From Thermoplasmata archaeon (GTDB lineage: Archaea > Thermoplasmatota > Thermoplasmata > Lutacidiplasmatales > UBA184): a stretch of 64,000 bases of DNA. The stretch is taken from positions 44,316 through 108,315 of the forward strand of contig DATJWA010000016.1 in NCBI GenBank assembly GCA_035501555.1. Direction: 5' to 3'. Position 1 is the stretch's first letter. Every line of letters begins with the position of its first letter. A program made the translations under genes and the position numbers. This document shows, one piece after another, positions 1 to 64,000 of this stretch. The notes under the pieces were generated by a model. The model was given only the letters and a program-made list of their open reading frames with translations. It did no database searches and was not told the DNA's origin.

Positions 1-664
1 CGTAGTCGGTGTAGGGGCCCACGAACGCGAGGAAGGCGGCAAGGCCTAGGACCGGAAGGCACAGGGGGATCAGGACGCTGAAGAACGCCTGGGTCCGGGT
101 CATCCCGTCGACCAGCGCGGCCTCCTCGATGTCGTCGGGGATGGAGTCCATGAAGTTCTTGACGAGGATCCCGCTGAACACCACCGCCCCCGCCGAGTAC
201 GGGATGATGAGGCCGATGTAGGTGTCGATCAGGCCGAGCTTGGCGAACATGAGGTAGAACGGCAGGATCATCACGAACGACGGGAAGAGCGAGATCAGGA
301 GGATGAAGTAGACGAACGTCCGCCGCCCCGGGAAGTTGAACTTGGAGAGAGCGAACCCGGTGAACGCCGCGAGGGCGAGCCCGATCGCCGCCGCGCTGCA
401 GGCGAAGATGAGCGAGTTCGTCAGCTCGGCGAGAAAGCTCGGGTTCTGGTCGAGCAGGATGCTGTGGTAACTCGAGAGCGTGAGCGAGCTCGGTCGGGGG
501 ACCAGGATGTGGGCGGTGATCGCGGCGACGGGGAGCGTCGAGAGCGAGGCGACGACCATGAAGTAGATCGGGAAGAGCGCGAAGATGCACGTGAGGATCA
601 GGATCGCGTGGGTGGCGACCCGCTTCGCGATGCGGATCGCCCGGACGCCTCGCCGCTGCCTCAT
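1..664 (-). CDS. ABC carbohydrate-transporter permease, MalG/UgpE-like (C-terminal end lies outside the window)
   Basis: Not in the ORF track because it is truncated. My translation of the minus strand from ATG 664-662 gives MRQRRGVRAIRIAKRVATHAILILTCIFALFPIYFMVVASL... It includes the permease EAA loop PDDIEEAALVDGMTRTQAFFSVLIPL. There is an ATGA start/stop overlap with the upstream permease gene. Confidence 0.85.
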   Translation of the reverse strand, partial: MRQRRGVRAIRIAKRVATHAILILTCIFALFPIYFMVVASLSTLPVAAITAHILVPRPSSLTLSSYHSILLDQNPSFLAELTNSLIFACSAAAIGLALAAFTGFALSKFNFPGRRTFVYFILLISLFPSFVMILPFYLMFAKLGLIDTYIGLIIPYSAGAVVFSGILVKNFMDSIPDDIEEAALVDGMTRTQAFFSVLIPLCLPVLGLAAFLAFVGPYTDY

Positions 665-1653
665 TTAAGCCAGTTCCGGGTGATGTTGGTCCGCCAGAGG
701 ACGACCACCGTGATCGCGACGATGATGAGGAAATCCAGGACCGCGTACATCGCCGCGGTCGAGAACGCGGGGCTCCCACCGAACGCGTCGTTGTAGGACT
801 GCGTGATGAAGATCGCGGTCGTGCTCCCGGGGTTGCCGTTCGTGATGAGATAGATGGGGTAGAAGTTGTTGAACGTGAAGAGGAACCCCATCAGGCCCAC
901 GAAGACGATCGTGGGCATGAGGTAGGGCAGCGTGATCCGGCCGAACTTCGAGAGCATCCCCGCGCCATCGATCGACGCGGCCTCGTAGAGGTCCTTCGGG
1001 ATCGACTGCATGGTCGAGAGGAAGACAACCGTGTAGAACGGGAACGAAAGCCAGATGTTGGTGATGAAGAGGGCGGCCCAGGCTGTGTCCGTGTGCTGGA
1101 GCCAGTCGACCGGCGCGACCCCCACGTACGACAGCATCCCGTTGATGATGCCGTAGTTGTACTGCCACATGTTCGCCCAGATCAGGATCGTGATGAACGC
1201 GGGCATCGCCCACGGAAGCATGATCAGCGTCCGGTAGACGGTCTTCCCGCGAATCTCCTGGTTCAGGACGGTGGCCAGACCGAGGCCGATCGCGAGAAAG
1301 AAGGCGACCGACCCGCCGGCCCAGAAGAGACTGTTGAAGATCAGCGACCAGGAGACGGACGAATTGACCGTGAAGGCGTAGACGTAGTTCGAGAGCCCGA
1401 CGTAGTGGTACGTAAGCAGAGAGAAGCGGCCCCCCGTCCCGAAGTCGGTGAGGGAGACATAGATCGTGTAGGCGATCGGGTAGGCGTTCAGGAACAGCAG
1501 GACGAGCGTCGTCGGGAGCAGGTAGAGGTAGGCCGGCCACTCGCGGCGAATCCGGAATGACAGGGTCTGGTCCCGAAGGTCCGCCATGAAGAAATCGTTC
1601 AGGCTCGCGTAACGGCACCCGGGATAAGCTCGTTTCGCCGCGCCCCGCGACAC
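661..1653 (-). CDS. ABC carbohydrate-transporter permease, MalF/UgpA-like
   Basis: 330-aa ORF with multiple hydrophobic spans and an EAA loop (LYEAASIDGAGMLSKFGRITLPYL). Start is uncertain: GTG 1653 or ATG 1587 (MADLRDQTL...). Confidence 0.85.
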   Translation of the reverse strand: MSRGAAKRAYPGCRYASLNDFFMADLRDQTLSFRIRREWPAYLYLLPTTLVLLFLNAYPIAYTIYVSLTDFGTGGRFSLLTYHYVGLSNYVYAFTVNSSVSWSLIFNSLFWAGGSVAFFLAIGLGLATVLNQEIRGKTVYRTLIMLPWAMPAFITILIWANMWQYNYGIINGMLSYVGVAPVDWLQHTDTAWAALFITNIWLSFPFYTVVFLSTMQSIPKDLYEAASIDGAGMLSKFGRITLPYLMPTIVFVGLMGFLFTFNNFYPIYLITNGNPGSTTAIFITQSYNDAFGGSPAFSTAAMYAVLDFLIIVAITVVVLWRTNITRNWLK

Positions 1654-1719
1654 GAACCTGAAATCCGAGGCGGCGCGGTTTCATCACCGCCGCCAGCGCA
1701 AATCCGCCCTTCCTCAAGT

Positions 1720-1729
1720 CGTAAATACG
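1720..1729 (+). promoter_or_regulatory. TATA-box-like element (gtaaatac) about 26 nt upstream of the ATG at 1750
   Basis: Isolated AT-rich octamer in a GC-rich spacer. Its centre lies 25-26 nt from the start codon, the archaeal TATA-to-TSS distance, so the transcript would be leaderless. Because the box is near-palindromic it could also serve the divergent permease operon. Confidence 0.45.
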
Positions 1730-1749
1730 GTGACCCACTGCCCGGCCCT

Positions 1750-4700
1750 ATGTCTTACGCCCGGAGCTGGCTGGGGAACTCGTCGCACCCGCTAATTCGA
1801 TTTACGGTGGCTGTCGCCCTCCTCGTGGTGGTGGTCATGCTGTTCTCGTCGTTCTCGGCCGCGCTGGCGACGACCGCCGCACGCACGTCGGGGGTCCGGG
1901 CGGCGACCCCGGGTCCGCTCCAAACGCCCAATACGATCACGTTCACCGGGCAGCCCCAGACGGACTTCCCGGCGGACGCACTTCTGTACACTAACCTCTT
2001 TACGCCCTGGGGCGCCTCCAACAACATCACGGGCCTGTACGGCACGTGGGACGCAACGAACCTGTATCTCGGCGTCTCGGGCATCAACGTTTCGGGCAAC
2101 AGTTTCCTCTTCGCCATCTCCAACGACTCGTCCTGGGGCACGACCAACCTTTCGAACATCTCGGGGGCCGGAGCGAGCTTCCTGGACCGGACGATCGACT
2201 TCACGCAGCCGATGAACTACCTGTTCGTCGTCAACAGTTCGTACATCCTCACTTCGTACGCGGTCACGTCGAAGGCCGGTAACGGAACGACCACCGTGGC
2301 CGCGCTCACGCCGGCGGCCGAGGACGACACCCTTACCGCGAGCGGAGGCAACCTCGAGGTCGCGCTGGCCTTCTCCGCGATTTTCCCCGGGGGTTTCCCC
2401 GACTTCGCGAACGTGAGCCTCTACGCCAGCGTCTTTGGCGGCAGCGGTTCCTACGTCGGTCCGACGATCCCCTCGGGCCAGAGCTACGACGTCAACTACG
2501 AGCCGGTCTACCTCACCGCGCACGACCTGGCCGACGGCTACCTCCTCGAGAACACCTTCTACCAGCTTAACCTCGACCCGCAGGGCCTTGGAGCTCCGGA
2601 CAGCGGGATCACCCCGAACTACGTCGCGGGTCAAACCTTCCACACGGTCACCTTCACCGGTTCCCCCTCGACCGACTTCCTGCCCAGCGAGCAGTCGCTG
2701 ATCAACACCAACACCGGCTGGGGGAGCACCAATCTGCTCAACTCTTCCTACATGACGTGGAACCAGACCACCCTCTTCCTGGGCGTCAACGTGACCATCC
2801 AGGGAGGCGTCTCTCCCGCGAACCACCTCGGGATCTTCATCAGCAACGACTCCGGCTCCGGACTCGGCACCTACAACCTCTCCGCGAACAACGACCCGGG
2901 GCTTGACCACTGGAACACGTTCTCCCAGGCGGTCAACTTCATCGCGGAGGTCAACTACAGCGGCAGCAGCCTCCCGTCGTCGCCCGTCGAGCTGTTCAAA
3001 GTGACCAGCCCGGCCGCCACCAGCAACACCTCGGTGACCGTGGTCAACGAGACCGGCGCGCTCGCGGGGAGCGCGGTGAGCGCGCAGGGAGTCGAGCTCG
3101 CCATTCCGTTCACCCTGCTCTACGGGAGCTCGGCCGCTTGGCCGGTGCTCGGGATGTTCGCGAACCTCAGCATGGTCACCGCGATCATGTCGGGCACGGG
3201 GAACTACACCGGCCCCACCCTGCCCGCGGGCCAGACCTCCACGAACGGCTACAACCCCTACCACTTCCTGGGGGCCTACGACTACCTGAACACCTTCTAC
3301 ACGCAGAACCTCGACCCGTACGGGGACGGGGTCCCGGCGGCGCAGATCAGCTCGGTCTACACCTACGGCCACACCTACCACTCGGTCCAGTTCACGGGGA
3401 CCCCCACGAAGGACTTCGTTTCGCCCGAGATCGTCGGCACGAGCAACTACACGGGCTGGAGCAGCAGCAACCTGATCAACTCGACCTACGCGACGTGGAA
3501 CTACACCGACCTGTTCATCGGGACCAACTCGACGGTCGGCGGCGGCAACTGGTTCATGGTCGCCATCTCGAACAATACGGGGGTCGGCGCCACAAACTTC
3601 TCGACCACCAACGTCGCGAACCTGACCCGGAACTTCGAGTTCGGTACCCCCGTCAACTGGGTGTTCGACTACTCGGGCGGCGCACCGAACGGATCGCTGT
3701 ACCAGGTGGACCTGAGCGGTACCACCGCGACATCGACCCAGTTCACGTTCGTCGCTAGCATACCGGCGGGAACCGACGGCGACGAGTTCGCCATTCCGTG
3801 GACGCTCCTCTACCCCAACCAGCCCGGCGGGGTCGACGCCGTGCCGGCCGGTGCCACCCCGCAACTGGTGGCCCTGATCTACGGAGGGTCGGGCGCCTAC
3901 ATCGGCCCCACCATCCCGGAGGGCCAGCAGTTCAGCAGCGGGACGGCGTTCGCCCCGATCAGCTCGTTCGTGTCGCTGGGTGTCGACCCGAACAAGGACG
4001 AGTACGCGGAGCCCGGGATCGTTCCGGGCGCCCCGGCCATCTCGCTAACCGGCGCGCCGATCTCGCTGAACATCATCTTCAACGACCACCAGCCGCTCTA
4101 CGCCTCCATCGGCGGTCCGTACGCGCTCGCCTGGACGGTAGTCCACCTCGAGGAGTATGCCGAGCAGGCGCTGATCGCCGGGTTGTACCCCAACCTCAAC
4201 ATCACCTACTCGCTCTCCGGCTCGCTCCTGTACCAGATCCTGGCGGCGGCGGTCGGCGACTACAACAACAGCTACCTGGAGGCCGCCTACATCCCCACGA
4301 GCCAGTGGGGCAACACGGTCTACACCGAGGTCAATACCTACGGGGACACCTTCCTCAGTTCGTTCGTCGCCCCGTACCAGTACAACACGACGACCGTTGC
4401 TTCCCTGCTGGAGTTCGACCTCGCCTTCAACACCCCGCCCTGGGCCTACCACGAGGACAACAACGCGAGCAAGCTCTACTGGCAGCTCTTCCTCCAGTAC
4501 CAGGCCGGCAAGACGCTCACGACCGCCAACCTGACGGACGCCCTGGTCGACTTCTTCCTGTGGTCGACCAGTTGGCCGATCGAGACCGGCCAGCTCGGGA
4601 GCACCTACATCGACCCGACCATGTGGGCGCTCTACAATCAGACAAGCTTCAGCATCTCGGACCTGAACACCATCCAGGCCTACTATCCCGTCGAGGCCCA

Positions 4701-7700
4701 GCTCGTGATCTCCGCGTTCTCCCACGACCGGATGCTGAATGACGGCACCGGCGGGAACGTCGAGCTGATCACCACCCCCTTCGACCACCCGATCCTCCCG
4801 CTCCTCCTCCTCGGGAACTGGACGGACGAGAACGGGGTCGGGATCTCGAAGGGGGTCTGGGCGAATGACACGACCGCCCAACTGACCATCGGCGCGCAGC
4901 TCTACCAGCAGGTCTTCGGCCAGGCGCCGCTCGGGCTGTGGAGCCCCGAGCAGGCGGTCTCGGCCGCGACGATCCCGTTCATCGGCGCCACGGGCTACCA
5001 GTGGACGTCGTCGTCCCAGGCGATCCTGGATGAGCTCGGCCTCCTACCCTCCGGCTCCGCGGGGGCGGTCACACCGACGCAGATGGAGACCCTGTACACA
5101 CCCTACAAGGTGTCGAACGGGACCCAGTCGACCGTCATGGTCTTCCGGGACGATGGGCTCTCGAACGACTGGGGCTTCAACTACGGGGGCGTCGCGAACA
5201 CCTCCGGGAACTGGGCGGCGGCCGACCAGTTCATGGCCTACCTCAAGAACATCTACGTGACCGTCCCGCGCGTCGACCACGGCACGACGCTCGTGACGAT
5301 GGCGCTGGATGGCGAGAACTGGATGTTCATGAGCCCCTTCCCGGAGGACGGGATTCCCTTCCTCGAGGACGTCTACGGCGCGCTGTCGGCGAACTCCTCG
5401 TGGGTCCAGACGACCACCACCCAGCAGTATCTCGTGACCCACCCTGCGTCGACCCTCCCGACCATCACGGACCTGCCCACCGGCTCGTGGAACAACGAGC
5501 CGACCGGGAACGGGATCAACTCCTACCTCGGGCAGTGGGCCGGCCACGGCCTCCAGGACGCCATGTGGCAGCAGCTGGCGCTCGTCCGCTCGGAGGTCCA
5601 GGCCTACGGGACGGCCAACGACCTGAGCCAGCCGATGACCCTCGCGGCGTTCGAGGCGGCGAACAACTTCCCGCACCTGACCGAGTGGAACACGACCAGC
5701 GCCCAGGACAAGTACACGCAGGCGTGGATCGACATCTACGGGGCCGAAGGCTCGGACGCCTACTTCGCTTGGGACCCGACCGACCAGAACCCGGCGGCGC
5801 AGAACGCGCTCGTCTTCGAGTCGGTCCTCCGCAGCGACCTCTCGAGCGCGCTGACGCTCCTGGGACTGCCGCTGACCCCGTTCCTGCTGAGCTCGTACAT
5901 CGTGCCGCAGACCCCGACGACCTGGGGCACGAACGCGTCGGTCTCGCCGGTCCTGAGCGGCTCGCTCTACACGACCGAGTCGTTCTCCGGCGGCCTCGGC
6001 TACTCGGTGAACCACAACGATGGCTGGGCCGGTGCCTACGCCAAGCAGACCGGCGACAGCACGAGCGGCGCGGGTCAGATCGCGGCGACGTACTACGCGT
6101 TCGACGTGAGCAACCTGTACTTCTCGGTCCAGGTGAACGGAGCGACCGCGGCCTACAAGGCCCCCAACTTCTACACCCCGGCCACCGACCAGATCGAGCT
6201 GTTCTTCTCGCCGGTCGACCCCCAGGCGGGGGACCTCCAGAGCCTGAACGTGCCGAACGGCGTCTACACCGTCGGCTCGACTCCGTTCGGGTTCGCGGCG
6301 ACCACGGAAGCGACCCTCGAAGGGAGCAGCGTGACCCCGAGCGGGAGCGCGACGCTGGGAGTCTTCAACAGTGCGGCGGGAGGGACGTGGGTCGCGGGCA
6401 CCCCGATCGTGGGTGACGCCTTCCTCGGCACCCAGCTGCAGCTGCAGGTGCCGACGAGCGCGCTCGGGATGTCGCCGGGCCAATCGGTCGAGTTCTTCGT
6501 GGCGGCCGTCAACGGCACCACCGGACTCCCGATCAGCTGGTCCGGGCCGATGATCGTGACGATCCCGTCGTCCCTCGCGGTCCTGACCCCGATTGCGACC
6601 ATCCACAACACCGCCGCCGACAACGGTCCCGGCTACTACACGATGCCCACGCAGGACTTCTCGGCGGGGCTGCCCGACTTCCCGCCGAACTCGCTCCAGA
6701 TGACGTACGTGAACGTGTCGGACAACCCCTACACGGTGCAGTTCAACGTCACGTTCGCGCAGCTGTCGAACCCCTTCGGCAGCACGTGGGGCTTCTCCCA
6801 GCCGGTCATCGACATCCTCATCCACGAGGCGGGGGCGAGCGGCGGGAGCATCGAGGGGATCCCCGGGTCGAACATCAACGTCACGTCGAGCGCGGCGTGG
6901 CAGTGGGCGATCCAGGCGTCCGGCTTCCCGGCGTCGAACTTCGTGCAGAGCGCCACCGGCGCCTCCTACCCGGCCGACGTCCTGGTGAGCTCGAACACCG
7001 GCCTGCCGGCGGGCGTCGCCGACGGGACGATCGTGGACAACGCGACCGTCAGCATCCAGGTCCCCACCGCCCTCATCGGGACCACCATCACGACCGACAC
7101 CTACGTCATCGTGGTCGGCTCCCAGGATGGGGAGGGAGGGGTCGGGGACGACTGGCGCGCGGTCGACAACGTCAGCTCCGCCTACCAGGGCGGCGGCGCG
7201 CCGTCGACCGAGCTCGGAACGTCCACGAACGTCTACGGCTACATCGCCCCGGCGGTCGTGAACTCCTCCGACTCGACCGAGACCCAGCAGGCGCTGCTGA
7301 ACACGTTCACCAAGACCCAGTTCGCCGTGTTGGACGGCATCCAGCTGCCCCTGCTCGCGACCAAGAAGGTCACGGTCGCAACCCTCGGGCCGAGCGCCTT
7401 CGTGAACACCTCGGGCGACCCCGAGGCCTACTATGCCTTCGGCAGCCAGCTCTACTCCTCGTCCTCGACGGACGGGATCACCTGGAGCACCCCGGTCGCG
7501 GGCGCGAACCTGTCGTTCGTCCCCGCGGGCCTCGCGGCCAGCGGAGGCTCGAACCCGGGCCTCGTGGCCTGGAACGGGACGCAGTACGCCTTCGAGGACC
7601 TGACGACGTCCGTGGTGACCAGCGGCACCGCCACCGGCCCCATTGAGGCGGCCGCGGTGACCGACGCGAGCGTCGGCTACGAACTGGCGCTCGACGTCGG

Positions 7701-8409
7701 CGGCACGGTGCAGATCGTCTCGGCCGGGGGTGGCGCTTCGGGCTCTGCGACCCTCAACGCCCTCGCGGTCGGTCTGTCGACCTCGGGCGGGACGACCTAT
7801 CTCGCCTACGCGACCGCGACCGGCCTCTCCGTGGTGACGCTCTCGTTCAGCGGGGCGACCGTGACGTTCGGAGCGTCAACGGTCCTTTCCGCGGCGATCC
7901 CGAGCGGGGCGACGGTCGAGAGCCTGGCGTTGGCGGCCGACCCGTCGGGCGGCGTGGCGGTGGCGATCGCGCTGAAGAACACCACCGGCTCGAACATCTA
8001 CCTCGCGGTGGGAACGGGCAACGTGACCCTGAAGGCGCTGACCAGCGACGGGCAGGACTCCTCGCCCTCCGTGGTCCTCGGCGAGTCGGGCGGCACGTGG
8101 TCGGCCTACGTCGGCTTCACGAACGCCGGCGGCAGCGGGAACGTCTTCTTCATCCCGACGGCGGTCGGCACGGTCTCCACGCCACCGACGACGTCCTCCT
8201 CCCCGTCGACGCCCACCTGGGTTTGGATCGCGATCGCCGTGGCCATCATCCTGGTCGTCATCGGCGCGATCGTGGCGCTGTCGCGCCGCAAGCAGGGCGG
8301 CGCCCCGCCGACCACTGGCGCCGGTCCGGGTACCGGTCCTCAGAGCACGACCTCGACCTCCACCACCCCCTCGGGCGACCAGCCGCCTCAGGGGGGAGGG
8401 GGAACCTGA
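1750..8409 (+). CDS. Giant (2219 aa) membrane-anchored GH57-family amylopullulanase-like glycoside hydrolase
   Basis: Domain order as read from the translation:
- N-terminal signal/anchor (LIRFTVAVALLVVVVMLFSSF).
- Three ~240-aa tandem modules starting TFTGQPQTDF / TFTGSPSTDF / QFTGTPTKDF.
- GH57 signature regions NDHQPLY, TTPFDHPILPLLL, LWSPEQAV and ALDGENWMF (about 4050-5400).
- Glucodextranase-C-like segment.
- Asp-box (SSSTDGITWS) in a repetitive beta-rich C-terminal region.
- Thr/Ser/Pro linker.
- TM helix WVWIAIAVAIILVVIGAIVAL followed by a basic stop-transfer.
The protein carries very many NxS/T sequons. Confidence 0.85.
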   Translation: MSYARSWLGNSSHPLIRFTVAVALLVVVVMLFSSFSAALATTAARTSGVRAATPGPLQTPNTITFTGQPQTDFPADALLYTNLFTPWGASNNITGLYGTWDATNLYLGVSGINVSGNSFLFAISNDSSWGTTNLSNISGAGASFLDRTIDFTQPMNYLFVVNSSYILTSYAVTSKAGNGTTTVAALTPAAEDDTLTASGGNLEVALAFSAIFPGGFPDFANVSLYASVFGGSGSYVGPTIPSGQSYDVNYEPVYLTAHDLADGYLLENTFYQLNLDPQGLGAPDSGITPNYVAGQTFHTVTFTGSPSTDFLPSEQSLINTNTGWGSTNLLNSSYMTWNQTTLFLGVNVTIQGGVSPANHLGIFISNDSGSGLGTYNLSANNDPGLDHWNTFSQAVNFIAEVNYSGSSLPSSPVELFKVTSPAATSNTSVTVVNETGALAGSAVSAQGVELAIPFTLLYGSSAAWPVLGMFANLSMVTAIMSGTGNYTGPTLPAGQTSTNGYNPYHFLGAYDYLNTFYTQNLDPYGDGVPAAQISSVYTYGHTYHSVQFTGTPTKDFVSPEIVGTSNYTGWSSSNLINSTYATWNYTDLFIGTNSTVGGGNWFMVAISNNTGVGATNFSTTNVANLTRNFEFGTPVNWVFDYSGGAPNGSLYQVDLSGTTATSTQFTFVASIPAGTDGDEFAIPWTLLYPNQPGGVDAVPAGATPQLVALIYGGSGAYIGPTIPEGQQFSSGTAFAPISSFVSLGVDPNKDEYAEPGIVPGAPAISLTGAPISLNIIFNDHQPLYASIGGPYALAWTVVHLEEYAEQALIAGLYPNLNITYSLSGSLLYQILAAAVGDYNNSYLEAAYIPTSQWGNTVYTEVNTYGDTFLSSFVAPYQYNTTTVASLLEFDLAFNTPPWAYHEDNNASKLYWQLFLQYQAGKTLTTANLTDALVDFFLWSTSWPIETGQLGSTYIDPTMWALYNQTSFSISDLNTIQAYYPVEAQLVISAFSHDRMLNDGTGGNVELITTPFDHPILPLLLLGNWTDENGVGISKGVWANDTTAQLTIGAQLYQQVFGQAPLGLWSPEQAVSAATIPFIGATGYQWTSSSQAILDELGLLPSGSAGAVTPTQMETLYTPYKVSNGTQSTVMVFRDDGLSNDWGFNYGGVANTSGNWAAADQFMAYLKNIYVTVPRVDHGTTLVTMALDGENWMFMSPFPEDGIPFLEDVYGALSANSSWVQTTTTQQYLVTHPASTLPTITDLPTGSWNNEPTGNGINSYLGQWAGHGLQDAMWQQLALVRSEVQAYGTANDLSQPMTLAAFEAANNFPHLTEWNTTSAQDKYTQAWIDIYGAEGSDAYFAWDPTDQNPAAQNALVFESVLRSDLSSALTLLGLPLTPFLLSSYIVPQTPTTWGTNASVSPVLSGSLYTTESFSGGLGYSVNHNDGWAGAYAKQTGDSTSGAGQIAATYYAFDVSNLYFSVQVNGATAAYKAPNFYTPATDQIELFFSPVDPQAGDLQSLNVPNGVYTVGSTPFGFAATTEATLEGSSVTPSGSATLGVFNSAAGGTWVAGTPIVGDAFLGTQLQLQVPTSALGMSPGQSVEFFVAAVNGTTGLPISWSGPMIVTIPSSLAVLTPIATIHNTAADNGPGYYTMPTQDFSAGLPDFPPNSLQMTYVNVSDNPYTVQFNVTFAQLSNPFGSTWGFSQPVIDILIHEAGASGGSIEGIPGSNINVTSSAAWQWAIQASGFPASNFVQSATGASYPADVLVSSNTGLPAGVADGTIVDNATVSIQVPTALIGTTITTDTYVIVVGSQDGEGGVGDDWRAVDNVSSAYQGGGAPSTELGTSTNVYGYIAPAVVNSSDSTETQQALLNTFTKTQFAVLDGIQLPLLATKKVTVATLGPSAFVNTSGDPEAYYAFGSQLYSSSSTDGITWSTPVAGANLSFVPAGLAASGGSNPGLVAWNGTQYAFEDLTTSVVTSGTATGPIEAAAVTDASVGYELALDVGGTVQIVSAGGGASGSATLNALAVGLSTSGGTTYLAYATATGLSVVTLSFSGATVTFGASTVLSAAIPSGATVESLALAADPSGGVAVAIALKNTTGSNIYLAVGTGNVTLKALTSDGQDSSPSVVLGESGGTWSAYVGFTNAGGSGNVFFIPTAVGTVSTPPTTSSSPSTPTWVWIAIAVAIILVVIGAIVALSRRKQGGAPPTTGAGPGTGPQSTTSTSTTPSGDQPPQGGGGT

Positions 8410-8796
8410 GCCGAAGTCCACCCCCTCCTGTCCCTTCGAGACCCGCGGTAGTTGCCCAGCCGCACGGCTGGCACGACGCCGGCGGCCAGGACTCGACGGC
8501 GCGTCGCGGGTGACCCGATCCTTACGCTGCAAGCGGCACGTCTCTCCTTGCCGGGGTGCCGAGAACCCCTGCCGGACCCACGTGCCCCGTCCTTGAGGCA
8601 TCGGATCGGGGCTGTGGGCCCAGGGTGCCCCGCATGGTCAGCGGGACCGCCTGCTCGCCGTGGGAAGGGGGGCGATAGGCTGGACCTTCGCACCGCGCCG
8701 TAGCCCGCAGCCGGAGTTGACCAGGGCGCCGAGGAGGGAGCCCGACCGGCTACGACCGTCTCACGGGCCCATGCTCCGCGACGGAACCGTGCGCAC

Positions 8797-10218
8797 CTAC
8801 TCGGGCGGGATGTGGTTCTGCTGCATCTGCGAGATGATCTGGGTCTGGATGCTCGACATCGCCTGGGCGGCCGTGATCGAGCCGGCAATGTAGTCGGAGA
8901 CCTCGTCCCCGAAGGGGGTCCAGTAGTAGGTCATCTGGGGCGTGTTGGGGAACGCCTGCGAGTAGTTGAAGAACTGGTCGAGGAACCCTTCCTCGAAGGG
9001 GATCTTGAGCGACTGAACGTAGCCGAACGTGTTCGCCAGCGAGGGGATGTCGCCGGAAGAGTTGAACAACTCACCTTCGACGGTCGGGCTCGCCAGGAAC
9101 TGCGCGAACTTGATGGACTCGTTGAACAGCACGGAGCCGGCGCCCGAGGCGTTCGGGGCGCTGACGAAGGCCCCGATCGACCCCCAGAAGGGCTCGGGGT
9201 GCAGGCCGGTCTGCGAGACGATCGGGATCGGGGCCACCCCGACGTTGGTGGCGCCCAGAGCGTTCACGTAGGTCTGGATGTCCCACGGTCCGTCGAAGAT
9301 CATCCCGACGTTCCCCTCGGCGAACTGGTCCTCCCACGTCGTTTCGGAGGTGATCCCCGGGGGTTCGACCGCATCGACCGTCGAGAAGTTCGCGGCGAAC
9401 GTGAGCGCGTTGATCGAGGCCGTGTTGTTCAGGTTGGGGAGCCCGTTCGACTGGAAGAAGGTGCTCCCGAAGCCCGATTGCCAGGCCGGGAAGCGGTACC
9501 CGCCATCGGAGTCGACCGCGTAGATGAGGCCTGCGGTGGTGATCTTGCCGCCGGACGTCACGGTGATGTTCTTCGCGTCGGAGAGCATCTGGTCCGTGGT
9601 CGTCGGGGCCACGGGTACCAGGTGTTTGTTGTAGATCATCGCGACGCCGTTGACGTTCAGCGGGAGCCCGTAGATCGAGCCGGACTGGGTCACGTCCGAA
9701 AGCGCCCCCGGAATGAAGGGGGAGAAGGCCGAGGCGGGCAGGAACTCGCTCAGGTTAGCAAGGAATCCGTCAAAGTAGAGACCTCCGGCAAAGTCGCTGG
9801 TGCCGATCAGAATGTCGGGGGCCTGGCAGGCGAGGGCCGCCGCCACGTAGTTCGACGGGGAGGGGGTCGTCTCGTTGACCCAGGTGACGCTCTGCCCGGG
9901 GTTGGCGGCCTCGTATTGGGTCACGGCGGCCTGGAACGCCGGAAACTCGGTGGCGCTGAAGTCCTGCCAGACGTTGATGCTCTTGGACGAGCTGCACCCG
10001 GCGGTGCCGGTCGACTGGCCCGGCAACTTGTGATTGATCCCGAGGTAGGCGAGCGAGCCGGCAACGACCACAACGACCACGATGATGATCGCGATCACCG
10101 CGCCGCTCAGCTTGCGCTTGCGACGCTGGGGGCCGCGGGTTCCAGTCGGCGCAGGACCTCCAGCCCCCGTCGGAGTCGATGGGTTGGAGGGATTACCGGT
10201 CGGTTGGCTTCCGGACAC
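8797..10218 (-). CDS. Extracellular solute-binding protein, family 1 (MalE-like), N-terminally membrane anchored
   Basis: The C-terminal ~440 aa of the 667-aa ORF look like a sugar-binding protein (INVWQDFSATEFPAFQAAVTQYEAANPG..., GLPLNVNGVAMIYNKHLVP). They follow a basic stretch, a TM helix (AVIAIIIVVVVVVAGSLAYL) and a Cys. The upstream 190 codons overlap the EamA gene and are Arg/Pro-rich, so I start the gene at the in-frame GTG at 10218. That GTG lies 26 nt downstream of a TATA-like box. Confidence 0.8.
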   Translation of the reverse strand: MSGSQPTGNPSNPSTPTGAGGPAPTGTRGPQRRKRKLSGAVIAIIIVVVVVVAGSLAYLGINHKLPGQSTGTAGCSSSKSINVWQDFSATEFPAFQAAVTQYEAANPGQSVTWVNETTPSPSNYVAAALACQAPDILIGTSDFAGGLYFDGFLANLSEFLPASAFSPFIPGALSDVTQSGSIYGLPLNVNGVAMIYNKHLVPVAPTTTDQMLSDAKNITVTSGGKITTAGLIYAVDSDGGYRFPAWQSGFGSTFFQSNGLPNLNNTASINALTFAANFSTVDAVEPPGITSETTWEDQFAEGNVGMIFDGPWDIQTYVNALGATNVGVAPIPIVSQTGLHPEPFWGSIGAFVSAPNASGAGSVLFNESIKFAQFLASPTVEGELFNSSGDIPSLANTFGYVQSLKIPFEEGFLDQFFNYSQAFPNTPQMTYYWTPFGDEVSDYIAGSITAAQAMSSIQTQIISQMQQNHIPPE

Positions 10219-10240
10219 TGAAGATGGGCGAGGCCTCGTT

Positions 10241-10250
10241 GATATTTCAA
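10241..10250 (-). promoter_or_regulatory. TATA-box-like element (minus strand ttgaaatatc) about 26 nt upstream of the GTG at 10218
   Basis: It is the only AT-rich block between the EamA stop (10323) and the proposed start of the binding-protein gene. The spacing fits a leaderless transcript. Confidence 0.4.
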
Positions 10251-10322
10251 CCCTGCCGAAACCGCGTCGTGTCGTGGCTCCGTGCGGCGCCTGGTCCTTG
10301 GGTCGCCCGCATCTCCCGTTCG

Positions 10323-11366
10323 CTACTTCGAGTCCGTCGCGCTGGGGGTCGAGGTCCGCACTCCACCTGTTCGATGGGCCGACTCCCAGAACAATAGGGT
10401 CAGCCCCCCGATCACGATCAAGAAGCCGCCCACCTCCCAGAACGTGAGCGGTTCTCCGAAAGCGCCGGAACCAATGACGACTCCGGCGAGAGGGACGAGG
10501 TAGGCCACGATGTTCGCCCGAACGGGGCCGACCCGATGATGCAGCGCAAAGTATCCGAAGTACCCGATGACCGAGGCGAGGAGCACGAGGGCCGCGAGCG
10601 AGTACAGGACCCCCGGCGTCGCCGGCAGGGCCTCGGGGAACGGGAGCAGCGCGCCGAGGCCGGCCAGCAGGAGGCCGGCGACCGCGAACTGGACCCCGAT
10701 CTGCCAAAGCCCCTGGCGACCCCTTCCGAGGCGACGCAGCAGTACGCTGCCGACGGCCGTGCTTAGATAGGCCCCCAGGACGAAGATCGGACCGGGCCAC
10801 GTCCCGATGGAGCTGCCGAAGAGCGAGGGGGCGACCAGGACGACCGCACCGGCAAACCCCAGCCCAAGACCGGCAAGGCCGAGCGCGCCGAATCTCTCCG
10901 ACGGGAGCAGAGAAAAGGCGACCACCACGGTGATGATCGGAGCCGTCGCGGCGAGGACCGCCGCGTAGCCCCCGGTCGTATACTGCTCCCCCCAGTAGAG
11001 GAGCCCCCCGTACATCCCGATGATCAGCACGCCCCCGATGCCCGCGGAGACGAGGGTCTCCCGGCCGGCAGGGATCGCCTCGCGACGCACCGCGGCCAGA
11101 GCGGCGAAGGCGACCGCCGACAACAGGTACCGGACCGCGGCGAAGAGGAGCGGAGATGCTCCGAAGACGATTCCCTCTCGAATGAACACATAGGCCGAGC
11201 CCCAGACGGTACCCACCAGGGCCAGAAGCGCGACATCGGAGGAAGTAAGCCGCGGGGCGCGAGCTTTCCCGCTCCCGGGTTCCGCTGCAGAGGCGCTGGT
11301 CGAGGGGGGCAACGCTCGTCGCCGCTCGGAACCGTGCTCGAGAGATATAGTTGGGGCCACCCCCAA
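10323..11366 (-). CDS. EamA/DMT-family (drug/metabolite) transporter
   Basis: 347-aa ORF with about ten hydrophobic helices in two similar halves, typical of EamA-repeat proteins (WGSAYVFIREGI..., YLVPLAGVVIGSGAFGEPLT). Confidence 0.8.
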   Translation of the reverse strand: MGVAPTISLEHGSERRRALPPSTSASAAEPGSGKARAPRLTSSDVALLALVGTVWGSAYVFIREGIVFGASPLLFAAVRYLLSAVAFAALAAVRREAIPAGRETLVSAGIGGVLIIGMYGGLLYWGEQYTTGGYAAVLAATAPIITVVVAFSLLPSERFGALGLAGLGLGFAGAVVLVAPSLFGSSIGTWPGPIFVLGAYLSTAVGSVLLRRLGRGRQGLWQIGVQFAVAGLLLAGLGALLPFPEALPATPGVLYSLAALVLLASVIGYFGYFALHHRVGPVRANIVAYLVPLAGVVIGSGAFGEPLTFWEVGGFLIVIGGLTLLFWESAHRTGGVRTSTPSATDSK

Positions 11367-11393
11367 CGGAACGCTATCGGTGGGTCGCGCGTT

Positions 11394-11951
11394 TCACGGC
11401 GTGGGATCGTCGTGCGACTCGCTCGCGATCGGGTCGCCCACCCGCACCCGACCGGCCTTCAGGACACGGGCATACCAGCCCCGCCGACCCATCATCAGCT
11501 TCATGAACTCCGGGCCCCGAGCGGCCCCCACGTAGGGCAGTAGGTACAGGTTGTCGCACGGGGTGCACGCCTTGGAGATCTGCACACGGGCACTGCCGAT
11601 ACGGAATCGGCTACCGGGGACGAACGCCTCGTAGTCCAACCCTTCGGAAGTGATGTTCTCCCCAAGGTCACCGGGCCGGACCGGCCACCCTTCGCGGCCG
11701 AGCCGCTGGATCGTCTCGACCGGGATGAGGAGCAGGGCCATGTCGGGATCGTCGTGCTTCTCCTCGTGGCGATACCGGTTGAAATCGCCCGCCAGTCCGG
11801 TCGCGGTGATCGTGGCTTCCGGGACCGACGACTTCGGCAATCCGCGCTCTTGGGAGCTCTTCGCCTTGAGGTTGAGCTGGCGGACCACGCCGCGCGCCCG
11901 GACGGGAGGGGACATGACCGGGGTCAGGGACGGGAGAGGAAAAGGACTCAC
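11394..11951 (-). CDS. MOSC-domain protein (YiiM-like)
   Basis: GDLGENITSEGLDYEAFVPGSRFRIGSARVQISKACTPCDNL...GWYARVLKAGRVRVGDPI matches the MOSC beta-barrel with its conserved Cys. Start is either GTG 11951 or ATG 11915. Confidence 0.8.
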   Translation of the reverse strand: MSPFPLPSLTPVMSPPVRARGVVRQLNLKAKSSQERGLPKSSVPEATITATGLAGDFNRYRHEEKHDDPDMALLLIPVETIQRLGREGWPVRPGDLGENITSEGLDYEAFVPGSRFRIGSARVQISKACTPCDNLYLLPYVGAARGPEFMKLMMGRRGWYARVLKAGRVRVGDPIASESHDDPTP

Positions 11952-12080
11952 CCGCGTGCCCGCCCGCTCGAGCGGGGCCTCCGCCGGGGGAACGGCGTCG
12001 CTTCGGGGCGAGAGCCTCTCCTCGATCGGCCCAAGGACGAGGCCTTAAGCGGGCCGGTCGGACTCCGGAGCGGGGTCTCG

Positions 12081-12857
12081 ATGGTCACCGACCCGATCCC
12101 GGGACGGGCGTCGCCGTCCACCCTCCAACTGATCCCCTCGGTGGAGGCGGTCCGGGCGGTCGAGCTCCCCGACCTATCGGACTTCTTCAATCCCTTCCTC
12201 CGGTCGTTCATGGAGGCGACCTGCCGGGTCGGGGGAGAGGTGGTCGTGGCGCGTGGCCCGACCGGTGTCGAGGGGTGCTCGCTGTACCATCCGGCGGAGC
12301 AGCTGGTCTCCCTGTTCACGCGAAGGCCGGCCGTGGCGATGTCGTTGCTGGAGCGGAGGAGCCGAGTGGAGGTGTTCTCCGAGCTCCCGCTTGGCCCCGG
12401 GGCAGAGGTCTACTACGTCTACGAGGCCGACCTCGGAGCGAGCGGGGCCAGCCATCGATTCGCCCACACCGTACGGGAGGTCCGTCCCGAGGACCGCGCG
12501 CCGCTGCTCTCGCTCCTTCGCGAGCTGTACGGCCGGGTGGATGAGGAGTGGTTCCGCCCGATCCCGGCCCCGCCCGAGAAGGGGTTCGCGATCGAGGTCG
12601 ACGGACGGATCGCCGGCGCGGGATGGGTCTCGCTGGTCGGAGGGCACGCTCGGTTCCACACGCTCTCGGTCCGCCCCCGGTGTCGGCGCCTCGGGGTGGG
12701 GACCGACCTCTGGCACGCACGCGCGCAGTATGCCCGGGCACGGGGCGCCCAGAAGGCGCTGATGGAAGTCTCCGAGAACAACCGCGCGTCGCAAGCCATC
12801 GCGACCGCCGGCGGGATGCGCCGGGTCGGGCAGATGTACCGAGCCTACCGTCCGTGA
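12081..12857 (+). CDS. GNAT-family N-acetyltransferase
   Basis: The C-terminal half carries the acetyl-CoA binding motif (LSVRPRCRRLGVGTDLWHARAQYARARG). I start it at ATG 12081 (MVTDPIPG...). The longer ORF from 11754 overlaps the MOSC gene in antisense. Confidence 0.7.
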   Translation: MVTDPIPGRASPSTLQLIPSVEAVRAVELPDLSDFFNPFLRSFMEATCRVGGEVVVARGPTGVEGCSLYHPAEQLVSLFTRRPAVAMSLLERRSRVEVFSELPLGPGAEVYYVYEADLGASGASHRFAHTVREVRPEDRAPLLSLLRELYGRVDEEWFRPIPAPPEKGFAIEVDGRIAGAGWVSLVGGHARFHTLSVRPRCRRLGVGTDLWHARAQYARARGAQKALMEVSENNRASQAIATAGGMRRVGQMYRAYRP

Positions 12858-12872
12858 GGGCCCGCCGACCGG

Positions 12873-13952
12873 CTACGTCCTGGGCGCTCCGCAGTTCGGA
12901 CAGACGGTGGCGGTGGAGTCGATGAGGGTGCCGCAGTAGCGGCAGTTGACCTTCACCGTCTCCCGGACCACCACCTGCTGGACCGCGGGCTGCTGCACCC
13001 CGGTCAGGTGGATGGGAGGGGGAGCCGGCCCCGACGGGGGCGGCGGCGCGTACACCGGGTCGGTCCCGTACTCGACCCGCCCGCCCGCAGAGTGACGGGG
13101 CAGGGAGGAGTGCCGACGGGCTCGAAGGGCCGCGACGACCACCACCACGATGACGACGATGACGATGAGGACGACCGCCAGGATCAGCAGGTAGGAATCG
13201 CCGGAGCCGGATCCTGTCGACCCGCCCGAGGAGGGGGGGCTGGCCGCCGTGAGCGCGTACGTAGTCGAGGTCACCGACAGAACATCGGTGTACGTGAACC
13301 CGTCGCCGGAGGAGTTCGAGTCGTGCTCGGTGTACAGGTACCCGACGATGTAGCCGGTCGACGGGTCGAAGTACGACTGCCAGGTGTAGGAGGCATCGAA
13401 GTCGCCGTAGCTGTCGTCGCGGACGTACTGGCTGCTCCCGTCGGTGTAGATCGTCTTCACGTACCGGGACGGGTCGTTCGGGAACTGGTAGGTCTGGTTG
13501 GTCGACACCACGCTGCAGTAGGTGTTCAGCAGCTCGACCGTGCTTCCCGTCGGTGCGGAGCTGTTGATGTAGAACCAGACGGTCGGGTTGGTGTACCCGG
13601 TCTGGTTGTCGGTTCCCTGGACGTACAGAAAGCTCCCCGCGGAGAAGGTGAAGGTCCCCTGGGTGCTTCCCGCGAGGTACCCCCCCGAGTTGTTGGAGTA
13701 GGTCCACGTGTTCGCGAAGGTCGCGGACTCGGTCCCGTTCGGGGCGACCGCGGTCACCCCGACCGAGCCGTTGATGAACGTCGCCTCGGTGTACCCCTGA
13801 TAGTCCCCGACGCCGTCGCCGACGGTGATCTCCTCGGAATAGTGGAACCCGTCGCCGGCCTGCGGAACGTAATGACCGCCGGGCGCGGCGACCGCCGGGG
13901 CGGCGAGCGAGACCAGCAGGACCAGGCCGAGAAGACCGTAGGCGGCCCTCAC
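12873..13952 (-). CDS. Secreted/single-pass membrane protein with C-terminal cytoplasmic zinc ribbon (unknown family)
   Basis: The GTG start at 13952 overlaps the upstream stop (GTGA). The protein has a signal peptide (RAAYGLLGLVLLVSLAAPAVAAP), an N-glycosylation-rich beta-type ectodomain, a TM helix (LLILAVVLIVIVVIVVVVVAAL), a Pro-rich tail and CRYCG-x10-CPNCG at the C-terminus. The remaining ~300 upstream codons of the 658-aa ORF are an out-of-frame shadow of the neighbouring gene. Confidence 0.6.
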   Translation of the reverse strand: MRAAYGLLGLVLLVSLAAPAVAAPGGHYVPQAGDGFHYSEEITVGDGVGDYQGYTEATFINGSVGVTAVAPNGTESATFANTWTYSNNSGGYLAGSTQGTFTFSAGSFLYVQGTDNQTGYTNPTVWFYINSSAPTGSTVELLNTYCSVVSTNQTYQFPNDPSRYVKTIYTDGSSQYVRDDSYGDFDASYTWQSYFDPSTGYIVGYLYTEHDSNSSGDGFTYTDVLSVTSTTYALTAASPPSSGGSTGSGSGDSYLLILAVVLIVIVVIVVVVVAALRARRHSSLPRHSAGGRVEYGTDPVYAPPPPSGPAPPPIHLTGVQQPAVQQVVVRETVKVNCRYCGTLIDSTATVCPNCGAPRT

Positions 13953-15478
13953 CCCGCGAATCCCCCTCCCATCACATGGGCATGGCCGGGATGGACCCCC
14001 CCGACCCCGCTGAAGGTCGAGAAGTACGAGCCGTGGGCCACGATAACCGGTACGAAGAAGAACCGCGGGCCGTACATGTAACCCATCGGCGCGGGCGGCA
14101 CCGCGCGGGCCGCTGCCGTCGTGTCGAGCTGGCCGATCGTCTCGTCTCGGATCCCGTGGATCACCCGTACCGCCAGGCAGATCAGCTCCGGCTCGGACAT
14201 CGGCATCGCCCGGCGCCCGACGACCTCGTAGGCCTTCTCGAGCAGGCTGAGGGTCTCGTTCGCCTCCAGGGTCGGGATCGCGGCGAGGATCGCGGAGGCG
14301 ACGAGGGGATACTGAAGGTACGTCCCCATGCCGCGGGTGATGATCCCGAGCTTCGTGTCGAGTCCCTGCACGGGCAGCTCGGAGAGGGAGAGGAAGGCGC
14401 TCGCCAGCTCGACGTCCTCCGACGCGGAGAACCCCCAGCTGTTGAACAAGCCTCGCAGGGTCGAGAACTTCTGCCAGAGGTCCTGTATCGGCTGGTTGAC
14501 GATCGCCAACAGCGCCGCCGACTCGTACGACTTCGTCATCTGGAGGAAGCTCGGGAGGGTCGAGGTGGCGTAGGTGCCGTCCTGCCGCCGACCGAGGAGC
14601 ATCATCGACGCGACGCCCAGCGAGGACTCCTTGGGCACGCCGAGGTGTCGCACCTCCTTCTCGAGCTCCTCGAGCTGGGGGATGCTGGCATCCAGCCCCT
14701 GCGGAACGGCGGTCACGATCTCGGCCGACATCAATCGGTTCTCCTCGTTCGACGTGAGGTGATGGAGCGCGCTCCACGCGTCCAGGAGCGCCTGGGCGCC
14801 CTGGGCGACGTTCGGCTGCAATTTGGCTAGCCCGAGGGAGGTCGCCCACACCTCGGAACGGTCGTAGGCGACCAGCGGGGCCGCCAGGCTCGCCGCGTAC
14901 TGGGCGCCCCGGTCGGAGAGCTCGTTGAGCTCCCGGTCGATCTGCTGGCTCTGCTGGATGTACGTCGCGAAGGGAACGTCGGAGATGCGGTACATCCGCA
15001 CGGTCATGTCCCGTAGCTCGACCATACCCGCACCCGTGAGACCGACGTAGCCACCGGCAGACGGCACGAGGGTGTCGAGGAACGACTTCTTGGCGAGCAA
15101 CTGGTTGAACTGCTGCTCGCGCGTGGCCTCCTCCCCGGTGGCGGCCTGGAGCGCGGCGCGGTCCTGGGCCTCCTGCTGGAGCGCCGCGGTCTTCTTGTCG
15201 TGCCCCTCGAACGCGAAGCGGATCGAGTGGGTCTTGGCGTCTTCCTGCTGGACGACGTACGAGAGGCGGTCGCGTTCCTGGTCCTCCTGAGCGATCGCCG
15301 CGCGGCTCGCGTCCAGGCTCGCGACCTCGCTCTGCGCGGCGGCATACTGGTCGGCCGCGAGGGTCTGCACGAGGTTCATCTGCTGAAGCAGCGCGAGGTC
15401 CTCGGGGGCCAGCGTGGCCGAGACCTGCCGGTTCCGGATCCCGCTCAGGAAATCGTAGACCGCCTGGGAGTTCGTCAT
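13949..15478 (-). CDS. Hypothetical 509-aa protein: coiled-coil N-terminus plus large helical domain
   Basis: Clean protein-like composition. The N-terminal ~130 aa are Q/E/A-rich. The long helical body ends in GVGGVHPGHAHVMGGGFAG. It is translationally coupled on both sides. I recognise no family. Confidence 0.65.
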   Translation of the reverse strand: MTNSQAVYDFLSGIRNRQVSATLAPEDLALLQQMNLVQTLAADQYAAAQSEVASLDASRAAIAQEDQERDRLSYVVQQEDAKTHSIRFAFEGHDKKTAALQQEAQDRAALQAATGEEATREQQFNQLLAKKSFLDTLVPSAGGYVGLTGAGMVELRDMTVRMYRISDVPFATYIQQSQQIDRELNELSDRGAQYAASLAAPLVAYDRSEVWATSLGLAKLQPNVAQGAQALLDAWSALHHLTSNEENRLMSAEIVTAVPQGLDASIPQLEELEKEVRHLGVPKESSLGVASMMLLGRRQDGTYATSTLPSFLQMTKSYESAALLAIVNQPIQDLWQKFSTLRGLFNSWGFSASEDVELASAFLSLSELPVQGLDTKLGIITRGMGTYLQYPLVASAILAAIPTLEANETLSLLEKAYEVVGRRAMPMSEPELICLAVRVIHGIRDETIGQLDTTAAARAVPPAPMGYMYGPRFFFVPVIVAHGSYFSTFSGVGGVHPGHAHVMGGGFAG

Positions 15479-15479
15479 G

Positions 15480-16652
15480 TTACGATTCGACCGCCGGGAA
15501 GGTCAGATACAGCGCCTCCTCTTCACCCTTGTTCCGGACCACAAAGTCGAGCCGGCTACCGGCGCGGCGGAGCCGTACGAACGGGTCGTCCCGCAGCGCG
15601 GCCCGCAGCAGGGTCTCGAAGCGCTGCTTCCGATCGGCGCTCTGCCCAAAGCGTCGCTGGCGCTCGCCCTCGATCTGCTCGTAGCCGAACGTCATCTCGT
15701 AGAGGGAACGGTACACCTGGTCCTCCAGCTTCTCGCGGACCGACTCCCGGGGCACGACGACGCTCTCGATCCCCTCGAGGTCCACGAAGTAGACCGACCC
15801 GTTCGGGGCCAGCACCGCGTCCTTGTCGAGCCAGACGTCGTAGAAGTCGAGCCCGCGGAAGGTCCCTGGGGTAGGCCCCGCCTCCATCGTCCGGGCGAAC
15901 AGGGTGAGCATCGACACGGTGCTTCGGAGGAAGTTCGTCTCGAACGCGGTCGCCCGGCGGTCGGAGTCCACCGAGAAGCGGTCGAAGACGTGCCGAACGT
16001 TGGTCCCTAGGGTGTTCTTTGCGTGAAAATAGACCCGTAGGTTGGAGGGAACCAGTCGCAGCTCCTGGACCATCCGCCCCGAGAACCTCCGGTACCAGTA
16101 GAGCTCCCGCAGGTGCGCCTCCAGCGACCTCGGCAGGAAGCAGACCTTCACGACCGGGGCGATCAGGAAGCCGTGCAACGACGTGAGGTCGGCCCGCGCG
16201 GAGACGCCGAGCGCGGTCGCGGCGTGCTCGAGCCCCTGCCCCCCGTAGGGTGAGCCCCGGAGCCAGAGCTCGCCCGTGATCAACCGGTCCGAGCGGCTGG
16301 GAGGCTCGGAACGGAGAGTCCTCTGGACGTCGGGCTCGGGAGTGAGCTCGGCCCCATACCAACGGTCGAGGGGCCGCCAGGAGTACGGGTCCGTTGCCGA
16401 GCCGATGCCCTTGACCGAGAGGTAGAACGCCTGGCCGTCGAGCGTGGCGATCGGGTCGGGGAGGATCGCGCCCCGGTTGTCGTCCTCGATGAACTGTTCC
16501 ACCCGCACCGGGGGCTCGGGGAGGAGCTGGCTGACCGGGCGGGGCAGATAGACCACGTCCAGCGACCCCAGGGCGTGGGAGGCGAACTGCCGGTTGGTCT
16601 GGCTCTCGGCCGGGTGGGCGCGGAGTTCGAGCGGCATCCCTTCGAGACGCAT
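15480..16652 (-). CDS. Hypothetical 390-aa soluble protein (possible nucleotide-dependent enzyme)
   Basis: I start it at ATG 16652 (MRLEGMPLEL...). The upstream 231 codons of the 621-aa ORF are Arg/Gly-rich and antisense to the 16728 gene. Motifs YLSVKGIG and FYDVWLDKDAVLAPNGSVYFVDLEG weakly recall kinase-like or ATP-grasp-like active-site loops. A TAA-c-ATG junction links it to the next gene. Confidence 0.65.
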   Translation of the reverse strand: MRLEGMPLELRAHPAESQTNRQFASHALGSLDVVYLPRPVSQLLPEPPVRVEQFIEDDNRGAILPDPIATLDGQAFYLSVKGIGSATDPYSWRPLDRWYGAELTPEPDVQRTLRSEPPSRSDRLITGELWLRGSPYGGQGLEHAATALGVSARADLTSLHGFLIAPVVKVCFLPRSLEAHLRELYWYRRFSGRMVQELRLVPSNLRVYFHAKNTLGTNVRHVFDRFSVDSDRRATAFETNFLRSTVSMLTLFARTMEAGPTPGTFRGLDFYDVWLDKDAVLAPNGSVYFVDLEGIESVVVPRESVREKLEDQVYRSLYEMTFGYEQIEGERQRRFGQSADRKQRFETLLRAALRDDPFVRLRRAGSRLDFVVRNKGEEEALYLTFPAVES

Positions 16653-16697
16653 GCTCCCCGGGCCACCCTCCCCCGGGCCGGGCCTAGACCCGGGGTG

Positions 16698-16707
16698 GAT
16701 AAGTATC
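16698..16707. promoter_or_regulatory. TATA-like element (gataagtatc) in the 75-bp divergent spacer
   Basis: Its centre is about 26 nt upstream of ATG 16728 on the plus strand and about 50 nt from ATG 16652 on the minus strand. A GGAGG-like stretch (gggggagggtgg) precedes the 16652 ATG on the minus strand. Confidence 0.4.
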
Positions 16708-16727
16708 GGTCTACTCTCGTGGGGTGG

Positions 16728-17336
16728 ATGGCCGGTCAGTTCTGCAGCCACTGCGGAGGACAGAATCCCCCGGGGGCCGCGTTCTGTCAATACTGTGGGA
16801 GCGCGATGGCGACCTCCGCTTCGGCCCCCCTCCCACCGAGCGGCCCGACTCCCCCACCCATCCCAGCGGCCGCACCGCCCTCCTGGGGACCCTCCGGCTA
16901 CAGCGGCGGTGCGCAAGCCCCCCGCCGCCGCCCCTCGGCCCTTCGCATCGTCGCCATCGTGATCGTGGTGGTCCTGATGATCGCCATCCTCGCCTACCTC
17001 CTCCTCCCCACGTCCTCGCCCGCCGGTCCCGTCGACGTGACCCTCATCGCGTTCCAGTCCGCCGACAACACCTGCGGCTTGGACGGGATCGAGTATTACG
17101 GCTTCAACGCGAGCCTGAGTTCGTCGGTCTCCCTCGAGTTTGCGATGAACAATTCGAACGCCTCGGCCGCCCAGTGCACCATCCACACGGTCGCGACCAC
17201 GACCCCCGGATTCAGCATCGGGGGCGCTAGCCCGCTCCCCTGCGTGATCCCGGCGTCCGAGACGGTCACCTGGACGCTGACCGTGAACGTGCCCAGTTCG
17301 GACTACACCGGGGTCCTGACGCTCGTCGTGACCTGA
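16728..17336 (+). CDS. Single-pass membrane protein with N-terminal zinc ribbon (unknown family)
   Basis: MAGQFCSHCGG-x-CQYCG (CxxC-x10-CxxC), then a Pro-rich linker, a TM helix (IVAIVIVVVLMIAILAYLLL) and a beta-rich ectodomain with NxS/T sites. Confidence 0.6.
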   Translation: MAGQFCSHCGGQNPPGAAFCQYCGSAMATSASAPLPPSGPTPPPIPAAAPPSWGPSGYSGGAQAPRRRPSALRIVAIVIVVVLMIAILAYLLLPTSSPAGPVDVTLIAFQSADNTCGLDGIEYYGFNASLSSSVSLEFAMNNSNASAAQCTIHTVATTTPGFSIGGASPLPCVIPASETVTWTLTVNVPSSDYTGVLTLVVT

Positions 17337-17401
17337 CGCGCGCAACCGCCGAGACCTCCGGCGGTAGAACCGCCCATGTTGGGCCGGTCACTCGTGGGTG
17401 A

Positions 17402-18607
17402 TCACGTGCGCATGAGGCCCGCTCGGTCCCGAGGTGCCGACGGGCCGAGGGCAGCGGCGCTCACGAGCTTGGCGGCGACCGCGATCGCGCTGATCGCCTC
17501 GTTCGCACCGGCCTTGCGGAGCTTCGAGACGTTACCGGGAATCGTCGCGACCGCCACGATTCGAAGACGGCCTTCGATCCCGCGGGCGGTGATGACCGTG
17601 AGGAGGTTCTCCGCGTCTGAGTCGTCGGCCGCGACCAGCGCCCGAGCCCGTGTGATCCCGACCGCCCTCAGGTCGTCCTCGGAGGAGCTCTCCCCGAGCT
17701 CGGTCGCAAACCCCTCCGCCCTCAGCCGCTCGACCGCGCGCGCGTCGGGCGAGAGGATGACCGCCGCGACGCCGCTGTCGCGCAGGGCTTCGGCGGCCGC
17801 GCGTGCCGTGGTCGACGCGCCGCAGACGATGATGTGGTCGTTGAGTTCCTCCATCTGGGCTCGCTGCAGTCGCTGGGCGATCCGTTCCAACCGGCGCTCA
17901 AGGAACGGTTGGAACAGGACGACCACGGCCGATAAGAACGTTCCCACCCCGAGGAGGATCAGGACGACGACGAAGTACCGGGCCCCATCCGAGGTCGGCG
18001 AGAACCCCGACCCGTTGGTCGAGATGGTGGTGATGGTGAAGTAGAGCGACGTGCTCCACCCGTGGACGGACGGGGAGAACTGGTCCCCCAGATACTGGGC
18101 CCCGACCATCCCGAAGAGGAGCGAGAGAATCGCGGCGACCATCACCATCAGTTGCGTGGAGGCCGGCCCGGTGATCGGCCCCCGGTAGAGGCCCCCCCGG
18201 TAGGGCAGGATCAGCGCCACCAGAGCCGTGGCCGCGACCGCGGAGGCGAGCGAGAAGACGTTCGGGCTGAACACCGCGATGAGGACCGTCAGGATGGGGG
18301 CGAGCAGCGAGAAGAACCAGGCGACGATGCTCTGCTCCCCGATACGGAACGACAACGCAAGGAGCAGCACCCCCATCAGCGCGTCCACCGGGGGGTCGTA
18401 CCCTGCGAGCGAGTCGCGATAGAAATCCGGGGTCACCAGGATGGCCGAAAGGAATCCCATGATCACGAGGAAAAACCCAGTCCCGGCCGTCGCAAAGGTG
18501 AGGGTCCGTCCACGCTCCCGCACGAGGGTCCGAAACGACGGGGGGGCGATTTCGTCCGTGGAGCCGGAACCGGCCCCCGGCTCCTCCGACGTCATCGATT
18601 GACCCAC
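17402..18607 (-). CDS. Potassium-channel-family protein with C-terminal RCK/TrkA-N domain
   Basis: Hydrophobic helices, a pore-helix/filter region (SLYFTITTISTNGSGFSP), an inner helix, then a Rossmann-like RCK domain (HIIVCGASTTARAAAEALRDSGVAAVIL...ALVAADDSDAENL). Confidence 0.8.
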   Translation of the reverse strand: MGQSMTSEEPGAGSGSTDEIAPPSFRTLVRERGRTLTFATAGTGFFLVIMGFLSAILVTPDFYRDSLAGYDPPVDALMGVLLLALSFRIGEQSIVAWFFSLLAPILTVLIAVFSPNVFSLASAVAATALVALILPYRGGLYRGPITGPASTQLMVMVAAILSLLFGMVGAQYLGDQFSPSVHGWSTSLYFTITTISTNGSGFSPTSDGARYFVVVLILLGVGTFLSAVVVLFQPFLERRLERIAQRLQRAQMEELNDHIIVCGASTTARAAAEALRDSGVAAVILSPDARAVERLRAEGFATELGESSSEDDLRAVGITRARALVAADDSDAENLLTVITARGIEGRLRIVAVATIPGNVSKLRKAGANEAISAIAVAAKLVSAAALGPSAPRDRAGLMRT

Positions 18608-18999
18608 GTGAATCGGCTAGAAATACGCGACGAGCGGAGGAGAAACCGGCTCCCCCGGCACGAGCCCGCCTGCGCCGCCACGAGAGGGCGGAAGTCCATC
18701 GCCCGCGCGTCGACCGGGTCCACCTTCGCCCACAGAGCACAGCGGTGGTCGGACTGCGCGGCGTCTTCTTCGACCCGACGGATTCGCGGGTTGACCCGTG
18801 GGCGGTCGGGTCCCCGGTCAGCCACGACTGCCCCCTCCCCGCGGCGAGGTCACGCGTCTTCCGGCCGCTGCGTTCGGCGGTCTCTTCCGGGGGGCGTGGC
18901 ACTCTGGCACGCCGACCGGAGGAGTGATAAGGCCCCCGCGGTGGGTTTGAGCGACGGAATCGCCATCGACCTACCCAGATCGGGGCGCCCGCAGCGAAC

Positions 19000-20355
19000 A
19001 TGAGCGACCCCGACCGCCGACCGACAAGCGCTAGCCAGGACCCGACCAGTTTCGACTCCCTTCCCCTTAACGAACGACTCCGCGCGGGGATTCGCGAGAT
19101 GGGGTACGAGACCCCGACCGCGATCCAGCAGGGTGCGATCCCGGAGGCCGTCCTCGGACGGGACCTGATCGGAACGGCCCAGACGGGGACCGGGAAGACG
19201 GCGGCCTTCCTGCTTCCGATCCTCGAACGGCTGATGACCCGCCCCCGTGGACGGATCTATGCCCTCATACTCACTCCGACGCGCGAGCTCGCATTGCAGG
19301 CGGAGGGCTTCCTCCACCAGCTGGGCCGCCACACTGGCTTGCGGGGCACCGCGGTCTACGGCGGAGTTGGCATGGGACCGCAAGAGCGGGCGCTGCGCGG
19401 CGGGGCGGAGATCATCATCGCGACGCCCGGCCGCCTGCTCGACCACATGCAGCGGGGGTACGTCGACTTCCGTGCCGTTGAGATCCTTGTCCTCGACGAG
19501 GGCGACCGGATGCTCGACATGGGATTCCTCCCCGACGTCCGACGGATCATCTCCCGGCTGCCCCGGGCCCGACAGACGATGCTGTTCTCCGCCACCATGC
19601 CACCGGAGGTCGTCCAACTCTCTCGCGACTTCCTCCGAGAGCCCCGGATGGTCCACGTAGCGGCGGACACTGTCGCCGCGGTCGGGGTCTCCCACCTTGC
19701 GGTGCCTTCCCCCTCGGCGCAGAAGACCGCGATGCTCGTCCGGCTCCTCGAGGACGCGACCATGACGAGCATCCTCGTCTTCGTCCGCACCAAGCGACGG
19801 GCCGACCGCCTGCTGCGCGACCTCCGGCAGGCCGGGATCTCGGCGGGCGTCATCCACGGCAACAAGAGCCAGAACCAGCGGGTCCTCGCGCTGGAGGGAT
19901 TCCGAAGCGGCAGCCACCGGGTGCTCGTCGCGACCGACATCGCGGCGCGGGGGGTCGATGTCGAAGGGGTCTCCCACGTCATCAACTACGACGTCCCCCA
20001 TGAACCCGAGACGTACGTGCACCGGGTGGGGCGAACGGCGCGCGCCCAGCGGCGCGGGGACGCGATCACCCTGGTGGCTCCCGAGGAAGAACCGGACCTG
20101 AGCCGTGTGGAGCGCGTGCTCGGCGAGAGGATTCCCCGCGCACGGATGCCGGGGTGGGACTACGACGCTCCCCCGGCGCCCCCTCGGCACTCGCCACCCC
20201 CAGCCCGAGCGGGGCGCGACGGCCGCGGGTTTCGCCGTCGGGGCCGGGGGCGCGACCCGAGGCCCTATCGCCACGGGAACCGCTCCCGCGCCAATCCCCC
20301 GAGCGGGAAGGAAGAGCGACCGAGCTACCGTCGCTCCCAAGGGTCGCGATACTGA
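19000..20355 (+). CDS. DEAD-box ATP-dependent RNA helicase (RhlE/DeaD-like) with Arg-rich C-terminal tail
   Basis: Q motif (TPTAIQQGAIP), motif I AQTGTGKTAAF, motif II VLDEGDRM, SAT, and HRVGRTARA. The C-terminal ~90 aa are R/G/P-rich. Confidence 0.9.
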   Translation: MSDPDRRPTSASQDPTSFDSLPLNERLRAGIREMGYETPTAIQQGAIPEAVLGRDLIGTAQTGTGKTAAFLLPILERLMTRPRGRIYALILTPTRELALQAEGFLHQLGRHTGLRGTAVYGGVGMGPQERALRGGAEIIIATPGRLLDHMQRGYVDFRAVEILVLDEGDRMLDMGFLPDVRRIISRLPRARQTMLFSATMPPEVVQLSRDFLREPRMVHVAADTVAAVGVSHLAVPSPSAQKTAMLVRLLEDATMTSILVFVRTKRRADRLLRDLRQAGISAGVIHGNKSQNQRVLALEGFRSGSHRVLVATDIAARGVDVEGVSHVINYDVPHEPETYVHRVGRTARAQRRGDAITLVAPEEEPDLSRVERVLGERIPRARMPGWDYDAPPAPPRHSPPPARAGRDGRGFRRRGRGRDPRPYRHGNRSRANPPSGKEERPSYRRSQGSRY

Positions 20356-20496
20356 GGGTCTGCGCCCTTTGCGGGCCGAGGGGCCGACCACGGTCGCGCC
20401 TGGACGGCAAGAAGGATAGAGGAGTTCTCTCCTGGGAGGGATGCCCGCGAGGCAGCCCTGACGACCAACCTGCGCATCTGTCTCACCGTTCTGTCC

Positions 20497-21150
20497 GTGG
20501 GGTTCGCGGTCGAGGGGGCCTCCGAGCTGTACAGCTTTGCAACCCCCGGCGCGAACCACGCCGGCGTGAATTTCCTCTTCCTACTCCCGACCGCCCTCAC
20601 GGTCGTGGGCCTCCTCTTCGTCTGGGTCGGCCGCCACGAATGGACCGAACTCCATCGTCAGCGGACCCGGAGGGCGACCGCCATCTTCGAGCTGAGCCTG
20701 GTCGGCGGCTTCGTCGCGGTCGCGGAGGTCGCCCTCCTGGTCGCCTACCCGTCGGTGGGCACACCGGGGTGGGCGGAGGTCCTCTTCGGTGCCGCGGTGG
20801 CGTCGCTCCTCTTCGGCACTTTCGTGACCTATGCCTACCTCGTTTTCCACCTGGTCGCGACCCCGAGCAAGGCGGCGCTCGCGGCCGCCGTGGTCTGGGC
20901 GTTTGCCGTCTCGGTGGTGATCACGGTCGCGCTCGCGGCCGACCTCCCGACGGTCCTTGCGCTGGTCGACTCCCGGAGCTTCACCGTTCCTTCGTTTCTG
21001 GCTCCGGTGAGCTCCCTGATCTCCTACCTCTTCGTGTCGTACTTCCTCCTGCTAGCGGCCTACTTCGAGGCCCACGCCACCGTGGCCCGCGGACTGCCTC
21101 CGGGAGCCATTCGCGCCGTTCGGACGAGCTCTTCGGGCCCTCCGCCCTGA
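20497..21150 (+). CDS. Hypothetical polytopic membrane protein
   Basis: 217-aa ORF with about six hydrophobic helices. I recognise no family. The GTG start is uncertain. Confidence 0.5.
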   Translation: MGFAVEGASELYSFATPGANHAGVNFLFLLPTALTVVGLLFVWVGRHEWTELHRQRTRRATAIFELSLVGGFVAVAEVALLVAYPSVGTPGWAEVLFGAAVASLLFGTFVTYAYLVFHLVATPSKAALAAAVVWAFAVSVVITVALAADLPTVLALVDSRSFTVPSFLAPVSSLISYLFVSYFLLLAAYFEAHATVARGLPPGAIRAVRTSSSGPPP

Positions 21151-21190
21151 GCGCGGAACCCAATTGAACCCGAGTGCTCTCCCGCTTAGG

Positions 21191-21358
21191 ATGCCGTACG
21201 TAGAGTACGACGAGGTGGAGGCCGTCTGTGCGGACTGCGGCCGAGTCTTTCGGTCCGAGGAGGCGCTGGAGGCCCACCGCAAAGAGTCGCACGAGACGCT
21301 GACTCCTTCCCCGCCCCTCCCGCAGGCTTCGCCTTCGAGACGCAAGCGCTCGCCCTAG
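21191..21358 (+). CDS. Small C2H2-type zinc-finger protein (55 aa)
   Basis: CADCGRVFRSEEALEAHRKESH has the spacing C-x2-C-x12-H-x4-H. I prefer ATG 21191 (MPYVEY...) to the TTG at 21164. Confidence 0.5.
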   Translation: MPYVEYDEVEAVCADCGRVFRSEEALEAHRKESHETLTPSPPLPQASPSRRKRSP

Positions 21359-21456
21359 TGAGCGGGGCGCTCGGGACGAATCGACGTCCCCCGGGGGCGG
21401 GCGGGTGCGAAGCGGTCAGCTAAAGAGGGCGCGACGTCCGGCTCCGACTGTCGAAC

Positions 21457-22170
21457 ATGACCCGAACCTGCCCCGACTGCGGATCACCGGTGGACTACGC
21501 TTCCCGAACGGCGGTCGTGCTGGAGGGATCGTGCAGCGGCTGCGGCCACGTGATCACGGTGGTCCAGGGCGCTCCGGGCCACTCGGGCGTCGCGTCGGGC
21601 GGGGCGGTCCTCGCGGCGGGCGCTGAGGGAGGGCCTGCGGGAACCGTCGCGGAGTCGGGCTGGTCCGGGCCCCGACCCGCATGCACGAGTTGCGGCGCGC
21701 CGATCACGTTCCACCTCGCGGGGCCGGGGGTCCAAGGCGTCTGCTCCGGTTGCGGCCGCGCGTCGGGGTATCTGCCCGAAGGCACCCCCCCGCCGGAGTC
21801 TCGCCCGCGCCGGGAGCCCCGGTTCGAGGGACCCAGCGGAGGTCGAGAAGGATATCCAGCCACTCGAGCGCGACCGTGCCGGGAGTGCGGCGGACCGCTA
21901 CGCTTCTCGACTGGGGCGGACGGGACCATCTCCGCCGAGTGCGCCCAGTGCGGCAATCGCTTTTCGCTCCCTCCGCGAAGGGAGGCGGGCGGCGGTCGAG
22001 GCGGAGGCGGGCGACGGTTCGACCGCGGGCCCGGTCCACGGTTCGGTCGAGGAGGACCCCCGCGACGGTATGGGGGACCGTCCCGGGGCAACTACGGTGG
22101 CCGGGAGCATCGCGAGGGGCGAGAAGACGACGAAGAGGACCGGCCCCGGCGACGGCCCCGCCGCGAGTAG
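21457..22170 (+). CDS. Protein with three tandem zinc ribbons and an RGG/Arg-rich tail
   Basis: Three CxxC...CxxC units are visible: CPDCG...CSGCG, CTSCG...CSGCG and CRECG...CAQCG. They are followed by GGGRGGGGRRFDRGPGPRFGRGGPPRRYGG and an acidic/basic end. Confidence 0.6.
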   Translation: MTRTCPDCGSPVDYASRTAVVLEGSCSGCGHVITVVQGAPGHSGVASGGAVLAAGAEGGPAGTVAESGWSGPRPACTSCGAPITFHLAGPGVQGVCSGCGRASGYLPEGTPPPESRPRREPRFEGPSGGREGYPATRARPCRECGGPLRFSTGADGTISAECAQCGNRFSLPPRREAGGGRGGGGRRFDRGPGPRFGRGGPPRRYGGPSRGNYGGREHREGREDDEEDRPRRRPRRE

Positions 22171-22230
22171 GTCAACCCCCTCCTCGCACGTCGTTTCTAT
22201 AGATGGGCGGCCTCCCTCCGGGAGAGGACC

Positions 22231-22671
22231 GTGACCGAACCCGAGGTGGCCGCCGAGCTAGAGCAGGTGGAGCGGTACGAATTCCGTGCGACGTATCCGG
22301 GCCAGCCGTTCGAACCGTGGGTCGTGGACGAGGCGCCACCGGTGGGCGGGAACCATGGCCCCAGCCCGACCCGCATCCTCGCGACGGCAGTGGGGCACTG
22401 CATGAGCTCGACCCTGGTCAACACCCTCGAGCGGGCCCACGTCGAGTTCGCGCCCATTCGGACCACGGTCTCGGCCGAAGTGGGTCGCAACGAGAGGGGG
22501 CGGCTCCGGGTTCGGCGGCTCTCCGTTCAGATCGCCACGCGGCCGCTCCGGGAGGAGGACCGGCCCCGCTTTGAGCACTCGGTGGCGATCTTTGAGGACT
22601 TCTGCACGGTAAGCGGCGCGGTCCGGGAAGGGATCCCCATCCAGAGCCGGGTGGCGGCCTCGTTCGACTGA
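22231..22671 (+). CDS. OsmC/Ohr-family protein
   Basis: 146 aa with the typical OsmC layout (GPSPTRILATAVGHCMSSTL...FEDFCTVSGAVREG) and two conserved Cys. Confidence 0.8.
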   Translation: MTEPEVAAELEQVERYEFRATYPGQPFEPWVVDEAPPVGGNHGPSPTRILATAVGHCMSSTLVNTLERAHVEFAPIRTTVSAEVGRNERGRLRVRRLSVQIATRPLREEDRPRFEHSVAIFEDFCTVSGAVREGIPIQSRVAASFD

Positions 22672-23013
22672 GCCTCAAGCCACGACCGGCTCGGGTGGTA
22701 CCACTCGCCACCACCCTCTGGTCGGCCCGGGCGCCCTCGTTCGAAGGGGGATCTCGATAGCGCGCGTGCGCTCAGCCTCTTTCCAGGCGAGGTACTCGAG
22801 CTGCTCCTCCTCCGAGATATCGCACATCGTTCCCCCACCTGCCGGGTGGGAGTTAAACTTCCCGACGGCGCGCCGACACGATCGACAGCGAGACGATCAA
22901 GGTTCGACTAGTTCGTACCGTGGGGGCATTAAGTCCCGCGGCAACCCCCCTCAACTGTCCGTGACCGGGTCGAGGTGGCCTGACACCCGCCGCGAAGGAG
23001 AGGGGAGGCTCCC

Positions 23014-23697
23014 TTGATCCCGACCACCTACGCGATCGGTTCTTCGCTGCTCGTCCTGACCGCGATGCTCGCCGTCCTGTGCGTCCGGGGCCTGCGGCGG
23101 TACTACCAGTCCCGAGTCCGGACCCAACTGATGTGGGGCCTCGGCCTCGCGTTCGCGGCCGCCGCGATGGCGCTCGAGGCGGTGGTGTACGTCGGGGTGG
23201 TCTCGGTCCTCCTCCTCCAGGCCTACGTCTTCTTCTCGGCCGCGATCGTCGGGGTGCTGTCCCTCGGGGCGACGCGGGTCCTTCGGCGTCCTCGGGTCGA
23301 GCGAGTCTACACGTGGTACATCGCCGCCACCTGCGCGGTCGTGGCGGTCTTCAGCTTCGCCACGCCCCTCCCGATGAACATGGTGACGGGCGGCATCATC
23401 ACCGGAGACCCGCCCCTGCTGCTCATCGTCCTCTCTACGCTCGTCACAGGCCCCGCGACAATCGTTCTGCTCACCGCCTCGGCGGTCTCCCTGCGCCGCG
23501 ACCGGCGCTGGCAGACCCTCTTGATGATCGCGGGCGCACTCATCCTGGGGGCGGGCGGGACCCTGTACATCGCCTCCTTCCCGGTCGCCCTCTACTACGC
23601 GGAGTTCCTCGGGATCATCTGCCTGTTCCTCGGGCTGGTCAGCCTTCAGGGACTGTCGACCCCTGCCCCCTCGAGCGCGCACAGTTCCTCGACCTAA
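23014..23697 (+). CDS. Hypothetical polytopic membrane protein (about 7 helices)
   Basis: TTG start preceded by a ggagagggga purine tract. Hydrophobic throughout. I recognise no family. Confidence 0.55.
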   Translation: MIPTTYAIGSSLLVLTAMLAVLCVRGLRRYYQSRVRTQLMWGLGLAFAAAAMALEAVVYVGVVSVLLLQAYVFFSAAIVGVLSLGATRVLRRPRVERVYTWYIAATCAVVAVFSFATPLPMNMVTGGIITGDPPLLLIVLSTLVTGPATIVLLTASAVSLRRDRRWQTLLMIAGALILGAGGTLYIASFPVALYYAEFLGIICLFLGLVSLQGLSTPAPSSAHSSST

Positions 23698-23911
23698 ACC
23701 ATCGGGGCGCGGCTAGCTTCGTCCGACCGGAGCTCTCTGGTCGCCCTTTCTCACGGGACCCTCGGAAGGATGACTCGCCCCCGGGCGAGCGCCCAGCCTC
23801 TGCCACCAGGCAGACTCGCGAGGACCCCTGGCGACGAGGGCTGAGACGGGAGCCTGGGACCTCGGCAGGCGCGACCACCGCTTATCTGCCGGCGGCCCCT
23901 GCCGTCGTCCG

Positions 23912-24250
23912 ATGCCCGAGAGCAAGCCCCCGGCGACGTACGTCTCGGACCTCCGACCGTCGCGGGTGGCGACCGTCGAAGGGACGGTGGCCGAGCTCGG
24001 GCAGGTCCGCGAGATCGAGACCCGGGACGGCACGACCAAGAAGGTCCGGAACGGCAAGCTCAAGGATGCCACGGGCGAGATCTCGCTCGTCCTCTGGGGC
24101 TCGGAGGTCGGCCTCGCCGAGGCCGGCGACCGGATCCGGATCGTGGAAGGGTGGGTCTCCGACTTCCGGGGCCGACCCCAGATCTCGCTGGGCCGCACCG
24201 GCCGGCTCGAGAAGCTCACCCCGGGCGCTTCCCCGCCCTCCTCCGCTTGA
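23912..24250 (+). CDS. Single OB-fold ssDNA-binding protein (Sulfolobus SSB/RPA-like)
   Basis: VATVEGTVAELGQVREIETRDGTTKKVRNGKLKDATGEISLVLWGSEVGLAEAGDRIRIVEGWVSDFRGRPQISLG follows the pattern of the archaeal single-OB SSB (xTKxG...DxTGxIxLxLWG...G...L). Confidence 0.65.
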   Translation: MPESKPPATYVSDLRPSRVATVEGTVAELGQVREIETRDGTTKKVRNGKLKDATGEISLVLWGSEVGLAEAGDRIRIVEGWVSDFRGRPQISLGRTGRLEKLTPGASPPSSA

Positions 24251-24270
24251 CGGGCGTGGAGGGGTCCGAC

Positions 24271-24957
24271 CTACCCCGGCGCGATCCGCAGGGTATAGTC
24301 GACGAACGGGCCTTCCACATACTCGGCGACCTTCGGCTCCCCGAACTCCATCCCCAGGTCGTAGGCGAGCCTTAGGGCGGTCGCGGCCTGCTCGGGCGAG
24401 GGCGGCTCGACCAGCGCCGAGGTGACCGTCACCGGCGAAGTGTGGCGGTTCAGGCAGACGAGGACCGCCTCGAAGTTCGGGAACGCGAGCTGGAACAGGC
24501 GCAGCTGCAGCGCGGTGTCCGGCCGAGGGGGGATCGCCGCGTAGCTCTTCATCTCGAAGAATCGGCCCCGCCCGTCCCAGTAGTCCGGCTGGGCGTAGAC
24601 CCCCACCTCTCCGTTAATCCGGATCACCCGGGTCCGGGGACGCGCGAGGCCGAAGATTTCGCTCTGCCGGAACGCCTGAAGGACGGCCCGGAACTGGGCC
24701 AGGATCTTCTCCCGCTCGGCCGCGGGGACCTCCACCGCCGCCTCGGCGAGACCGTCGTCCAGGAGGCTGCCTGCCAGCTCCCGCATCGCGGTCGCCCCGG
24801 GCTTGCGGCCGAGACGGGCGAGGTGCCCGAAATGCGAGAGGGCCCCGTCGATCGCCCGGCCGACCGCCATTGCCACCTCGTCCTGCTCCGTCGGGGGCGG
24901 ACGCGGGAACGTCCGCTGGACGATGTCGTGGACCGCGAGAGTGCGCAGCGTGGTCAC
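24271..24957 (-). CDS. PD-(D/E)XK nuclease-superfamily protein (Cas4/RecB-like fold, no Cys cluster)
   Basis: GVYAQPDYWDGRGRFFEMKSY supplies the D...E-x-K core after an N-terminal helical region. The assignment is by motif only. Confidence 0.55.
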   Translation of the reverse strand: MTTLRTLAVHDIVQRTFPRPPPTEQDEVAMAVGRAIDGALSHFGHLARLGRKPGATAMRELAGSLLDDGLAEAAVEVPAAEREKILAQFRAVLQAFRQSEIFGLARPRTRVIRINGEVGVYAQPDYWDGRGRFFEMKSYAAIPPRPDTALQLRLFQLAFPNFEAVLVCLNRHTSPVTVTSALVEPPSPEQAATALRLAYDLGMEFGEPKVAEYVEGPFVDYTLRIAPG

Positions 24958-24982
24958 GATCCGTTCCCTCGGGTCGGCGGAC

Positions 24983-25528
24983 TCATGTCGGCGGAGCGTC
25001 CGAGGGAACCGCCTCGATGGCTCGCCACATCAACACGTCGTCCAGATACCGGTCGCCCCGCTTGAACGCGCGGGGCTGCCGCCCGTGAACTTCGAAGCCG
25101 TGCTTCCGGTACAGGCGGAGGGCACGCTCGTTGACCGCGACGACCTTGAGCTCGACGATCTCGAAGACGCCCCGGCATCTTCGGAGGGCGTCGCTCAGTA
25201 GTGCGTCCCCGATCCCCTTCCCCCGCCACTCGGGGTGGACCGCGATCCCCAGCTCGCCGAGGTGGCGATCCTCAATATGGTGGCCCCGGCGGAACACGGT
25301 GCACGTGCCCACCACCTTCCCTTCCTCTTCCGCCACACTGGCCACGATGTCCCCGGCGAGCACCTGCTTCATTACCTGTCCGAACAGCGCGGCCTCCTCC
25401 GGCACGCTGGGCCGCTTCTCCTGGAGGTAGACGCCGAGGTCAGGGTTCCTCCCGACCTCGTCGTAACGGGAGTAGTACAGGTCCACCCATCCGGAGAAAT
25501 CGCTCCAAGCCAACGGCCGCACCCGCAT
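24983..25528 (-). CDS. GNAT-family N-acetyltransferase
   Basis: Starts at ATG 25528 (MRVRPLAWSDF...). Carries the motif LGIAVHPEWRGKGIGDALLSDAL and NERALRLYRKHGFEVHG. The longer ORF start at 25750 adds an Arg/Pro-rich extension. Confidence 0.8.
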   Translation of the reverse strand: MRVRPLAWSDFSGWVDLYYSRYDEVGRNPDLGVYLQEKRPSVPEEAALFGQVMKQVLAGDIVASVAEEEGKVVGTCTVFRRGHHIEDRHLGELGIAVHPEWRGKGIGDALLSDALRRCRGVFEIVELKVVAVNERALRLYRKHGFEVHGRQPRAFKRGDRYLDDVLMWRAIEAVPSDAPPT

Positions 25529-25685
25529 GGGCCCACCCGAGGGTTCGGGGCTCTTCCCCTTTCCAGGCAGGGGCCGCCGTGCCTGCCCGCCCGGGAAGCC
25601 CGTAGCGGGGGCGCGGCGGCCGGCTGGCCACCACCTGTGGGCAGGGCGCGCGAGGGCCCGCGGGAACAGCAGAGGTCCCATTAAT

Positions 25686-26657
25686 TCAGTACAGTATTCC
25701 TGGCCGCGGGGATGGGGTCCGTATGTCCTCGCCCGAGGTCGTCCACACAAAAGGCCCAGGTACGCCTCGGCCCCTGCGGAAGTGCTCTCGGATGGCGTGG
25801 CGGAGCCGTTGTGCGCTGGGCGACTCTCCCGGCCGAACCCGCCGTCGAGAGAACTCCGAGACTAAGCGGTCCACGAGGGTCAGGCCGGCGCGGTCGGAGG
25901 GCAGGTAGTGGAGGTGGAACCTCGGATGCTGAGTGAGCCAGCGCGTCAGTTCCGGCGGGGCGGGTGCGAGACGACTGTCGAGGAGCAGATGGACGTCGAG
26001 CGGCGAGGGGGTCTCCCGCTCGATCACCTGGAGGAAGGCCCGGAACTCTTCGGCCTGGCCCCGGCGACGGAGTTCGTCCAGGGAGCGCAGCCCCGCGCGG
26101 CCCAGCCGGGGGGCCCCCGCCCGCTCGTCCGTGGAGAACGCGATGGCCCGCTCCGGTGGGTTCAGGTAAACCCCCACCATGTCGGTGACCTGGTCCAGGA
26201 AGCCCATCCCCCGCCCGCCCTCGGAGACCGGATGCCGCCGGGAGGGGGGCGCCCCTCTCGCCCTTACGATCCGCTGGACCGTGGACCTGCTCACCCCCGT
26301 CGCCTCGGCGAGACGCCGTACGGACCAGCGCCGGCCAGTCGGGTCCTCTCGGTCGAGGGCCTTGTGGATGACGAGTTCCACCTTCGAGTTTGGAACGGAC
26401 GGCGGCCGCCCCGACCGTGGGGCGTCACGCAGGACACCGGGCGTTCCGTGGAGGAGGAAGCGCCGTCGCCACCGTCCGACGGTCCCGGGGTCGGTGCCCA
26501 GTTCCGCTGCGATCTTTTGGTTAGGGACTCCCTCCGCCGCGCGCAGGACCACCCTCGCCCGCAGGCGCAGCCGGCCCGGGGCCGCGGAGTTCTCCGCGAG
26601 GGCCCGAAGCTCCCTCCATTCCTTCCGGTGGAGTCGGACGGAAGGGGCGACCCGCAC
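25686..26657 (-). CDS. IS630-family transposase
   Basis: N-terminal HTH region (GVPNQKIAAELGTDPGTVGRWRRRF...RRLAEATGVSRSTVQRIV) and a DDE-type C-terminal region (AFSTDE..., HLLLDS..., HPRFHLHYLPSDRAGLTLVDRLVSEF). The GTG start lies about 28 nt downstream of a TATA-like ctttatct inside the right terminal repeat. Confidence 0.8.
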   Translation of the reverse strand: MRVAPSVRLHRKEWRELRALAENSAAPGRLRLRARVVLRAAEGVPNQKIAAELGTDPGTVGRWRRRFLLHGTPGVLRDAPRSGRPPSVPNSKVELVIHKALDREDPTGRRWSVRRLAEATGVSRSTVQRIVRARGAPPSRRHPVSEGGRGMGFLDQVTDMVGVYLNPPERAIAFSTDERAGAPRLGRAGLRSLDELRRRGQAEEFRAFLQVIERETPSPLDVHLLLDSRLAPAPPELTRWLTQHPRFHLHYLPSDRAGLTLVDRLVSEFSRRRVRPGESPSAQRLRHAIREHFRRGRGVPGPFVWTTSGEDIRTPSPRPGILY

Positions 26658-26680
26658 GCCGCCACCGAGGGCCGCGGGGA

Positions 26681-26688
26681 AGATAAAG
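26681..26688 (-). promoter_or_regulatory. TATA-like element inside the right IS end, upstream of the transposase start
   Basis: The minus strand reads ctttatct. Its centre is about 28 nt from the GTG at 26657. Confidence 0.35.
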
Positions 26689-26947
26689 TAGTGGATTAAC
26701 GGGTCAGATGCCCCGCCTTATATGGGAGGCCGCGTCGCTCGGGACCGTGGGTGCCCAGGGAGAGCCGGGAGCGGTGCCATCGCCGCCCAGCCGGCGCAGC
26801 GAGAGCGTGAGGGAAGCGCGTTCCGCGACCGACTCCGTTCCCGAGAACCGCGCCGCCCGACGGGGGCCCCCCTCCGAGAGTCCGGAGGTCGAGCGGGACG
26901 TGCTGATCCTCTGAGTACGTCACGGGTCGAAGAGGCGGTGAGCTCCG

Positions 26948-27844
26948 GTGGACCTAAACTCCCTCTGGCTCTCGATCCTCGCGCTGGGCGCCGCGCTGAT
27001 CAACGGCGGGATCGGGTACGGATTTTCCTCGATCATCACCCCGGTCGCCATCCTCTGGTACTCGAACAAGGTCCTCAACCCCGCGTTGGTGATCGTGGAG
27101 GTCGTCGTCAATGTCGCGCTCTTGACGCGTGAACGTCGGTACATCCGCTCCACTTGGTCTCGGGCCCGCCCGGTGATCTCCACCCTCCTCCCCGGGGTCA
27201 TCCTGGGAACGGTGGGGCTGACCTACCTCGCCGTGAACGATGTCAAGCTGATCGTCTACGTAGTGCTCCTCCCGCTCGTCATCCTCCAGCTCCTGGGAAT
27301 CAGCCGCCCGTTGCGCAACGAGCAGCGGGGTGGGGCCGCGATCGGCTCCGGAATCGGGTTCCTCTACGCGCTCACGACCATCTCGGGACCCCCGCTCGCC
27401 CTGTTCCTCCGGAACCAGGGACTTTCGAAGAACGAGTTCCGCTGCACGATCGCCCAAATCCGGGTCGCCGAGTCGTCGCTGACCCTGAGCACGTACCTCG
27501 CCTTCGATGCATTCCTCTCCACCAAGTACGTGTCCCTCCCCGCACTGAACCTCTTGCCATACCTCTTCATACCCGTCCTGATCGGGGTGCCGATCGGGAC
27601 CCTCCTCCTCGTGAGGGTCTCTCCCGAGTTCTTCCGACGACTCGTTATGGGCGTGGACGGGCTGTTCGTCTCTTACGGGCTGTCGCGGGTCCTCGTGGCC
27701 CTCGACTGGCTCAAGTCGAACCTGTCCTACCTGCTCATGGCCGCGCTGTTCGTGGCGGTCGGTGCGCTCTCGTGGGTCGCTCTCCACAAGCTGCTCCCCC
27801 CCGCTCCGTCGGCGGCCGCACCAGCCCACGAAGGCCCCGACTAG
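26948..27844 (+). CDS. TauE/SafE (TSUP) family anion exporter
   Basis: 298-aa polytopic protein. The N-terminal LALGAALINGGIGYGFSSIITPVAIL and its internal repeat (AAIGSGIGFLYALTTISGPPLALFL) are typical of DUF81/TauE proteins. Confidence 0.75.
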   Translation: MDLNSLWLSILALGAALINGGIGYGFSSIITPVAILWYSNKVLNPALVIVEVVVNVALLTRERRYIRSTWSRARPVISTLLPGVILGTVGLTYLAVNDVKLIVYVVLLPLVILQLLGISRPLRNEQRGGAAIGSGIGFLYALTTISGPPLALFLRNQGLSKNEFRCTIAQIRVAESSLTLSTYLAFDAFLSTKYVSLPALNLLPYLFIPVLIGVPIGTLLLVRVSPEFFRRLVMGVDGLFVSYGLSRVLVALDWLKSNLSYLLMAALFVAVGALSWVALHKLLPPAPSAAAPAHEGPD

Positions 27845-28024
27845 TTGTCGGCCCGTCGCGGGCCCCCCGCCGCTTCTGCGCTGGGCCTGTCGCACCGGAC
27901 CTACGCCCGATGAGACGGCCTCCGCGCGGCAAGCATCCGGGAAGCGGGTCCTAGCTCGGGGTCCGATCCCCCCTCCGAACTCCTCTCGAAACTCCCATTA
28001 AGGGCACGGACCCTCACCGCGAGC

Positions 28025-28945
28025 GTGTCCCGAGACTCGGTCCTGGAATGGTTGCTCGAGCCGGAACAACCTTCGGTCCAGTACCTCGCGCTGACCCAAC
28101 TTCTCGGCAGGAAGGAGAGCGACTCCGAGGTCAAGGAGGCGAAGAGTAGGATACCCCGAGAGGGCTGGGCCGCGACCATACTCGCAGACCGCAACCCCGC
28201 CGGTTGGTGGGTGCGAGATTGGAGCCACTTCAGCCCGAGCTACACATCCACGACCTGGATGATGGTCGTGCTCTCCGACCTCGGGCTGACCCGGGAGCTC
28301 CCTGAGGTTCGGCACTCGGCCGAGCTGTGGATGCGCATGAAGCCCCTGCGCTACGGTCCGGTGGTGCACCCGTCCGTCGAGCCCCACTACTGCTCGCTCG
28401 GGATGGGGGCGGCGGCGCTGATCCGGCTGGGGTACGGGGACGACCCCCGGGTTCGCCGGTCCCTGGAGTGGATCGTGAAGAAGGGCCATCCTCAAGGAGG
28501 TTGGTCGCACTTCGGGAGCGGACGCAATCTCGACGCGTGGCAGGGGCTGGGTGCGCTCGCGAGCCTTCCTCGGTCGAAGCGCACAGCCGCGATGCAGCGC
28601 AGCGCCGAGCTGGGGGCCGAGTTCTTCCTCGAGCGGGAGCTCCACCGGCAGGGGCCCCGGTACGAGCCCTGGTACCGCTTTCACTACCCGGTATTCTACT
28701 TCTACGACATCCTGGTCGGTTTGGAGATGATGACCGGCCTGGGGTATGGCCAGGACCCGAGGATGCGGTTCGCCCTCTCCCTGCTCGAGAAGAAGCGACG
28801 AACGGATGGGCGCTGGGTCTTGGACTCGGTGCATCCGGACGTCATGCACCCGGCCAAGGACAAGGTGGTCGCGCTCGAGAAAGCCGGCGCCCCGAGCAAG
28901 ATCATCACCCTTCGGGCATTGAAGGTCCTGGCTCGGGCCGGATGA
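28025..28945 (+). CDS. Prenyltransferase/squalene-oxidase-repeat-like (alpha/alpha toroid) protein
   Basis: Repeated helical hairpins with GGW-type motifs (NPAGWWV, HPQGGWSHF, TDGRWVL). The family call is tentative. Confidence 0.5.
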   Translation: MSRDSVLEWLLEPEQPSVQYLALTQLLGRKESDSEVKEAKSRIPREGWAATILADRNPAGWWVRDWSHFSPSYTSTTWMMVVLSDLGLTRELPEVRHSAELWMRMKPLRYGPVVHPSVEPHYCSLGMGAAALIRLGYGDDPRVRRSLEWIVKKGHPQGGWSHFGSGRNLDAWQGLGALASLPRSKRTAAMQRSAELGAEFFLERELHRQGPRYEPWYRFHYPVFYFYDILVGLEMMTGLGYGQDPRMRFALSLLEKKRRTDGRWVLDSVHPDVMHPAKDKVVALEKAGAPSKIITLRALKVLARAG

Positions 28946-29026
28946 ACTTAGTGGGCCGGCGCTCGAACGGAGCCGACCGCCCCGGCCAGGGCCTTTGACG
29001 GGGCGACGAAGACAAATGAGCTCCCA

Positions 29027-31015
29027 GTGCGTCCCCGCGGCGCCGTGACGCGCCGCCTGGCCGCCATCATGTTCACCGACCTCGTCGGTTTCACGAGGCT
29101 GGGCCAGCGAGACGAGGAGGCCGCGCTGCGCCTGCGCCGAGAGCACCAGGTGCTCCTTCGCCCGATCTTTGCCCGATTCGCAGGCCGCGAGGTGAAGACG
29201 CTGGGGGACGGCTTCCTGGTCGAGTTTGCGAGCGCGGTCGAATCGGTCCGATGCGCCGTAGAGATCCAACGGGCGATCGGGATGCGGAACGCGTCGGTGG
29301 CCCCGGACGACATGCTCCAGCTGCGGATCGGCCTGCACCTCGGAGACGTGGTCGAGGAGGAGGGCGACGTGGTCGGGGACGCCGTCAACGTCGCCTCCCG
29401 GATCGAGCCCCTCGCCGACCCCGGGGGGATCTACCTCACGGCCCCGATCTACGAGCAAGTCCGTAACAAGCTCCCGATCCTCATCGAGAGGGTCGGTCCC
29501 CGGAACCTCAAGAACGTCCAGGAACCCGTCGATATCTACCGGGTCGCCGTTGGGGGCGCACGAGCGACCTCGCCTCCCCATCTCGCCCCAACCTCGTCGA
29601 ACCTCCGCATTGCGGTGCTTCCACTGGCCAATCTCAGCGCCCTGGCGGAGGACGAATTCTTTGCGGACGGCCTGACGGACGAGCTGATCTCGAGGACGGC
29701 CCAGGTACCCCAGGTCCGGGTGATCGCGCGGACGTCGGTCCAGCGCTACAAGGGCTCGTCGAAGTCGATCCGCGAGGTCGGTGAGGAACTGGACGTCCGA
29801 GTCGCGCTCGAGGGAAGCATCCGCAAGTCCGGCAACCGAGTCCGCATTGCGGTCCAGCTGGTGGACGTGCGCTCGGAGGCCCACATCTGGTCCATGCGGT
29901 ACGACCGCTCGTTCGACGATATCTTCGAGATCCAGGACGACATCGCAAGCAACATCGCGCGCTCCATCGCGGCGCACCTCACTGGACCGAGTCCCGAGGC
30001 TCCTGCCCCGCCCCCCTCGGCCACACCGGACACGGCGGACATGGAGGCCTACTCGCTGTTCCTCCACGGACGCAAGCTGCTCGGCGAGAGGGGCTCGGTG
30101 GAGTCGATCCGCACCGCGCTCTCGCTCTTCGAAGGCGCGGTCGCCCGGGACCCGAGGTTCGCGCGGGCCCGGGTCGGTGTCGCCGAGACCCTGCTCTGGC
30201 TCGAAGGCGAGGGTGGGACTCCCTTCCAGGACGCCGAGGACCGGGCCGCCCGCGAGCTCCGCACCGCGCTCGAGATCAACGACGGGATCGCCGAGGCCCA
30301 CTCGGTCCTCGCGGGACTGCACATCGGGGCCGACCGACCCGCCGAGTGCGAACGCGAGGCCCGACGCGCGATGGAGCTGAACCCGAGCCTTGCCGACCCG
30401 TACCGCTGGTTGGCCCAGCTCGCCGCCGGGGACCACCGCATCGACGAGGCGGTCCGGCTCCTGGAAGCGGCCCGGAAGGTGGACCCCGACGACATCAACG
30501 TCCTCGCCTTCCTCGGTCGTGCGCTGTGGTATGCCGGGCGGGAGGAGGAGGCCCTCGCCTTCTGGGAGGCGACGAAGTCGCGCATCCGCTTTCGGACGAA
30601 CGCAAACCTGACCGAGTACTACCTCGGAAAGGGCGACCTCGCGAAGGCCGAGGAGTCATTCCGCGAGATGGAGCGGGTCCGACCGGCGAGCCCGTGGACG
30701 CTGACGTACCGCGGCTTCCTTGCGGCCCGCCAGGGGGACCCCGCAACGGCCCGACGGATGATCGAGACGCTCGAGGGGCGCGCGAAGCAGGGCGAGATGG
30801 TCGCCTTCCACATCGGGTTCGTGCACTTCGCTCTCGGCGAGATGGACGGATTCGTCGCGGGCATGGAGGGGGCCTTACGTCACCATGCGCTGCCGCTCCT
30901 CGAGCTGCTCTATTCCCCGCTGCTCGCGGCCGGTCGGGCGGACCCTCGGATCCAAGACATTTTCCGAAGGCAGGTCGAGCTCCAGCACGCCTCGGGACCG
31001 AAGGATTCGGTCTAG
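29027..31015 (+). CDS. Class III adenylate/guanylate cyclase fused to a TolB-N-like segment and TPR repeats
   Basis: Cyclase core: AIMFTDLVGFT, VKTLGDGFLVEF, IGLHLGDVV, GDAVNVASRIE. This is followed by IAVLPLANLSALAEDEFFADGLTDELI and C-terminal TPR-like helices. The start may be the in-frame GTG at 29045, given a weak TATA-like gacaaatgag near 29008. Confidence 0.85.
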   Translation: MRPRGAVTRRLAAIMFTDLVGFTRLGQRDEEAALRLRREHQVLLRPIFARFAGREVKTLGDGFLVEFASAVESVRCAVEIQRAIGMRNASVAPDDMLQLRIGLHLGDVVEEEGDVVGDAVNVASRIEPLADPGGIYLTAPIYEQVRNKLPILIERVGPRNLKNVQEPVDIYRVAVGGARATSPPHLAPTSSNLRIAVLPLANLSALAEDEFFADGLTDELISRTAQVPQVRVIARTSVQRYKGSSKSIREVGEELDVRVALEGSIRKSGNRVRIAVQLVDVRSEAHIWSMRYDRSFDDIFEIQDDIASNIARSIAAHLTGPSPEAPAPPPSATPDTADMEAYSLFLHGRKLLGERGSVESIRTALSLFEGAVARDPRFARARVGVAETLLWLEGEGGTPFQDAEDRAARELRTALEINDGIAEAHSVLAGLHIGADRPAECEREARRAMELNPSLADPYRWLAQLAAGDHRIDEAVRLLEAARKVDPDDINVLAFLGRALWYAGREEEALAFWEATKSRIRFRTNANLTEYYLGKGDLAKAEESFREMERVRPASPWTLTYRGFLAARQGDPATARRMIETLEGRAKQGEMVAFHIGFVHFALGEMDGFVAGMEGALRHHALPLLELLYSPLLAAGRADPRIQDIFRRQVELQHASGPKDSV

Positions 31016-31496
31016 GCCGACAATCCATAGACTGGGCCAACCCTGGGGGCCGCACCGCCAGTTGGCCCGACGGGTGGCGGCGCGACCGACCTGGTGTACG
31101 TCAGGGCGGGGGCCAATTCGCGAGGCAGCGGCCCCATGGTAAGGCTATCGCGCGACGTTGTCGAGCGCAAGACACCGAAGCATTGAAGGGTGACCGGTTT
31201 ATCGACCGCCGCCATGACGGCGAGCTTAACCTGCGCCTGCGGAGCTTCGTTCCCGACCCAAGCCCAGCTCGACGAGCACGCTGCGACCTGCGCGGTTTCG
31301 CGGGACCCCGGCGGAGACCCCTCGGCCGAGGGGTAAGACCCGCTCCGTCGCTCTCCGGTCACTTCCGAGGAAACCGGAGGCCGTTCAAGTCCCCCGGTCG
31401 AGCCGGCGGACGGCCTTCGCTGCGCTCCGCGTAGGCGCCCGACCCGCTCGAGGTCGCACGTGGGGACTGCCGGTCCACGATCTTGAGCCGGACGTG

Positions 31497-32789
31497 CTAG
31501 CTGAGGGCAGCCTTCCAGAACGAGGGCACCCGCGGCGTGAATCCCACCGAGTCAGCTCCAAGGAACGCCGCGAGGCGATCGAGCTCCTCTCGGATCTCGG
31601 TGGCGACCCCCCGTGCCGTCGGGGCGTCCGTCTCCGCGAAGAGCGCGAGGACCTGGAGCCGTCGCTTTTCCTCGTCCAGGGTTGCGTCCATTCGTCCGAT
31701 GAACTCCTCCCCGCGTAGAATGGGAAGCACCCACATCCCGAAGCGACGCTTCTCCTTCGGGAGAAACTGCTCGCGGACGTAGTCGAAGTTGAACAACCGT
31801 TTGCCCCGAGCCTGGCTGCAGATCATGTTGTCGAACGGGGGAAGTACGGAGACCCGGGGCGAGAACCTCTCCCTGCTCAGGTCGTCGAGCAGGGCCACGT
31901 CGTCCGCCTGGACAAAGCACTCCTCCTGGCCGCGCAGCCCCTCGATCTCCACCCGGTAGATTCGAGACTCCGCCACCAGGCGCTCCAGGGTCGATTGGAT
32001 GTCGTGATAGCAGCCCCGAATGAAGTAGTACTTGACCTCCCTCGCCGTCGCCACCCCGAGCCCCCGCAGAGCCCGCTGGGCGGCCTCCGAGTCGGCCTCC
32101 TCTTCGGAGAGCACCTTCCGGCTGACCCACGACGGAAGGCAGGCCTCGGGCAGTCCCCAGAGGTTCTGGTTCCCCTCGTGACCCACGACCATCACTCGAC
32201 CGGACATGAGCAGGTGCCAGAGCATCTCGGACACCGCGCTCGAGGGCTCCCAATCTCCGGCGGCCCTCTTGGTCCGGACGTGGTCCTTGAACTGGTTCAG
32301 CTGCAACGGACCCCCCCGCAGGTCAGCAAGGACCCGCTTTCGAAGCTCTCCGTGCTTGGCCAGGAACGCTCGCGCGCCGGCGCGCTGCGACCCCCACGAG
32401 TCGGAGAGGGACTCGGGATACCGTCGCATCAGGGAGGCGTAGAGAGGGTAGTCCTCGGTCGCGACGACGCTGGCGAAGGGGATCCAATGCTGGAGGAGTC
32501 GCCGGTCGGTCCACAGCAGCCGATCCAGGTCGGCCAGCCGGAACGACCCGACCCGCGCCCAGAGAGAGAGTACGTGGGAGGGTGCGACCACGCTGACCGG
32601 ATCCCACTGCACGTACGGCAAGTCGCGAACGGTCTCCACGATACGCTCGGCAGTGGCTCGAGCCGGGCGCCTACCCGCGAGATGCTGCTTGGTGACCGCG
32701 AGGCGTCGAGCCGTTCGGAGGGAGGTACGAACCGGAGCCGAGGTCATCGCCCCCTGCCGACTGTCTCGGCCCCTAAGTAGTAGTTGCAT
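31497..32789 (-). CDS. Winged-helix DNA glycosylase-like protein (YcaQ/AlkZ family, DUF1006)
   Basis: The N-terminal TKQHLAGRRP...VETVRDLPYVQWDPVSVVAPSHVLSLWARV and the overall ~430-aa length match YcaQ-type winged-helix proteins. Confidence 0.75.
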   Translation of the reverse strand: MQLLLRGRDSRQGAMTSAPVRTSLRTARRLAVTKQHLAGRRPARATAERIVETVRDLPYVQWDPVSVVAPSHVLSLWARVGSFRLADLDRLLWTDRRLLQHWIPFASVVATEDYPLYASLMRRYPESLSDSWGSQRAGARAFLAKHGELRKRVLADLRGGPLQLNQFKDHVRTKRAAGDWEPSSAVSEMLWHLLMSGRVMVVGHEGNQNLWGLPEACLPSWVSRKVLSEEEADSEAAQRALRGLGVATAREVKYYFIRGCYHDIQSTLERLVAESRIYRVEIEGLRGQEECFVQADDVALLDDLSRERFSPRVSVLPPFDNMICSQARGKRLFNFDYVREQFLPKEKRRFGMWVLPILRGEEFIGRMDATLDEEKRRLQVLALFAETDAPTARGVATEIREELDRLAAFLGADSVGFTPRVPSFWKAALS

Positions 32790-33159
32790 CGCTGCGTGCC
32801 GGTCGCGTCTGCGAGCACCCGAGCCGGTATCCTCTTCCCCCGAGCGCCGGTTCCCGACCTCCCGGTAACTGGACTACTTGCGGGTCGAATAGCGCGTGGG
32901 TTGTGATTGACCCCGCCTTTATAGTGACCAAGCGGGGTACCGGGTGAGCCTAAGGTCGAAGGTCATGCATGCGCGCGGAGAGCGCATGGGCGCAGCGGTC
33001 CGGAGTGCGGTATCGCACCCGGGTCGACGGGGCGCAGCGGGGTCTCGTTTGACAGGGACCTTGGCGTCGTTCAGGTTCCGGGACCGAGTCGCCGGGGCCG
33101 GCACTTGCCCTCTCACCGCGCGTCTGGAGCTCCGGTGCCGCCAGGAGTGACGCGAAAGC

Positions 33160-34218
33160 ATGGATGACATTGACCTCGACGTTCTGAGGTGGATGTATCC
33201 GGGAGGCGTCTGGTCGCCCTGGGGAACCGATCCCCGAATCACCATCGCCGATATCGCCTCCCACGTCGGCCTGACTCGGACGGCCGTGTGGGCCCGGCTT
33301 TGCAAGTGGCGTAAGGTCGAGTTCTGGGACGGTTTCGAGACCCAAGTGAACCCCCGGATCTTCGGAGCCAGTGTGTCGATGGTGTCGTTCCACGTCGAGG
33401 ATTCCGCGCAAGGCTGGGAACTGCTGGACCGGACCGGCGCGATTCAGGGTGTGATGTGGGCGAGCCTCCTCTCCGGCTACTCGCTCGCCGCCCGGAACGT
33501 GACCTATGTATTGGTGACGATGTTGGCCGACACACGGGCCGACCAAGTGCGGCGCATGCGAGCCCTCCGCCGGTTGTCGCCATCGGGGGTCGTGGACGGG
33601 CCCGTCACGACCGAGCCCGTCCCGTGCTCCCGGTCGATGACCCCCCTGGATTGGCGGATCCTCTCCGCAATGGTCGCCCATCCGAATGCATCAGCGGCCC
33701 GACTCGCGTGCGATGTCGGGGTCTCTCTCAAAACCCTGGACCATCACCGATCCCTGCTCATTGACGACGGGGTGGTCTGCTCCACACCAAGGCTCGACTG
33801 GTCCAAGATCGGTTGTGTCGCACTCACCTTCTTTTGCCGGTCCCCCGAAGACGTGGATGTAACTGTCCGCGCGCTCGAAAGCCGTCTCCCCCACTCGATC
33901 CCGGTTTCGTTCCAGGGCCTTAACGGCCACGATTTCAAGGCCCCGAAGTGCTTCTGCTACTTGGTCCCGGCCCACTCGCCGCACGCGGTGCCTAGCCTCG
34001 TGCACGACCTCTCGCGGCTCCCCGGGGTCACTTCCGTGTTGCCCGAGCTGTGGGGGGCCCGGTGCGGGTTCACGGCTTGGGCCACGTCACGAATCGCCCA
34101 ACGTTTGTGCCCCCCAGTGACCGTGATGGCGGCCACCCCCGCGAGCGCAGTGGGTCCTGGAAGCGGAGGGCCGGGTCGCGGGGTTCGGGAAGAGCGCCCC
34201 GCGCTCGTGCCTGCCTAG
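33160..34218 (+). CDS. Transcriptional regulator with two Lrp/AsnC-type winged-HTH modules
   Basis: DLDVLRWMYP...ITIADIASHVGLTRTAVWARLCKW and LDWRILSAMVAHPNASAARLACDVGVSLKTLDHHRSLLIDDG are two HTH_AsnC-like units. Confidence 0.6.
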   Translation: MDDIDLDVLRWMYPGGVWSPWGTDPRITIADIASHVGLTRTAVWARLCKWRKVEFWDGFETQVNPRIFGASVSMVSFHVEDSAQGWELLDRTGAIQGVMWASLLSGYSLAARNVTYVLVTMLADTRADQVRRMRALRRLSPSGVVDGPVTTEPVPCSRSMTPLDWRILSAMVAHPNASAARLACDVGVSLKTLDHHRSLLIDDGVVCSTPRLDWSKIGCVALTFFCRSPEDVDVTVRALESRLPHSIPVSFQGLNGHDFKAPKCFCYLVPAHSPHAVPSLVHDLSRLPGVTSVLPELWGARCGFTAWATSRIAQRLCPPVTVMAATPASAVGPGSGGPGRGVREERPALVPA

Positions 34219-34454
34219 GCCGCGTTCTGCAACGGCCGTCGGGTCGGATACGAATTTCGCCCGCCCGCGGCGAGTCGTGCCCCGCCGAATCGCTCCACGG
34301 CGAAGACCCGATACGCGACTTCCGAATCGTTGCGTGTCGCTGAACAAGCGCTCTACTAGCCCGAGGGCGTTCTCCGGTTGAGAAGGTGCTCCGGGTAGCC
34401 ACGTGCTTCGGGGGCCTTCCCGAACTCGGGATCGGTGCGGGAAGAGGAAGAACC

Positions 34455-36113
34455 ATGAGCGAAGGAAGAGGCGCGGAATTCGGTGGAGATTCCTGGCTAG
34501 GTCGAGAGAGAAACCACGGTCGGCGGCGCTCGCGACGACTTGCACCGGCTGTGATCGGGATCTGCCTGGTGCTGATACTCGCGACCGCGCTTACGTTGGC
34601 GCTGGCACCGGGAGCTCGGGCGTCACCGACGTCACTCGGCTCAAGCGTCGTGAAGGTTCCTTGCGGGGGCAGCATCCAAGCCGCCATCAACGCGGCGCAT
34701 CCTGGGAGCACGCTCGCCCTCGCCCCGTGCACCTACGTCCAGCAGTTGACGGTCGACAAGTCCATCAACATCGTGGGCGCCGGGGCGGGGAAGACGATCA
34801 TCCAGAGTCCGGCGACTCTCGCCCCGGACGCATTTGGGAATCCGTGGACCATCGAGCTCGGTAGCGCTGCCACGGTTACCCTCTCGGGGTTCACCCTGGT
34901 CGTGACTCTCCAGTGCATCCAGGTCTCGGGGCTTTTCCCAGCCACCGGCCTGCTTGGCTACGCGGGCGGCGGGATCGGAGTCGGCGGCAGCGCAGTCCTG
35001 AACCTCCAGTCCGCGGTGGTCACCACTGCCGGGGCAACGACGGAGGGAGGCTCGTGCCCGAGTGGGCCCGGTTTCATGACCTACGGTACGGGGGTTGATT
35101 TCGGCCTGGACTATCTGACGGTCGGTAAGCCCGCCGCGAACCAGCTCGTCGGCTTCGGGACGGTCTCCGGAGTGACGTTCTCCGGATTCGGGTATGGCGG
35201 ACCGGCCATTGCGGTTGGCGGCGGAGCGAACTCGCCCGCGGGCAGTTACGCGCTGATTTCGGACAACCGCATATCGACGGCCGGAACCACGCTGCCCCTC
35301 GAAACCTGCCCCTGTGCCGCGGGCATCGCCGTCGGGAGCGGAGGGAACGCTAGCTCGGCAAAGATCATACAAAACGCTCTGGGGGTGGTGCCACTGCAAA
35401 CCACCGGTTTCCCTATCGTACTATCGTTCGGAAGCTACGCGTACATCGCTCAGAATTCCATCACGGGCGGTGGCTGGGGGGATGGGATCACGGTGGCTCT
35501 GTCCAGCTGGGCGACGATCACCGGTAATTCGATTGTCGGTACGGGCGCGACCGACTTTTACATCGGAATTTTCCTGCTGGGCGCCAGTGGTCTATCGACG
35601 ATCACGTTCAACTCGGTCACCGGGCCCGTGACCGGCTACGACATCGCGCTGAGCGAGAGCAGCGCACTGGTCGAGTTCAACTCAGTCGGCCAGTTCAGTT
35701 GCACATACGACGCGTCCCTGGTGGCCGCGGGGCTCTGCGGTCCGGACTTTTTGACCCAGTACCAGTTCAACGGAATCTACGACGCGTCCGATCCGGGTCT
35801 CGGAACCACGATCGCGGGCAACATCGTCTTCGACTCTGATGCCGGGATCGCGCTACTGGAGGGATGCTCGGGGTGCGTGGTGAAGGGCAACACCCTGCTG
35901 AACAGCTTCGACTACGGGCTCTGGGGGGTCGATGGGAGCTATGGCTTCTCCCAGAACTTGGTGGTGGGTGGAGCCTATGGCGTTGCCGCGACCGCATATT
36001 CCGTCAACACGACAGTGGTGCTAGCCCACGTGGCGATCGTCGGCCCGTCTGTCGCCCCGTTCTACACCGAGGTCGACTTCACCGGGGGCACAGCAACCAT
36101 CAGTGGAACGTAG
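34455..36113 (+). CDS. Secreted right-handed beta-helix repeat protein (NosD/pectate-lyase-like fold)
   Basis: I start it at ATG 34455 (MSEGRGAEF...). It has a basic stretch plus an anchor (LAPAVIGICLVLILATALTLALAPGARA). GSIQAAINAAHPGSTLALAPCTY is followed by many G/I/V-x-N/T/S beta-helix coils. Confidence 0.7.
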   Translation: MSEGRGAEFGGDSWLGRERNHGRRRSRRLAPAVIGICLVLILATALTLALAPGARASPTSLGSSVVKVPCGGSIQAAINAAHPGSTLALAPCTYVQQLTVDKSINIVGAGAGKTIIQSPATLAPDAFGNPWTIELGSAATVTLSGFTLVVTLQCIQVSGLFPATGLLGYAGGGIGVGGSAVLNLQSAVVTTAGATTEGGSCPSGPGFMTYGTGVDFGLDYLTVGKPAANQLVGFGTVSGVTFSGFGYGGPAIAVGGGANSPAGSYALISDNRISTAGTTLPLETCPCAAGIAVGSGGNASSAKIIQNALGVVPLQTTGFPIVLSFGSYAYIAQNSITGGGWGDGITVALSSWATITGNSIVGTGATDFYIGIFLLGASGLSTITFNSVTGPVTGYDIALSESSALVEFNSVGQFSCTYDASLVAAGLCGPDFLTQYQFNGIYDASDPGLGTTIAGNIVFDSDAGIALLEGCSGCVVKGNTLLNSFDYGLWGVDGSYGFSQNLVVGGAYGVAATAYSVNTTVVLAHVAIVGPSVAPFYTEVDFTGGTATISGT

Positions 36114-36253
36114 TCGGACACTCGATCGAGGACGATCCGGTTCCGGGGCTCGCCGAAGCCCCGGAACTCCCACGAGGAGTTGCTCAGGGGGAGCTCTCGG
36201 CGATGTCGTTGCGCGCTCGGCCGTCCCGGGATTAGGCTGAAGAGTCGAGGAAA

Positions 36254-36388
36254 TCGCCCGTGCTGGGAGGCGCCCAATTAACTAGGCATTTAGAATTCGC
36301 TTTGCCGTCAGTGGATGCATTTGGCGAAACGAGTTTCGCGTTCGGGAGCCCCTGCTCCCATTGACCTCGCCAGCGGGTCTCTCTTCCC
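36254..36388. repeat. R1: ~135-bp conserved element beginning with a copy of the tRNA-Arg 3' end
   Basis: 36254-36268 (tcgcccgtgctggga) is identical to 42694-42708 in the tRNA gene. The remainder aligns with R2 and R3 through shared blocks ccgtcagtgga, ttcggga and ctcccattgacctcgccagcgggtctc. Confidence 0.8.
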
Positions 36389-36474
36389 CAGCCAACCCGA
36401 GTCCGGGACCTGTCAACTCTGTCGACCCCGTTTGACGGTCTCTTCTTACGCACTTCTGCCGTTGGCTAGCCGCC

Positions 36475-37233
36475 ATGTGGCCCTCGGCGCTAACCGCCGC
36501 ACTTGGCATCGCCATCGGAGCCATCGTCGTTCTGATCCCCTTGGCCGTGCCTTCGTTCCAAGGGCTAGGCGCGGCATCCTCGCCCGGGGGGCCTCCGGTC
36601 GGGCTCGCCCCGGCTCCCCAGTCGCTACACCCACTGAACGCCACCGACTGCGGGTTGCTGAGCTCGTCGTACTTCGCGGGCACCGAGTCGTCGTTCGGCT
36701 GGCCCTCCAGCTACGCCAATGACACTGAGATCATCTGGGCGAAACTTTGCAACGACACTTCCTTCGAGTCGCTCCTCGCCGAGTGGGGAGGTTGGTACTG
36801 GATCCCGCCCGTTACGGCCAACGGAACTACGACCCCTGGCTACTGGATCGCGTCGAACCTCAGCATGCCCATCGAGGAGAGCGGGCCGCCATCCGCGTGG
36901 GGGAACTGGACGTACTTCACCGTGACTTGGTTGTCTTGGGCTAGCATTCCACCAAACGTCACCTCGACCTGCGGGGGCCCCCCGTGCCTCTGGAGCGAGG
37001 TCTGGGTGGCAAGCCTACCCGGTACCAGCTACACCGGTCCGTACCTCACGATCTCTTACTCATTCTCTGCTGGCGGCCCGCCCCCGTCCCACTCCTCCCC
37101 CGCACCCGTGAGCTCCCTCTGGGGTCTAGCGATTGCCGCGTGGGTTGGCCTTCTAGCCGGGGGCGGTCTCACCGCCGCGATGGCCATCCTCGTAGCTGTC
37201 CGCGTTCGTACGACCCGGCCCCCACCGCCGTAG
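36475..37233 (+). CDS. Hypothetical cell-surface protein with N-terminal signal/anchor and C-terminal TM
   Basis: 252 aa. MWPSALTAALGIAIGAIVVLIPLAV, a W/N/T-rich ectodomain with NxS/T sites, and a C-terminal helix LWGLAIAAWVGLLAGGGLTAAMAILVAV followed by RVRTTR. Confidence 0.55.
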   Translation: MWPSALTAALGIAIGAIVVLIPLAVPSFQGLGAASSPGGPPVGLAPAPQSLHPLNATDCGLLSSSYFAGTESSFGWPSSYANDTEIIWAKLCNDTSFESLLAEWGGWYWIPPVTANGTTTPGYWIASNLSMPIEESGPPSAWGNWTYFTVTWLSWASIPPNVTSTCGGPPCLWSEVWVASLPGTSYTGPYLTISYSFSAGGPPPSHSSPAPVSSLWGLAIAAWVGLLAGGGLTAAMAILVAVRVRTTRPPPP

Positions 37234-37426
37234 GGCATCTCACGACAGGAGAAGGGTTGGCCAAGTCGGGACTCGTCGCCGCTGGGTCCGGGCGGGACTC
37301 TCTGGAAGCGTTTCGAACCCATCCCCCTCAGGGCACTCCTCTTGAGCCATCAGATCCGCCAGAGGATGCGTTCTGGTCTAGAAGGGTTCGGACTAACGAC
37401 TTCCGAGCCTTGCAGCTCGCGAACGC

Positions 37427-37449
37427 GACTCGCCCGCGCTGGGATTCGA
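37427..37449. repeat. Rx: isolated 23-nt copy of the tRNA-Arg 3' end (att-like fragment)
   Basis: gactcgcccgcgctgggattcga matches 42691-42713 at 22 of 23 positions. It covers the 3' acceptor strand, the T-stem strand and part of the T-loop. It lies in a 400-nt non-coding gap. Confidence 0.7.
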
Positions 37450-37631
37450 GCAACTACCTATTCGAATCCACAGTCCGATGGGGACATGGGACCCATGCTC
37501 CGCGGGTAAGGCCGAATTCGCCGTCTTCCAACGTTTCCCATGGCGTCGATGAGGAAGTCGGTCGCTCCTCCCCTGCGGAGTGGGTCGCACGTCCTGACAG
37601 CCGACGCGCTTCGGATCGTGGATCGGGCGAC

Positions 37632-39080
37632 CTAGCGACGAGCGATTCGCAGGATTGCCTCGATAGATGTATCGACATCCTCCTCGGTCGTCGCCCACGA
37701 GCTCACGCTGATGCGCATGGCGGTGGTCCCGTGCCAGACGGTTGAACCGGCCCAGAGCGTTCCCTCGTTCTGAACTTCGGTAACCACTCGAAGAGTCCGG
37801 GCGTCGTCCCCAAAGGAGACCAAGACCTGATTCAGCACGACATCGTTGAGGATGGAGAAACCGGCCGCACGAAGTCGGGTAGCAAATCTCTGGGCGAACC
37901 CACAAGTGCGCTCGACAAGGGCCGCCAGCCCCGTGCGGCCGAGCGAACGAAGCCCAGCCCAGCAGGCAATCCCTCGCGCACGTCGCGACATTTCGGGAAC
38001 GGCATCCATCGGCTCACTCGAATTCGTCCCGGCGAGGTAGGCCGCCGCGGGAGTCGACATCGCGGCGCGGAGGGGGTGCGGCTCTGGAACGAAGGCGATG
38101 CCGCAATCGTAGGGAACATTCAGCCACTTGTGACAGTCGGTCGCCCAGGAGTCGGCTCGTTCGGTTCCATCGGCGAGCGAACGCAGCCGGGGGGAAGCCC
38201 GCGCCCAGAGCCCAAAGGCACCGTCAACGTGGACCCATGCACCGGCGTTGTGGGCTAAGTCGCATACCTCGCCGACCGGATCAAAGGCCCCCGAGTTGAC
38301 GTTCCCAGCTTGAGTGCACACGATCGTGGGTCCGAGCAACGGGGGGATCCGGTCGGCTCTCATGCGGCCCTGCGCGTCGACCGGGACGCGTACCAGGCCG
38401 TCCAAGGCGAATCCTAGAATCGAGAGGGCCTTGAGGACCGAGACATGGACCTCTTCGCCAACCACGACGGTGACTGGCGGAGCCGCCTGGAATCCCTGAC
38501 GGCGTACGTCCCATCCCGCCTTCGACAGCACGGCCTGACGGGCGGATCCTAGGCAGGTCAGGTTGGCCATGGTGTCGCCCGTGACGAGCGCCCCCCGACA
38601 GCCCACCGGTAGGCCGAAGATCTCACGGACCCACTCGACCGAGATCTGCTCGAGACGTGCTGCGACGGGGGACATCACCGTCAGTGCACCATTTTGGTCC
38701 CACGTCGAGGTCAACCAATCTGCGGCCAGTGCCGCAGGCAGCGCGCTCCCGACGATGAAACCGAAATACCTCCCCCCGGCCGAAGCGACCGTCGCCGGTG
38801 ACCCGGCGTGATCGAGGAGGGCGATCACGCGAGACGGATCGAGACCGTCCTGCGGAAGTGGAGACGCGAACCGGTCGAGCCCGTCCACCTCTGTAGCTAG
38901 GGGCGCCACGCGTCGTGTCCGGAGGCTCGCAAGGTACTTGGAAGCTGCAGCCGCGGTCTCCATCAGAAGTTCGTCCATCGTCGGGCCTAAGGGTCCTAGA
39001 GAGACCGGCCTTAGAAGGTTACAGTCGCCTGCAGGGGGACTTTCCCCGGCCAGCTCGAAAGGAGCAGTCTGGTCCTCCAC
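37632..39080 (-). CDS. Pyridoxal-phosphate-dependent group II decarboxylase
   Basis: SGAFDPVGEVCDLAHNAGAWVHVDGAFGLW...ADSWATDCHKWLNVPYDCG contains the PLP-lysine motif (HK) of the aspartate-aminotransferase-fold decarboxylases. The start may instead be ATG 38978 (MDELLMETAAAASKYL). Confidence 0.85.
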   Translation of the reverse strand: MEDQTAPFELAGESPPAGDCNLLRPVSLGPLGPTMDELLMETAAAASKYLASLRTRRVAPLATEVDGLDRFASPLPQDGLDPSRVIALLDHAGSPATVASAGGRYFGFIVGSALPAALAADWLTSTWDQNGALTVMSPVAARLEQISVEWVREIFGLPVGCRGALVTGDTMANLTCLGSARQAVLSKAGWDVRRQGFQAAPPVTVVVGEEVHVSVLKALSILGFALDGLVRVPVDAQGRMRADRIPPLLGPTIVCTQAGNVNSGAFDPVGEVCDLAHNAGAWVHVDGAFGLWARASPRLRSLADGTERADSWATDCHKWLNVPYDCGIAFVPEPHPLRAAMSTPAAAYLAGTNSSEPMDAVPEMSRRARGIACWAGLRSLGRTGLAALVERTCGFAQRFATRLRAAGFSILNDVVLNQVLVSFGDDARTLRVVTEVQNEGTLWAGSTVWHGTTAMRISVSSWATTEEDVDTSIEAILRIARR

Positions 39081-39188
39081 CGACGGTTCTGAGTGGAGGT
39101 TCGGGTAGGAGCGTTGGGGGAGCTTCGGTCACGTCCGATTGAGGCGGACGCACTGCCCCGACCATGAGCCTCGCGGCTGGGAGGATGA

Positions 39189-39325
39189 ACTCGCCCGTGC
39201 TGGGAGGCGCCCAAATAATTGGGCACTTAGGATTCGTCTCACCGTCAGTGGATGCGCTTGCAGAAACGTGTTTTGTGCTCGGGGACCCCGGCTCCCATGG
39301 ATCTCTCCGGCGCGCCCGTCTTCCC
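39189..39325. repeat. R2: second copy of the ~135-bp element
   Basis: 39189-39205 (actcgcccgtgctggga) is identical to the tRNA 3' end. The rest aligns with R1 and R3. Confidence 0.8.
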
Positions 39326-39464
39326 AGGATTTGCTGAAGTAGCCCGACACTGATGTCGCCGGCCGCCCATTCGAGAACTGTCGGCCCCGAGCAGTCGCCG
39401 CTTCAGAAGCTGTTAATCGATTCTGGGGCTTACAAGATGTTGTCGACGCGGGAGCGCGATCGGA

Positions 39465-40022
39465 ATGGACCGGCCAGCCTGGCGGTATGCCTTGGCGATC
39501 AGCCTGGCGGTGGTTATCGCCGCTGTCCTGATCCTGGCCCTGTTTGAGCTGGCCCCCAGCGGGTCTCAAGGCCGGGAAGCCTTCAACGGAGTCGCCCTGT
39601 CCATCACCTACGTCGGGAGCTCTGTGGGGATTTACGGTCCGGTTCACCAGAACGCCTGTCTCCAGGAACCCCTTCTGTCGCCCGAGGGACCTCTCGGTCC
39701 CAGCTGCCCGAACAACCTCACGGCGGGAACCGAGTACAACTTCACCATCTTCGAGTTGTTCGTTCCCTATGATCTTGACAGCCACAGCATTTCCGAGATG
39801 TTCCTCAATGTCACCATCTCCTCGCCCATTGCACTCTCTCAAACCGTTTGCGGCGTAGCCCAGTCATCTCCCCCGACGCAGCGATCCTCATTGGGCCTCG
39901 AGCTCCCGCCGGGAATTGGATGCGCGTGGACGATCAGCTTTGTCGCACCCAGCCCCCTGCCGGCGACCCTCCCCGGAGTCGGAATCTGGATGGCCGCTAC
40001 GATGTCGGTTGACGCCGTGTAG
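39465..40022 (+). CDS. Hypothetical signal-anchored secreted protein (185 aa)
   Basis: N-terminal anchor (YALAISLAVVIAAVLILALF) and a beta-rich Cys-containing ectodomain. I recognise no family. Confidence 0.5.
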   Translation: MDRPAWRYALAISLAVVIAAVLILALFELAPSGSQGREAFNGVALSITYVGSSVGIYGPVHQNACLQEPLLSPEGPLGPSCPNNLTAGTEYNFTIFELFVPYDLDSHSISEMFLNVTISSPIALSQTVCGVAQSSPPTQRSSLGLELPPGIGCAWTISFVAPSPLPATLPGVGIWMAATMSVDAV

Positions 40023-40089
40023 TCATTCACTTCGCGGTGGCCGGCCCCAACATGCGAGCGGCCGACGGGGCCATTCGTTCGGCACGCTC

Positions 40090-40275
40090 GTCGCGGTCTG
40101 GTCATCGGTCGCGCAAAACGGGCTCCCGTACCAGAGGGACTCGCCCGCGCTGGGAGGCGCAGAAATAGATGGGCACTTAGGACTCGTTTCACCGTCAGTG
40201 GAGGCGCTTGGCAAAACCAGTTTCGAGTTCGGGAACCCCCGTTCCCATTGACCTCGTCGGCGGGTCTCGCTTCCT
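40090..40275. repeat. R3: third copy of the ~135-bp element, plus ~45 nt of left flank homologous to the flank of the tRNA gene
   Basis: 40134-40155 matches 42687-42708 at 21 of 22 positions. 40090-40133 also aligns with 42645-42686 (ggtcatcggtc.cgc.aaacggg.tcccg). 40156-40275 aligns with R1 and R2. Confidence 0.8.
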
Positions 40276-40362
40276 AAAGTTGAGAACCTCGTGCCTACTG
40301 TCAACTGACCCTCCTACCCTCTCCAGCGATTTTGACTTGTATACCAGTCGCGCTTCTTCTGG

Positions 40363-40899
40363 TTGTTGAAGAATCTCCGACGGCTAGCAGGGATCGTTGC
40401 AATCGCCGCAGTCATCCTCGCGGCGACGTTGGGAGCGTACATTTTAGTGGGACTCCAGCCGGCGCAGCTTCCTCAATGCGCAGCCGGAACTTCCGAAGTT
40501 CTACTGGACGCGCAGCCCATTCAGGCCCCGCCGCTGACCCTGGGTAACCTCACGAACTCATCTCGAGGGTCCAACCATTGGTACAACTTCTCGGTCGAAG
40601 AGGCGACTCCCTGTGCCACGTTGGGTCCTCTGTCGTTCCAGATCGGGTTTCCCTCCGGTGCAAACGCAACGTTGCCCCCCGGGGCGGGGGTTGCGGTCAT
40701 CGTACCTCCCGGATCGGTTGAAGCGGCCTTCACCTTCGGGACAGGATGGTCGTACGGAGCCGGATTTGGTCCAGGCACAGTTGTGACGACCCAGGACGAA
40801 CTCTCGATCTCCTACACCGGTTCTACGCCAGCTTCTCTCGTGGGAGCTTGGCTGATCATCCAGTTTGCCCGAGGCACGGCCGCGACGTCGGTCGCTTAA
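40363..40899 (+). CDS. Hypothetical signal-anchored secreted protein (178 aa)
   Basis: TTG start about 23 nt downstream of a TATA-like ttgtatac (40337-40344). Anchor LAGIVAIAAVILAATLGAYILV and a beta-rich ectodomain with NxS/T sites. Confidence 0.5.
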   Translation: MLKNLRRLAGIVAIAAVILAATLGAYILVGLQPAQLPQCAAGTSEVLLDAQPIQAPPLTLGNLTNSSRGSNHWYNFSVEEATPCATLGPLSFQIGFPSGANATLPPGAGVAVIVPPGSVEAAFTFGTGWSYGAGFGPGTVVTTQDELSISYTGSTPASLVGAWLIIQFARGTAATSVA

Positions 40900-41139
40900 C
40901 GAGTCCCTCATCTGATGCAGTCTCCTCGCCTGGGCTAATGATCCAGCGCGAGGGAGTGCACCCGACGGGGGCCAGGCGAACGCTCGGTCGGGCCGTAGAA
41001 GCCCTATGGACGGAGTATCGCCTTGCACCTAACCCGCCCCGGCCCCTACGGAAGGTGGGCGGGGCCGGTCTCCCGACCCGGCCAAGAAATCGTCTGTGGT
41101 CCGATTTCTCCGAAGCCGTTTTCTGACAGAGATATGGTA

Positions 41140-41197
41140 CTGGATGCCCACACTAGTGGGTGGTATCCCCTGCTCCCATTGACCTCGCCGGCGAGCC
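41140..41197. repeat. R4: truncated copy keeping the distal block of the element
   Basis: cccctgctcccattgacctcgccggcgag (41167-41195) closely matches 36349-36377 of R1. The tRNA-like core is missing. Confidence 0.6.
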
Positions 41198-41332
41198 TAT
41201 CGTGCATGGGGTCGCGGGACCGGCTTTCCCATGATATATTCAATCGAGCTGTCCTTCCAGGACATGGGTCCCGGTGACGACTGACGCCTCTTTCGGAGTC
41301 GTCACTTTGGGCGCGCTCCCAAAGATGGACGC

Positions 41333-41644
41333 ATGAGAACTCGAAGAGCGATCCTTCCACGCCGTCGCTTCGGTATCGGGATGACAATCCTGACGGTCCT
41401 CGGTATCGCCCTCCTGTTAGTCGCGCTTTTGATTCCGCCGGTTGTGGTGGTCTCTTGGCCTTGTCAATCGCACTCGTGCCCGCCTTTCAACTCCCCTTCT
41501 GAACAGACTTCGGTCTCCCCCTGGGCCTTGCTTGCGTGGTACTCTGGACTGGTTCTCGTAATAGTGGGCGCGGTCGGTCTCCTATGGTTCGGATGGCGTC
41601 GATACCGGGAATCGAAGAGCCCGCGCGGACCACCCCCTGCCTGA
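41333..41644 (+). CDS. Hypothetical small two-helix membrane protein (103 aa)
   Basis: A basic N-terminus, two hydrophobic helices (IGMTILTVLGIALLLVALLI and LLAWYSGLVLVIVGAVGLLWF) and a Cys-containing loop. Confidence 0.4.
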   Translation: MRTRRAILPRRRFGIGMTILTVLGIALLLVALLIPPVVVVSWPCQSHSCPPFNSPSEQTSVSPWALLAWYSGLVLVIVGAVGLLWFGWRRYRESKSPRGPPPA

Positions 41645-41675
41645 CTCGCTCCCACTGACCTCACGGCGGGTCTCC
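41643..41675. repeat. R5: short derivative of the element
   Basis: gactcgc followed directly by tcccactgacctcacggcgggtctcc. This looks like the core start joined to the distal block. Confidence 0.45.
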
Positions 41676-41768
41676 TTCTGTGAAGTTGGGAATCGGGTCC
41701 TGCGCGCTCATCGCGGTCCCGTCATCGACCTTGGGGGGCCGGCATCGAGCCCGCGGGTCGGTGGACAA

Positions 41769-42566
41769 TCAGAGTTCCGGGCTAGCGGACCGAATGATCA
41801 GCGTCACGTTCTGGTCTCCATCCCAGGCCACTCCAACCCGAAGATTGTTGGACATGGTTTCCTCGCACATGATCGGAAGGCTCACGCCGGGAGGGCGGAT
41901 GCCGCAATTATACGCCGGAGGTCCCCCGAGTGCCGACTGCAGCAAGGTACTGCCATTCGCGCCAACCGCGACGATGTCGAAGCCGGATCCCGCGGGGTTC
42001 GGCGGGAACTCGCTAAAGTGGAAGGTGATTCCCTGAAACGTCACGTTACAGAACCCCAGCTGGCAGTCCGGCTTTCTATCACCTGGGGGAAACGTGACGG
42101 TCGAAAGAGCGTACTCCGGCTGGGGCCAGGCCGCCCGCAGCAGGACCGTATCGGAGTGAGCCGAGCTGGAGAGCCAAGTTACGCCAAAAGTCTTGTCAGC
42201 CGCGGTGAAGTTGCTGAGGCCGCCGCATGCTCGGCAGCCTGGTGGGACTGCCCACGATACGTTGTTGGTGTCAATCAGTGCGAGTTCCATCCCGCTGGGC
42301 CCGACAGCAGCGCCCGTGAGCCAGTTGGTGCCTACGATGTACTCCGGCCAGAGGTGGAACAGGATGCCACCGAAGCTGAAATTCGACTCGGGGCCGGAGA
42401 GGTTGCCGCCATTGACTGGGATGCGTACGACCTCCGAAGCATAGTTAACGGCTGAACTGGTCGGAGCAGTGGGATGGTTCGCGATGGCAACTAGCCCAAC
42501 GGTCGCAACGACGACCAGAGCCGCCATCACGATGGCCGAGAGGGCGACCCCCGAAGGCTCCCACAT
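41769..42566 (-). CDS. Hypothetical signal-anchored secreted protein (265 aa), Cys-rich
   Basis: Anchor VALSAIVMAALVVVATVGLVAIA and an ectodomain with several Cys pairs and NxS/T sites. I recognise no family. Confidence 0.55.
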   Translation of the reverse strand: MWEPSGVALSAIVMAALVVVATVGLVAIANHPTAPTSSAVNYASEVVRIPVNGGNLSGPESNFSFGGILFHLWPEYIVGTNWLTGAAVGPSGMELALIDTNNVSWAVPPGCRACGGLSNFTAADKTFGVTWLSSSAHSDTVLLRAAWPQPEYALSTVTFPPGDRKPDCQLGFCNVTFQGITFHFSEFPPNPAGSGFDIVAVGANGSTLLQSALGGPPAYNCGIRPPGVSLPIMCEETMSNNLRVGVAWDGDQNVTLIIRSASPEL

Positions 42567-42694
42567 GGAAACAAACAGGCCCCAGAAGCGTATGCGTCTT
42601 CCTCTGAGTCGAACGACGGGGGCCTCGTGTGGACGGCCCGATCAGCGCGGTCGGTCATCGGTCACGCGAAACGGGTTCCCGCGTTGGAGGGACT

Positions 42695-42802
42695 CGCCCG
42701 TGCTGGGATTCGAACCCAGGTCTGAGGCTCCGCAGGCCTCTAGGATAATCCATTGCAGCGGACCGGGGGAGGACCCCGGTTCCGTAGCTACCCCACACGG
42801 GC
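42695..42802 (-). tRNA. tRNA-Arg (anticodon GCG) with a ~31-35-nt insertion in the D-arm region (probable non-canonical intron); no encoded CCA
   Basis: The reverse complement reads GCCCGTG-TG-GGGT-AGC...[hairpin ACCGGGG-TCCTC-CCCCGGT]...CAATGGATT-ATCC-TA-GAGGC-CTGCGGA-GCCTC-AGAC-CTGGG-TTCGAAT-CCCAG-CACGGGC-G. It has a 7-bp acceptor stem, a 5-bp anticodon stem with a CU-GCG-GA loop, and a canonical T-arm. At 108 nt it is about 30 nt longer than a normal tRNA. Confidence 0.75.
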
Positions 42803-42843
42803 AATCGTTCGGGAGCGGTCCCGGCGCCGCCGAGCGGAGTCGC

Positions 42844-42852
42844 CTATAAAAG
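42844..42852. promoter_or_regulatory. TATA-like element (ctataaaag) between the tRNA 5' end and gatD
   Basis: AT-rich block about 45 nt upstream of the tRNA 5' end on the minus strand and about 85 nt upstream of the gatD ATG. A second candidate, ctttatacc, lies at 42886-42894. Which gene either box serves is unresolved. Confidence 0.3.
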
Positions 42853-42935
42853 CCCGGGGAGAAGGGCGGGCGGGCCCGAGCCACACTTTATACCGGGCCG
42901 GGCTCCCCGGGCCCGCCGGACAACGGATTTCCGCT

Positions 42936-44252
42936 ATGGTCGAAGAGAAGTCGAGCGACCCATGGCCCGAACTTCGCGACCTGCCCATGGGCCGCCGGGT
43001 GGAATTTACGGACGGGCGAGGCCAGACCTACACGGGCACCGTCGTTACCCGCCACGGGTTTCTCGGCGACCGGATCCTCCAGCTGAAGCTCTCCAGCGGC
43101 TACAACGTTGGGATCCGGGTCGACCCCGGTTCAAGCTTTCGTCTGCTTCCGGACTTGGCCCGGGAAGCCCCCGAGGAGCCCTCTCCCGCCCGTCCGGGAC
43201 CCGCGGGACCGGCGGGCGGCTGGGTCGCTCTCCTGACGACGGGTGGCACCATCGCTTCCCGAGTCGACTACGAGACCGGAGGGGTCCGACCGGTCAAGGG
43301 AGAGGCCGAGATCCTCGCCTTCTACCCGGAGCTTGAGCGCAGCGGGCCGGTGCGGATCGTTCCCGTCTTTGACCGTTTGAGCGAGGACCTCCGACCGGAC
43401 GACTGGGTCACGCTCGGCGGGCACGTCGTCACCGCGTTCCGGGACGGGGCGACGGGGGTCGTCATCGCTCACGGCACGGACACCCTCGGCTTCACGGCGG
43501 CAGGCTTGAGCTTCCTGCTCGCCGACCTCCCGGGGCCGGTCGTCGTCGTGGGGGCCCAGCGGTCGCCCGACCGGCCCTCTTCGGATGGCCCCTCGAACCT
43601 GCAGGCAGGCGTGCAAGTAGCCCGGGAGGCCCGGCTGGGAGAGGTCGTGGTCGTGATGCACGCCGGACCCTCCGATACTCGATTCGCGATCCATCGGGGC
43701 ACATGGGTGCGCAAGATGCATTCGAGCCGGCGCGATGCCTTCGAGAGCCGGAATGGGCCCGAACTCGGTGGGGTGCAGGACGGCCGGGTCTCCCTCGGTC
43801 CGCTGGCCCGCCCGCCGACGCCGGGCCCGGCCCGCCTGGATGGGCCCATCGACGCCCATGCGGCCCTGCTCTGGTCCTTCCCGGGCCTTTCTGCCAAGAC
43901 CGCCCGCGCCGTCGCGCTGGACGTCCGAGGACTCGTGCTCGCCGGGACCGGGCTCGGCCACGTCGCGTCCGAGCACCTCGAGTGGATCCGTGAGGCCACC
44001 GGTCGGGGCACGTTGGTCGCGATGACCACGCAGTGTCTCGGAGGTCGTGCCGACCCATTCGTCTATGCGACGGGCCGCGACCTGATGGCGGCCGGCGTCC
44101 TCTACCTGGACGACCTCCTTCCGGAGACGGCCTACGCCAAGATGGTGTGGGCGCTCGGGCACGCCGCTTCCCGGGAGGGCGTCGCTGAGCTCCTGACCAT
44201 CCCGCGCGCGGGCGAGTTCCTCGACCGGCACGCGGGGGTCCGCGGGCCATGA
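42936..44252 (+). CDS. gatD: Glutamyl-tRNA(Gln) amidotransferase subunit D
   Basis: Starts at ATG 42936 (MVEEKSSDPW...). N-terminal barrel region followed by an asparaginase-like domain (ALLTTGGTIASRVDYETGGV...VVIAHGTDTLGFTAAGLSF). The ORF-track start at 42753 overlaps the tRNA gene. Confidence 0.9.
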   Translation: MVEEKSSDPWPELRDLPMGRRVEFTDGRGQTYTGTVVTRHGFLGDRILQLKLSSGYNVGIRVDPGSSFRLLPDLAREAPEEPSPARPGPAGPAGGWVALLTTGGTIASRVDYETGGVRPVKGEAEILAFYPELERSGPVRIVPVFDRLSEDLRPDDWVTLGGHVVTAFRDGATGVVIAHGTDTLGFTAAGLSFLLADLPGPVVVVGAQRSPDRPSSDGPSNLQAGVQVAREARLGEVVVVMHAGPSDTRFAIHRGTWVRKMHSSRRDAFESRNGPELGGVQDGRVSLGPLARPPTPGPARLDGPIDAHAALLWSFPGLSAKTARAVALDVRGLVLAGTGLGHVASEHLEWIREATGRGTLVAMTTQCLGGRADPFVYATGRDLMAAGVLYLDDLLPETAYAKMVWALGHAASREGVAELLTIPRAGEFLDRHAGVRGP

Positions 44253-46123
44253 AGGCCGGGCTTGAGATCCACCAGCAGCTCGCCACCGGAAAGCTGTTCT
44301 GCGCTTGCCCCGCGGAGCTGTCCGAGGACGTCTCGTTCTCCTTCGTCCGGCGGCTTCGGGCCGCGGGCGGGGAGAACCGGGCCGTCGACGCGGCCGCTTC
44401 CCTCCAGGCGGCCCGAGGGCTCCTCTATCGTTACGAGGTCGTCCCACCGAGCTGCCTGGTCGAGATGGACGATGAACCGCCCCACCCGCTCAACGCGGAC
44501 GCCCTCGAGACGGCCCTCCTCGTCGCGCTCCTTCTCGACGCTCGGCCGGTCGACGAAGTGGAGGTCATGCGAAAGATCGTGGTGGACGGCTCGACCACCG
44601 CCGGCTTCCAACGGACGGCCCTCATCGCGACCGGGGGTCACATCGAGGTGAGGGGACGAACGCATCGCATCGAGACCGTCTGCCTCGAAGAAGACGCCGC
44701 CCGCCGGACCGGGGACTCGCCCGACGGGGTGACCTACCGGCTGGACCGCCTCGGAATCCCGTTGATCGAGATCGCAACCGCTCCGGACATCCATAGCGGA
44801 GTCGAGGCGAAGGAGGTCGCGCAGGAGATCGGCGCCCTCCTCCGGGCAACCGGACGGGTGCGTCGGGGGATCGGGACGATCCGGGAGGACGTGAACGTCT
44901 CGACCGAGGGGGGCCGACGCGTCGAGATCAAGGGCGTTCAGGAGCTGCGGATGATCCAGGAGTACGTCGACCGCGAGGTCGAGCGCCAGAGGGTGCTTCT
45001 CGAGCTCCGGGACGGGCTGGTGCGGGCCGGCGCTTATGTCCCGTCGGGATCGCTCGGCGACGTCACCGATCTGGTCCGGGGGGTGCCCACAGGGCCCTTG
45101 GCCGAGGTGAACCGCTCGGGCGCCGTCGCTCTGGTCCTCGCTCTCCCGGGGTTTGCGGGCCGACTTCGCTCCCCGACCGGAACGGAGGTGCGGCTCGGCA
45201 GCGAGCTCGCGGCCCAGGCCCGAGCGGCGGGCCTCGGCGGCCTGCTGCACTCGGACGAGTTGCCCGGCCACGGGATCGACGAGCGGCTCGTCGCGGAGAT
45301 TCGGCAAGCGCTTTCGCTCACCGACGCCGATGCGTTCGTTCTCGTGGTAGCTCCGTCGCGCGAGCGCGCGGAGGCCGCGGTCGATCGAATCGAGGCCCGC
45401 GCGCAGGCTGCCCTGGAGGGGGTTCCCGAGGAGACCCGCGACCCCCTGCCCGACGGCAGCACGCGATTCTCGCGCCCTCTCCCGGGCCGGGACCGAATGT
45501 ACCCCGAGACCGACGTGCCCCCGATCCCCATCTCCGAGGAACGGCTCGAGAGACTTCGCCGAGCGCTCCCTGAGCGCCCGTCCGCCCGGCGCGAGCGCCT
45601 GACCCGCGTGTATTCCCTTCCCCTGGAAGTCGTTCGACAACTTGAGGCGGTCGAGGCCGTCGACGAGTTCGAGGCGCTCGTCCAGCGCGGCCACGCTCCG
45701 GGGATAGTCGCCCGGCTCCTCACCCAGGACGCGCCGGCCGCTCTCCTGACCGCACCCGGGAGCGCGCCGTTCTCTCTTGATACCCTGGACTCCGTCCTCG
45801 CCGGGGCGGCGAATGGGCTCTTCTCCAAGGAGGGGATTCCGGCGGTGTTGGCCGCCTTCGTCGCCGGCGCCACGACCCTCGAGACAGCCACGCAGCGCGC
45901 GGGCTTCTCGGGCGGAGCCGTGGAGGACCTTGACGCACTCGCCGACCGCGTCGTGCGCGCGAACATGCGGCTCGTCCAGGAGCGGGGGGAGGCCGCGCTC
46001 TCGCCTCTGATGGGCGACGTGATGCGGGAGGTCCGCGGGCGCCGCGACGGGAAGGAGGTCGCCGCCGCAGTGCGTCGATCGATCGCACGCCTCCGCGCCG
46101 ACGGGTCGGCCTCGACGGCCTGA
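44249..46123 (+). CDS. gatE: Glutamyl-tRNA(Gln) amidotransferase subunit E
   Basis: MKAGLEIHQQLATGKLFCACP... and the overall 624-aa GatB/E-like layout. ATGA overlap with gatD. Confidence 0.9.
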   Translation: MKAGLEIHQQLATGKLFCACPAELSEDVSFSFVRRLRAAGGENRAVDAAASLQAARGLLYRYEVVPPSCLVEMDDEPPHPLNADALETALLVALLLDARPVDEVEVMRKIVVDGSTTAGFQRTALIATGGHIEVRGRTHRIETVCLEEDAARRTGDSPDGVTYRLDRLGIPLIEIATAPDIHSGVEAKEVAQEIGALLRATGRVRRGIGTIREDVNVSTEGGRRVEIKGVQELRMIQEYVDREVERQRVLLELRDGLVRAGAYVPSGSLGDVTDLVRGVPTGPLAEVNRSGAVALVLALPGFAGRLRSPTGTEVRLGSELAAQARAAGLGGLLHSDELPGHGIDERLVAEIRQALSLTDADAFVLVVAPSRERAEAAVDRIEARAQAALEGVPEETRDPLPDGSTRFSRPLPGRDRMYPETDVPPIPISEERLERLRRALPERPSARRERLTRVYSLPLEVVRQLEAVEAVDEFEALVQRGHAPGIVARLLTQDAPAALLTAPGSAPFSLDTLDSVLAGAANGLFSKEGIPAVLAAFVAGATTLETATQRAGFSGGAVEDLDALADRVVRANMRLVQERGEAALSPLMGDVMREVRGRRDGKEVAAAVRRSIARLRADGSASTA

Positions 46124-46132
46124 GGAGGACCC

Positions 46133-46858
46133 TTGCCGTCCTCTCGAGATCGGGGACCGTCCAGTGCGGGGGGCCGGAGGTTCCGGCTCGTTGTCACGGA
46201 CGTGGATGGAACGTTGACCGACCGTTCGAGACGCCTGGACGTCCGGGCCCTCCTTGCGGTCCGCGCGCTGGAGGACCGTGGGGTCCCGGTCGTTCTCGCC
46301 ACCGGCAACGTCCTCCCCGTCGCCCTCGCGCTCCACCGGACCCTCGGGCTCTCGGGCCCCATCGTCGCGGAGAACGGCGGGCTCCTCTGGATGGGGGAGG
46401 GGAGTCGGGTCGAGCGGATGGGGGACCAGAAGGTCGCCCTCGCGGCCTACCGGGCGCTGGTCCGAGCCGGGCTACCGGTCCGTCGGCTCTTCACGGACCG
46501 GTGGCGGGAGTCCGAGGTCGCCCTCGAGCCGGGCGTTTCGGTGGCCCGCCTCCGTCGGGCGCTCGGCCGACGCCCGGTGCTCGTCGAATCGACGGGCTAC
46601 GCGATCCATCTGATGGAGGCCGGGGTCGGGAAGCTCCCTACGCTTCAACGCGCGCTGGGCCGGCTGGGGCTCTCGGTGGCCGACGCGGTCGTGCTCGGCG
46701 ACGGAGACAACGACGTGGCCATGCTGAGGGCCTCCGGCTTCGGGGTCAGCTTCCCGTCGGCCAGCGCGCGGGCGCGGGCGGCCGCGCGGTACGTCTCCCG
46801 GGCCCCCTATGCCCTCGGCTTTGTCGAAGGCCTTAAAGCGAGCAGGGTGCTCGCCTGA
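46133..46858 (+). CDS. HAD-superfamily phosphatase, archaeal phosphoglycolate-phosphatase/Cof-like
   Basis: VVTDVDGTLTD (motif I), VVLATGN (motif II) and GDGDNDVAML (motif IV). TTG start. Confidence 0.75.
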   Translation: MPSSRDRGPSSAGGRRFRLVVTDVDGTLTDRSRRLDVRALLAVRALEDRGVPVVLATGNVLPVALALHRTLGLSGPIVAENGGLLWMGEGSRVERMGDQKVALAAYRALVRAGLPVRRLFTDRWRESEVALEPGVSVARLRRALGRRPVLVESTGYAIHLMEAGVGKLPTLQRALGRLGLSVADAVVLGDGDNDVAMLRASGFGVSFPSASARARAAARYVSRAPYALGFVEGLKASRVLA

Positions 46859-46884
46859 GCGGGTCTCATCGGGAGCGACCCACG

Positions 46885-47097
46885 ATGTTCGTCGGGCAGT
46901 GCGCGCGGTGCGGGATTCCCGCCACATTGGGCTGTACGATCTGCGGCCGAACCTTCTGCCGCGGGTGCTTGGACGCCGACGAGCGCCTCTGCGCGGACTG
47001 CGTGACGATCCAACGGCGCGCCAAGAGCCCGGTCGAAGCGCGAGCGCCCCCCTCGCGACGCGTCCATCGGTCGCCGCCCGCGCCCGGCCGCGTGTGA
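46885..47097 (+). CDS. Small Cys-rich (8 Cys) zinc-binding protein
   Basis: CARCG-x6-CTICG-x3-CRGC-x8-CADC followed by a basic/Pro-rich tail. I recognise no family. Confidence 0.45.
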   Translation: MFVGQCARCGIPATLGCTICGRTFCRGCLDADERLCADCVTIQRRAKSPVEARAPPSRRVHRSPPAPGRV

Positions 47098-47098
47098 C

Positions 47099-47416
47099 CT
47101 AGTAGTCGACGCCGGGCAGGATGAACTTCCCACGCGGAGTCGCGCGGGCGAGGGCCAGCAACGCGACCCCCAGGGCGCCGGTGACGAGGCCGAGGCCGAA
47201 GACCGCCCACGAGTAAGCGCCCATCGTCCCCCCGAAGTGGACCCCGAGGAGAACGAACGCCCCGCCCCGGGCGACCCAGTGGAGCAGGAGATTGAGCACT
47301 ACTCCGAGACCCCATCCGAGGGCGACCAGTACGCCGCCTGCCGCGAAGTAGCCGATCCGCTCGTCGCCTCCCGTCGGCTCCTCGGGCGTGGCGGGGGTCT
47401 CCTGGAGGTTCGACAC
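47099..47416 (-). CDS. Hypothetical small membrane protein (3 helices)
   Basis: 105 aa, with an acidic N-terminus followed by G/L/V-rich helices. Confidence 0.5.
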   Translation of the reverse strand: MSNLQETPATPEEPTGGDERIGYFAAGGVLVALGWGLGVVLNLLLHWVARGGAFVLLGVHFGGTMGAYSWAVFGLGLVTGALGVALLALARATPRGKFILPGVDY

Positions 47417-47491
47417 GGGGGAGCGACCTCCGTCCGCGATTAAGCAGTTTCGCCGGAGGCCGTGGCTACGCCGGTCGTCCCGCGGGACGGG

Positions 47492-47791
47492 TCAGCCGAA
47501 CCCGGTGATCGCCTTCGGGTCCCGGGGACCGCCCGGCCGCAGGGGGGGCTTGCGCAGCTCCTTCGGGCACTCGACCAGGCGGACGAGAGGCGCCGACTGG
47601 ACGATGTAGGCCGGCAGGCCCGTGTTCGGGTCGTTCCCCGCTCGCAGGATGTTCATGATCTCGAGGCGGACCTCCACGACCGAGCCGTCCTTCAGCTTGA
47701 GCCGTACCTTCCCGTCGCCCTCGAGCGTCGTGTAGTCGACGATCTCCGCGTTCGACAGGTCGGGCGGGGGTCCCCCCGGGCCGCCGATCAT
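47492..47791 (-). CDS. Hypothetical 99-aa protein translationally coupled to rpl11
   Basis: The ATG at 47791-47789 overlaps the L11 stop (ATGA). Sequence: MIGGPGGPPPDLSNAEIVDYTTLEGDGKVRLKLKDGSVVEVRLEIMNILRAGNDPNTGLPAYIV... I recognise no family. Confidence 0.5.
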   Translation of the reverse strand: MIGGPGGPPPDLSNAEIVDYTTLEGDGKVRLKLKDGSVVEVRLEIMNILRAGNDPNTGLPAYIVQSAPLVRLVECPKELRKPPLRPGGPRDPKAITGFG

Positions 47792-48255
47792 CGGGCGCCC
47801 CGGGCCGCGACCCGTTCCTTCAGGAGCGAGCGCGGGTCCTGGCCGTCGACGGTCAGGCCGAGCGAGACGCACGTGCCGATGACCTGGTTCGCCCGCTCCT
47901 CGTCGGTGCGACCCTCCAGGTCCTCCCCCTTCGCCTCCGCGATGCGCCGGACCGCCGCGATCGAGACGTCCCCGACGACCTCGGTCTTCGGCTTGCCCGA
48001 GCCCTTCTCCTTCTTGGCCTCCTTCAGGAGGAGCGCCGCCACCGGCGGTCGGCCGACGACCAGCGTGAAGGCGCGGGTGTTGGGGTCGACCCGAATGATG
48101 ACCGGCACGCGCATGCCGCTGAACTGCTTGGTCTCCTCGTTGATCTTCGCGACGACCTGCCCGACGTTGACGCCGAGCGGGCCGAGCGCCGAGCCGAGCG
48201 TCGCGCCGGCCGCGGCCTTGCCTCCCTCGACGAGGACGCTCACTTCAACTGCCAC
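47788..48255 (-). CDS. rpl11: 50S ribosomal protein L11
   Basis: VLVEGGKAAAGATLGSALGPLGVNVGQVVAKINEETKQFSGMRVPV...VGRPPVAALLLKEA is unmistakably L11. GTG start. Confidence 0.9.
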   Translation of the reverse strand: MAVEVSVLVEGGKAAAGATLGSALGPLGVNVGQVVAKINEETKQFSGMRVPVIIRVDPNTRAFTLVVGRPPVAALLLKEAKKEKGSGKPKTEVVGDVSIAAVRRIAEAKGEDLEGRTDEERANQVIGTCVSLGLTVDGQDPRSLLKERVAARGAR

Positions 48256-49246
48256 TCTTCGACCCTCCCCGCTCCAGCATGCGCACGTGGTCCCCGCGGA
48301 CGGTCACCGGGATCGGCACGACCGCCTCGATGAGCTCCACCGTGATCTCCTCCTTGGCCTGGTCGATCTTCTTGACGCGGGCCTTCTCTCCCTTGAACGG
48401 CCCGCTGATGAGCTCGACGATCGCGCCCTCGACGAACCCTTCGACGGTGATCTTCGGGACGAGGAGCGGTTCGACCTCCTTCAGGGTCGTCTCCCCCTCG
48501 ACGAGGCCGCGGGCCTTGCGGATCCCCTTGAGCATCTCGCGGACCCCCTCGAAGCTCATCCCCTCGGCGAACACGTAGCCGCGCAGGGAGCTCGGGACGA
48601 GGAGGGCGAAGACGACGTCCGGTTTCTCCTCGGTCCGCGCGAGCAGGGTGTCCGCGACCTCGCGCTCGTAGCCGCGGGAGGTCTTGATCGCGAGCACCGC
48701 CTGGCGGGCGACGCACGCGAGCGTAAGCTTCACCGGGGTACCGGAGTCGTCGAGGTCGGCGGAGAGGCGCACCTCGACCCGGTCGCCGTACCGGACCCCG
48801 ACCGGTGCGGTCACCTCGAAGGAGAGGCCGACCGGGGTGTTGGGCGTGAGCGAGAGGGAGACCGTCTCCTTCCGGGCGAACAGCTCGACCATCCCGCGCT
48901 TGCCCGGCGGGTTCCAGCGGACCGGCCACTCGGCGCCCTCGTCCAGGTAGGCGGAGGTGTAGCCGACCTCGATCGTGAGCTTCACGGCGGCGGGGCCCGG
49001 GGCCTTGCTCGAGAGGACCGCCGAGAGGGTCGTGACCATCCCGGCCGTCACGTTGCGGACGGTGTCGTCGGCCGCCTGCAGGGTCAGGAGCCCGCGCGTG
49101 TCGGGGCGGGGGGTCGGGGGCGTAGGCGCCCTCTCGGGCGCCGGCATGAGGATCGACGGGCCGCTTCCCTCGGGCTTCTTCTCCTCGGCGGCGGCCGGGG
49201 TGCCCGAGAGCAGCCCGATCTCCTCCTCGTTGACCCTACCTGCCAT
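48245..49246 (-). CDS. spt5: Transcription elongation factor Spt5 (NusG) carrying a ~180-aa N-terminal extension
   Basis: The C-terminal ~150 aa form NGN plus KOW (AVLAIKTSRGYEREVADTL..., GAIVELISGPFKGEKARVKKIDQAKEEITVELIEAVVPIPVTV). The same ORF continues upstream through a beta-rich region to an ATG 16 nt after the secE stop. Confidence 0.8.
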   Translation of the reverse strand: MAGRVNEEEIGLLSGTPAAAEEKKPEGSGPSILMPAPERAPTPPTPRPDTRGLLTLQAADDTVRNVTAGMVTTLSAVLSSKAPGPAAVKLTIEVGYTSAYLDEGAEWPVRWNPPGKRGMVELFARKETVSLSLTPNTPVGLSFEVTAPVGVRYGDRVEVRLSADLDDSGTPVKLTLACVARQAVLAIKTSRGYEREVADTLLARTEEKPDVVFALLVPSSLRGYVFAEGMSFEGVREMLKGIRKARGLVEGETTLKEVEPLLVPKITVEGFVEGAIVELISGPFKGEKARVKKIDQAKEEITVELIEAVVPIPVTVRGDHVRMLERGGSKSGS

Positions 49247-49261
49247 GAGACACCCGGGGCG

Positions 49262-49507
49262 CTACAGGCCCGAGAAGAGGTTGCCCCAAAGCCACGGGCC
49301 TACCTGGTTGAAGAAGATGTACAGCGCGAAGCCGGTCAGGCCGATCAGCACCGCCCCGATGAACGTCACCTGGAGGACCCGGACGTACTCTTCCTGGGTA
49401 GGCCGGCGGGCCATGCGCAGGATGCGGCCGTACTTTCCGTGGCCGAACGTGCGCAGGCGCCCGTCGAACTCGTCTTGAGCCCGGCGCGCGCGGTCGAGGA
49501 ATGCCAT
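49262..49507 (-). CDS. secE: Protein translocase subunit SecE/Sec61-gamma
   Basis: 81 aa. RMARRPTQEEYVRVLQVTFIGAVLIGLTGFALYIF gives the typical single C-terminal TM. Its position between ftsZ and spt5 is conserved. Confidence 0.8.
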   Translation of the reverse strand: MAFLDRARRAQDEFDGRLRTFGHGKYGRILRMARRPTQEEYVRVLQVTFIGAVLIGLTGFALYIFFNQVGPWLWGNLFSGL

Positions 49508-49513
49508 GGTACC

Positions 49514-50635
49514 CTAGTGGACGACGTCCAGTTCGGGGCCCGACCTGCGGACCGGCCCCGACGGGGTCGCCGACCCCCCGAAAATCTGCGGGGATTTAAC
49601 TCCGGTCACCACCAGCATGACGCGGATGGTGCTCTGCATCGTCGGGTCGACGGCCGCTCCCCAGATGATCCGGGCGGTCGGGCTGATCGTCTTCTGGACA
49701 ACCTCGGCAGCCTTCTGGGCCTCGCTGACGGTCATGTCCGGTCCGCCGGTGACGTTGATCAGCGCCCCCGAGGCCCCGGCGATGTCGACGTGCAGGAGGG
49801 GGGAGTTGATCGCCTCCATCACGGCGTCCTCGGCCCGGTTCTCGCTCTCCGACTCGCCGATCCCGATCAGGGCGACCCCGCCGCCCTTCATGATCGTGCG
49901 CAGGTCGTTGAAGTCGAGGTTGACGAGCCCCGGTCGGGTGATGATCTCGGTGATGCCGCGGATCGCTCGCGCGAGCACCGAGTCCGCGACCTTGAACGCG
50001 GTCTGGATCGGGAGGCGGGGGACGAGCTCGAGGAGCCGGTCGTTGGGGATCGTGATGACCGTGTCGATGGTCGCACGCAGCTTCTCGAGCCCCCACATCG
50101 CGTTCTCCGCGCGGACGAGCCCTTCCGAAGCGAACGGGAGCGTGCAGACCGCGATGGTCAGGGGATTGCCGCCGTTCGCGTCCTTGGCGCACTGGGCGAC
50201 GACGCCCGCCGAGCCGGTGCCCGTCCCGCCGCCGAGCCCGAGGGTGATGAACACCATGTCGGAGTTCGACAGCGACTTCTTGATGTCGTCCTCGGCCTCG
50301 TGGGCGGCCTGCTCCCCCACCTGGGGGAGCGCTCCCGCCCCGAGCCCGCGCGTGAGGCGCCGGCCGAGCAGGATCTTCCGCGGCGCGTGGATGGCGAGCA
50401 GGTGCTGGGCGTCCGTGTTGCAGGCGACCAGCTCGACCCCGGAGATCCCTTCCTCGGCGAGCCGGTTGATCGTGTTGCACCCGCCGCCCCCGCACCCCAC
50501 CACCTTGATGTTCGTCTTCAGGGAGGCGAGCACCGCCTCCAGTTCGGCGTCATCGTTCGTCGGCGGCGGGGGCTCCTGGCCTCGACGGCTCTCGCCGGGG
50601 AGGTGCGCCAAGATCTCTTGCGCCAGCGGTCGCAT
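49514..50635 (-). CDS. ftsZ: Cell-division GTPase FtsZ
   Basis: [33 protein letters not shown] and [12 protein letters not shown] prefer ATG 50635 (MRPLAQEIL...) because the ATG at 50671 abuts the TATA box. Confidence 0.9.
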
Positions 50636-50670
50636 CACAGGTCTCTCCGGCGGTAGGAGCAGGGGACCCA

Positions 50671-50678
50671 TTATAAAG
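50671..50678. promoter_or_regulatory. Shared near-palindromic TATA box (ttataaag) for divergent ftsZ and mptE-like genes
   Basis: Its centre is 26-27 nt upstream of the GTG at 50701 on the plus strand (leaderless). On the minus strand it is about 40 nt upstream of ATG 50635, giving a 5' UTR of about 13 nt. Confidence 0.5.
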
Positions 50679-50700
50679 CGTTGGTCGCGAATCGGGGGTC

Positions 50701-51444
50701 GTGGAGTACTCCCGCTGGGCCCCCCTCTACCGACGGATCGGCGAGGAGCTCGGCCTGCCGTTCGCGCGGGAGGAGCAGGCCTTTGCGCAGCTCCGAGCGC
50801 TCCTTCCCGCCGTCGCCCGACAACAACCGCTCGAGCGGATCGCCCCCCGCTTGGCCGGTCGCGAGGTCGTGGTGGTGGGGCTCGCGCCCGACGCGGGACC
50901 CCCTCCCCTCTGGCGCCGGCCGGCGGGGGCGGAACGGCTCGCCGTGGTCGCGGCGGACGGCGCGACGACCGCGTGCCTCACCGCGGGTCTCGTACCTGAC
51001 CTGGTCGTCACCGACCTGGATGGACCGATCCCCGCGGAGCTCTCGGCCAACCAGCGAGGGAGTCTGGTGGTCGTGCACGCGCACGGAGACAATGCGGACG
51101 CGGTCGCGGAGTGGGTCCCGCAATTCCCGGGAGAGCTGGCCGGTTCCTGGGCCGGTCCTCCCCGCGACGGGATCATCGATGTCGGGGGATTCACGGACGG
51201 GGACCGCGCCGCCTTCCTCGCCGACCACGTCGGCGCGGCTCGGATCCTGTTGTGGGGGTTCGACTTCGAGCGGGTCGTCGAGGCCGACGCCCGCTCGGCG
51301 GAACGGAAGCGGAGGAAGCTCGTGTGGGCCGGGCGCGCCCTCCAGGAGCTCGCGGCGGAGGGTCGGACCCCGCTCTTGACGTGGGAGCGCGACGGGACCC
51401 TCGCCCCTTATCCGGCGGGGATCAAGGGCGCGTCCACGAGGTAG
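50701..51444 (+). CDS. mptE: 6-hydroxymethyl-7,8-dihydropterin pyrophosphokinase, archaeal MptE-like (DUF115)
   Basis: LVVTDLDG and VVHAHGDN are the hallmark DUF115/MptE motifs. The ~247-aa length also fits. Confidence 0.7.
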
Positions 51445-53321
51445 ACGACGTTCTGTCCGTCCTCGTAGAGCGGGACGAAGGGCGCTTCCGACAGCCAGGC
51501 GATCGCCGCGGGGGAGAGCGGGGCCGCGAGCACGGAGGGGTTCAACGCCACGCCTGCGTACATGACCGAGTCGACGGCCACCAGGTCGATCGGACGGAGC
51601 GTGTACGGCGTGCCCGAGCTCCGTAACTCGGCGTACGCCTCGGCGGCCTGGCTCGCGTTGCCGGTGAACAGCACCGGGGTCGTCGTCCAGGTCGTCGGAT
51701 TGCCGTCCACCCCGAAGATGACCGACGAGAGCCGATGGTCGCTCGCGACCGTCCAGGTCGGCGGGGCCGCGACGCCCACCCACATCCAGAGGGCCGCGTC
51801 GCCGTGGGTCAGTCCCTCCTGGAACCCGCCGAGGTAGGCCTGCGGGGGATAGACGATCGCCGCATTCGCCGCGACGAGGACGACTAGCCCCAGGACCGCG
51901 GCCGTCGCCGCGCGTCGTCCGGCGCGATGGTCGATCCGTGCGACCAGTCGCCCGGCTGCGACCGCGCCGAGCAGCCCCACCGGGATCAGGAGATACTCGG
52001 CGTGACGGGACGGCGGGATCGCCTCGACGAACCCCTGGAGCGAACTCCCCAGCTCCGAGGCGAGCAAGGTCCCGACCGCCGAGATCGCCAGGATCCCGAG
52101 CCACGTGAGCGCGAACGGGCCAAGTCGCGAGGTGGTCAACAGGCGTCGGCTCCCCGCGCAGAGGACCGCGAGCAGCAGGACAGGGGCGAACCAGAGGATC
52201 GCCAGCGGCGCGGTGGTCTGGGTGGTGCCCGGTAGCGGGACCACCAGGAGGACGGCGATCCCGCCGAAGATCCCGACGGCGAGCAGGGCCGCGTCCCGCA
52301 CGATGCTGCGGTCCGTCGGAAGGCGCACCCATGCGCGCCGCGGGGCGAACCGGCGTCTGCGCAGGTGGATCAGGACCCCCGCGACCACGACCGCGAGCAG
52401 GCCCGCCCCCTCGAGGGCGCCGAACCCGACGAGCGAGCTGTGGGCCAGGCCGGGCAGAAGGACCTTCGAGACGAAAGAGTAGGTCCCGTAGAACCAGAAG
52501 AGGAGCGTCGCGGTCACGAACGAGCCGAGGAAGACGAGCTCCCGGGTCGGGAAGCGATGGCTCCACAGCCCGGGCCGCCACAGCTCGAGCAGGAGGAGGC
52601 CCCCGAGCGCCCCGAGGACGAAGAAGTAGGTCGAGAGGTGGTGCGTCACGATCAGGGCCCCGCCGGTGAGCGCCAGCGGGAGGTACCAGCGCACCTCGCG
52701 GCGGCTCTCGAGGAACATCCAGAGGGAGGCGACCGCGAGGAGGTCGCCGAGGGAGGCCGGTGCCGCGTGCGCGAGGGTGAAGAGGCGGGGCATCGCCACC
52801 GAGGCGAGCGAGGCCCCGAGGAGGGCGGTCAGGTCGTGCGGGTACAGCCGTCGGAACAGGAGGAACAGCGGGAACACCGACAGGACCGCGACCGTGGGCA
52901 CCAGGATCGTCAACCCGGAGAATGCGCTGATGCCGAGCGCGGCGCTCCCGGCTCCGGCGAGCAGGTAGATCCCGGGGAAATCCGGGTACGCCGAGCCCCA
53001 TCCCGCGTAGGCCGCACCGTGCGGAATGTGGCCGGTGGCCAAGAGGGCGGCCGTGAGCGTGTAGTACTCTCCCGAGTCCGACCCGAACATGGCGAAGGAG
53101 AGGTACGGTTCGAGCGCCACGAAGACCAGCAGAACGGCGACGCCGGTGAGGAGGACCGCGACCTCGGGTCGGACCGGTGGAAGGGACCGGGCCGGGCCAC
53201 CGTCCCCGACGGTGGTGCCGGCGGCGGGGGAGGCTCGCGTCGTAGTGGGACGGACGTCCCCCTCCTCCAAAATCGTGGCGGCGGACCCCCCTCGACCCCG
53301 AGACGCGGCGGGCGCGGCCAT
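51408..53321 (-). CDS. Polytopic GT-C-fold membrane glycosyltransferase-like protein (ArnT/PMT-like)
   Basis: At least 12 hydrophobic helices, with an early loop motif (FGSDSGEYYTL) and a C-terminal soluble domain. I start it at ATG 53321 (MAAPAASRG...). The family call is by architecture only. Confidence 0.5.
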   Translation of the reverse strand: MAAPAASRGRGGSAATILEEGDVRPTTTRASPAAGTTVGDGGPARSLPPVRPEVAVLLTGVAVLLVFVALEPYLSFAMFGSDSGEYYTLTAALLATGHIPHGAAYAGWGSAYPDFPGIYLLAGAGSAALGISAFSGLTILVPTVAVLSVFPLFLLFRRLYPHDLTALLGASLASVAMPRLFTLAHAAPASLGDLLAVASLWMFLESRREVRWYLPLALTGGALIVTHHLSTYFFVLGALGGLLLLELWRPGLWSHRFPTRELVFLGSFVTATLLFWFYGTYSFVSKVLLPGLAHSSLVGFGALEGAGLLAVVVAGVLIHLRRRRFAPRRAWVRLPTDRSIVRDAALLAVGIFGGIAVLLVVPLPGTTQTTAPLAILWFAPVLLLAVLCAGSRRLLTTSRLGPFALTWLGILAISAVGTLLASELGSSLQGFVEAIPPSRHAEYLLIPVGLLGAVAAGRLVARIDHRAGRRAATAAVLGLVVLVAANAAIVYPPQAYLGGFQEGLTHGDAALWMWVGVAAPPTWTVASDHRLSSVIFGVDGNPTTWTTTPVLFTGNASQAAEAYAELRSSGTPYTLRPIDLVAVDSVMYAGVALNPSVLAAPLSPAAIAWLSEAPFVPLYEDGQNVVYLVDAPLIPAG

Positions 53322-53368
53322 ATCGATAAATAGGGGGGCTTGGTGCGCCCGCTCCAAGGAACGGACCC

Positions 53369-53725
53369 GTGTCGCCCTCGCGAGCCTCCCGACCGAAGGC
53401 ACGAACCTCGAAGCCGGTGCACGCGAAGCCGGTCCGAAAGGCCGCCAGGCCGGCTCCGAAAAAGGCCGCGCCCCCTCGGTCCGGTAAGCCCGGCAAGCCC
53501 GCCGCCGCCGCCGTACCCCAAGGGGCCCCGCCGACGCTCCCCGTCCCCACGGCGCGGCGCTCCGACGGGCGGAGGCATCTCCTCTCGCTGTCGTTCGTGC
53601 GCGACGGGGACGAGTTCCTGGCCCGGATGGAGACCGACTCCGGTCACATCACCGAGCTCAAGAACCGGGCCCTGGACCAGCTATTGACCCTGGTCGCAGG
53701 CGAGCTCGAGGACCTGCTCGAGTAG
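53369..53725 (+). CDS. Hypothetical basic protein with a Lys/Ala/Pro-rich N-terminal tail
   Basis: GTG start about 40 nt downstream of a TATA-like gataaatagg (53323-53332). The N-terminus is SRPKARTSKPVHAKPVRKAARPAPKKAAPPRSGKPGKPAAA. A ~50-aa folded C-terminal region follows (LLSLSFVRDGDEFLARMETDSGHITELKNRALDQLLTLVAGELEDLLE). Confidence 0.45.
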   Translation: MSPSRASRPKARTSKPVHAKPVRKAARPAPKKAAPPRSGKPGKPAAAAVPQGAPPTLPVPTARRSDGRRHLLSLSFVRDGDEFLARMETDSGHITELKNRALDQLLTLVAGELEDLLE

Positions 53726-53743
53726 AGCGGGGCGGCGAGCGAC

Positions 53744-54316
53744 CTACTCCCGGACCCCGTCGGGGTCGAGCAGCCCGCTCTCCACCTCGTAGGTAGCGAT
53801 CCGGTCCCGCGCGTCCGTGACCCGGACGACGTCGACCGGGTAGGGGGTGAGCGGTCCCGGCGGGAAGTGCCGGACGACCTGGATCCCGAGCGAGCCGAGC
53901 GGGGGGAAGGAGCGTCGCCGGCCCCATCGCCCGACGACGACGACCGACTCGGCCCGCACCTCCACCCGGCGGGGCGCGGGGGAGACGGCATACACCACGC
54001 TCCCGAGCACCATCAGAAAGGCGACCCCCAGGAACAGCTCGAGCCCCTGCTGGTCGCCCGGCCGTGAAGCGTTCGCGCCCGTGAGGTCGAGGGCCGCGAG
54101 GACCGCTGTGAGGGCAAGCACGGCGCCCGCGTAGACCGCGGCAATCCGGATGGAGCGCTCCCGTCCGCCCCGGTTCGGGCGAATGGTGGGCGCGCGTTGC
54201 GCGGCGGCGGCCGGCCCGGGGCCAGGGGTGGCCCGGTCGCGCGGGATGCGAACGGCTCGGGACCCGCTCACGAGAACGCCGTGCTGAAGAGGGTCGGACG
54301 GGTCGGATAAACCCAC
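53744..54316 (-). CDS. Hypothetical two-helix membrane protein with C-terminal beta domain (bacterial-PH-like)
   Basis: Two TM helices (IAAVYAGAVLALTAVLAALDL and LFLGVAFLMVLGSVVYAV) followed by VEVRAESVVVVGRWGRRRSF... I recognise no family. Confidence 0.5.
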   Translation of the reverse strand: MGLSDPSDPLQHGVLVSGSRAVRIPRDRATPGPGPAAAAQRAPTIRPNRGGRERSIRIAAVYAGAVLALTAVLAALDLTGANASRPGDQQGLELFLGVAFLMVLGSVVYAVSPAPRRVEVRAESVVVVGRWGRRRSFPPLGSLGIQVVRHFPPGPLTPYPVDVVRVTDARDRIATYEVESGLLDPDGVRE

Positions 54317-54355
54317 CGTTGCGGCGGGAGGGTGTCGCGGACCGGCGGCGGGGCC

Positions 54356-55465
54356 CTAGGCCTCGAGCGCCGCGTCGACATGCGCGGGCCCCCCCGGCTG
54401 CGGACGGGGCAGGGGCTTGGAGGGGTCGACCAGCGGCACCTTGCGGGCGATCTCCCGAGACATCGCGGAGCACGTCGAGACCGCGACCGGGTGCTCGGTG
54501 TACCCTGGCAGAGCGAGGTCGTAGGTGACGACCTTCTTCTCGGCGACCGTCTCCCAGACGGCCCGGAACACCCGCTCGGCCGCCTCCCGCTCGCCGAGAT
54601 GGCGCAGGAGGAGCTCGACGCAGAGGATCTCGGCGACCGGGTCCGCCTTGTCCTGGCCGGCGTACTTGGGAGCCGAGCCGTGGACCGGCTCGAAGACGGC
54701 CAGCGTGTCGCCGTAGAGAGCGCCCGGGGCGATCCCGAGACCGCCGGCGAGCCCCGCGCAGAGGTCCGAGAGGATGTCGCCGAAGAGGTTCGTCGTGATG
54801 ATCACGTCGTACTCGGCCGGCTTCTTCACGAGCTGCATGCACATGTTGTCGATCAGCCGCTCGTCGGAGGTGAGGTCCGGGTACTTCGCCGCCATCTCCC
54901 GGTAGGCGGTCTGGAAGAGCGCCCCAGTCGTCTTCATGATGTTCGCCTTGTGGACGCCGGTCACGTGGTGCCGGTGCTCCCGGCGGGCCATCTCGAAGCC
55001 GAACTTGCAGATCCGGTCGCACGCCTTGCGCGTGATGACGTTCACGGTCTCGCCGGCCGAATGGTCCCGGTCGACCCAGTGCTCCACTCCTGAGTAGAGT
55101 CCCTCGGTCGCCTCACGGACAACGATCAGGTCCGTCTCGGGATACCGGGTCCCCTCGCCCGCGATCGAGCGCGCGGGTCGAACCGAGGCGAACAGGTCGA
55201 GCTCCTGGCGCAGGGCGACGTTGACCGAACGGAACCCGCCCCCGATCGGCGTCGTGATCGGCCCCTTCAGGGCCAGGCGGTTCCGGCGGACCGAGTCGAG
55301 AACCTCGGGGGGCAACGGTGTGCCGTGGGCCCGGATCGCCGCCTCACCGGCCTCTACGACCTCCCAGTCGATGGAGACCCCGGTGGCCTCGGCGACGAGC
55401 CGGGCGGCCTGCGTGACCTCCGGACCGATGCCGTCGCCCGGAATCAAGGTGACCCGATACGCCAT
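54356..55465 (-). CDS. Isocitrate/homoisocitrate/isopropylmalate dehydrogenase-family enzyme (NAD-IDH-like)
   Basis: [43 protein letters not shown] and [23 protein letters not shown]. Confidence 0.9.
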
Positions 55466-55498
55466 GACCGTCCCGGCTCGGCCGAGCGTTGCCGAGAT

Positions 55499-56443
55499 TT
55501 AAGGAGCCGGCCGGGACCGCGCGCCCTCGGCCGCCGGGGACGGCGGGGAACGGAGCTGCTCGAGGACCGCACGGGTCACCTTGTCGCGCACCTGGCTCTC
55601 GTCGGAGAGCGTCGTCCAGACGGTAACGACCCCGTCCCAGGTCGTCGGTGCGAGGTCCGTGACCTCGAGCCGCGGCGCGATGGCCGGCGCACTGCCCGAC
55701 GGGAACGCGCGGCCGACCGCGCCGAGGGAGGCCTCGACCAACCCCGGGGTCGTAGCGATAGGGAACGTCATGCGGACCCGGTAGGCGCGCGCTCCCCCCG
55801 GCCGGGGCTGGACGATCAGCGAGCCGAGCACGACCGAGTTCGGCAACTTCGCCGTACCCCCGGAGTCCAGGCCGATCAGGGTGTACACGAGACCCACGTC
55901 CTCGACAACCCCCGAGTAGCTCGGGATCATCGCCTCGTGGGGGTAACTTGGGGCGAGCACACCGAACGCCGAGTTGACGAGGCTCACCCGGTCCCCCGGC
56001 CGGAACGGGTTCGCGACGACGAGGAGGAGCCCAGCGAAGACGTTCGCGAGCACCGTTTGGGACGCCAGACCGAGGACGATCCCCGCGAACGCGCTCCCGA
56101 GGAAGATCGACTCCGCCGACACCCCGGCGAGGTCGGAGAGGGCGAGGATCGCGACCACGGCGACGACGAGGTTCAGGAACAGACGCAGCGTCGCCCCGTG
56201 CTGGTGCTGCCCGCGCTGCCGAAGGACCGCGGACGTCGCGGCCGTGACCGAGCGCGCCGCGGCGTAGGCGACCAGCACGATCGCCCCCGCCTCCAGCAGG
56301 ACGATCTCCGGGCCGGTGAATCCAGAGAGGAGGCGATGGTTGTAGACGGTGAACAAGAGGTAGAGCCCGACCGCGAGCACCGTCACCAGCAGGAGGTTCC
56401 GCCCGAGCCTACGGGGCTCGTGCTCGGCGGGCGGCGTGGCCAT
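55499..56443 (-). CDS. Small-conductance mechanosensitive channel (MscS family)
   Basis: Three N-terminal helices, then LANVFAGLLLVVANPFRPGDRVSL and the beta-domain. Confidence 0.85.
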   Translation of the reverse strand: MATPPAEHEPRRLGRNLLLVTVLAVGLYLLFTVYNHRLLSGFTGPEIVLLEAGAIVLVAYAAARSVTAATSAVLRQRGQHQHGATLRLFLNLVVAVVAILALSDLAGVSAESIFLGSAFAGIVLGLASQTVLANVFAGLLLVVANPFRPGDRVSLVNSAFGVLAPSYPHEAMIPSYSGVVEDVGLVYTLIGLDSGGTAKLPNSVVLGSLIVQPRPGGARAYRVRMTFPIATTPGLVEASLGAVGRAFPSGSAPAIAPRLEVTDLAPTTWDGVVTVWTTLSDESQVRDKVTRAVLEQLRSPPSPAAEGARSRPAP

Positions 56444-56508
56444 GCAGCACGGCAGTCACCCCGCAGGATAGCACTTTTCATTCGCGGTCTCTGACAATAA
56501 TCAGTATT

Positions 56509-56516
56509 CTTATATT
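56509..56516 (+). promoter_or_regulatory. TATA box (cttatatt) about 23-26 nt upstream of the orc1/cdc6-like ATG
   Basis: It lies in the most AT-rich ~65 bp of the window (56470-56535). The spacing fits a leaderless mRNA. Confidence 0.5.
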
Positions 56517-56535
56517 CAAAAGAAATACAGAGGTC

Positions 56536-57747
56536 ATGTACCCCACCCCCCACCCCGAGGTCCTGGCCCGTGACTGGTTGCCGCCGGTCGTCTTGGGGCG
56601 CGAGCGGGAGGTGGCGGAGGCGCTTCGGCGCCTCGACCCGCCCCGCCCGACGTCCCCCCCGCCCTGGGTCGTCGGGGTCGTGGGACCCCCGGGGAGCGGT
56701 ACCAGCTCGATCGCCCGCCGGGCGGCCCGCGGGGTTGCCGACTGCCTCCGACAGGAGGGCGAACGGGTGCATCCCCGGACGCTGTGGGTGCGCACCGCGG
56801 GCTTGCGCGGCACCCACGGGGTCGCCGCCGGCCTGCTCCGCCAGCTGGACGAGGGGTTCGATGGCCGGGGCTTCTCGGTGACCGAGATCGTCGCGGGCCT
56901 CCTGCGACGGCTCCGGCGGGAGGGGCAGCCTGCGGTCGTGGTCCTGGATGACGTGCGGGTCGGCGGCCCCGACCTGGGGCCGCTCCTCAAGGCGCTGGGC
57001 GCACCCGACCGGTTCCTCCCTGAGGGGGAGTACGGTCTTCCCTCGACGTGGACGCTCTTGGCGGGGACGCCGGAGGGTTGGGCCTCCACGCTCGGCCAGA
57101 CCGACGACCCCGCCGCGCTCGGGCGGCCGGTGGGGCTCGTGCCCTACACCGACCACGGACTCAGGTCGATCGTGCGGGACCGGGCGGCCCGAGCCCTCGG
57201 CCGTCCGCCGAGCGAGTGGCTCGTGGGGAAGGTGGTCGATGGGAGCGTCGGCGACGGGGGCGGTGCCCGGCGCGCGCTCGACCTCTTGCGGCGCGAGCTC
57301 CTCGGGACCACGTTCCGACTGGGCACGAACGCGTTCCCGACCGAGCGGCCGGCGGTCGTCGAGGTGGAGTTGAGGGTCGTGCGGGCCATCGAAGCAGCCG
57401 CCCGGGACCGCGAGGCCCGCATCGGGGACGTGCGCCGGCACGAGGCAGAGCTCGCCGTCGCCCAAGGGTCTCCGCCGCTGCCCGCGACCACGCTCTGGCG
57501 CCGGATCGTCCGGCTCGAGCACGCCGGTTACGTGACCCGAGAGGTCCGGCCCGGCGGGGTGGGGGGCACTCGTTCCGTCCTTCGGCTCGTCACTCCCGTG
57601 GACGAGTGGGTCACGACGTCCCATCGCCGGGATACTCGTCGAGTCGCCGGATCGTGGACCGGCCCGTCGCCCGGCCCGCTGCCGGAGCCTCCGGAAGGGG
57701 CTCTGGTGCCGGGAGCGATGCGTCCTCCTTCCGGCCCAACTGGCTGA
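56536..57747 (+). CDS. Orc1/Cdc6-family AAA+ protein, divergent paralog
   Basis: Orc1-type N-terminus (LARDWLPPVVLGREREVAEALRRL), P-loop VGPPGSGTSS, Walker B VVVLDDV and a C-terminal winged helix (RIVRLEHAGYVTREVRPGGVGGTRSVLRL). Confidence 0.75.
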   Translation: MYPTPHPEVLARDWLPPVVLGREREVAEALRRLDPPRPTSPPPWVVGVVGPPGSGTSSIARRAARGVADCLRQEGERVHPRTLWVRTAGLRGTHGVAAGLLRQLDEGFDGRGFSVTEIVAGLLRRLRREGQPAVVVLDDVRVGGPDLGPLLKALGAPDRFLPEGEYGLPSTWTLLAGTPEGWASTLGQTDDPAALGRPVGLVPYTDHGLRSIVRDRAARALGRPPSEWLVGKVVDGSVGDGGGARRALDLLRRELLGTTFRLGTNAFPTERPAVVEVELRVVRAIEAAARDREARIGDVRRHEAELAVAQGSPPLPATTLWRRIVRLEHAGYVTREVRPGGVGGTRSVLRLVTPVDEWVTTSHRRDTRRVAGSWTGPSPGPLPEPPEGALVPGAMRPPSGPTG

Positions 57748-59917
57748 GGACACTGTGGGCCAGCACGGGTGAGCGCAGCGCCCGGGCGACCCGTTCGAGC
57801 GGGGCCTGTCGAATGGCCTCCCGGTCGGCGAACCCGGCCCGGAACAGCATCCGGGCCCGGACCCGACCGATCCCGCGGAGACGCACGAGGTCGAGCAACT
57901 CCTCGCGCGCTCCGTACTGCACCCGGAGCGAGAGGTCGGAGATCGCCCGACCCAGGCGGCGCTGGAACACCGCGGCGAGGCGCCCCGTGGCGAAGAGGAG
58001 CCACTGCGCATCCTCGACCTTCGTCCGAAGGTCCCCGGCTCCGATCCCGAACCGTTCCGTGAGCTCGAGGACGGGGACCTCGTCGATCCACGCCTCGAGG
58101 ATCGTCGCGACCTTCAGGGTCGCGAGGAGGGCGTCGAGGTCGAGGTGGACCGGTGCCTCGTCGGGTTTCACCAACAGCTCCTCGGCCTCGTCCGTGAACC
58201 GGGATAGCAGGTCGGCCTCCTCGCCCCGCCGCAAGTAGAGTGGCGGGAGGTCGGGGGTGGCGGCGATCGCCGCCAGCAGCGCGAACGGAGAGACCCCCAG
58301 CGGGGCGCGCTCCAGGACCTGGCGGAGGACGACCGCGCTCAGGGGGTCGAGGTACATCTCGCTCGTGAGCAGGCCGAACCGCGTCGCCTGGAGACGCCTC
58401 CCCCGCTCGAGGAGGTCGTTCTCCTCGAGGAAGCGACGCACGTTCCGCACCTTCGTCTCGAGCTCGATCAGCGGCAGGGTCCGGCCGTAGAACGTCGCGG
58501 CGAAGAACGAGGTCAACTCCTCGTCGCTCCGGACCGCCCCGCTCGCAGCCAGCGCCAGCACGTGCATCCGGAGTGCAGGCTCCGCGGCGAGCCGGCTCAC
58601 CACGTCCTCCGGGGGGGCGGCCAGGTATCCGTCGAGCAGCCGCTCGATGTCCTCCGGGGTCCGGGCCAGGAGCAGGGCCTCCCCGATCGGGTCGAACCGG
58701 GGCCGACCCGCACGCCCCAGCATCTGGTGCACCTCCCCGGCGGAGATCGGGGCCTGCATCCCGAGACGGTCGTCGTACCGGGTCGTGTCCCGCACGATCA
58801 CCCGTCGGGCCGGCAGGTTGATTCCCGCCGCCAGCGTCGGGGTCGCGACGAGCGCCTTGAGGGTCCGCTCCCGGAACGCCCGCTCGACCACCCGCCGCTC
58901 GGGGGTCGTGAGGGAGGCGTTGTGGAACGCGACGCCCGAGGGAAGAAGACCGTGGAGCCGGCGCATTCCCGCCGTGTCCTCGTCCGAGCCGGCGCTCAGC
59001 TCGTTCGTCCAGGCCAGCGCCGCCGCGCGCTCTTCGGCCGATAGGAGGGGCCGGACGGTCCCGACCAGCGATTCGGCGACCTGTTCGCTCGCCCGCCGGC
59101 TGTTCACGAAGACGAGGGCCTGGCCGCCCTCCTCCACAATGGTCCGGACCAAGCGGGCCACCGGTTCCCCGGGCGGTCCGATCTCCCGATGGGAGAGGTC
59201 CGTGAACAGGATCCGGCCGTCGGAGTAGACCCCCAGCTTGAGGGGTACGGGTCGGAAGTCGCTCGCGATGTGTCGGGCATCCAGCCACTCGGCGACCTCG
59301 CGGGAGTTCCCCACCGTGGCGGAGAGAGCGACCAGCTGGAGGTCGGGATAGGAGCGCCGGAGCCGGGTGAGGGTCACCTCGAGGGTCGGCCCCCGTTCGG
59401 GGTCCCGCATCAGGTGGACCTCGTCCGCGACGACGACGCCCAGCCGGTCGAGCCACGGGCTGCCCCGGCGAAGGAGGCTGTCGGCCTTCTCGCTGGTCGC
59501 GACCAGGACGTCCAAGCGGTCGAGCTGTTCGTTCGACAGGTCGAAGTCCCCCGTGGACTGGCCGACCTTGAGACCCAGCGCCTCGAACTGCCCGAGCTCC
59601 TCGGTCTTCTCCTGCGCCAGGGCGCGCAAGGGGACCATGTATAGGCCGGTGCGACCGGCCCGCACGGCGCGGAGGAGGGCGAGGTAGGCGACGAGCGACT
59701 TGCCGCTCGCGGTCGGGCAGGCGAGCACGACGTTCTCGCCCGCCATCACCGGCCCGAGCGCGGCGGCCTGCGGCGGGAACAGCGACGTGATCCCGTCGTG
59801 CTCCAGCACTCGGCGAAGGTCGTCGTCCAAGGGAAGCTCCGAGAGCGGAACCGACCGCTCCGGGACGGGCGGAGGCCTCGACGGAGCGGGGCGGGCCGAG
59901 CGATGACGGCGGGGCAC
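57611..59917 (-). CDS. hel308: Ski2-like DNA helicase Hel308
   Basis: LSELPLDDDLRRVLEHDGITSLFPPQ, ACPTASGKSLVAYLA, ADEVH, SATVGN and C-terminal ratchet/HhH regions. No ATG lies near the conserved N-terminus, so I place the start at the GTG at 59917, 20 nt after the upstream stop. The rest of the 943-aa ORF is a read-through of the neighbour in another frame. Confidence 0.85.
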   Translation of the reverse strand: MPRRHRSARPAPSRPPPVPERSVPLSELPLDDDLRRVLEHDGITSLFPPQAAALGPVMAGENVVLACPTASGKSLVAYLALLRAVRAGRTGLYMVPLRALAQEKTEELGQFEALGLKVGQSTGDFDLSNEQLDRLDVLVATSEKADSLLRRGSPWLDRLGVVVADEVHLMRDPERGPTLEVTLTRLRRSYPDLQLVALSATVGNSREVAEWLDARHIASDFRPVPLKLGVYSDGRILFTDLSHREIGPPGEPVARLVRTIVEEGGQALVFVNSRRASEQVAESLVGTVRPLLSAEERAAALAWTNELSAGSDEDTAGMRRLHGLLPSGVAFHNASLTTPERRVVERAFRERTLKALVATPTLAAGINLPARRVIVRDTTRYDDRLGMQAPISAGEVHQMLGRAGRPRFDPIGEALLLARTPEDIERLLDGYLAAPPEDVVSRLAAEPALRMHVLALAASGAVRSDEELTSFFAATFYGRTLPLIELETKVRNVRRFLEENDLLERGRRLQATRFGLLTSEMYLDPLSAVVLRQVLERAPLGVSPFALLAAIAATPDLPPLYLRRGEEADLLSRFTDEAEELLVKPDEAPVHLDLDALLATLKVATILEAWIDEVPVLELTERFGIGAGDLRTKVEDAQWLLFATGRLAAVFQRRLGRAISDLSLRVQYGAREELLDLVRLRGIGRVRARMLFRAGFADREAIRQAPLERVARALRSPVLAHSVLSQLGRKEDASLPAPEPLPEAPAAGRATGRSTIRRLDEYPGDGTS

Positions 59918-59939
59918 ACGGCCGGCAGGAGGGTGCAGT

Positions 59940-61103
59940 CTATGCCGTTTGCGACGGACTGGGGGAGAGAAGGCCCCGGCCGAGGATGAGCTCCTGGATC
60001 TCGCTCGTCCCCTCCACGATGGGGAACACCCGGGCGTCGCGGAGCAAGCGACCGGCCGCCGCCGACCCCCGCACCCCCTCGGGCCCGGCCACGTCGACGC
60101 CCGCCGAGGCGATCGACATCGCGGCGCGCGATGCGACCAGCTTCGCCACCGATGCCTCGCGCTCGAAGGAGAGCCCGGCGTCCTTGCGCTCCGCCGCCTG
60201 CTCCACGAGGGCGCGGGCCGCGGCGAGCTCCGAGTAGGCCCGCGCGAGGGCCGTGCGCTTCCACTCCGCTTCGTCGCCGTCGTGCGCGGCCGCCCTTTGC
60301 ATCTCCTCGAACGCGGCGCGTGCGACGCCGAGCGCGCAGCTCGCGATCCCGACGCGTCCCGCCGTGAGCGCCCCCAGGGCGATGTGGAGACCCTCGCCCT
60401 CCCGGCCCAGGAGGCTCTCGGCCGGGAGGCGGACCCCGTCAAAGAGCAGCTCGGTCGTCTCGCTCCCCCGCAGGCCCAGCTTCTCGAACCGCTGGGCGAC
60501 AGAGAATCCGGGGGTCGGGGCCGGGACCAGGAACGCGGAGATCCCCTTGGATTTCAGGTTCGGGTCGCGGGTCGCGAAGACCAGCAGCAGCCCGCCGGTC
60601 GCCGCGTTCGAGATGAACGTCTTGGACCCGGTCAGAACGAACCCGTCGGTGGAGCGCTCGTAGCGGGTTCGCAGGGAGGCGGTATCGGAGCCCGCCCCCG
60701 GCTCCGTGAGGGCGAAGGCGCCGATCCGGTCCCCCCGGGCGAGGGAGGGAAGCCATCGTTCCCGCTGGGCCGGCGTCCCTCGCTCGGCGATCGGCCGTGC
60801 GCAGACGGAGAGGTGGACGGCGACCGTGACGGCCACCGCCGCGCTGGCGGCCGCGAGTTCCTCGAGCACGGCACAGAACGCGCGGGTCGACGCGGGCCTT
60901 CCGCCGAATTCGGTCGGCAGGCCGAGCGCGAGGTACCCCTCGCTCCCCAGCTGCCGCAACAGTTCGGGCGGGAGCCGGTCCTCTCGGTCGATCTCGACGG
61001 CGCGGGGGCGGACCGATCGGGTCGCGAACTCACGGACGCGGGAGCGCTCCGCTTCGGAGGCCGGGTCCGCGGTCCCGTTCACGTCCCAGCCAGCACCACA
61101 CAC
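59940..61103 (-). CDS. Acyl-CoA dehydrogenase
   Basis: GAFALTEPGAGSDTASL, KTFISNA and RVFPIVEGTSEIQELILG. Start at GTG 61103 (or 61082). The upstream 240 codons of the ORF are Arg/Gly-rich and antisense to the NFACT gene. Confidence 0.85.
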   Translation of the reverse strand: MCGAGWDVNGTADPASEAERSRVREFATRSVRPRAVEIDREDRLPPELLRQLGSEGYLALGLPTEFGGRPASTRAFCAVLEELAAASAAVAVTVAVHLSVCARPIAERGTPAQRERWLPSLARGDRIGAFALTEPGAGSDTASLRTRYERSTDGFVLTGSKTFISNAATGGLLLVFATRDPNLKSKGISAFLVPAPTPGFSVAQRFEKLGLRGSETTELLFDGVRLPAESLLGREGEGLHIALGALTAGRVGIASCALGVARAAFEEMQRAAAHDGDEAEWKRTALARAYSELAAARALVEQAAERKDAGLSFEREASVAKLVASRAAMSIASAGVDVAGPEGVRGSAAAGRLLRDARVFPIVEGTSEIQELILGRGLLSPSPSQTA

Positions 61104-61151
61104 ACTTAATGCGTGGCGGCGGGTCGGCCGCACCGCACGCCGGAGGGGGGA

Positions 61152-63050
61152 ATGCCGGGATTGCCGACACCGAAGGACCGGTTCACGGCGCTCGACACCC
61201 TCGCCGTGGTCCGCGAGCTCCGGGCCCGGGCCCGCCCTCGCGTCGACAAGGCATTCGACCTGCCCCAGGGAGGATGGTCGGTCGTCCTCCGCGTCCCGGG
61301 CGAGGGTCGGCTCGAGCTGTTGCTGGTGCCGGGGCGCTACGCCGCCCTCCTCCCGTTCGGCGCCGAGCGGACCGAAGAGCTCTCCCCGTTCGCCCGCGAG
61401 CTCCGTCGCCTCTTGAGCGGTGCCGTGTTGGAACGCGTGACCGAGCCCGCCGGCGAGCGGTACCTCGAACTCGGGCTCACCCGAGGGGATGCCGAGGGGG
61501 GGCTTCGGCTGCTCCTCGAGCTGTTCGGGACCGGCAACCTCGCGGTCGCAGTGGGGGAGAAGATCGTCGCGGTGGCGCACACTCGTCGATGGGCGCACCG
61601 CTCGGTGCGAGTGGGCGCGGAGTACGCTCGCCCGCCGTCGAAGGCCGACCCGTGGTCGATGTCCCCCGAAGGGATCGAGGAGGTCCTGGAACGTTCGCGG
61701 ACCGACCTCACGAGCACGCTGGCCGCCCGGCTGGGCCTCGGGGGTCCCCTGGCGGAAGAGGTCGTCGCCCGGCTCGGGGGCGACGGCACGAGCCCGGCCT
61801 CGGTGGAGGCGGGCCATCGGGCCGCCGCCCTGCACGACGCGCTAGCCCGTCTGCTCGACGAGCTCGGCGAGAAGCCGGTCGGCCACCTTTACCTGCGCGA
61901 GGGGGTCGTCGTGGACGCGACCCCCTACCGCTCGGTCCGTTGGACGGACGTCGACGGAGTGGTGGAGGAGGCGCGACCGACGTTCTCGGAGGCCGCCCAC
62001 GAGTTCTTCCGCACGGTCGTGCCCGCCGCGCCCACGGCCGAGGTGACCCAGGCGCTCGCCGAGCGTCGAGAGGTCGAGCGGATGCTCGCCCAGCAGCGCG
62101 CTGCGGTGGAGGCGCTCGAGGGAGAGGTCGCGGAGCTCCGAACGGACGCGGAGACCATCCTAGCGCACTACGCGGAGGCGGAGGAGGCGGTCGCGAAAGC
62201 ACGGGCCGCGGGGGCGAAGGAGGAGCCCGTGCAGCTCGACCTCGGCGGCCGATCGGTCCGACTTCATCCCCGACGGAGCGCCCGCGAGTCCGCCCAAGAG
62301 CTGTTCGAAGAGTCCAAGCGACGCGCGGCGAAGCTCGCGGGGGCCCGAGCCGCCCTGACCGAGACCGAGGCCCGCGCCGCGGCCCCGCTGTCGGGAGGGG
62401 CGGCGGGCGCGCCGAGCGCTCGGGTCACGCCACCGAGGAAGGTGCTCTGGTTCGAGAAGTTCCGCTGGTTCATCAGCTCGGAGGGCGCGGTCGTCATCGC
62501 CGGCCGGGACGCCGCCTCGAACGACCTGGTCGTTCGGCGGAACCTCAAGGACGGCGACGTCTACCTGCACGCCGACCTCCACGGGGCGGCGAGCGTGATC
62601 GTCAAGCGCCCCCCGCCGGGAGGCCCCGAGGTCACGGAGGTGACCCTGCGGGAGGCCGGCCAGTGGGCGGTCGCCTTCTCGAAGGCGTGGCGCGCCGGAC
62701 TCGCCTCCGCGTCCGCGTTCTGGGTGAACCCGGACCAGGTCTCCAAGTCCGCCGCCTCCGGTGAGTTCGTGCCGAGGGGCGCGTGGGTCGTCCACGGGAC
62801 GAAGCACTTCCTGAAGGACCTGCCCCTGGAGCTCGCGCTCGGGACGGTCCGCTACGAGAAGGAGGAGCGGTGGACCGCGGCGCCCGAGTCGGCGGTCCGC
62901 GCCCGCGGGACGGTACGCATCCTCCTGGTGCCGGGGGAAGACCGGGACCGGGCGGCTGTGGAGGTCGACCTGGCCCGCGAGCTGGGGGTCTCCCGCTCGG
63001 TGCTCCAGTCCCTTCTCCCCGCGGGCGGTCTCTCGGTGCGCCGCGCGTAG
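61152..63050 (+). CDS. NFACT-family protein (RqcH/Tae2/FbpA-like ribosome quality-control factor)
   Basis: N-terminal NFACT-N (DRFTALDTLAVVRELR...), a central coiled coil and NFACT-R/DUF814 (FEKFRWFISSEGAVVIAGRDAASNDLVVRR...DVYLHADLHGAASVIV). Confidence 0.85.
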   Translation: MPGLPTPKDRFTALDTLAVVRELRARARPRVDKAFDLPQGGWSVVLRVPGEGRLELLLVPGRYAALLPFGAERTEELSPFARELRRLLSGAVLERVTEPAGERYLELGLTRGDAEGGLRLLLELFGTGNLAVAVGEKIVAVAHTRRWAHRSVRVGAEYARPPSKADPWSMSPEGIEEVLERSRTDLTSTLAARLGLGGPLAEEVVARLGGDGTSPASVEAGHRAAALHDALARLLDELGEKPVGHLYLREGVVVDATPYRSVRWTDVDGVVEEARPTFSEAAHEFFRTVVPAAPTAEVTQALAERREVERMLAQQRAAVEALEGEVAELRTDAETILAHYAEAEEAVAKARAAGAKEEPVQLDLGGRSVRLHPRRSARESAQELFEESKRRAAKLAGARAALTETEARAAAPLSGGAAGAPSARVTPPRKVLWFEKFRWFISSEGAVVIAGRDAASNDLVVRRNLKDGDVYLHADLHGAASVIVKRPPPGGPEVTEVTLREAGQWAVAFSKAWRAGLASASAFWVNPDQVSKSAASGEFVPRGAWVVHGTKHFLKDLPLELALGTVRYEKEERWTAAPESAVRARGTVRILLVPGEDRDRAAVEVDLARELGVSRSVLQSLLPAGGLSVRRA

Positions 63051-63679
63051 ACCCGCTGGACCTCCGCGGCCGGGAACCGGTCCCCTTCCCGACGCCAGGT
63101 GTGGTTGCGGGCCCGCAACCCGACGATCGTCGCCGAGGTCGTGGGCAGACGGACCGTGCTCCCGACCTCGAGCACGGTCTCCGGACCCACCGGGAGCCGT
63201 CCGGCGCGGGTGAACCGTCCCTCGATGAGGGAGTAGAGCACGAAGGGGCCCGTGGCCCGGACTGCCCAGATCGTCGCGATGTCCCGGATCCGGCCGACGG
63301 AGATGGGGCGTCCGGCACGGTCCTCGATCCGGCGCACTACGAGCGGCTCGGTCGACTCGGGGAGGCCCGAGCCGACCTGGACCTTTCGGTCCGATGGGAG
63401 GGTGACCCGTTGGCGCTCGGAACGCGCACCATCTGAGACGATCAGCCGTGCCTCTCCCGTCTGGGGGAGCGCCGAAGCGAACGGGTGGGAGGTACCGCAG
63501 ACGCGGCACCGGGCGACCCCGCGAACGACCGTCGCTCTCGGGCCGAGCCGCCCGTGCTCGATGTGCAGGATCCGATGGGGGGTTTCCGCCCCGCATACCT
63601 CGCAGCGGATCCGGGCCGAGTGCAATGAAACTCCGTCCGGCGCGGACGGTGCGGAGCTCTCCGGGCGCGGGGCCGCCAT
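62852..63679 (-). CDS. Archaeal zinc-finger protein (COG1326-like): N-terminal CxxC...CxxC ribbon plus beta domain
   Basis: CEVCGAETPH...CRVCGTSHPF followed by a conserved-looking beta domain ending near VQRVYARR. The last ~65 codons overlap the NFACT gene on the other strand and are Arg/Ser-rich. Confidence 0.55.
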   Translation of the reverse strand: MAAPRPESSAPSAPDGVSLHSARIRCEVCGAETPHRILHIEHGRLGPRATVVRGVARCRVCGTSHPFASALPQTGEARLIVSDGARSERQRVTLPSDRKVQVGSGLPESTEPLVVRRIEDRAGRPISVGRIRDIATIWAVRATGPFVLYSLIEGRFTRAGRLPVGPETVLEVGSTVRLPTTSATIVGLRARNHTWRREGDRFPAAEVQRVYARRTERPPAGRRDWSTERETPSSRARSTSTAARSRSSPGTRRMRTVPRARTADSGAAVHRSSFS

Positions 63680-63834
63680 GTCCCGGGGACGCCGTGCGCC
63701 CGACTTGAGCCTTAGCCCCCGCTGGGAGGGGTCCGCGCGCGGGCCTGCCGCTCGGCAGCGAGGAGATTATAGGTGGGGGAGTACCCCTGCATTGGGCCGC
63801 TTCTCCCCCCGGGACCGAGCGGCGGTCGGAGAGC

Positions 63835-64000
63835 ATGGGAGACAGCGGTTCGTCCCCCCGGGTCAGCGCGGTGGTCACCGCCCACACCCGAACGACGTTC
63901 CTCTCGGCGGCCGTACAGTCCGCGCTCGAAAGCGGCGCGGACGAGGTGGTCGTCGTGCGGAACTTTGCCGGTCCGATCCCCGGCTGCGAGGGGCAGTACC
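63835..64000 (+). CDS. Probable family-2 glycosyltransferase, N-terminal fragment (continues beyond the window)
   Basis: My translation from ATG 63835 gives MGDSGSSPRVSAVVTAHTRTTFLSAAVQSALESGADEVVVVRNF... This resembles the GT2 start (xVSVVIPTYNRxxxLxxxLxSL). Only 55 codons are visible. Confidence 0.4.
   Translation, partial: MGDSGSSPRVSAVVTAHTRTTFLSAAVQSALESGADEVVVVRNFAGPIPGCEGQY

Follow-up and report, generated by a model that had tools for sequence, protein, structure and literature searches.

What assembled the ~6.4 kb of DNA 3' of a tRNA-Arg(GCG) gene in a Thermoplasmata metagenome-assembled genome, where copies of the tRNA 3' end recur between small genes? Islands bounded by partial tRNA repeats at tRNA genes rank among the chief ways in which bacteria and several groups of archaea acquire genes. 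A sequence-only reading of this locus proposed serial integration at the tRNA end. We analyzed the islet within a window of 64 kb, the whole stretch of DNA under study, and in related genomes, which represent separate lineages (divergence of about 20%) and not strains.

The shared element is a core, TCGCCCG[T/C]GCTGGGA, that corresponds to the 3' end of tRNA-Arg and is present in five copies in one orientation, where no exact copies are expected. These copies start at 36254, 37430, 39191, 40141 and 42694 (the last within tRNA-Arg), and the core covers the T-stem 3' strand, the 3' acceptor strand, the discriminator and one to eight trailer bases. A scan of the 64-kb window finds the 15-mer TCGCCCGYGCTGGGA exactly five times, always on the plus strand and always at 36.2-42.7 kb. 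Seven matches with at most two mismatches were observed, relative to a shuffle mean of 1.19 (0/100 shuffles gave seven), and the only matches outside the islet, at 21801 (one mismatch) and 63713 (two mismatches), are consistent with chance. The 27-mer first noticed at 42687-42713 is present, as are its partial copies at 36254-36268 (15/15 identical), 37427-37449 (22/23), 39189-39205 (17/17) and 40134-40155 (21/22). Their lengths had been underestimated: the short matches stand, but they are the cores of longer repeats with ~135-nt 'a' arms and ~56-90-nt 'b1' arms.

The tRNA-Arg(GCG) gene is intact. With introns allowed, ARAGORN places it at 42694-42803 on the minus strand, with an intron of ~37 nt in the D-loop region; the gene at 42695-42763 proposed by default ARAGORN and the Rfam tRNA model was rejected as a mis-model (27.9 bits, below the Rfam gathering score). 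Gene and intron hairpin are kept in six lineages, and homology among the six ends exactly at the tRNA 3' end, beyond which the flank is different in each. The gene forms the attB-like end of the array and its 3' trailer is the b1 arm (42615-42693, plus strand), a right-end arm that leads into the core within the tRNA. Lineage L140 has a b1 arm at L140r 11779-11854 that is 73-80% identical to it; the tRNA trailers of other lineages bear no relation to this arm. Lineages L140 and L007 carry extra core copies of their own and, as in the window, these always lie 3' of tRNA-Arg in the orientation of the tRNA, at 2.2-6.4 kb from it, with none on the gatD side. Within the DNA covered (64 kb of the present genome and about 20 kb per relative), the core is thus tied to tRNA-Arg and is not a dispersed repeat.

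Six junctions, all described on the plus strand, divide the islet. The first (36242-36387) joins a b2 trailer (36242-36253) to the core at 36254-36268 and to a full a-arm (copy 1) with the hairpins H1, H2 and H3 and the D2 block (repeat family D1; nhmmer E = 1e-50). Its trailer and core (36242-36268) are 92.6% identical to the tRNA trailer and core of L140r, and its a-arm is orthologous to that at L140r 9776-9917. At the second junction (37427-37469), the core reaches into the T loop and is followed by a hairpin with an 8-bp stem, GGATTCGA...TCGAATCC; the flanks are unlike those of the other core copies. The third (39189-39324) consists of a core (39189-39205) and the second full a-arm, and the fourth (40085-40274) of a b1 arm at about 40085-40133, a core (40134-40155) and the third full a-arm (families D1 and D6). 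Two junctions have no core. The fifth (41158-41203), identified as a pattern match, retains the right part of an a-arm (H3 and the D2 block; nhmmer E = 2e-6, model positions 101-146), and its left half is not significantly a-arm-like. The sixth (41647-41692) is a remnant of the a-arm right end (D2 block; weak nhmmer match, family D8) and is contiguous with the 3' end of the p265 gene exactly as in L140, where L140r 9885-10850 aligns to window positions 41649-42621 at 79% (blastn).

How the arms are distributed bears on the origin of the islet. The b1 right arm (~56-90 nt) is common to the copy at 40134 and the tRNA: b1 and core at 40100-40155 and 42653-42708 are 84% identical over 56 nt (z = 16 relative to shuffles). 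The three full copies of the left arm 'a' (~135 nt), each headed by a core, are mutually 75-81% identical and the genes 3' of them have no detectable similarity, so the arms were not duplicated along with the genes. The junction types are b2/a, b''/a'', x/a, b1/a and b1/tRNA in the window, b2/a, b1/a2 and b2/tRNA in L140, and bL/a' (twice) and bL/tRNA in L007. Differing left and right arms that are joined combinatorially at one invariant core, with sharp homology boundaries, are the product expected of reciprocal site-specific exchange, and we infer that a site-specific recombinase made these junctions. In keeping with this, the core and adjoining GGCGCC are 18-21/21 identical among a-type copies, compared with 70-79% in the arms. 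The internal b1/core/a junctions have the form expected of attP, and equally that expected of tandem junctions.

The junctions split the islet into six single-gene units encoding mutually unrelated proteins; the five small proteins, already described as unrelated in the sequence-only reading, have no significant similarity to one another. The first, p252 (36475-37233, plus strand), is hydrophobic at either end and rich in N-x-S/T sequons. Its gene is called in public assemblies and has 33 homologous clusters at E < 1e-3, among Pfam families it has no match, and it is a distant homolog (30% identity) of a 255-aa L140 protein. A PLP-dependent decarboxylase follows (37632-39080, minus strand; Pfam Pyridoxal_deC, E = 1.7e-39), for which the public gene call is 448 aa with a start at 38978. 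The N-terminal signal-anchor protein p185 (39465-40022, plus strand) has a single homologous cluster (51% identity), in lineage L135, with no arm or core nearby; its unit, between the cores at 39189 and 40134, is a complete 950 bp of a, gene, b1 and core. The block from p178 to p265 spans 40134 to 42687 and is core-bounded on both sides. It begins with p178 (40363-40899, plus strand), a putative signal-anchor ORF with a TTG start and a weak GC3 of 0.65 that was missed by the gene caller of the collection; that it is protein-coding is uncertain. Next is p103 (41333-41644, plus strand), a putative membrane protein ORF with two hydrophobic stretches, a weak sub-cut-off match to Pfam DUF6338 and a GC3 of 0.62, which is absent from public gene calls. 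The last, the signal-anchor, sequon-rich protein p265 (41769-42566, minus strand), has homologs at 81, 75 and 71% identity and is the sole cargo gene with an L140 ortholog. The decarboxylase and p265 genes are oriented opposite to the other cargo genes. Overall, four cargo proteins are sequon-rich with an N-terminal hydrophobic anchor and are presumably surface-exposed; the others are a small membrane protein and the PLP decarboxylase. The islet is also lower in GC than its surroundings, as had been noticed for its spacers (0.63, versus 0.68 in the far left and 0.72 to the right), and both its GC and its GC3 are below those of core genes.

To the left lies an older flanking module (33160-36113, plus strand) that, according to Pfam, encodes a double AsnC-type HTH regulator (33160-34218) and a secreted NosD/beta-helix protein (34386-36113). 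Its GC3 is 0.77-0.80 and it ends at the b2-core junction; L140 has the same order of HTH, beta-helix and b2/core/a. Since the leftmost core adjoins this older module with its beta-helix gene and b2 trailer, 36254 is the last recognizable junction and not necessarily the island edge.

Comparison with L140, the closest informative relative, reveals polymorphism at the repeats. L140 is without the 5.3-kb block containing p252, the decarboxylase, p185, p178 and p103: its a-arm directly abuts the D2 remnant and p265, and the missing block corresponds to the DNA between a-arm copy 1 and the D2 remnant. Beside the tRNA, L140 carries another module, a2-beta-helix2-b2, which is core-bounded and in which the second beta-helix paralog (45% identity) is likewise followed by b2 and the core. 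The end points of the difference between window and L140 fall within a 33-nt repeat (the D2 block), and the difference could equally reflect loss of the block from L140 by homologous recombination across a-arm repeats. Over the stretch covered by their contigs, the three public assemblies of this population do not differ in content. Relatives identical in content, or a core dispersed through the genome, would have spoken against serial integration at the tRNA end, and on both counts the results, within the DNA covered, favor it.

An explanation that needs no recombinase should be weighed here, even though we regard it as unlikely. The trailer, the tRNA 3' end and the ~135 nt downstream would have been copied by segmental duplication or unequal crossing-over, the intervening genes replaced through homologous recombination with foreign DNA using the arms as anchors, and the core kept by gene conversion from the tRNA. 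In its favor, no tested sequence gave a recombinase, the copies are old (about 20-25% diverged), end points in the D2 block are compatible with homologous deletion, and the L140 beta-helix gene, with its downstream sequence and b2/core, is present twice, like a duplicated segment. However, duplication should carry genes along with the arms, yet the cargo is unrelated. Furthermore, arms are swapped combinatorially exactly at a core of 12-15 nt, a length on which homologous recombination is inefficient, with sharp edges on both sides in three lineages, and every copy is 3' of the tRNA and in its orientation.

The arms themselves have features that might suggest a function. Every non-tRNA right arm in the three lineages starts with a G+C-rich inverted repeat that contains GGCGCC, although the sequences differ; the hairpins H1-H3 are 79% paired, compared with 24-47% in slid controls; the core is more conserved than the arms; and in four of five cases a plus-strand ORF begins 88-141 nt beyond the a-arm right end. 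The core and a-arm could thus act as a nucleic-acid element whose function accounts for the tRNA resemblance: a minus-strand signal for termination or for tRNA-like 3' processing, a small RNA or, common to the surface-protein genes, a regulatory leader or a site bound by a protein. We judge this to be improbable. Covariation in H1-H3 is not above that in shuffles, the arm/core element has no match among Rfam families, and nhmmer detected no further a-arm in the 64-kb window. What follows the a-arm in L140 and L007 is not a plus-strand ORF but a minus-strand gene, with its 3' end toward the arm, and the fifth copy in the window also abuts the 3' end of p265. In addition, the a-arm copies differ from one another as much as window and L140 do (about 20-25%), and noncoding spacers are as similar between window and L140 (78-83%) as the arms are; the events are therefore old, and arm conservation is no evidence of current function.

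If a recombinase made the junctions, its gene was not found in the neighborhood. A six-frame Pfam search of 36114-42692 gave only Pyridoxal_deC, bearing out the earlier claim that the islet is integrase-less, and no tyrosine or serine recombinase, including those of the Phage_integrase type, was identified in the ORFs tested across the 64-kb window. Likewise, the genes called in L140 and L007 out to 10 kb include no integrase, and viral, phage and plasmid collections contain nothing similar and no autonomous relative. SSV-type ('suicidal') integrase elements are flanked by int(N) and int(C) halves, with att lying within the int frame; this type was rejected, as no such fragment was found in any frame at any junction, and the 950-bp p185 unit has no room for an integrase half. 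The small repeat could also be read as the target-site duplication of a casposon-like or other transposon, with the 15-nt core as the duplicated target and the arms as terminal inverted repeats. A 14-15-bp repeat and a tRNA 3' end target resemble those of family 2 casposons, and tandem arrays are known (PMC4779613, PMC6563490). However, the a and b arms are not mutual inverted repeats (the best two scores are marginal, z of about 3), Cas1, PolB and transposases are missing from all six frames of the islet, and the units are just 0.5-2.9 kb. With the inverted-repeat test and the six-frame search, this reading is effectively refuted.

We consider it probable that 36254-42693 is an additive island on tRNA-Arg(GCG), built and reshuffled by conservative site-specific recombination and now integrase-less. 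Circular DNA units would carry an attP-like site composed of b-arm, core and a-arm, and crossover would fall within the terminal 12-15 nt of tRNA-Arg (the T-stem 3' strand and 3' acceptor strand). Recombination of a unit with the tRNA, or with an existing core, would generate the order flank-core-a...cargo...b-core-tRNA, restoring the tRNA at each insertion and displacing older units outward. Repeated insertion of related units, with common a and b1 arms and unrelated cargo, could produce the row of six single-gene units, and later deletions may have cut two junctions down to core-less a-arm remnants. As neither an integrase nor any excised or circular product was observed, we infer integration rather than demonstrate it, and the same applies to the direction and order of the events and to any present-day mobility. 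Given that no recombinase was found in the island or in the tested ORFs of the 64-kb window, the units are fixed in place as relics or else are non-autonomous; in the second case, they might be 'cis-mobilizable' units that bear attL/attR and rely on an integrase encoded elsewhere. Two opposite-strand cargo genes, two junctions without a core and the failure to find an integrase run against an integrated island.

This scar pattern is well known from other microbes; here it occurs with very small units and with no recombinase gene in 64 kb. Tandem islands with 3'-end repeats of tRNA-like genes, some of them integrase-less, have been documented (PMC3146451; bioRxiv 10.1101/2020.12.28.424599). The ssrA-GIs of Dehalococcoides (McMurdie et al. 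2011, PMC3146451) are also arranged in tandem downstream of one tRNA-like gene, with ~20-bp direct repeats of its 3' end, extra conserved nucleotides beside the repeat that do not match the gene, and crossover in the T-loop/3' region. Their content is strain-specific. Some lack an integration module, and for these cis-mobilization through accretion was suggested. Unlike the present islet, which consists of 0.5-2.9-kb one-gene units in an archaeon, targets a tRNA-Arg gene and has no recombinase in 64 kb, ssrA-GIs are about 10-30 kb and most have a CcrB-type serine recombinase (dsiB) beside attL. In the tycheposon islands of Prochlorococcus (Hackl et al., bioRxiv 10.1101/2020.12.28.424599), each new integration at a given tRNA similarly displaces older elements, and tRNA fragments and degenerate elements lie scattered along the island, whose cargo genes serve niche adaptation. 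Tycheposons differ in having tyrosine recombinases, replication modules, and excision and circles shown by PCR, none of which was observed in the present islet. Streptococcal CIMEs, reviewed along with the accretion of ICE/IME arrays (PMC5704250), are units without integrase or transfer genes between functional-looking attL/attR sites, in tandem with related elements at a tRNA or other conserved gene. The same organization is seen here, where att-like sites flank the p185 unit and the p178-p265 block and no recombination or transfer genes are present. CIMEs, however, derive from ICEs/IMEs of the same species and their mobilization was shown experimentally, whereas the islet is without a known parent.

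Among archaea, tRNA-integrated elements (PMC8371274; PMC6563490) also target the 3' part of a tRNA gene and restore the tRNA, have short att sites, form arrays at one site and can use intron-bearing tRNA genes. Their att cores have a median length of 17 bp in Thaumarchaeota and can be as short as 8 bp (PMC6563490). By definition, such elements have an integrase, and the smallest cryptic element is 2.6 kb. The islet has the 3'-end direct repeat, the intact tRNA and the polymorphism at the repeats that mark tRNA-targeted elements, and has no integrase gene. Judging by its legend, Figure 12 of PMC8371274 lists no Thermoplasmata among its clades.

The small cassettes, most with a single gene, their unrelated cargo and the ~135-nt sites rich in inverted repeats that separate them also recall integrons, and CALINs are such arrays without an adjacent integrase. 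We hypothesize, with considerable doubt, that the units form a working integron-like cassette system of Thermoplasmata. A trans-acting recombinase, from elsewhere in the genome or from a virus or plasmid, would insert, excise and shuffle one-gene circles at tRNA-Arg(GCG) through an attP of ~200 nt, in which the 12-15-nt tRNA-Arg core lies between a b arm and an a arm starting with a GGCGCC hairpin, and the outcome would be a variable array of surface glycoprotein genes. A true integron or CALIN was rejected: no R''/L''/L'/R' organization and no GTTRRRY box were recognized (the best candidate found by eye, CTTAGGA, differs at two positions), and the ORFs tested in the 64-kb window gave no match to IntI or Phage_integrase. 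The predicted pairing of core and D2 is imperfect and without covariation support. Moreover, attC sites are conserved mainly in structure, in contrast to the sequence conservation of the a-arms; the core here is the 3' end of a tRNA, two of the cassettes lie in inverted orientation and IntI is absent.

In reviews of archaeal integrated elements, we found no description of a tRNA-anchored island of this sort in Thermoplasmata. The locus is useful because three lineages fill one site differently, arms are swapped around a 12-15-nt core and the units hold one gene each. If the additive island consists of relics, it would be an ordinary decayed island, though still a marker of a recombination hot spot that breaks metagenome assemblies. 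If the units are still mobile, they would provide a defined att sequence for tracing the recombinase, and the surface-protein repertoires of these archaea could vary cassette by cassette via a recombinase acting in trans.

The window contains a single tRNA gene, a tRNA-Arg(GCG) on the minus strand, which adjoins the islet studied here (36254-42693). With introns allowed, ARAGORN places this gene at 42694-42803 (-), with a length of 110 nt and an intron of ~37 nt in the D-loop region. The shorter extent given by default ARAGORN and by Rfam (42695-42763) is a mis-model, and its Rfam score of 27.9 bits is below the gathering score of 29. The gene and its intron hairpin are kept in relatives (contigs or lineages L005, L007, L009, L010, L139 and L140), where, as in the window, the intron occupies a non-canonical position. 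Both strands of the hairpin are changed in relatives with pairing retained (CCGGGG/CCCCGG versus TCCGGG/CCCGGA), and in four relatives ARAGORN missed the gene entirely.

The sequence-only reading, which proposed an integrase-less islet bounded by direct repeats of the tRNA 3' end, had placed a 27-mer at 42687-42713 and four further copies at 36254-36268 (15/15 identical), 37427-37449 (22/23), 39189-39205 (17/17) and 40134-40155 (21/22); all of these positions and identities were reproduced. The core of the repeat comprises the 3' strand of the T stem, the 3' acceptor strand, the discriminator and 1-8 trailer bases. A pattern search of the window with the 15-mer TCGCCCGYGCTGGGA gave five exact matches, every one of them on the plus strand and within 36.2-42.7 kb. 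The only other matches with up to two mismatches, at 21801 and 63713, are attributed to chance since their number fits the expectation of 1.19. The first of these (21801-21815, +; TCGCCCGCGCCGGGA) has one mismatch to the core and lies 21 kb from the tRNA in the same orientation; neither an a nor a b arm, the conserved flanks described next, was found beside it, and chance would be expected to yield one such match. A search of genome contigs with CGCCCGYGCTGGNNGGCGC was unspecific, with at least 120 chance matches in G+C-rich bacteria.

The core copies are the centres of longer repeats. Each of those at 36254, 39191 and 40141 heads a right arm of ~135 nt (the a-arm), with pairwise identities of 75-81%. 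The a-arm opens with GGCGCC and H1, an inverted repeat with an A+T loop (e.g. GCCCAAATAATTGGGC); then come the invariant CCGTCAGTGG, the inverted repeats H2 and H3, and the D2 block ATTGACCTCGCCGGCGGGTCTC. Partial right ends occur at 41158-41203 (H3 and D2) and 41647-41692 (D2); a full fourth a-arm at 41060-41203 was rejected, as its left half has no significant similarity. The tRNA and the 40134 copy have an arm in common left of the core, b1 (84% over 56 nt, z = 16). The left flank of the 36254 copy, b2, is short and different from b1, and the 37427 copy has flanks of its own and an identity with the tRNA that reaches into the T loop. Core plus GGCGCC is identical at 18-21 of 21 positions, as against 70-79% for the arms. 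The right half of the first a-arm (36309-36387; GCGAAACGAGTTTCGCGTTCGGGAGCCCCTGCTCCCATTGACC) resembles 42665-42723 (GCGAAACGGGTTCCCGCGTTGGAGGGACTCGCCCGTGCTGGGATTCGAACC), which consists of b1 trailer, tRNA 3' end and T loop, with a score reached by 0 of 500 dinucleotide shuffles; this likeness may represent an older, nested junction. As a general origin of the a-arm right half, decay of b1 plus the tRNA 3' half was rejected, because the similarity reaches significance for copy 1 (z = 3.9) but for neither of the other two copies.

The inverted repeats of the a-arm are clear (79% paired versus 24-47% in slid controls), and the core and a-arm could be taken for a functional RNA or a regulatory element. 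We consider this improbable: covariation does not exceed that of shuffled alignments, Rfam has no match to the structure, and no plus-strand gene follows the arm in L140, in L007 or at the fifth copy in the window. A casposon-like or other TIR transposon insertion was rejected, as the arms have no inverted relation and no Cas1 is encoded in the six frames of the islet.

The junctions mark off six one-gene units. Their genes encode a PLP decarboxylase (minus strand) and five small proteins named by their length in amino acids: p252, p185, p178 and p103 on the plus strand, and p265 on the minus strand. The coding status of p178 and p103 is uncertain, because both are uncalled by the public gene caller and have a weak third-position GC bias. 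The complete p185 unit spans 950 bp and is composed of core, a-arm, gene, b1 and core. The small proteins have hydrophobic anchors at the N-terminus, four are rich in N-x-S/T sequons, and none has a match in Pfam, PHROG or PADLOC; AlphaFold models of p265 and p185 reach a pLDDT of 39-40. For the decarboxylase, PADLOC and PHROGs yielded at most weak, fold-level matches to DndA/SspA. BLASTP among the cargo proteins detected no significant similarity, which rejects a paralogous gene family and agrees with the earlier description of these small proteins as mutually unrelated (with the coding status of p178 and p103 uncertain). The GC content is 0.63 in the islet versus 0.72 to its right, and GC3 is 0.62-0.80 for islet genes versus 0.82-0.96 for nearly all genes outside.

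GatD homologs pointed to five further lineages in which tRNA-Arg and gatDE are arranged as in the window. In all five, similarity to the window ends exactly at the tRNA 3' end, and the 3' flank differs in each. Three lineages have no extra core copy within the available 2-10 kb. L007 (GatD 71% identical) has two, each a combination of the tRNA trailer of L007 itself with the core CGCCCGTGCTGG and a hairpin with a GGCGCC stem and TAAT loop; a separate stretch of L007 is homologous to the a-arm of the window. A metagenome search with a 45-nt a-arm pattern was over-strict, returning the L007 lineage alone and missing L140, the most informative relative, which was found via a 75%-identical homolog of p265.

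L140 differs from the window by ~20% at the DNA level throughout. In window orientation, its order is HTH regulator, beta-helix gene, b2|core|full a-arm, p265 (-), a 255-aa gene (-) whose product is 30% identical to p252, b1|core|a2, a second beta-helix paralog, b2|core|tRNA and gatD. Its a-arm is directly followed by D2 and the p265 3' end, so L140 lacks 5.3 kb of the window (~36388-41648; five units), and it has an additional core-bounded module adjoining the tRNA. From the sequence comparison, the difference could reflect a deletion in L140 between a-arm repeats. The tRNA trailer of L140, b2, recurs at the leftmost junction of the window, with 92.6% identity to 36242-36268. The two L140 beta-helix (NosD) paralogs (6894-8354 and 11173-12723; 12442-13902 and 8073-9623 in window orientation) are 45% identical, and downstream of both comes a similar stretch followed by b2|core, so that 'beta-helix gene plus b2' acts like a module end that recurs. 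BLASTP at E < 1e-3 matched the beta-helix protein at the same position in the window (34386-36113) to neither paralog.

The mutual divergence of the a-arm copies equals that between the window and L140. Purifying selection on the a-arm, argued from 80% identity to its L140 ortholog, was rejected: noncoding spacers are 78-83% identical between the window and L140, like coding sequence, and the conservation of the arms is therefore no sign of selection.

The lineages also differ by rearrangements in the region left of the islet (window 28025-28945 (+) and 29027-32789; L140 14427-15398; L007 7628-9574). A SQHop-cyclase-like gene is inverted relative to L140, a guanylate-cyclase/TPR gene and an AlkZ-like gene are not in the L140 locus, and in L007 the immediate neighbour of the tRNA is a guanylate-cyclase/TPR gene of opposite orientation. 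Near the left end of the window, a 2219-aa ORF (1750-8409, +) has both a GH57 glycoside hydrolase domain and a C-terminal binding module of glucodextranase type, and its neighbours are ABC sugar-transporter genes (661-1653 and 8797-10800). For the islet, the NCBI copy is identical in sequence with differing start-codon calls. Public assemblies of the source population have the same content, and several of their contigs end between 40.4 and 43.8 kb. Contig ends at or near the tRNA-Arg and the last units recur in independent assemblies (L002, L004, L133, L134, L138, L139 and L006): L002 ends at window position 40374 and L004 at 41078, L133 and L134 start within gatD, and L138 starts 202 nt before gatD. 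These recurrent ends hint at strain heterogeneity or repeat-induced breaks.

Related genomes thus differ in content at this locus, and do so in whole blocks ending in repeats, as an integration islet would. The strongest argument for site-specific exchange is combinatorial. In three lineages, one invariant core of 12-15 nt is flanked by many combinations of left arms (b1, b2 and others) and right arms (a, a2, a' and the tRNA body), and on either side of it homology breaks off sharply, which is exactly what reciprocal exchange at a fixed site produces. Every extra core copy has the orientation of the tRNA and lies on its 3' side, and this, the unrelated genes, the identity of the cores and the block-wise differences between lineages agree with the same reading. 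Segmental duplication with homologous replacement would need no recombinase, and we regard it as unlikely: it leaves the sharp 12-15-nt junctions unexplained, as well as the unrelated genes behind conserved arms, a pattern indicating that the genes were not copied along with the arms. The sequence evidence supports an additive island, formed as related small units repeatedly underwent site-specific recombination. Units with an attP of the form b-core-a would recombine at the tRNA-Arg or at existing core copies, and some deletions would have followed. The integration islet proposed from the sequence is upheld with these refinements.

A six-frame Pfam profile search of 36114-42692, a check named beforehand, matched the decarboxylase alone, in line with the claim that the islet encodes no recombinase, and the ORFs tested elsewhere in the window included no integrase. 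The sole transposase-like gene of the window, a 323-aa ORF at 25686-26657 (-), matches IS630-family transposases just in their N-terminal HTH half (positions 2-152 of a 299-position NCBIfam model, 95.6 bits against a cut-off of 100) and is probably a truncated or domesticated transposase; it falls in a stretch (~24.9-33.1 kb) absent from L140. Viral contigs searched with core-plus-arm and H3-D2 patterns gave no match related to the islet, and blastn of the islet against phage and plasmid collections gave nothing. A single tRNA-type core was found in viral contigs, a 19-mer at 1847-1865 of L142 (IMGVR_UViG_3300031259_000021). L142 belongs to a G+C-rich virus, and the match falls within the 3' end of its ORF for a 452-aa tyrosine integrase. 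At that database size ~1 such match would arise by chance, and its flanks are unrelated to the window.

[quoted passage not shown] Prochlorococcus tRNA islands are built by tycheposons, with newcomers displacing older elements outward and partial tRNAs scattered along them (bioRxiv 10.1101/2020.12.28.424599), and the tRNA-Arg locus is comparable in its proposed outward-pushing pattern and partial tRNAs. In archaea, integrated elements often have the 3' part of a tRNA gene as their target, and arrays of them can occur (PMC8371274, PMC6563490). The core length is normal for archaea, given that att cores in Thaumarchaeota have a median of 17 bp and a minimum of 8 bp (PMC6563490). The locus has neither the integrase of an autonomous integrative element nor the attC sites and IntI of an integron, and in descriptive terms it is an array of cis-mobilizable-type units. 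The locus is unusual for its host group (Thermoplasmata), for the very small size of its one-gene units, for the length of its conserved arms and for the lack of a recombinase over 64 kb. As it has no recombinase gene of its own, its units would be either relics, now fixed, or non-autonomous units on which a recombinase acts in trans, and the locus would be notable only if they form an active cassette system of the latter kind.

Follow-up and report, generated by a model that had tools for sequence, protein, structure and literature searches.

Repeats carrying two tRNA 3′ ends as probable attachment regions of small gene modules at a tRNA-Arg locus of an uncultured Thermoplasmata archaeon

What is the function of a spacer element of about 140 bp that recurs ahead of single genes for small secreted proteins which bear no resemblance to one another? 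The question arises from a stretch of 64,000 nucleotides of a Thermoplasmata archaeon (hereafter the window), in which an earlier note, made from the sequence alone, had recognised a cassette-like array and had placed a recombination site first among the candidate functions. The evidence gathered here fits both ideas. The decisive test was one that the note had itself proposed, namely whether the repeats sit next to tRNA genes: the repeat, called R in the following, starts with the 3′ end of the neighbouring tRNA-Arg, and in its distal block the 3′ end of a tRNA-Trp can be recognised. We consider it probable that R is the attachment (att) region of small cargo modules that accumulated one behind another at the end of tRNA-Arg(GCG), on its 3′ side. 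The further statement that no element of this form had been described does not hold, since direct repeats of tRNA ends around tandem integrations are well documented (PMC8371274; 10.1101/2020.12.28.424599).

The copies of R in the window are the following.

36254..36388, plus strand: R1, distal junction of the whole island; Arg core 36254-36268, 80-nt spacer 36269-36348, Trp core 36349-36360, tRNA-Trp-type flank 36361-36388
39189..39325, plus strand: R2; Arg core 39191-39205, Trp-type core 39286-39297
40139..40275, plus strand: R3; Arg core 40141-40155, Trp-type core 40236-40247
41140..41206, plus strand: R4, partial and older copy; Trp core 41167-41178 and flank kept, Arg core eroded
41645..41678, plus strand: R5, remnant of the Trp-type core and flank only, immediately 3′ of the p103 stop codon

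R1, R2 and R3 had been judged alignable over their full length at about three-quarters identity, and this estimate was accurate: taken as 36247-36392, 39184-39329 and 40134-40279, they align without gaps over 146 nt with pairwise identities of 77.4, 78.8 and 76.7% (79-81% over 141 nt in a repeat search), and nhmmer recovers the full copies within the window with E = 4e-51 to 2e-50. Likewise, the shortened copies do retain only the distal block. R4 is a significant partial copy (41158-41206; HMM E = 6e-7 and 1.6e-5), and R5 is weak by HMM (E = 0.08) but matches the 20-base pattern TCCCAYTGACCTC-N1-3-CRGCGRG, found four times in the window, always on the plus strand, in R1, R3, R4 and R5, with 0 matches expected.

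R has a constant architecture of ~140 bp, made of an Arg core, a spacer with a fixed length of 80 bp, and a Trp core with its flank. Over its initial ~15-22 bp, R is the reverse complement of the tRNA-Arg(GCG) 3′ end, and the Arg core comprises the 3′ strands of the T-stem and acceptor stem, the discriminator and a few flank bases. The distal block corresponds to the 3′ end of tRNA-Trp(CCA) followed by the 3′ flank of that gene: homology between the window and the related locus L140 begins exactly at 36349, and the L140 sequence before that point is a bona fide tRNA-Trp (Rfam 41.8 bits) ending in ...CCCCCTGCTCCCA. The Trp core, which we infer to be in use, could serve as a second core or, alternatively, be a scar left by former residence at tRNA-Trp. 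Between the two ends, the spacer and the body of R are ~80% conserved with zero indels across six copies, and an AT-rich box (AAATAAT or AATTAAC) with a GC-rich inverted repeat on either side stands out in a genome of 69% GC.

The tRNA-Arg gene and the other parts of the locus that bear on its history are listed here.

42694..42803, minus strand: tRNA-Arg(GCG) gene, the target (attB) whose 3′ end recurs; intron of ~37 nt; conserved upstream of gatD in relatives
42936..44252, plus strand: gatD, conserved core gene adjoining tRNA-Arg(GCG) and anchoring synteny
42653..42693, plus strand: present tRNA 3′ flank, interpreted as Pl, the left arm of the module nearest the tRNA, from its repeat match to the R3 left arm
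40100..40141, plus strand: R3 junction, left arm (Pl); homologous to the 3′ flank that the tRNA has at present
37428..37469, plus strand: X junction, second-type copy of the tRNA-Arg 3′ end; identity into the T-loop, then an inverted repeat GGATTCGAGCAA..TTCGAATCC
36114..36253, no strand assigned: ancestral tRNA-Arg 3′ flank (B′ side), now split from the tRNA by the island; homologous to the L067/L079 spacer

The tRNA-Arg(GCG) gene, whose acceptor stem is perfect when its intron is taken into account, stands intact at one end of the inserted DNA, and exact or near-exact direct repeats of its end lie on its 3′ side in the gene's own orientation. Indeed, the Arg core CGCCCGYGCTGGGA has five copies in the window, including that of the tRNA itself, and every copy lies on the plus strand within 36255-42708; 0.31 copies would be expected by chance. 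The left arm of R3 matches 42653-42708 with 84% identity over 56 nt, and this arm also precedes cores in L139 and L141, at 86-92%. X-type junctions occur at L104 7407 and L141 172-216 as well.

The five direct copies of the tRNA-Arg end cut 36254-42694 into four low-GC modules, given here with their genes.

36254-37430: module A, cargo p252
37431-39191: module B, cargo decarboxylase
39192-40141: module C, 950 bp, p185 its sole gene
40142-42694: module D, with p178, p103 and p265
36475..37233, plus strand: p252, ORF for a signal-anchored protein that also has an anchor at its C-terminus and contains numerous N-x-S/T sites; 13 homologues
37632..38978, minus strand: PLP-dependent decarboxylase (Pfam Pyridoxal_deC), 66-71% DNA identity to bacterial plasmid genes
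39465..40022, plus strand: p185, signal-anchored protein; single homologue (51%), in the L136 array at tRNA-Arg(CCG)
40363..40899, plus strand: p178, candidate signal-anchored protein with a TTG start; missed by public gene callers
41333..41644, plus strand: p103, ORF for a candidate small membrane protein; missed by public gene callers
41769..42566, minus strand: p265, ORF for a signal-anchored protein, last gene of module D

The gene adjoining the tRNA encodes a membrane protein. The composition of the island departs from that of the host genome, with a GC of 0.61-0.65 versus 0.70-0.73 beyond the tRNA and a GC3 of 0.62-0.79 in the cargo versus 0.84-0.95 in core genes; the ORFs at 40363 and 41333 have a weak GC3 (0.65 and 0.62). 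Each protein encoded 3′ of an R copy has an N-terminal hydrophobic segment, as read by eye from the sequence, and none matches a Pfam or PHROG family. Several details of the earlier description proved correct: R1-R4 lie 87, 140, 88 and 136 nt upstream of plus-strand ORFs (~90-140 nt had been claimed), the encoded proteins share no significant pairwise similarity, and R5 follows the stop of the gene at 41333 with no gene after it. The proposed pairing of R with secreted-protein genes, by contrast, is not general, as R-like or sister junctions of relatives precede RibD_C, zinc-ribbon, PIN, ParE, glyoxalase and methyltransferase genes.

Comparison with related genomes reveals the uninterrupted site. 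In L067 and L079, a beta-helix gene and a conserved spacer run straight into the tRNA-Arg end, whereas in the window they run into the R1 core. The window spacer (36114-36253) is homologous to theirs, including a conserved hairpin TTCCGGGGC..GCCCCGGAA, its last bases, cgaggaaat, are those of the tRNA flank of L057, and the beta-helix proteins of the window and the orthologue are 58% identical. As the left flank of R1 is contiguous with the tRNA in relatives, the 6.4 kb between them is an insertion. Furthermore, extra copies of the tRNA end are strongly biased in side and orientation. In ~55 non-redundant gatD loci of related Thermoplasmata, searched with a 13-mer of the tRNA end, the tRNA 3′ side (220 kb) holds 22 extra direct copies and 0 inverted ones, and the other side (308 kb) holds 2 copies; among the 36 loci whose flank extends over 1.5 kb or more, 13 carry extra copies, and the modules that they bound in relatives measure 0.75-6 kb.

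The arms on either side of the core are joined combinatorially, the window, L139 and L141 together displaying Pl_D-core-R, Pl_D-core-X, Pl_A-core-X, Pl_A-core-R, Pl_D-core-tRNA and B′-core-R. Module A (R, p252 and arm) recurs as a unit at L141 1449-2636 with 81% identity over 1211 nt and different neighbours, and module neighbours differ in both L139 and L141, which come from more distant genomes. A sister case is provided by the only homologue of p185, which lies in L136 in an array of 300-nt repeats starting with the tRNA-Arg(CCG) 5′ end. These comparisons leave very little room for a plain tandem segmental duplication of the tRNA-proximal region followed by divergence, without site-specific recombination. 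This disfavoured scenario would suit the direct orientation and close spacing of the R copies, but the genes between the copies are unrelated, homology stops sharply at the cores, arms are joined in differing combinations in other genomes, and 13 of 36 related loci show the phenomenon with unrelated arms, in every case on the tRNA 3′ side.

In the att reading that we favour, a circular module would consist of a left arm, a core and a right arm, the copy of the tRNA-Arg 3′ end being the crossover core, and would recombine with the tRNA end by means of a site-specific recombinase, most likely a tyrosine recombinase, which is absent from the modules and would have been supplied in trans or lost. 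Each integration would rebuild the tRNA end and shift the older end copy and the older modules outward, the expected outcome being B′-core-[R1: p252]-core-[X: decarboxylase]-core-[R2: p185]-core-[R3: p178, p103, p265]-tRNA. Several findings speak against this reading, among them the outcomes of the searches and the conservation of the spacer given below. The modules, at 0.75-6 kb and mostly 1-3 kb with 1-3 genes, are too small for autonomous elements, and decay is most advanced in R4 and R5, the copies nearest the tRNA, the opposite of a simple accretion with the newest module next to the tRNA.

Searches for the recombinase and for a source of the modules were conducted at several levels. Among the matches listed, no integrase appeared in the scanned ORFs of the window (ORFs selected by GC3 within parts of 0.6-29 kb and 50-60 kb; L001 annotation for 29.5-50 kb), no Phage_integrase-type match in the islands of 14 related loci, and no integrase, replication or virion gene in the ~25 modules examined; none was found around L139 and L141 either. 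For the pooled ORFs the matches listed comprise 25 families, beyond which weak ones could have escaped. Five assemblies of the same population, with identical p185, p252 and p265, have the same order, and neither a circular form nor a presence/absence polymorphism was seen among them. No virus or plasmid searched carries a matching attP, and BLAST of the island returned nothing against phages and the decarboxylase gene only against plasmids. A pattern scan of GTDB genomes for Arg-core...CCGTCAGTGG gave seven bacterial matches, all due to chance by nhmmer, and an initial pattern scan of metagenomes and scans of viral contigs with R-type, X-type and L013-type cores gave 0 or short chance matches only.

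The zero-indel, 80%-conserved spacer implies a constraint for which the att model alone does not account. This 80-bp segment may contain binding sites for the recombinase or an accessory protein, a promoter, or both. R, or at least its spacer and distal part, could be a shared promoter, operator or 5′ leader for the first gene of each module, with tRNA-derived ends that would be incidental; this possibility, which could also hold alongside an att role, is one that we regard as rather unlikely. The next gene lies on the same strand and points away at ~8 of 9 R-type or R-like junctions (four in the window, two in L141, one each in L055 and L089), the distal block is 87-140 nt from the start codon, and a gene for a two-HTH AsnC-type regulator is conserved nearby; the AT-rich box with its flanking inverted repeat and the absence of indels in the six R copies would also suit such a role. 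However, the AT box is ~250 nt away from the start codons, no TATA-like element conserved at a fixed distance from the starts was noticed on reading the sequence, R is followed by minus-strand genes in L139 and R5 by no gene, and a promoter would leave both the tRNA-end identity of the R ends and the switching of flanks at these ends unaccounted for.

The strictly conserved length of R and the stable hairpins predicted in it would also be compatible with a structured small RNA or a tRNA-like RNA encoded on either strand, the more so as its minus strand ends in a tRNA-Arg-like 3′ end and preserves a 6-bp hairpin, GGGAGC/GYTCCC, which is kept in 35 of 36 cells and has one position where G-C, G-U and A-U all occur. 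This conserved hairpin, though, is the acceptor stem sequence of tRNA-Trp, and Rfam yields no family match for R even at E<=10, only the tRNA itself being found both at the gathering threshold and at E<=10. Folding z-scores of R range from -1.9 to +0.6, and for three as well as for six sequences RNAalifold gives a positive covariation term on either strand. Two helices had been thought to change by paired substitutions; the change from GGGAGC/GCTCCC in R1 to GGGAAC/GTTCCC in R3 is a true double change, but in the other helix only one of the two sides is broken or altered. The covariation check proposed at the same time lends no support to a structured RNA, as no pair changed on both sides among the six full copies from three genomes and pairing (91.0%) equals that of shuffled controls (91.2%). 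Nor does the R body have significant similarity to that of the tRNA-Arg gene, and we regard a structured RNA as very improbable. The separate idea that the R body is a whole tRNA-Arg gene in diverged form was rejected, given that 522, 31 and 134 of 1000 shuffles scored at least as high as the local alignment.

The int(N) fragment of SSV-type integrases is similar in size to R, and one minus-strand frame is open across all three R copies and into the core. R copies might thus be remnants of split integrase genes, left as an int(N) fragment beside att, a class of integrase that has been described (PMC7253208). Against this origin, which we hold to be extremely improbable, the amino-acid identity in this frame (~63% by hand count) is lower than the nucleotide identity, and no int(C) partner is present beside the tRNA. 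Variable sites are moreover spread evenly over the codon positions (16, 17 and 14), R ORFs match no Pfam or PHROG family, and R was rejected as a protein-coding sequence on these two counts.

The att reading has precedents. tRNA genes are the usual targets of archaeal integration, for which tandem integration and integrase loss are described (PMC8371274), and elements integrated in tRNA genes have been surveyed in Thaumarchaeota (PMC6563490). The tandem elements at archaeal tRNA genes reported in these studies resemble the present array in the tRNA-end target, the direct end repeats bounding the insert, the rebuilt tRNA, the several tandem insertions per locus, the documented loss of integrases and the atypical composition. 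They differ from it in that the ~25 modules here lack integrase, replication and virion genes among the matches listed and mostly span 1-3 kb with 1-3 genes, and in that the junction holds two different tRNA ends. For the host lineage, uncultured Thermoplasmata of soil and peat, we found no elements of this type described. The tycheposon islands of Prochlorococcus, in which partial tRNAs strewn through the islands are marks of old integrations (10.1101/2020.12.28.424599), are also alike in lying beside tRNA genes, in successive integrations that displace older ones outward, in scattered partial tRNAs marking older events and in a cargo of niche genes. Tycheposons, however, are bacterial, encode their own tyrosine recombinase and are known from many intact copies, whereas only integrase-less modules were seen here.

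Integrons, which have been reported in archaeal MAGs, carry IntI, attI and Pc at the head of the array, and their attC sites, of the form R″-L″...L′-R′ with a GTTRRRY core, are conserved in structure more than in sequence. Their cassettes share with the present modules a mostly single-gene, promoter-poor organisation, sites of 60-140 bp with imperfect inverted symmetry, a cargo of toxin-antitoxin and unknown small proteins, and a recombinase located outside the cassettes. Unlike integrons, the array has no adjoining IntI, attI or Pc; a tRNA gene and then gatD form its head, and the scanned ORFs of the window include no recombinase among the matches listed. In contrast to attC with its R′/R″ core, R has a tRNA end as its core, shows conservation of sequence (80%, no indels) and belongs to an array anchored at a tRNA. 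CIMEs, the cis-mobilisable, att-flanked elements without recombination genes of the Streptococcus thermophilus ICESt family, are integrase-less, bounded by att sites, found in tandem with related elements and thought to be moved by an integrase acting in trans, as could be the case here; they are bacterial, located at the fda gene and visibly derived from ICEs, in contrast with the tRNA site and archaeal host of the present modules, for which no parental autonomous element is known.

The building of genomic islands by integration at tRNA ends is known, and what seems unusual here, from sequence comparison, is the tiny size of the modules, the lack of a detected integrase and the presence of two tRNA ends per junction. 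The absence of an integrase from ~25 modules (among the matches listed), together with 1-3 genes per module and two-tRNA junctions, suggests a trade in very small cassettes without an integrase of their own. If this is true, a conserved intergenic repeat would be a readable record of gene acquisition, each copy marking a single recombination at a tRNA gene, and the intervening modules would be units of horizontal transfer in never-cultured Thermoplasmata of soil and peat. Such a mode of gene capture would stand between classic integrative elements and integrons, and a variable repertoire of surface proteins could be found downstream of tRNA-Arg(GCG) beside gatD. If the modules are merely decayed remnants, the locus would be an ordinary tRNA-linked genomic island. 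A bolder and doubtful extension is that a cassette system resembling integrons is at work in these arrays of uncultured Thermoplasmata, one in which integrase-less modules of 1-3 kb, each with an att unit of ~140 bp made of back-to-back Arg and Trp tRNA 3′ ends, would be captured, excised and reshuffled at tRNA-Arg(GCG), or alternatively at tRNA-Trp(CCA), by a recombinase encoded elsewhere, these tRNA genes being the attI-like sites at which a pool of genes for surface proteins, toxins and enzymes would dock.

Two minor observations concern the distribution of the repeats. In a comparison with MITEs, a weak end-to-end complementarity of R is predicted, without covariation, and copies occur only in tRNA-anchored arrays among the loci seen. 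A sixth match to CGCCCGYGCTGGGA, with one mismatch, is located at 21802.

The repeated element R, of about 140 bp, occurs in the window as three full copies, R1, R2 and R3, which the earlier note had aligned by eye and which indeed form a gapless alignment of 146 nt with pairwise identities of 77–79%. A search of the window with nhmmer recovered R1–R3 at E ~1e-50 and also bears out the two truncated copies that had been proposed, R4 (E = 6e-7) and, weakly, R5, both of which carry the 20-base pattern of the distal block; this pattern occurs four times (R1, R3, R4 and R5) versus none expected by chance. As had been described, a small plus-strand ORF starts 87–140 nt 3′ of R, and the products of these ORFs are mutually unrelated, with no Pfam or PHROG family matched. 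Through homologues of p252, the signal-anchored protein encoded after R1, three further loci were reached (L139, L140 and L141).

Copies of R in related loci, and the tRNA gene of the window
L141, 1450–1600: full-length R, directly upstream of the p252 homologue
L141, 2613–2762: full-length R
L139, 9020–9169: full-length R
L139 and L141: extra partial copies of R
Window, 42694–42803, minus strand: tRNA-Arg(GCG) gene

Across three genomes, the six full copies contain no internal indels and have a mean column identity of 80%. Two independent assemblies of the same population end at or just before R3 (L002 at about window position 40379 and L003 at about 40098), which would fit either assembly breaks caused by the repeat or heterogeneity of the junction.

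Looking for tRNA genes beside the copies, as had been suggested, proved informative, the left end of R being the 3′ end of the tRNA-Arg(GCG) gene: the first ~15 bases of every copy (CGCCCGYGCTGGGA) are the reverse complement of this end. The resulting Arg core spans the T-stem 3′ strand, the acceptor 3′ strand and the discriminator, and a few bases to its left likewise match the tRNA 3′ flank. The left flank of R3 (40100–40141) shares 84% identity with the present tRNA 3′ flank. The gene has a non-canonical intron of ~37 nt in the D-arm/anticodon-stem region, because of which ARAGORN by default returns a tRNA of only 69 nt with a poor acceptor stem and the Rfam tRNA model scores 27.9 against a gathering score of 29; with introns permitted, the gene has a perfect acceptor stem. 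This tRNA-Arg is found ~240 nt 5′ of gatD in essentially all of the relatives compared, and the intron-bearing form is kept in nearly all of them, with differing intron sequences. Over the 64 kb, a degenerate pattern for the 14-mer Arg core has five zero-mismatch matches, all on the plus strand between 36255 and 42708, and a sixth with one mismatch at 21802 (chance expectation 0.31). The fourth copy of the Arg end outside the tRNA, at 37431, belongs to a second type of junction, X (37428–37469), in which identity extends into the T-loop and the right arm is different. With introns allowed, ARAGORN also calls a "tRNA-Gly" with a 1082-nt intron at 50385–51561, almost certainly spurious because coding ORFs overlap it.

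The right end of R derives from a second tRNA. The p252 homologue of L140 immediately follows a tRNA-Trp(CCA) gene (41.8 bits with Rfam, against a gathering score of 29) that terminates in ...GGGGGTTCAAATCCCCCTGCTCCCA, and L140 and the window share homology (77% over 563 nt) that starts exactly at window position 36349, at CCCCTGCTCCCA of the distal block. The distal block therefore consists of the T-stem 3′ strand, the acceptor 3′ strand and the discriminator of tRNA-Trp, then its 3′ flank. R is thus built of two tRNA 3′ ends placed back to back (Arg reversed, Trp forward) and flanking a spacer of 80 bp. In the window there are five Arg-type cores and five Trp-type cores or remnants (36349, 39286, 40236, 41167 and 41645).

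This origin bears on the structured RNA that the earlier note had considered, as the GGGAGC/GCTCCC pair, read there as a covarying hairpin, is in fact acceptor-stem sequence of tRNA-Trp. RNAalifold on three copies gave a covariation term that is positive on both strands, with one double change. Among the six copies there are no double changes, and 91.0% of alignment cells are paired versus 91.2% in shuffles (477 of 500 shuffles reach or exceed the observed value), so that the compensatory changes do not stand as evidence for RNA. Furthermore, no Rfam family matches R and single-sequence folds of R are not unusually stable (z from −1.9 to +0.6); nothing positive speaks for R as an RNA, and this reading seems to us very unlikely. 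Two other readings were rejected. A coding remnant under selection is contradicted by the absence of codon periodicity (16, 17 and 14 variable sites per codon position) and of any family match for ORFs running through R, and the similarity of the body of R to the body of the tRNA-Arg gene is not significant.

The window, whose GC content is 68.7%, lies on a contig of 189 kb from an uncultured Thermoplasmata archaeon, and its right side encodes gatD/gatE, ribosomal protein L11, Spt5 and FtsZ. GC is 0.61–0.65 over ~35–42.7 kb versus 0.70–0.73 to the right of tRNA-Arg, and GC3 is 0.62–0.79 for genes of the island (36254–42694) versus 0.84–0.95 for core genes. In the related loci L067 and L079, an orthologue of the beta-helix protein of the window (58% identical in L067; L079 also retains the adjoining HTH gene, 50%) precedes a conserved spacer that leads straight into the tRNA 3′ end. 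The same spacer in the window (36114–36253) enters the core of R1, after which the sequences diverge, and the 6.4 kb from R1 to the tRNA are thus an insertion. The two-HTH AsnC-type regulator (33160–34218, plus strand) and the NosD-like beta-helix surface protein (34386–36113, plus strand) form a conserved pair beside tRNA-Arg, as in L079. The beta-helix gene may itself be module cargo, because in L067 it is flanked by a tRNA-end copy and the tRNA itself.

Comparison of the junctions shows a switch of arms, the sequences flanking the core. Module A (R1 with p252 and the right-hand arm up to the next core, 36254–37430) is 81% identical to L141 1449–2636 over 1211 nt; the junction after it is X-type in the window and R-type in L141 and L139. 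The window arm found before R3 and before the tRNA recurs at 86–92% identity in L141, ahead of an X-type core and of one further core, and in L139, ahead of an R-like core. Several left and right arms are thus joined in varied combinations, and the joint is always at the same ~17 bases (ACTCGCCCGYGCTGGGA), the signature of site-specific recombination there. The non-coding stretch 3′ of p252 (37233–37453) is 89% identical to L139 8832–9052, with the p252 proteins at 63%; either this arm is constrained or the p252 surface protein evolves fast. The PLP-dependent decarboxylase of module B (37632–38978, minus strand) shares 66–71% DNA identity with genes on plasmids of Streptomyces, Gemmatirosa and Sinorhizobium, and may be cargo of bacterial origin.

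Copies of the tRNA end are a general pattern in the lineage. Across ~55 non-redundant gatD loci, the 13-mer tRNA end (one mismatch allowed) has 22 extra direct copies and no inverted one within the 220 kb lying 3′ of the tRNA, and two copies in 308 kb on the opposite side; at least one copy is present in 13 of the 36 loci having at least 1.5 kb of flank. Copies are spaced by 756–6134 bp, and each is followed by a type-specific arm, usually an inverted repeat taking in part of the core. The link to secreted-protein genes proposed in the earlier note is not general, since the cargo of relatives' modules includes PIN and ParE toxins, glyoxalase, RibD_C, DUF4440, beta-helix and beta-propeller surface proteins, zinc-ribbon proteins and small membrane proteins. 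Furthermore, the sole homologue of p185, the protein encoded after R2, sits in a comparable array in L136, where two 300-nt repeats (8118–8417 and 11153–11452, 83% identical) open with the first 16 nt, from the 5′ end, of tRNA-Arg(CCG) (13752–13827), then continue with an AT-centred inverted repeat, GTATTGGGCGAATTAATTGGTCCAATAC; the stretches on their left side likewise show homology to the region upstream of this tRNA. The architecture is that of the window, placed at the 5′ end of a different tRNA.

R is, in our view, probably the attachment region of small cargo modules that site-specific recombination has stacked at tRNA-Arg(GCG). The mechanism that we infer follows the anatomy of the region and established tRNA-targeted elements of archaea and bacteria (PMC8371274; 10.1101/2020.12.28.424599): a putative recombinase would act on the modules at the tRNA-Arg core, the Trp core being a candidate second core. 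Because its length is strictly conserved, the spacer points to a further constraint; candidates are an att arm with phased protein-binding sites and/or a promoter/operator for the first cargo gene.

Some observations count against this reading. The modules are too small for autonomy, and no integrase is among the matches listed for the window (GC3-selected ORFs in parts of 0.6–29 kb and 50–60 kb, the island ORFs and the annotation of the L001 assembly over 29.5–50 kb), for islands in 14 related loci or for the surroundings of L139 and L141; nor was a matching att sequence found on a virus or plasmid. Five assemblies of the same population agree in the order of modules. Decay is greatest in R4 and R5, the copies closest to the tRNA, which does not fit the simplest order of accretion. 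A working cassette system, in which modules would dock at tRNA genes through a recombinase supplied in trans, seems unlikely to us.

Elsewhere in the window, at 25686–26657 (minus strand), a 323-aa protein has HTH_23, HTH_28, HTH_29 and HTH_32 matches, as in the N-terminus of IS630-/IS481-like transposases, with no catalytic domain detected. Finally, at L013 4162–4216 and 6680–6735 and at L071 3952, the acceptor 3′ strand is fused to its own complement to give a "collapsed tRNA" hairpin, for example GCCCG-TGCTGG-CGGGC followed by CGGGCGCCTGA-CTAA-TCAGGCGCCCG, a design shared by the tRNA-Trp-derived hairpin of R, GGGAGC-CCCT-GCTCCC.
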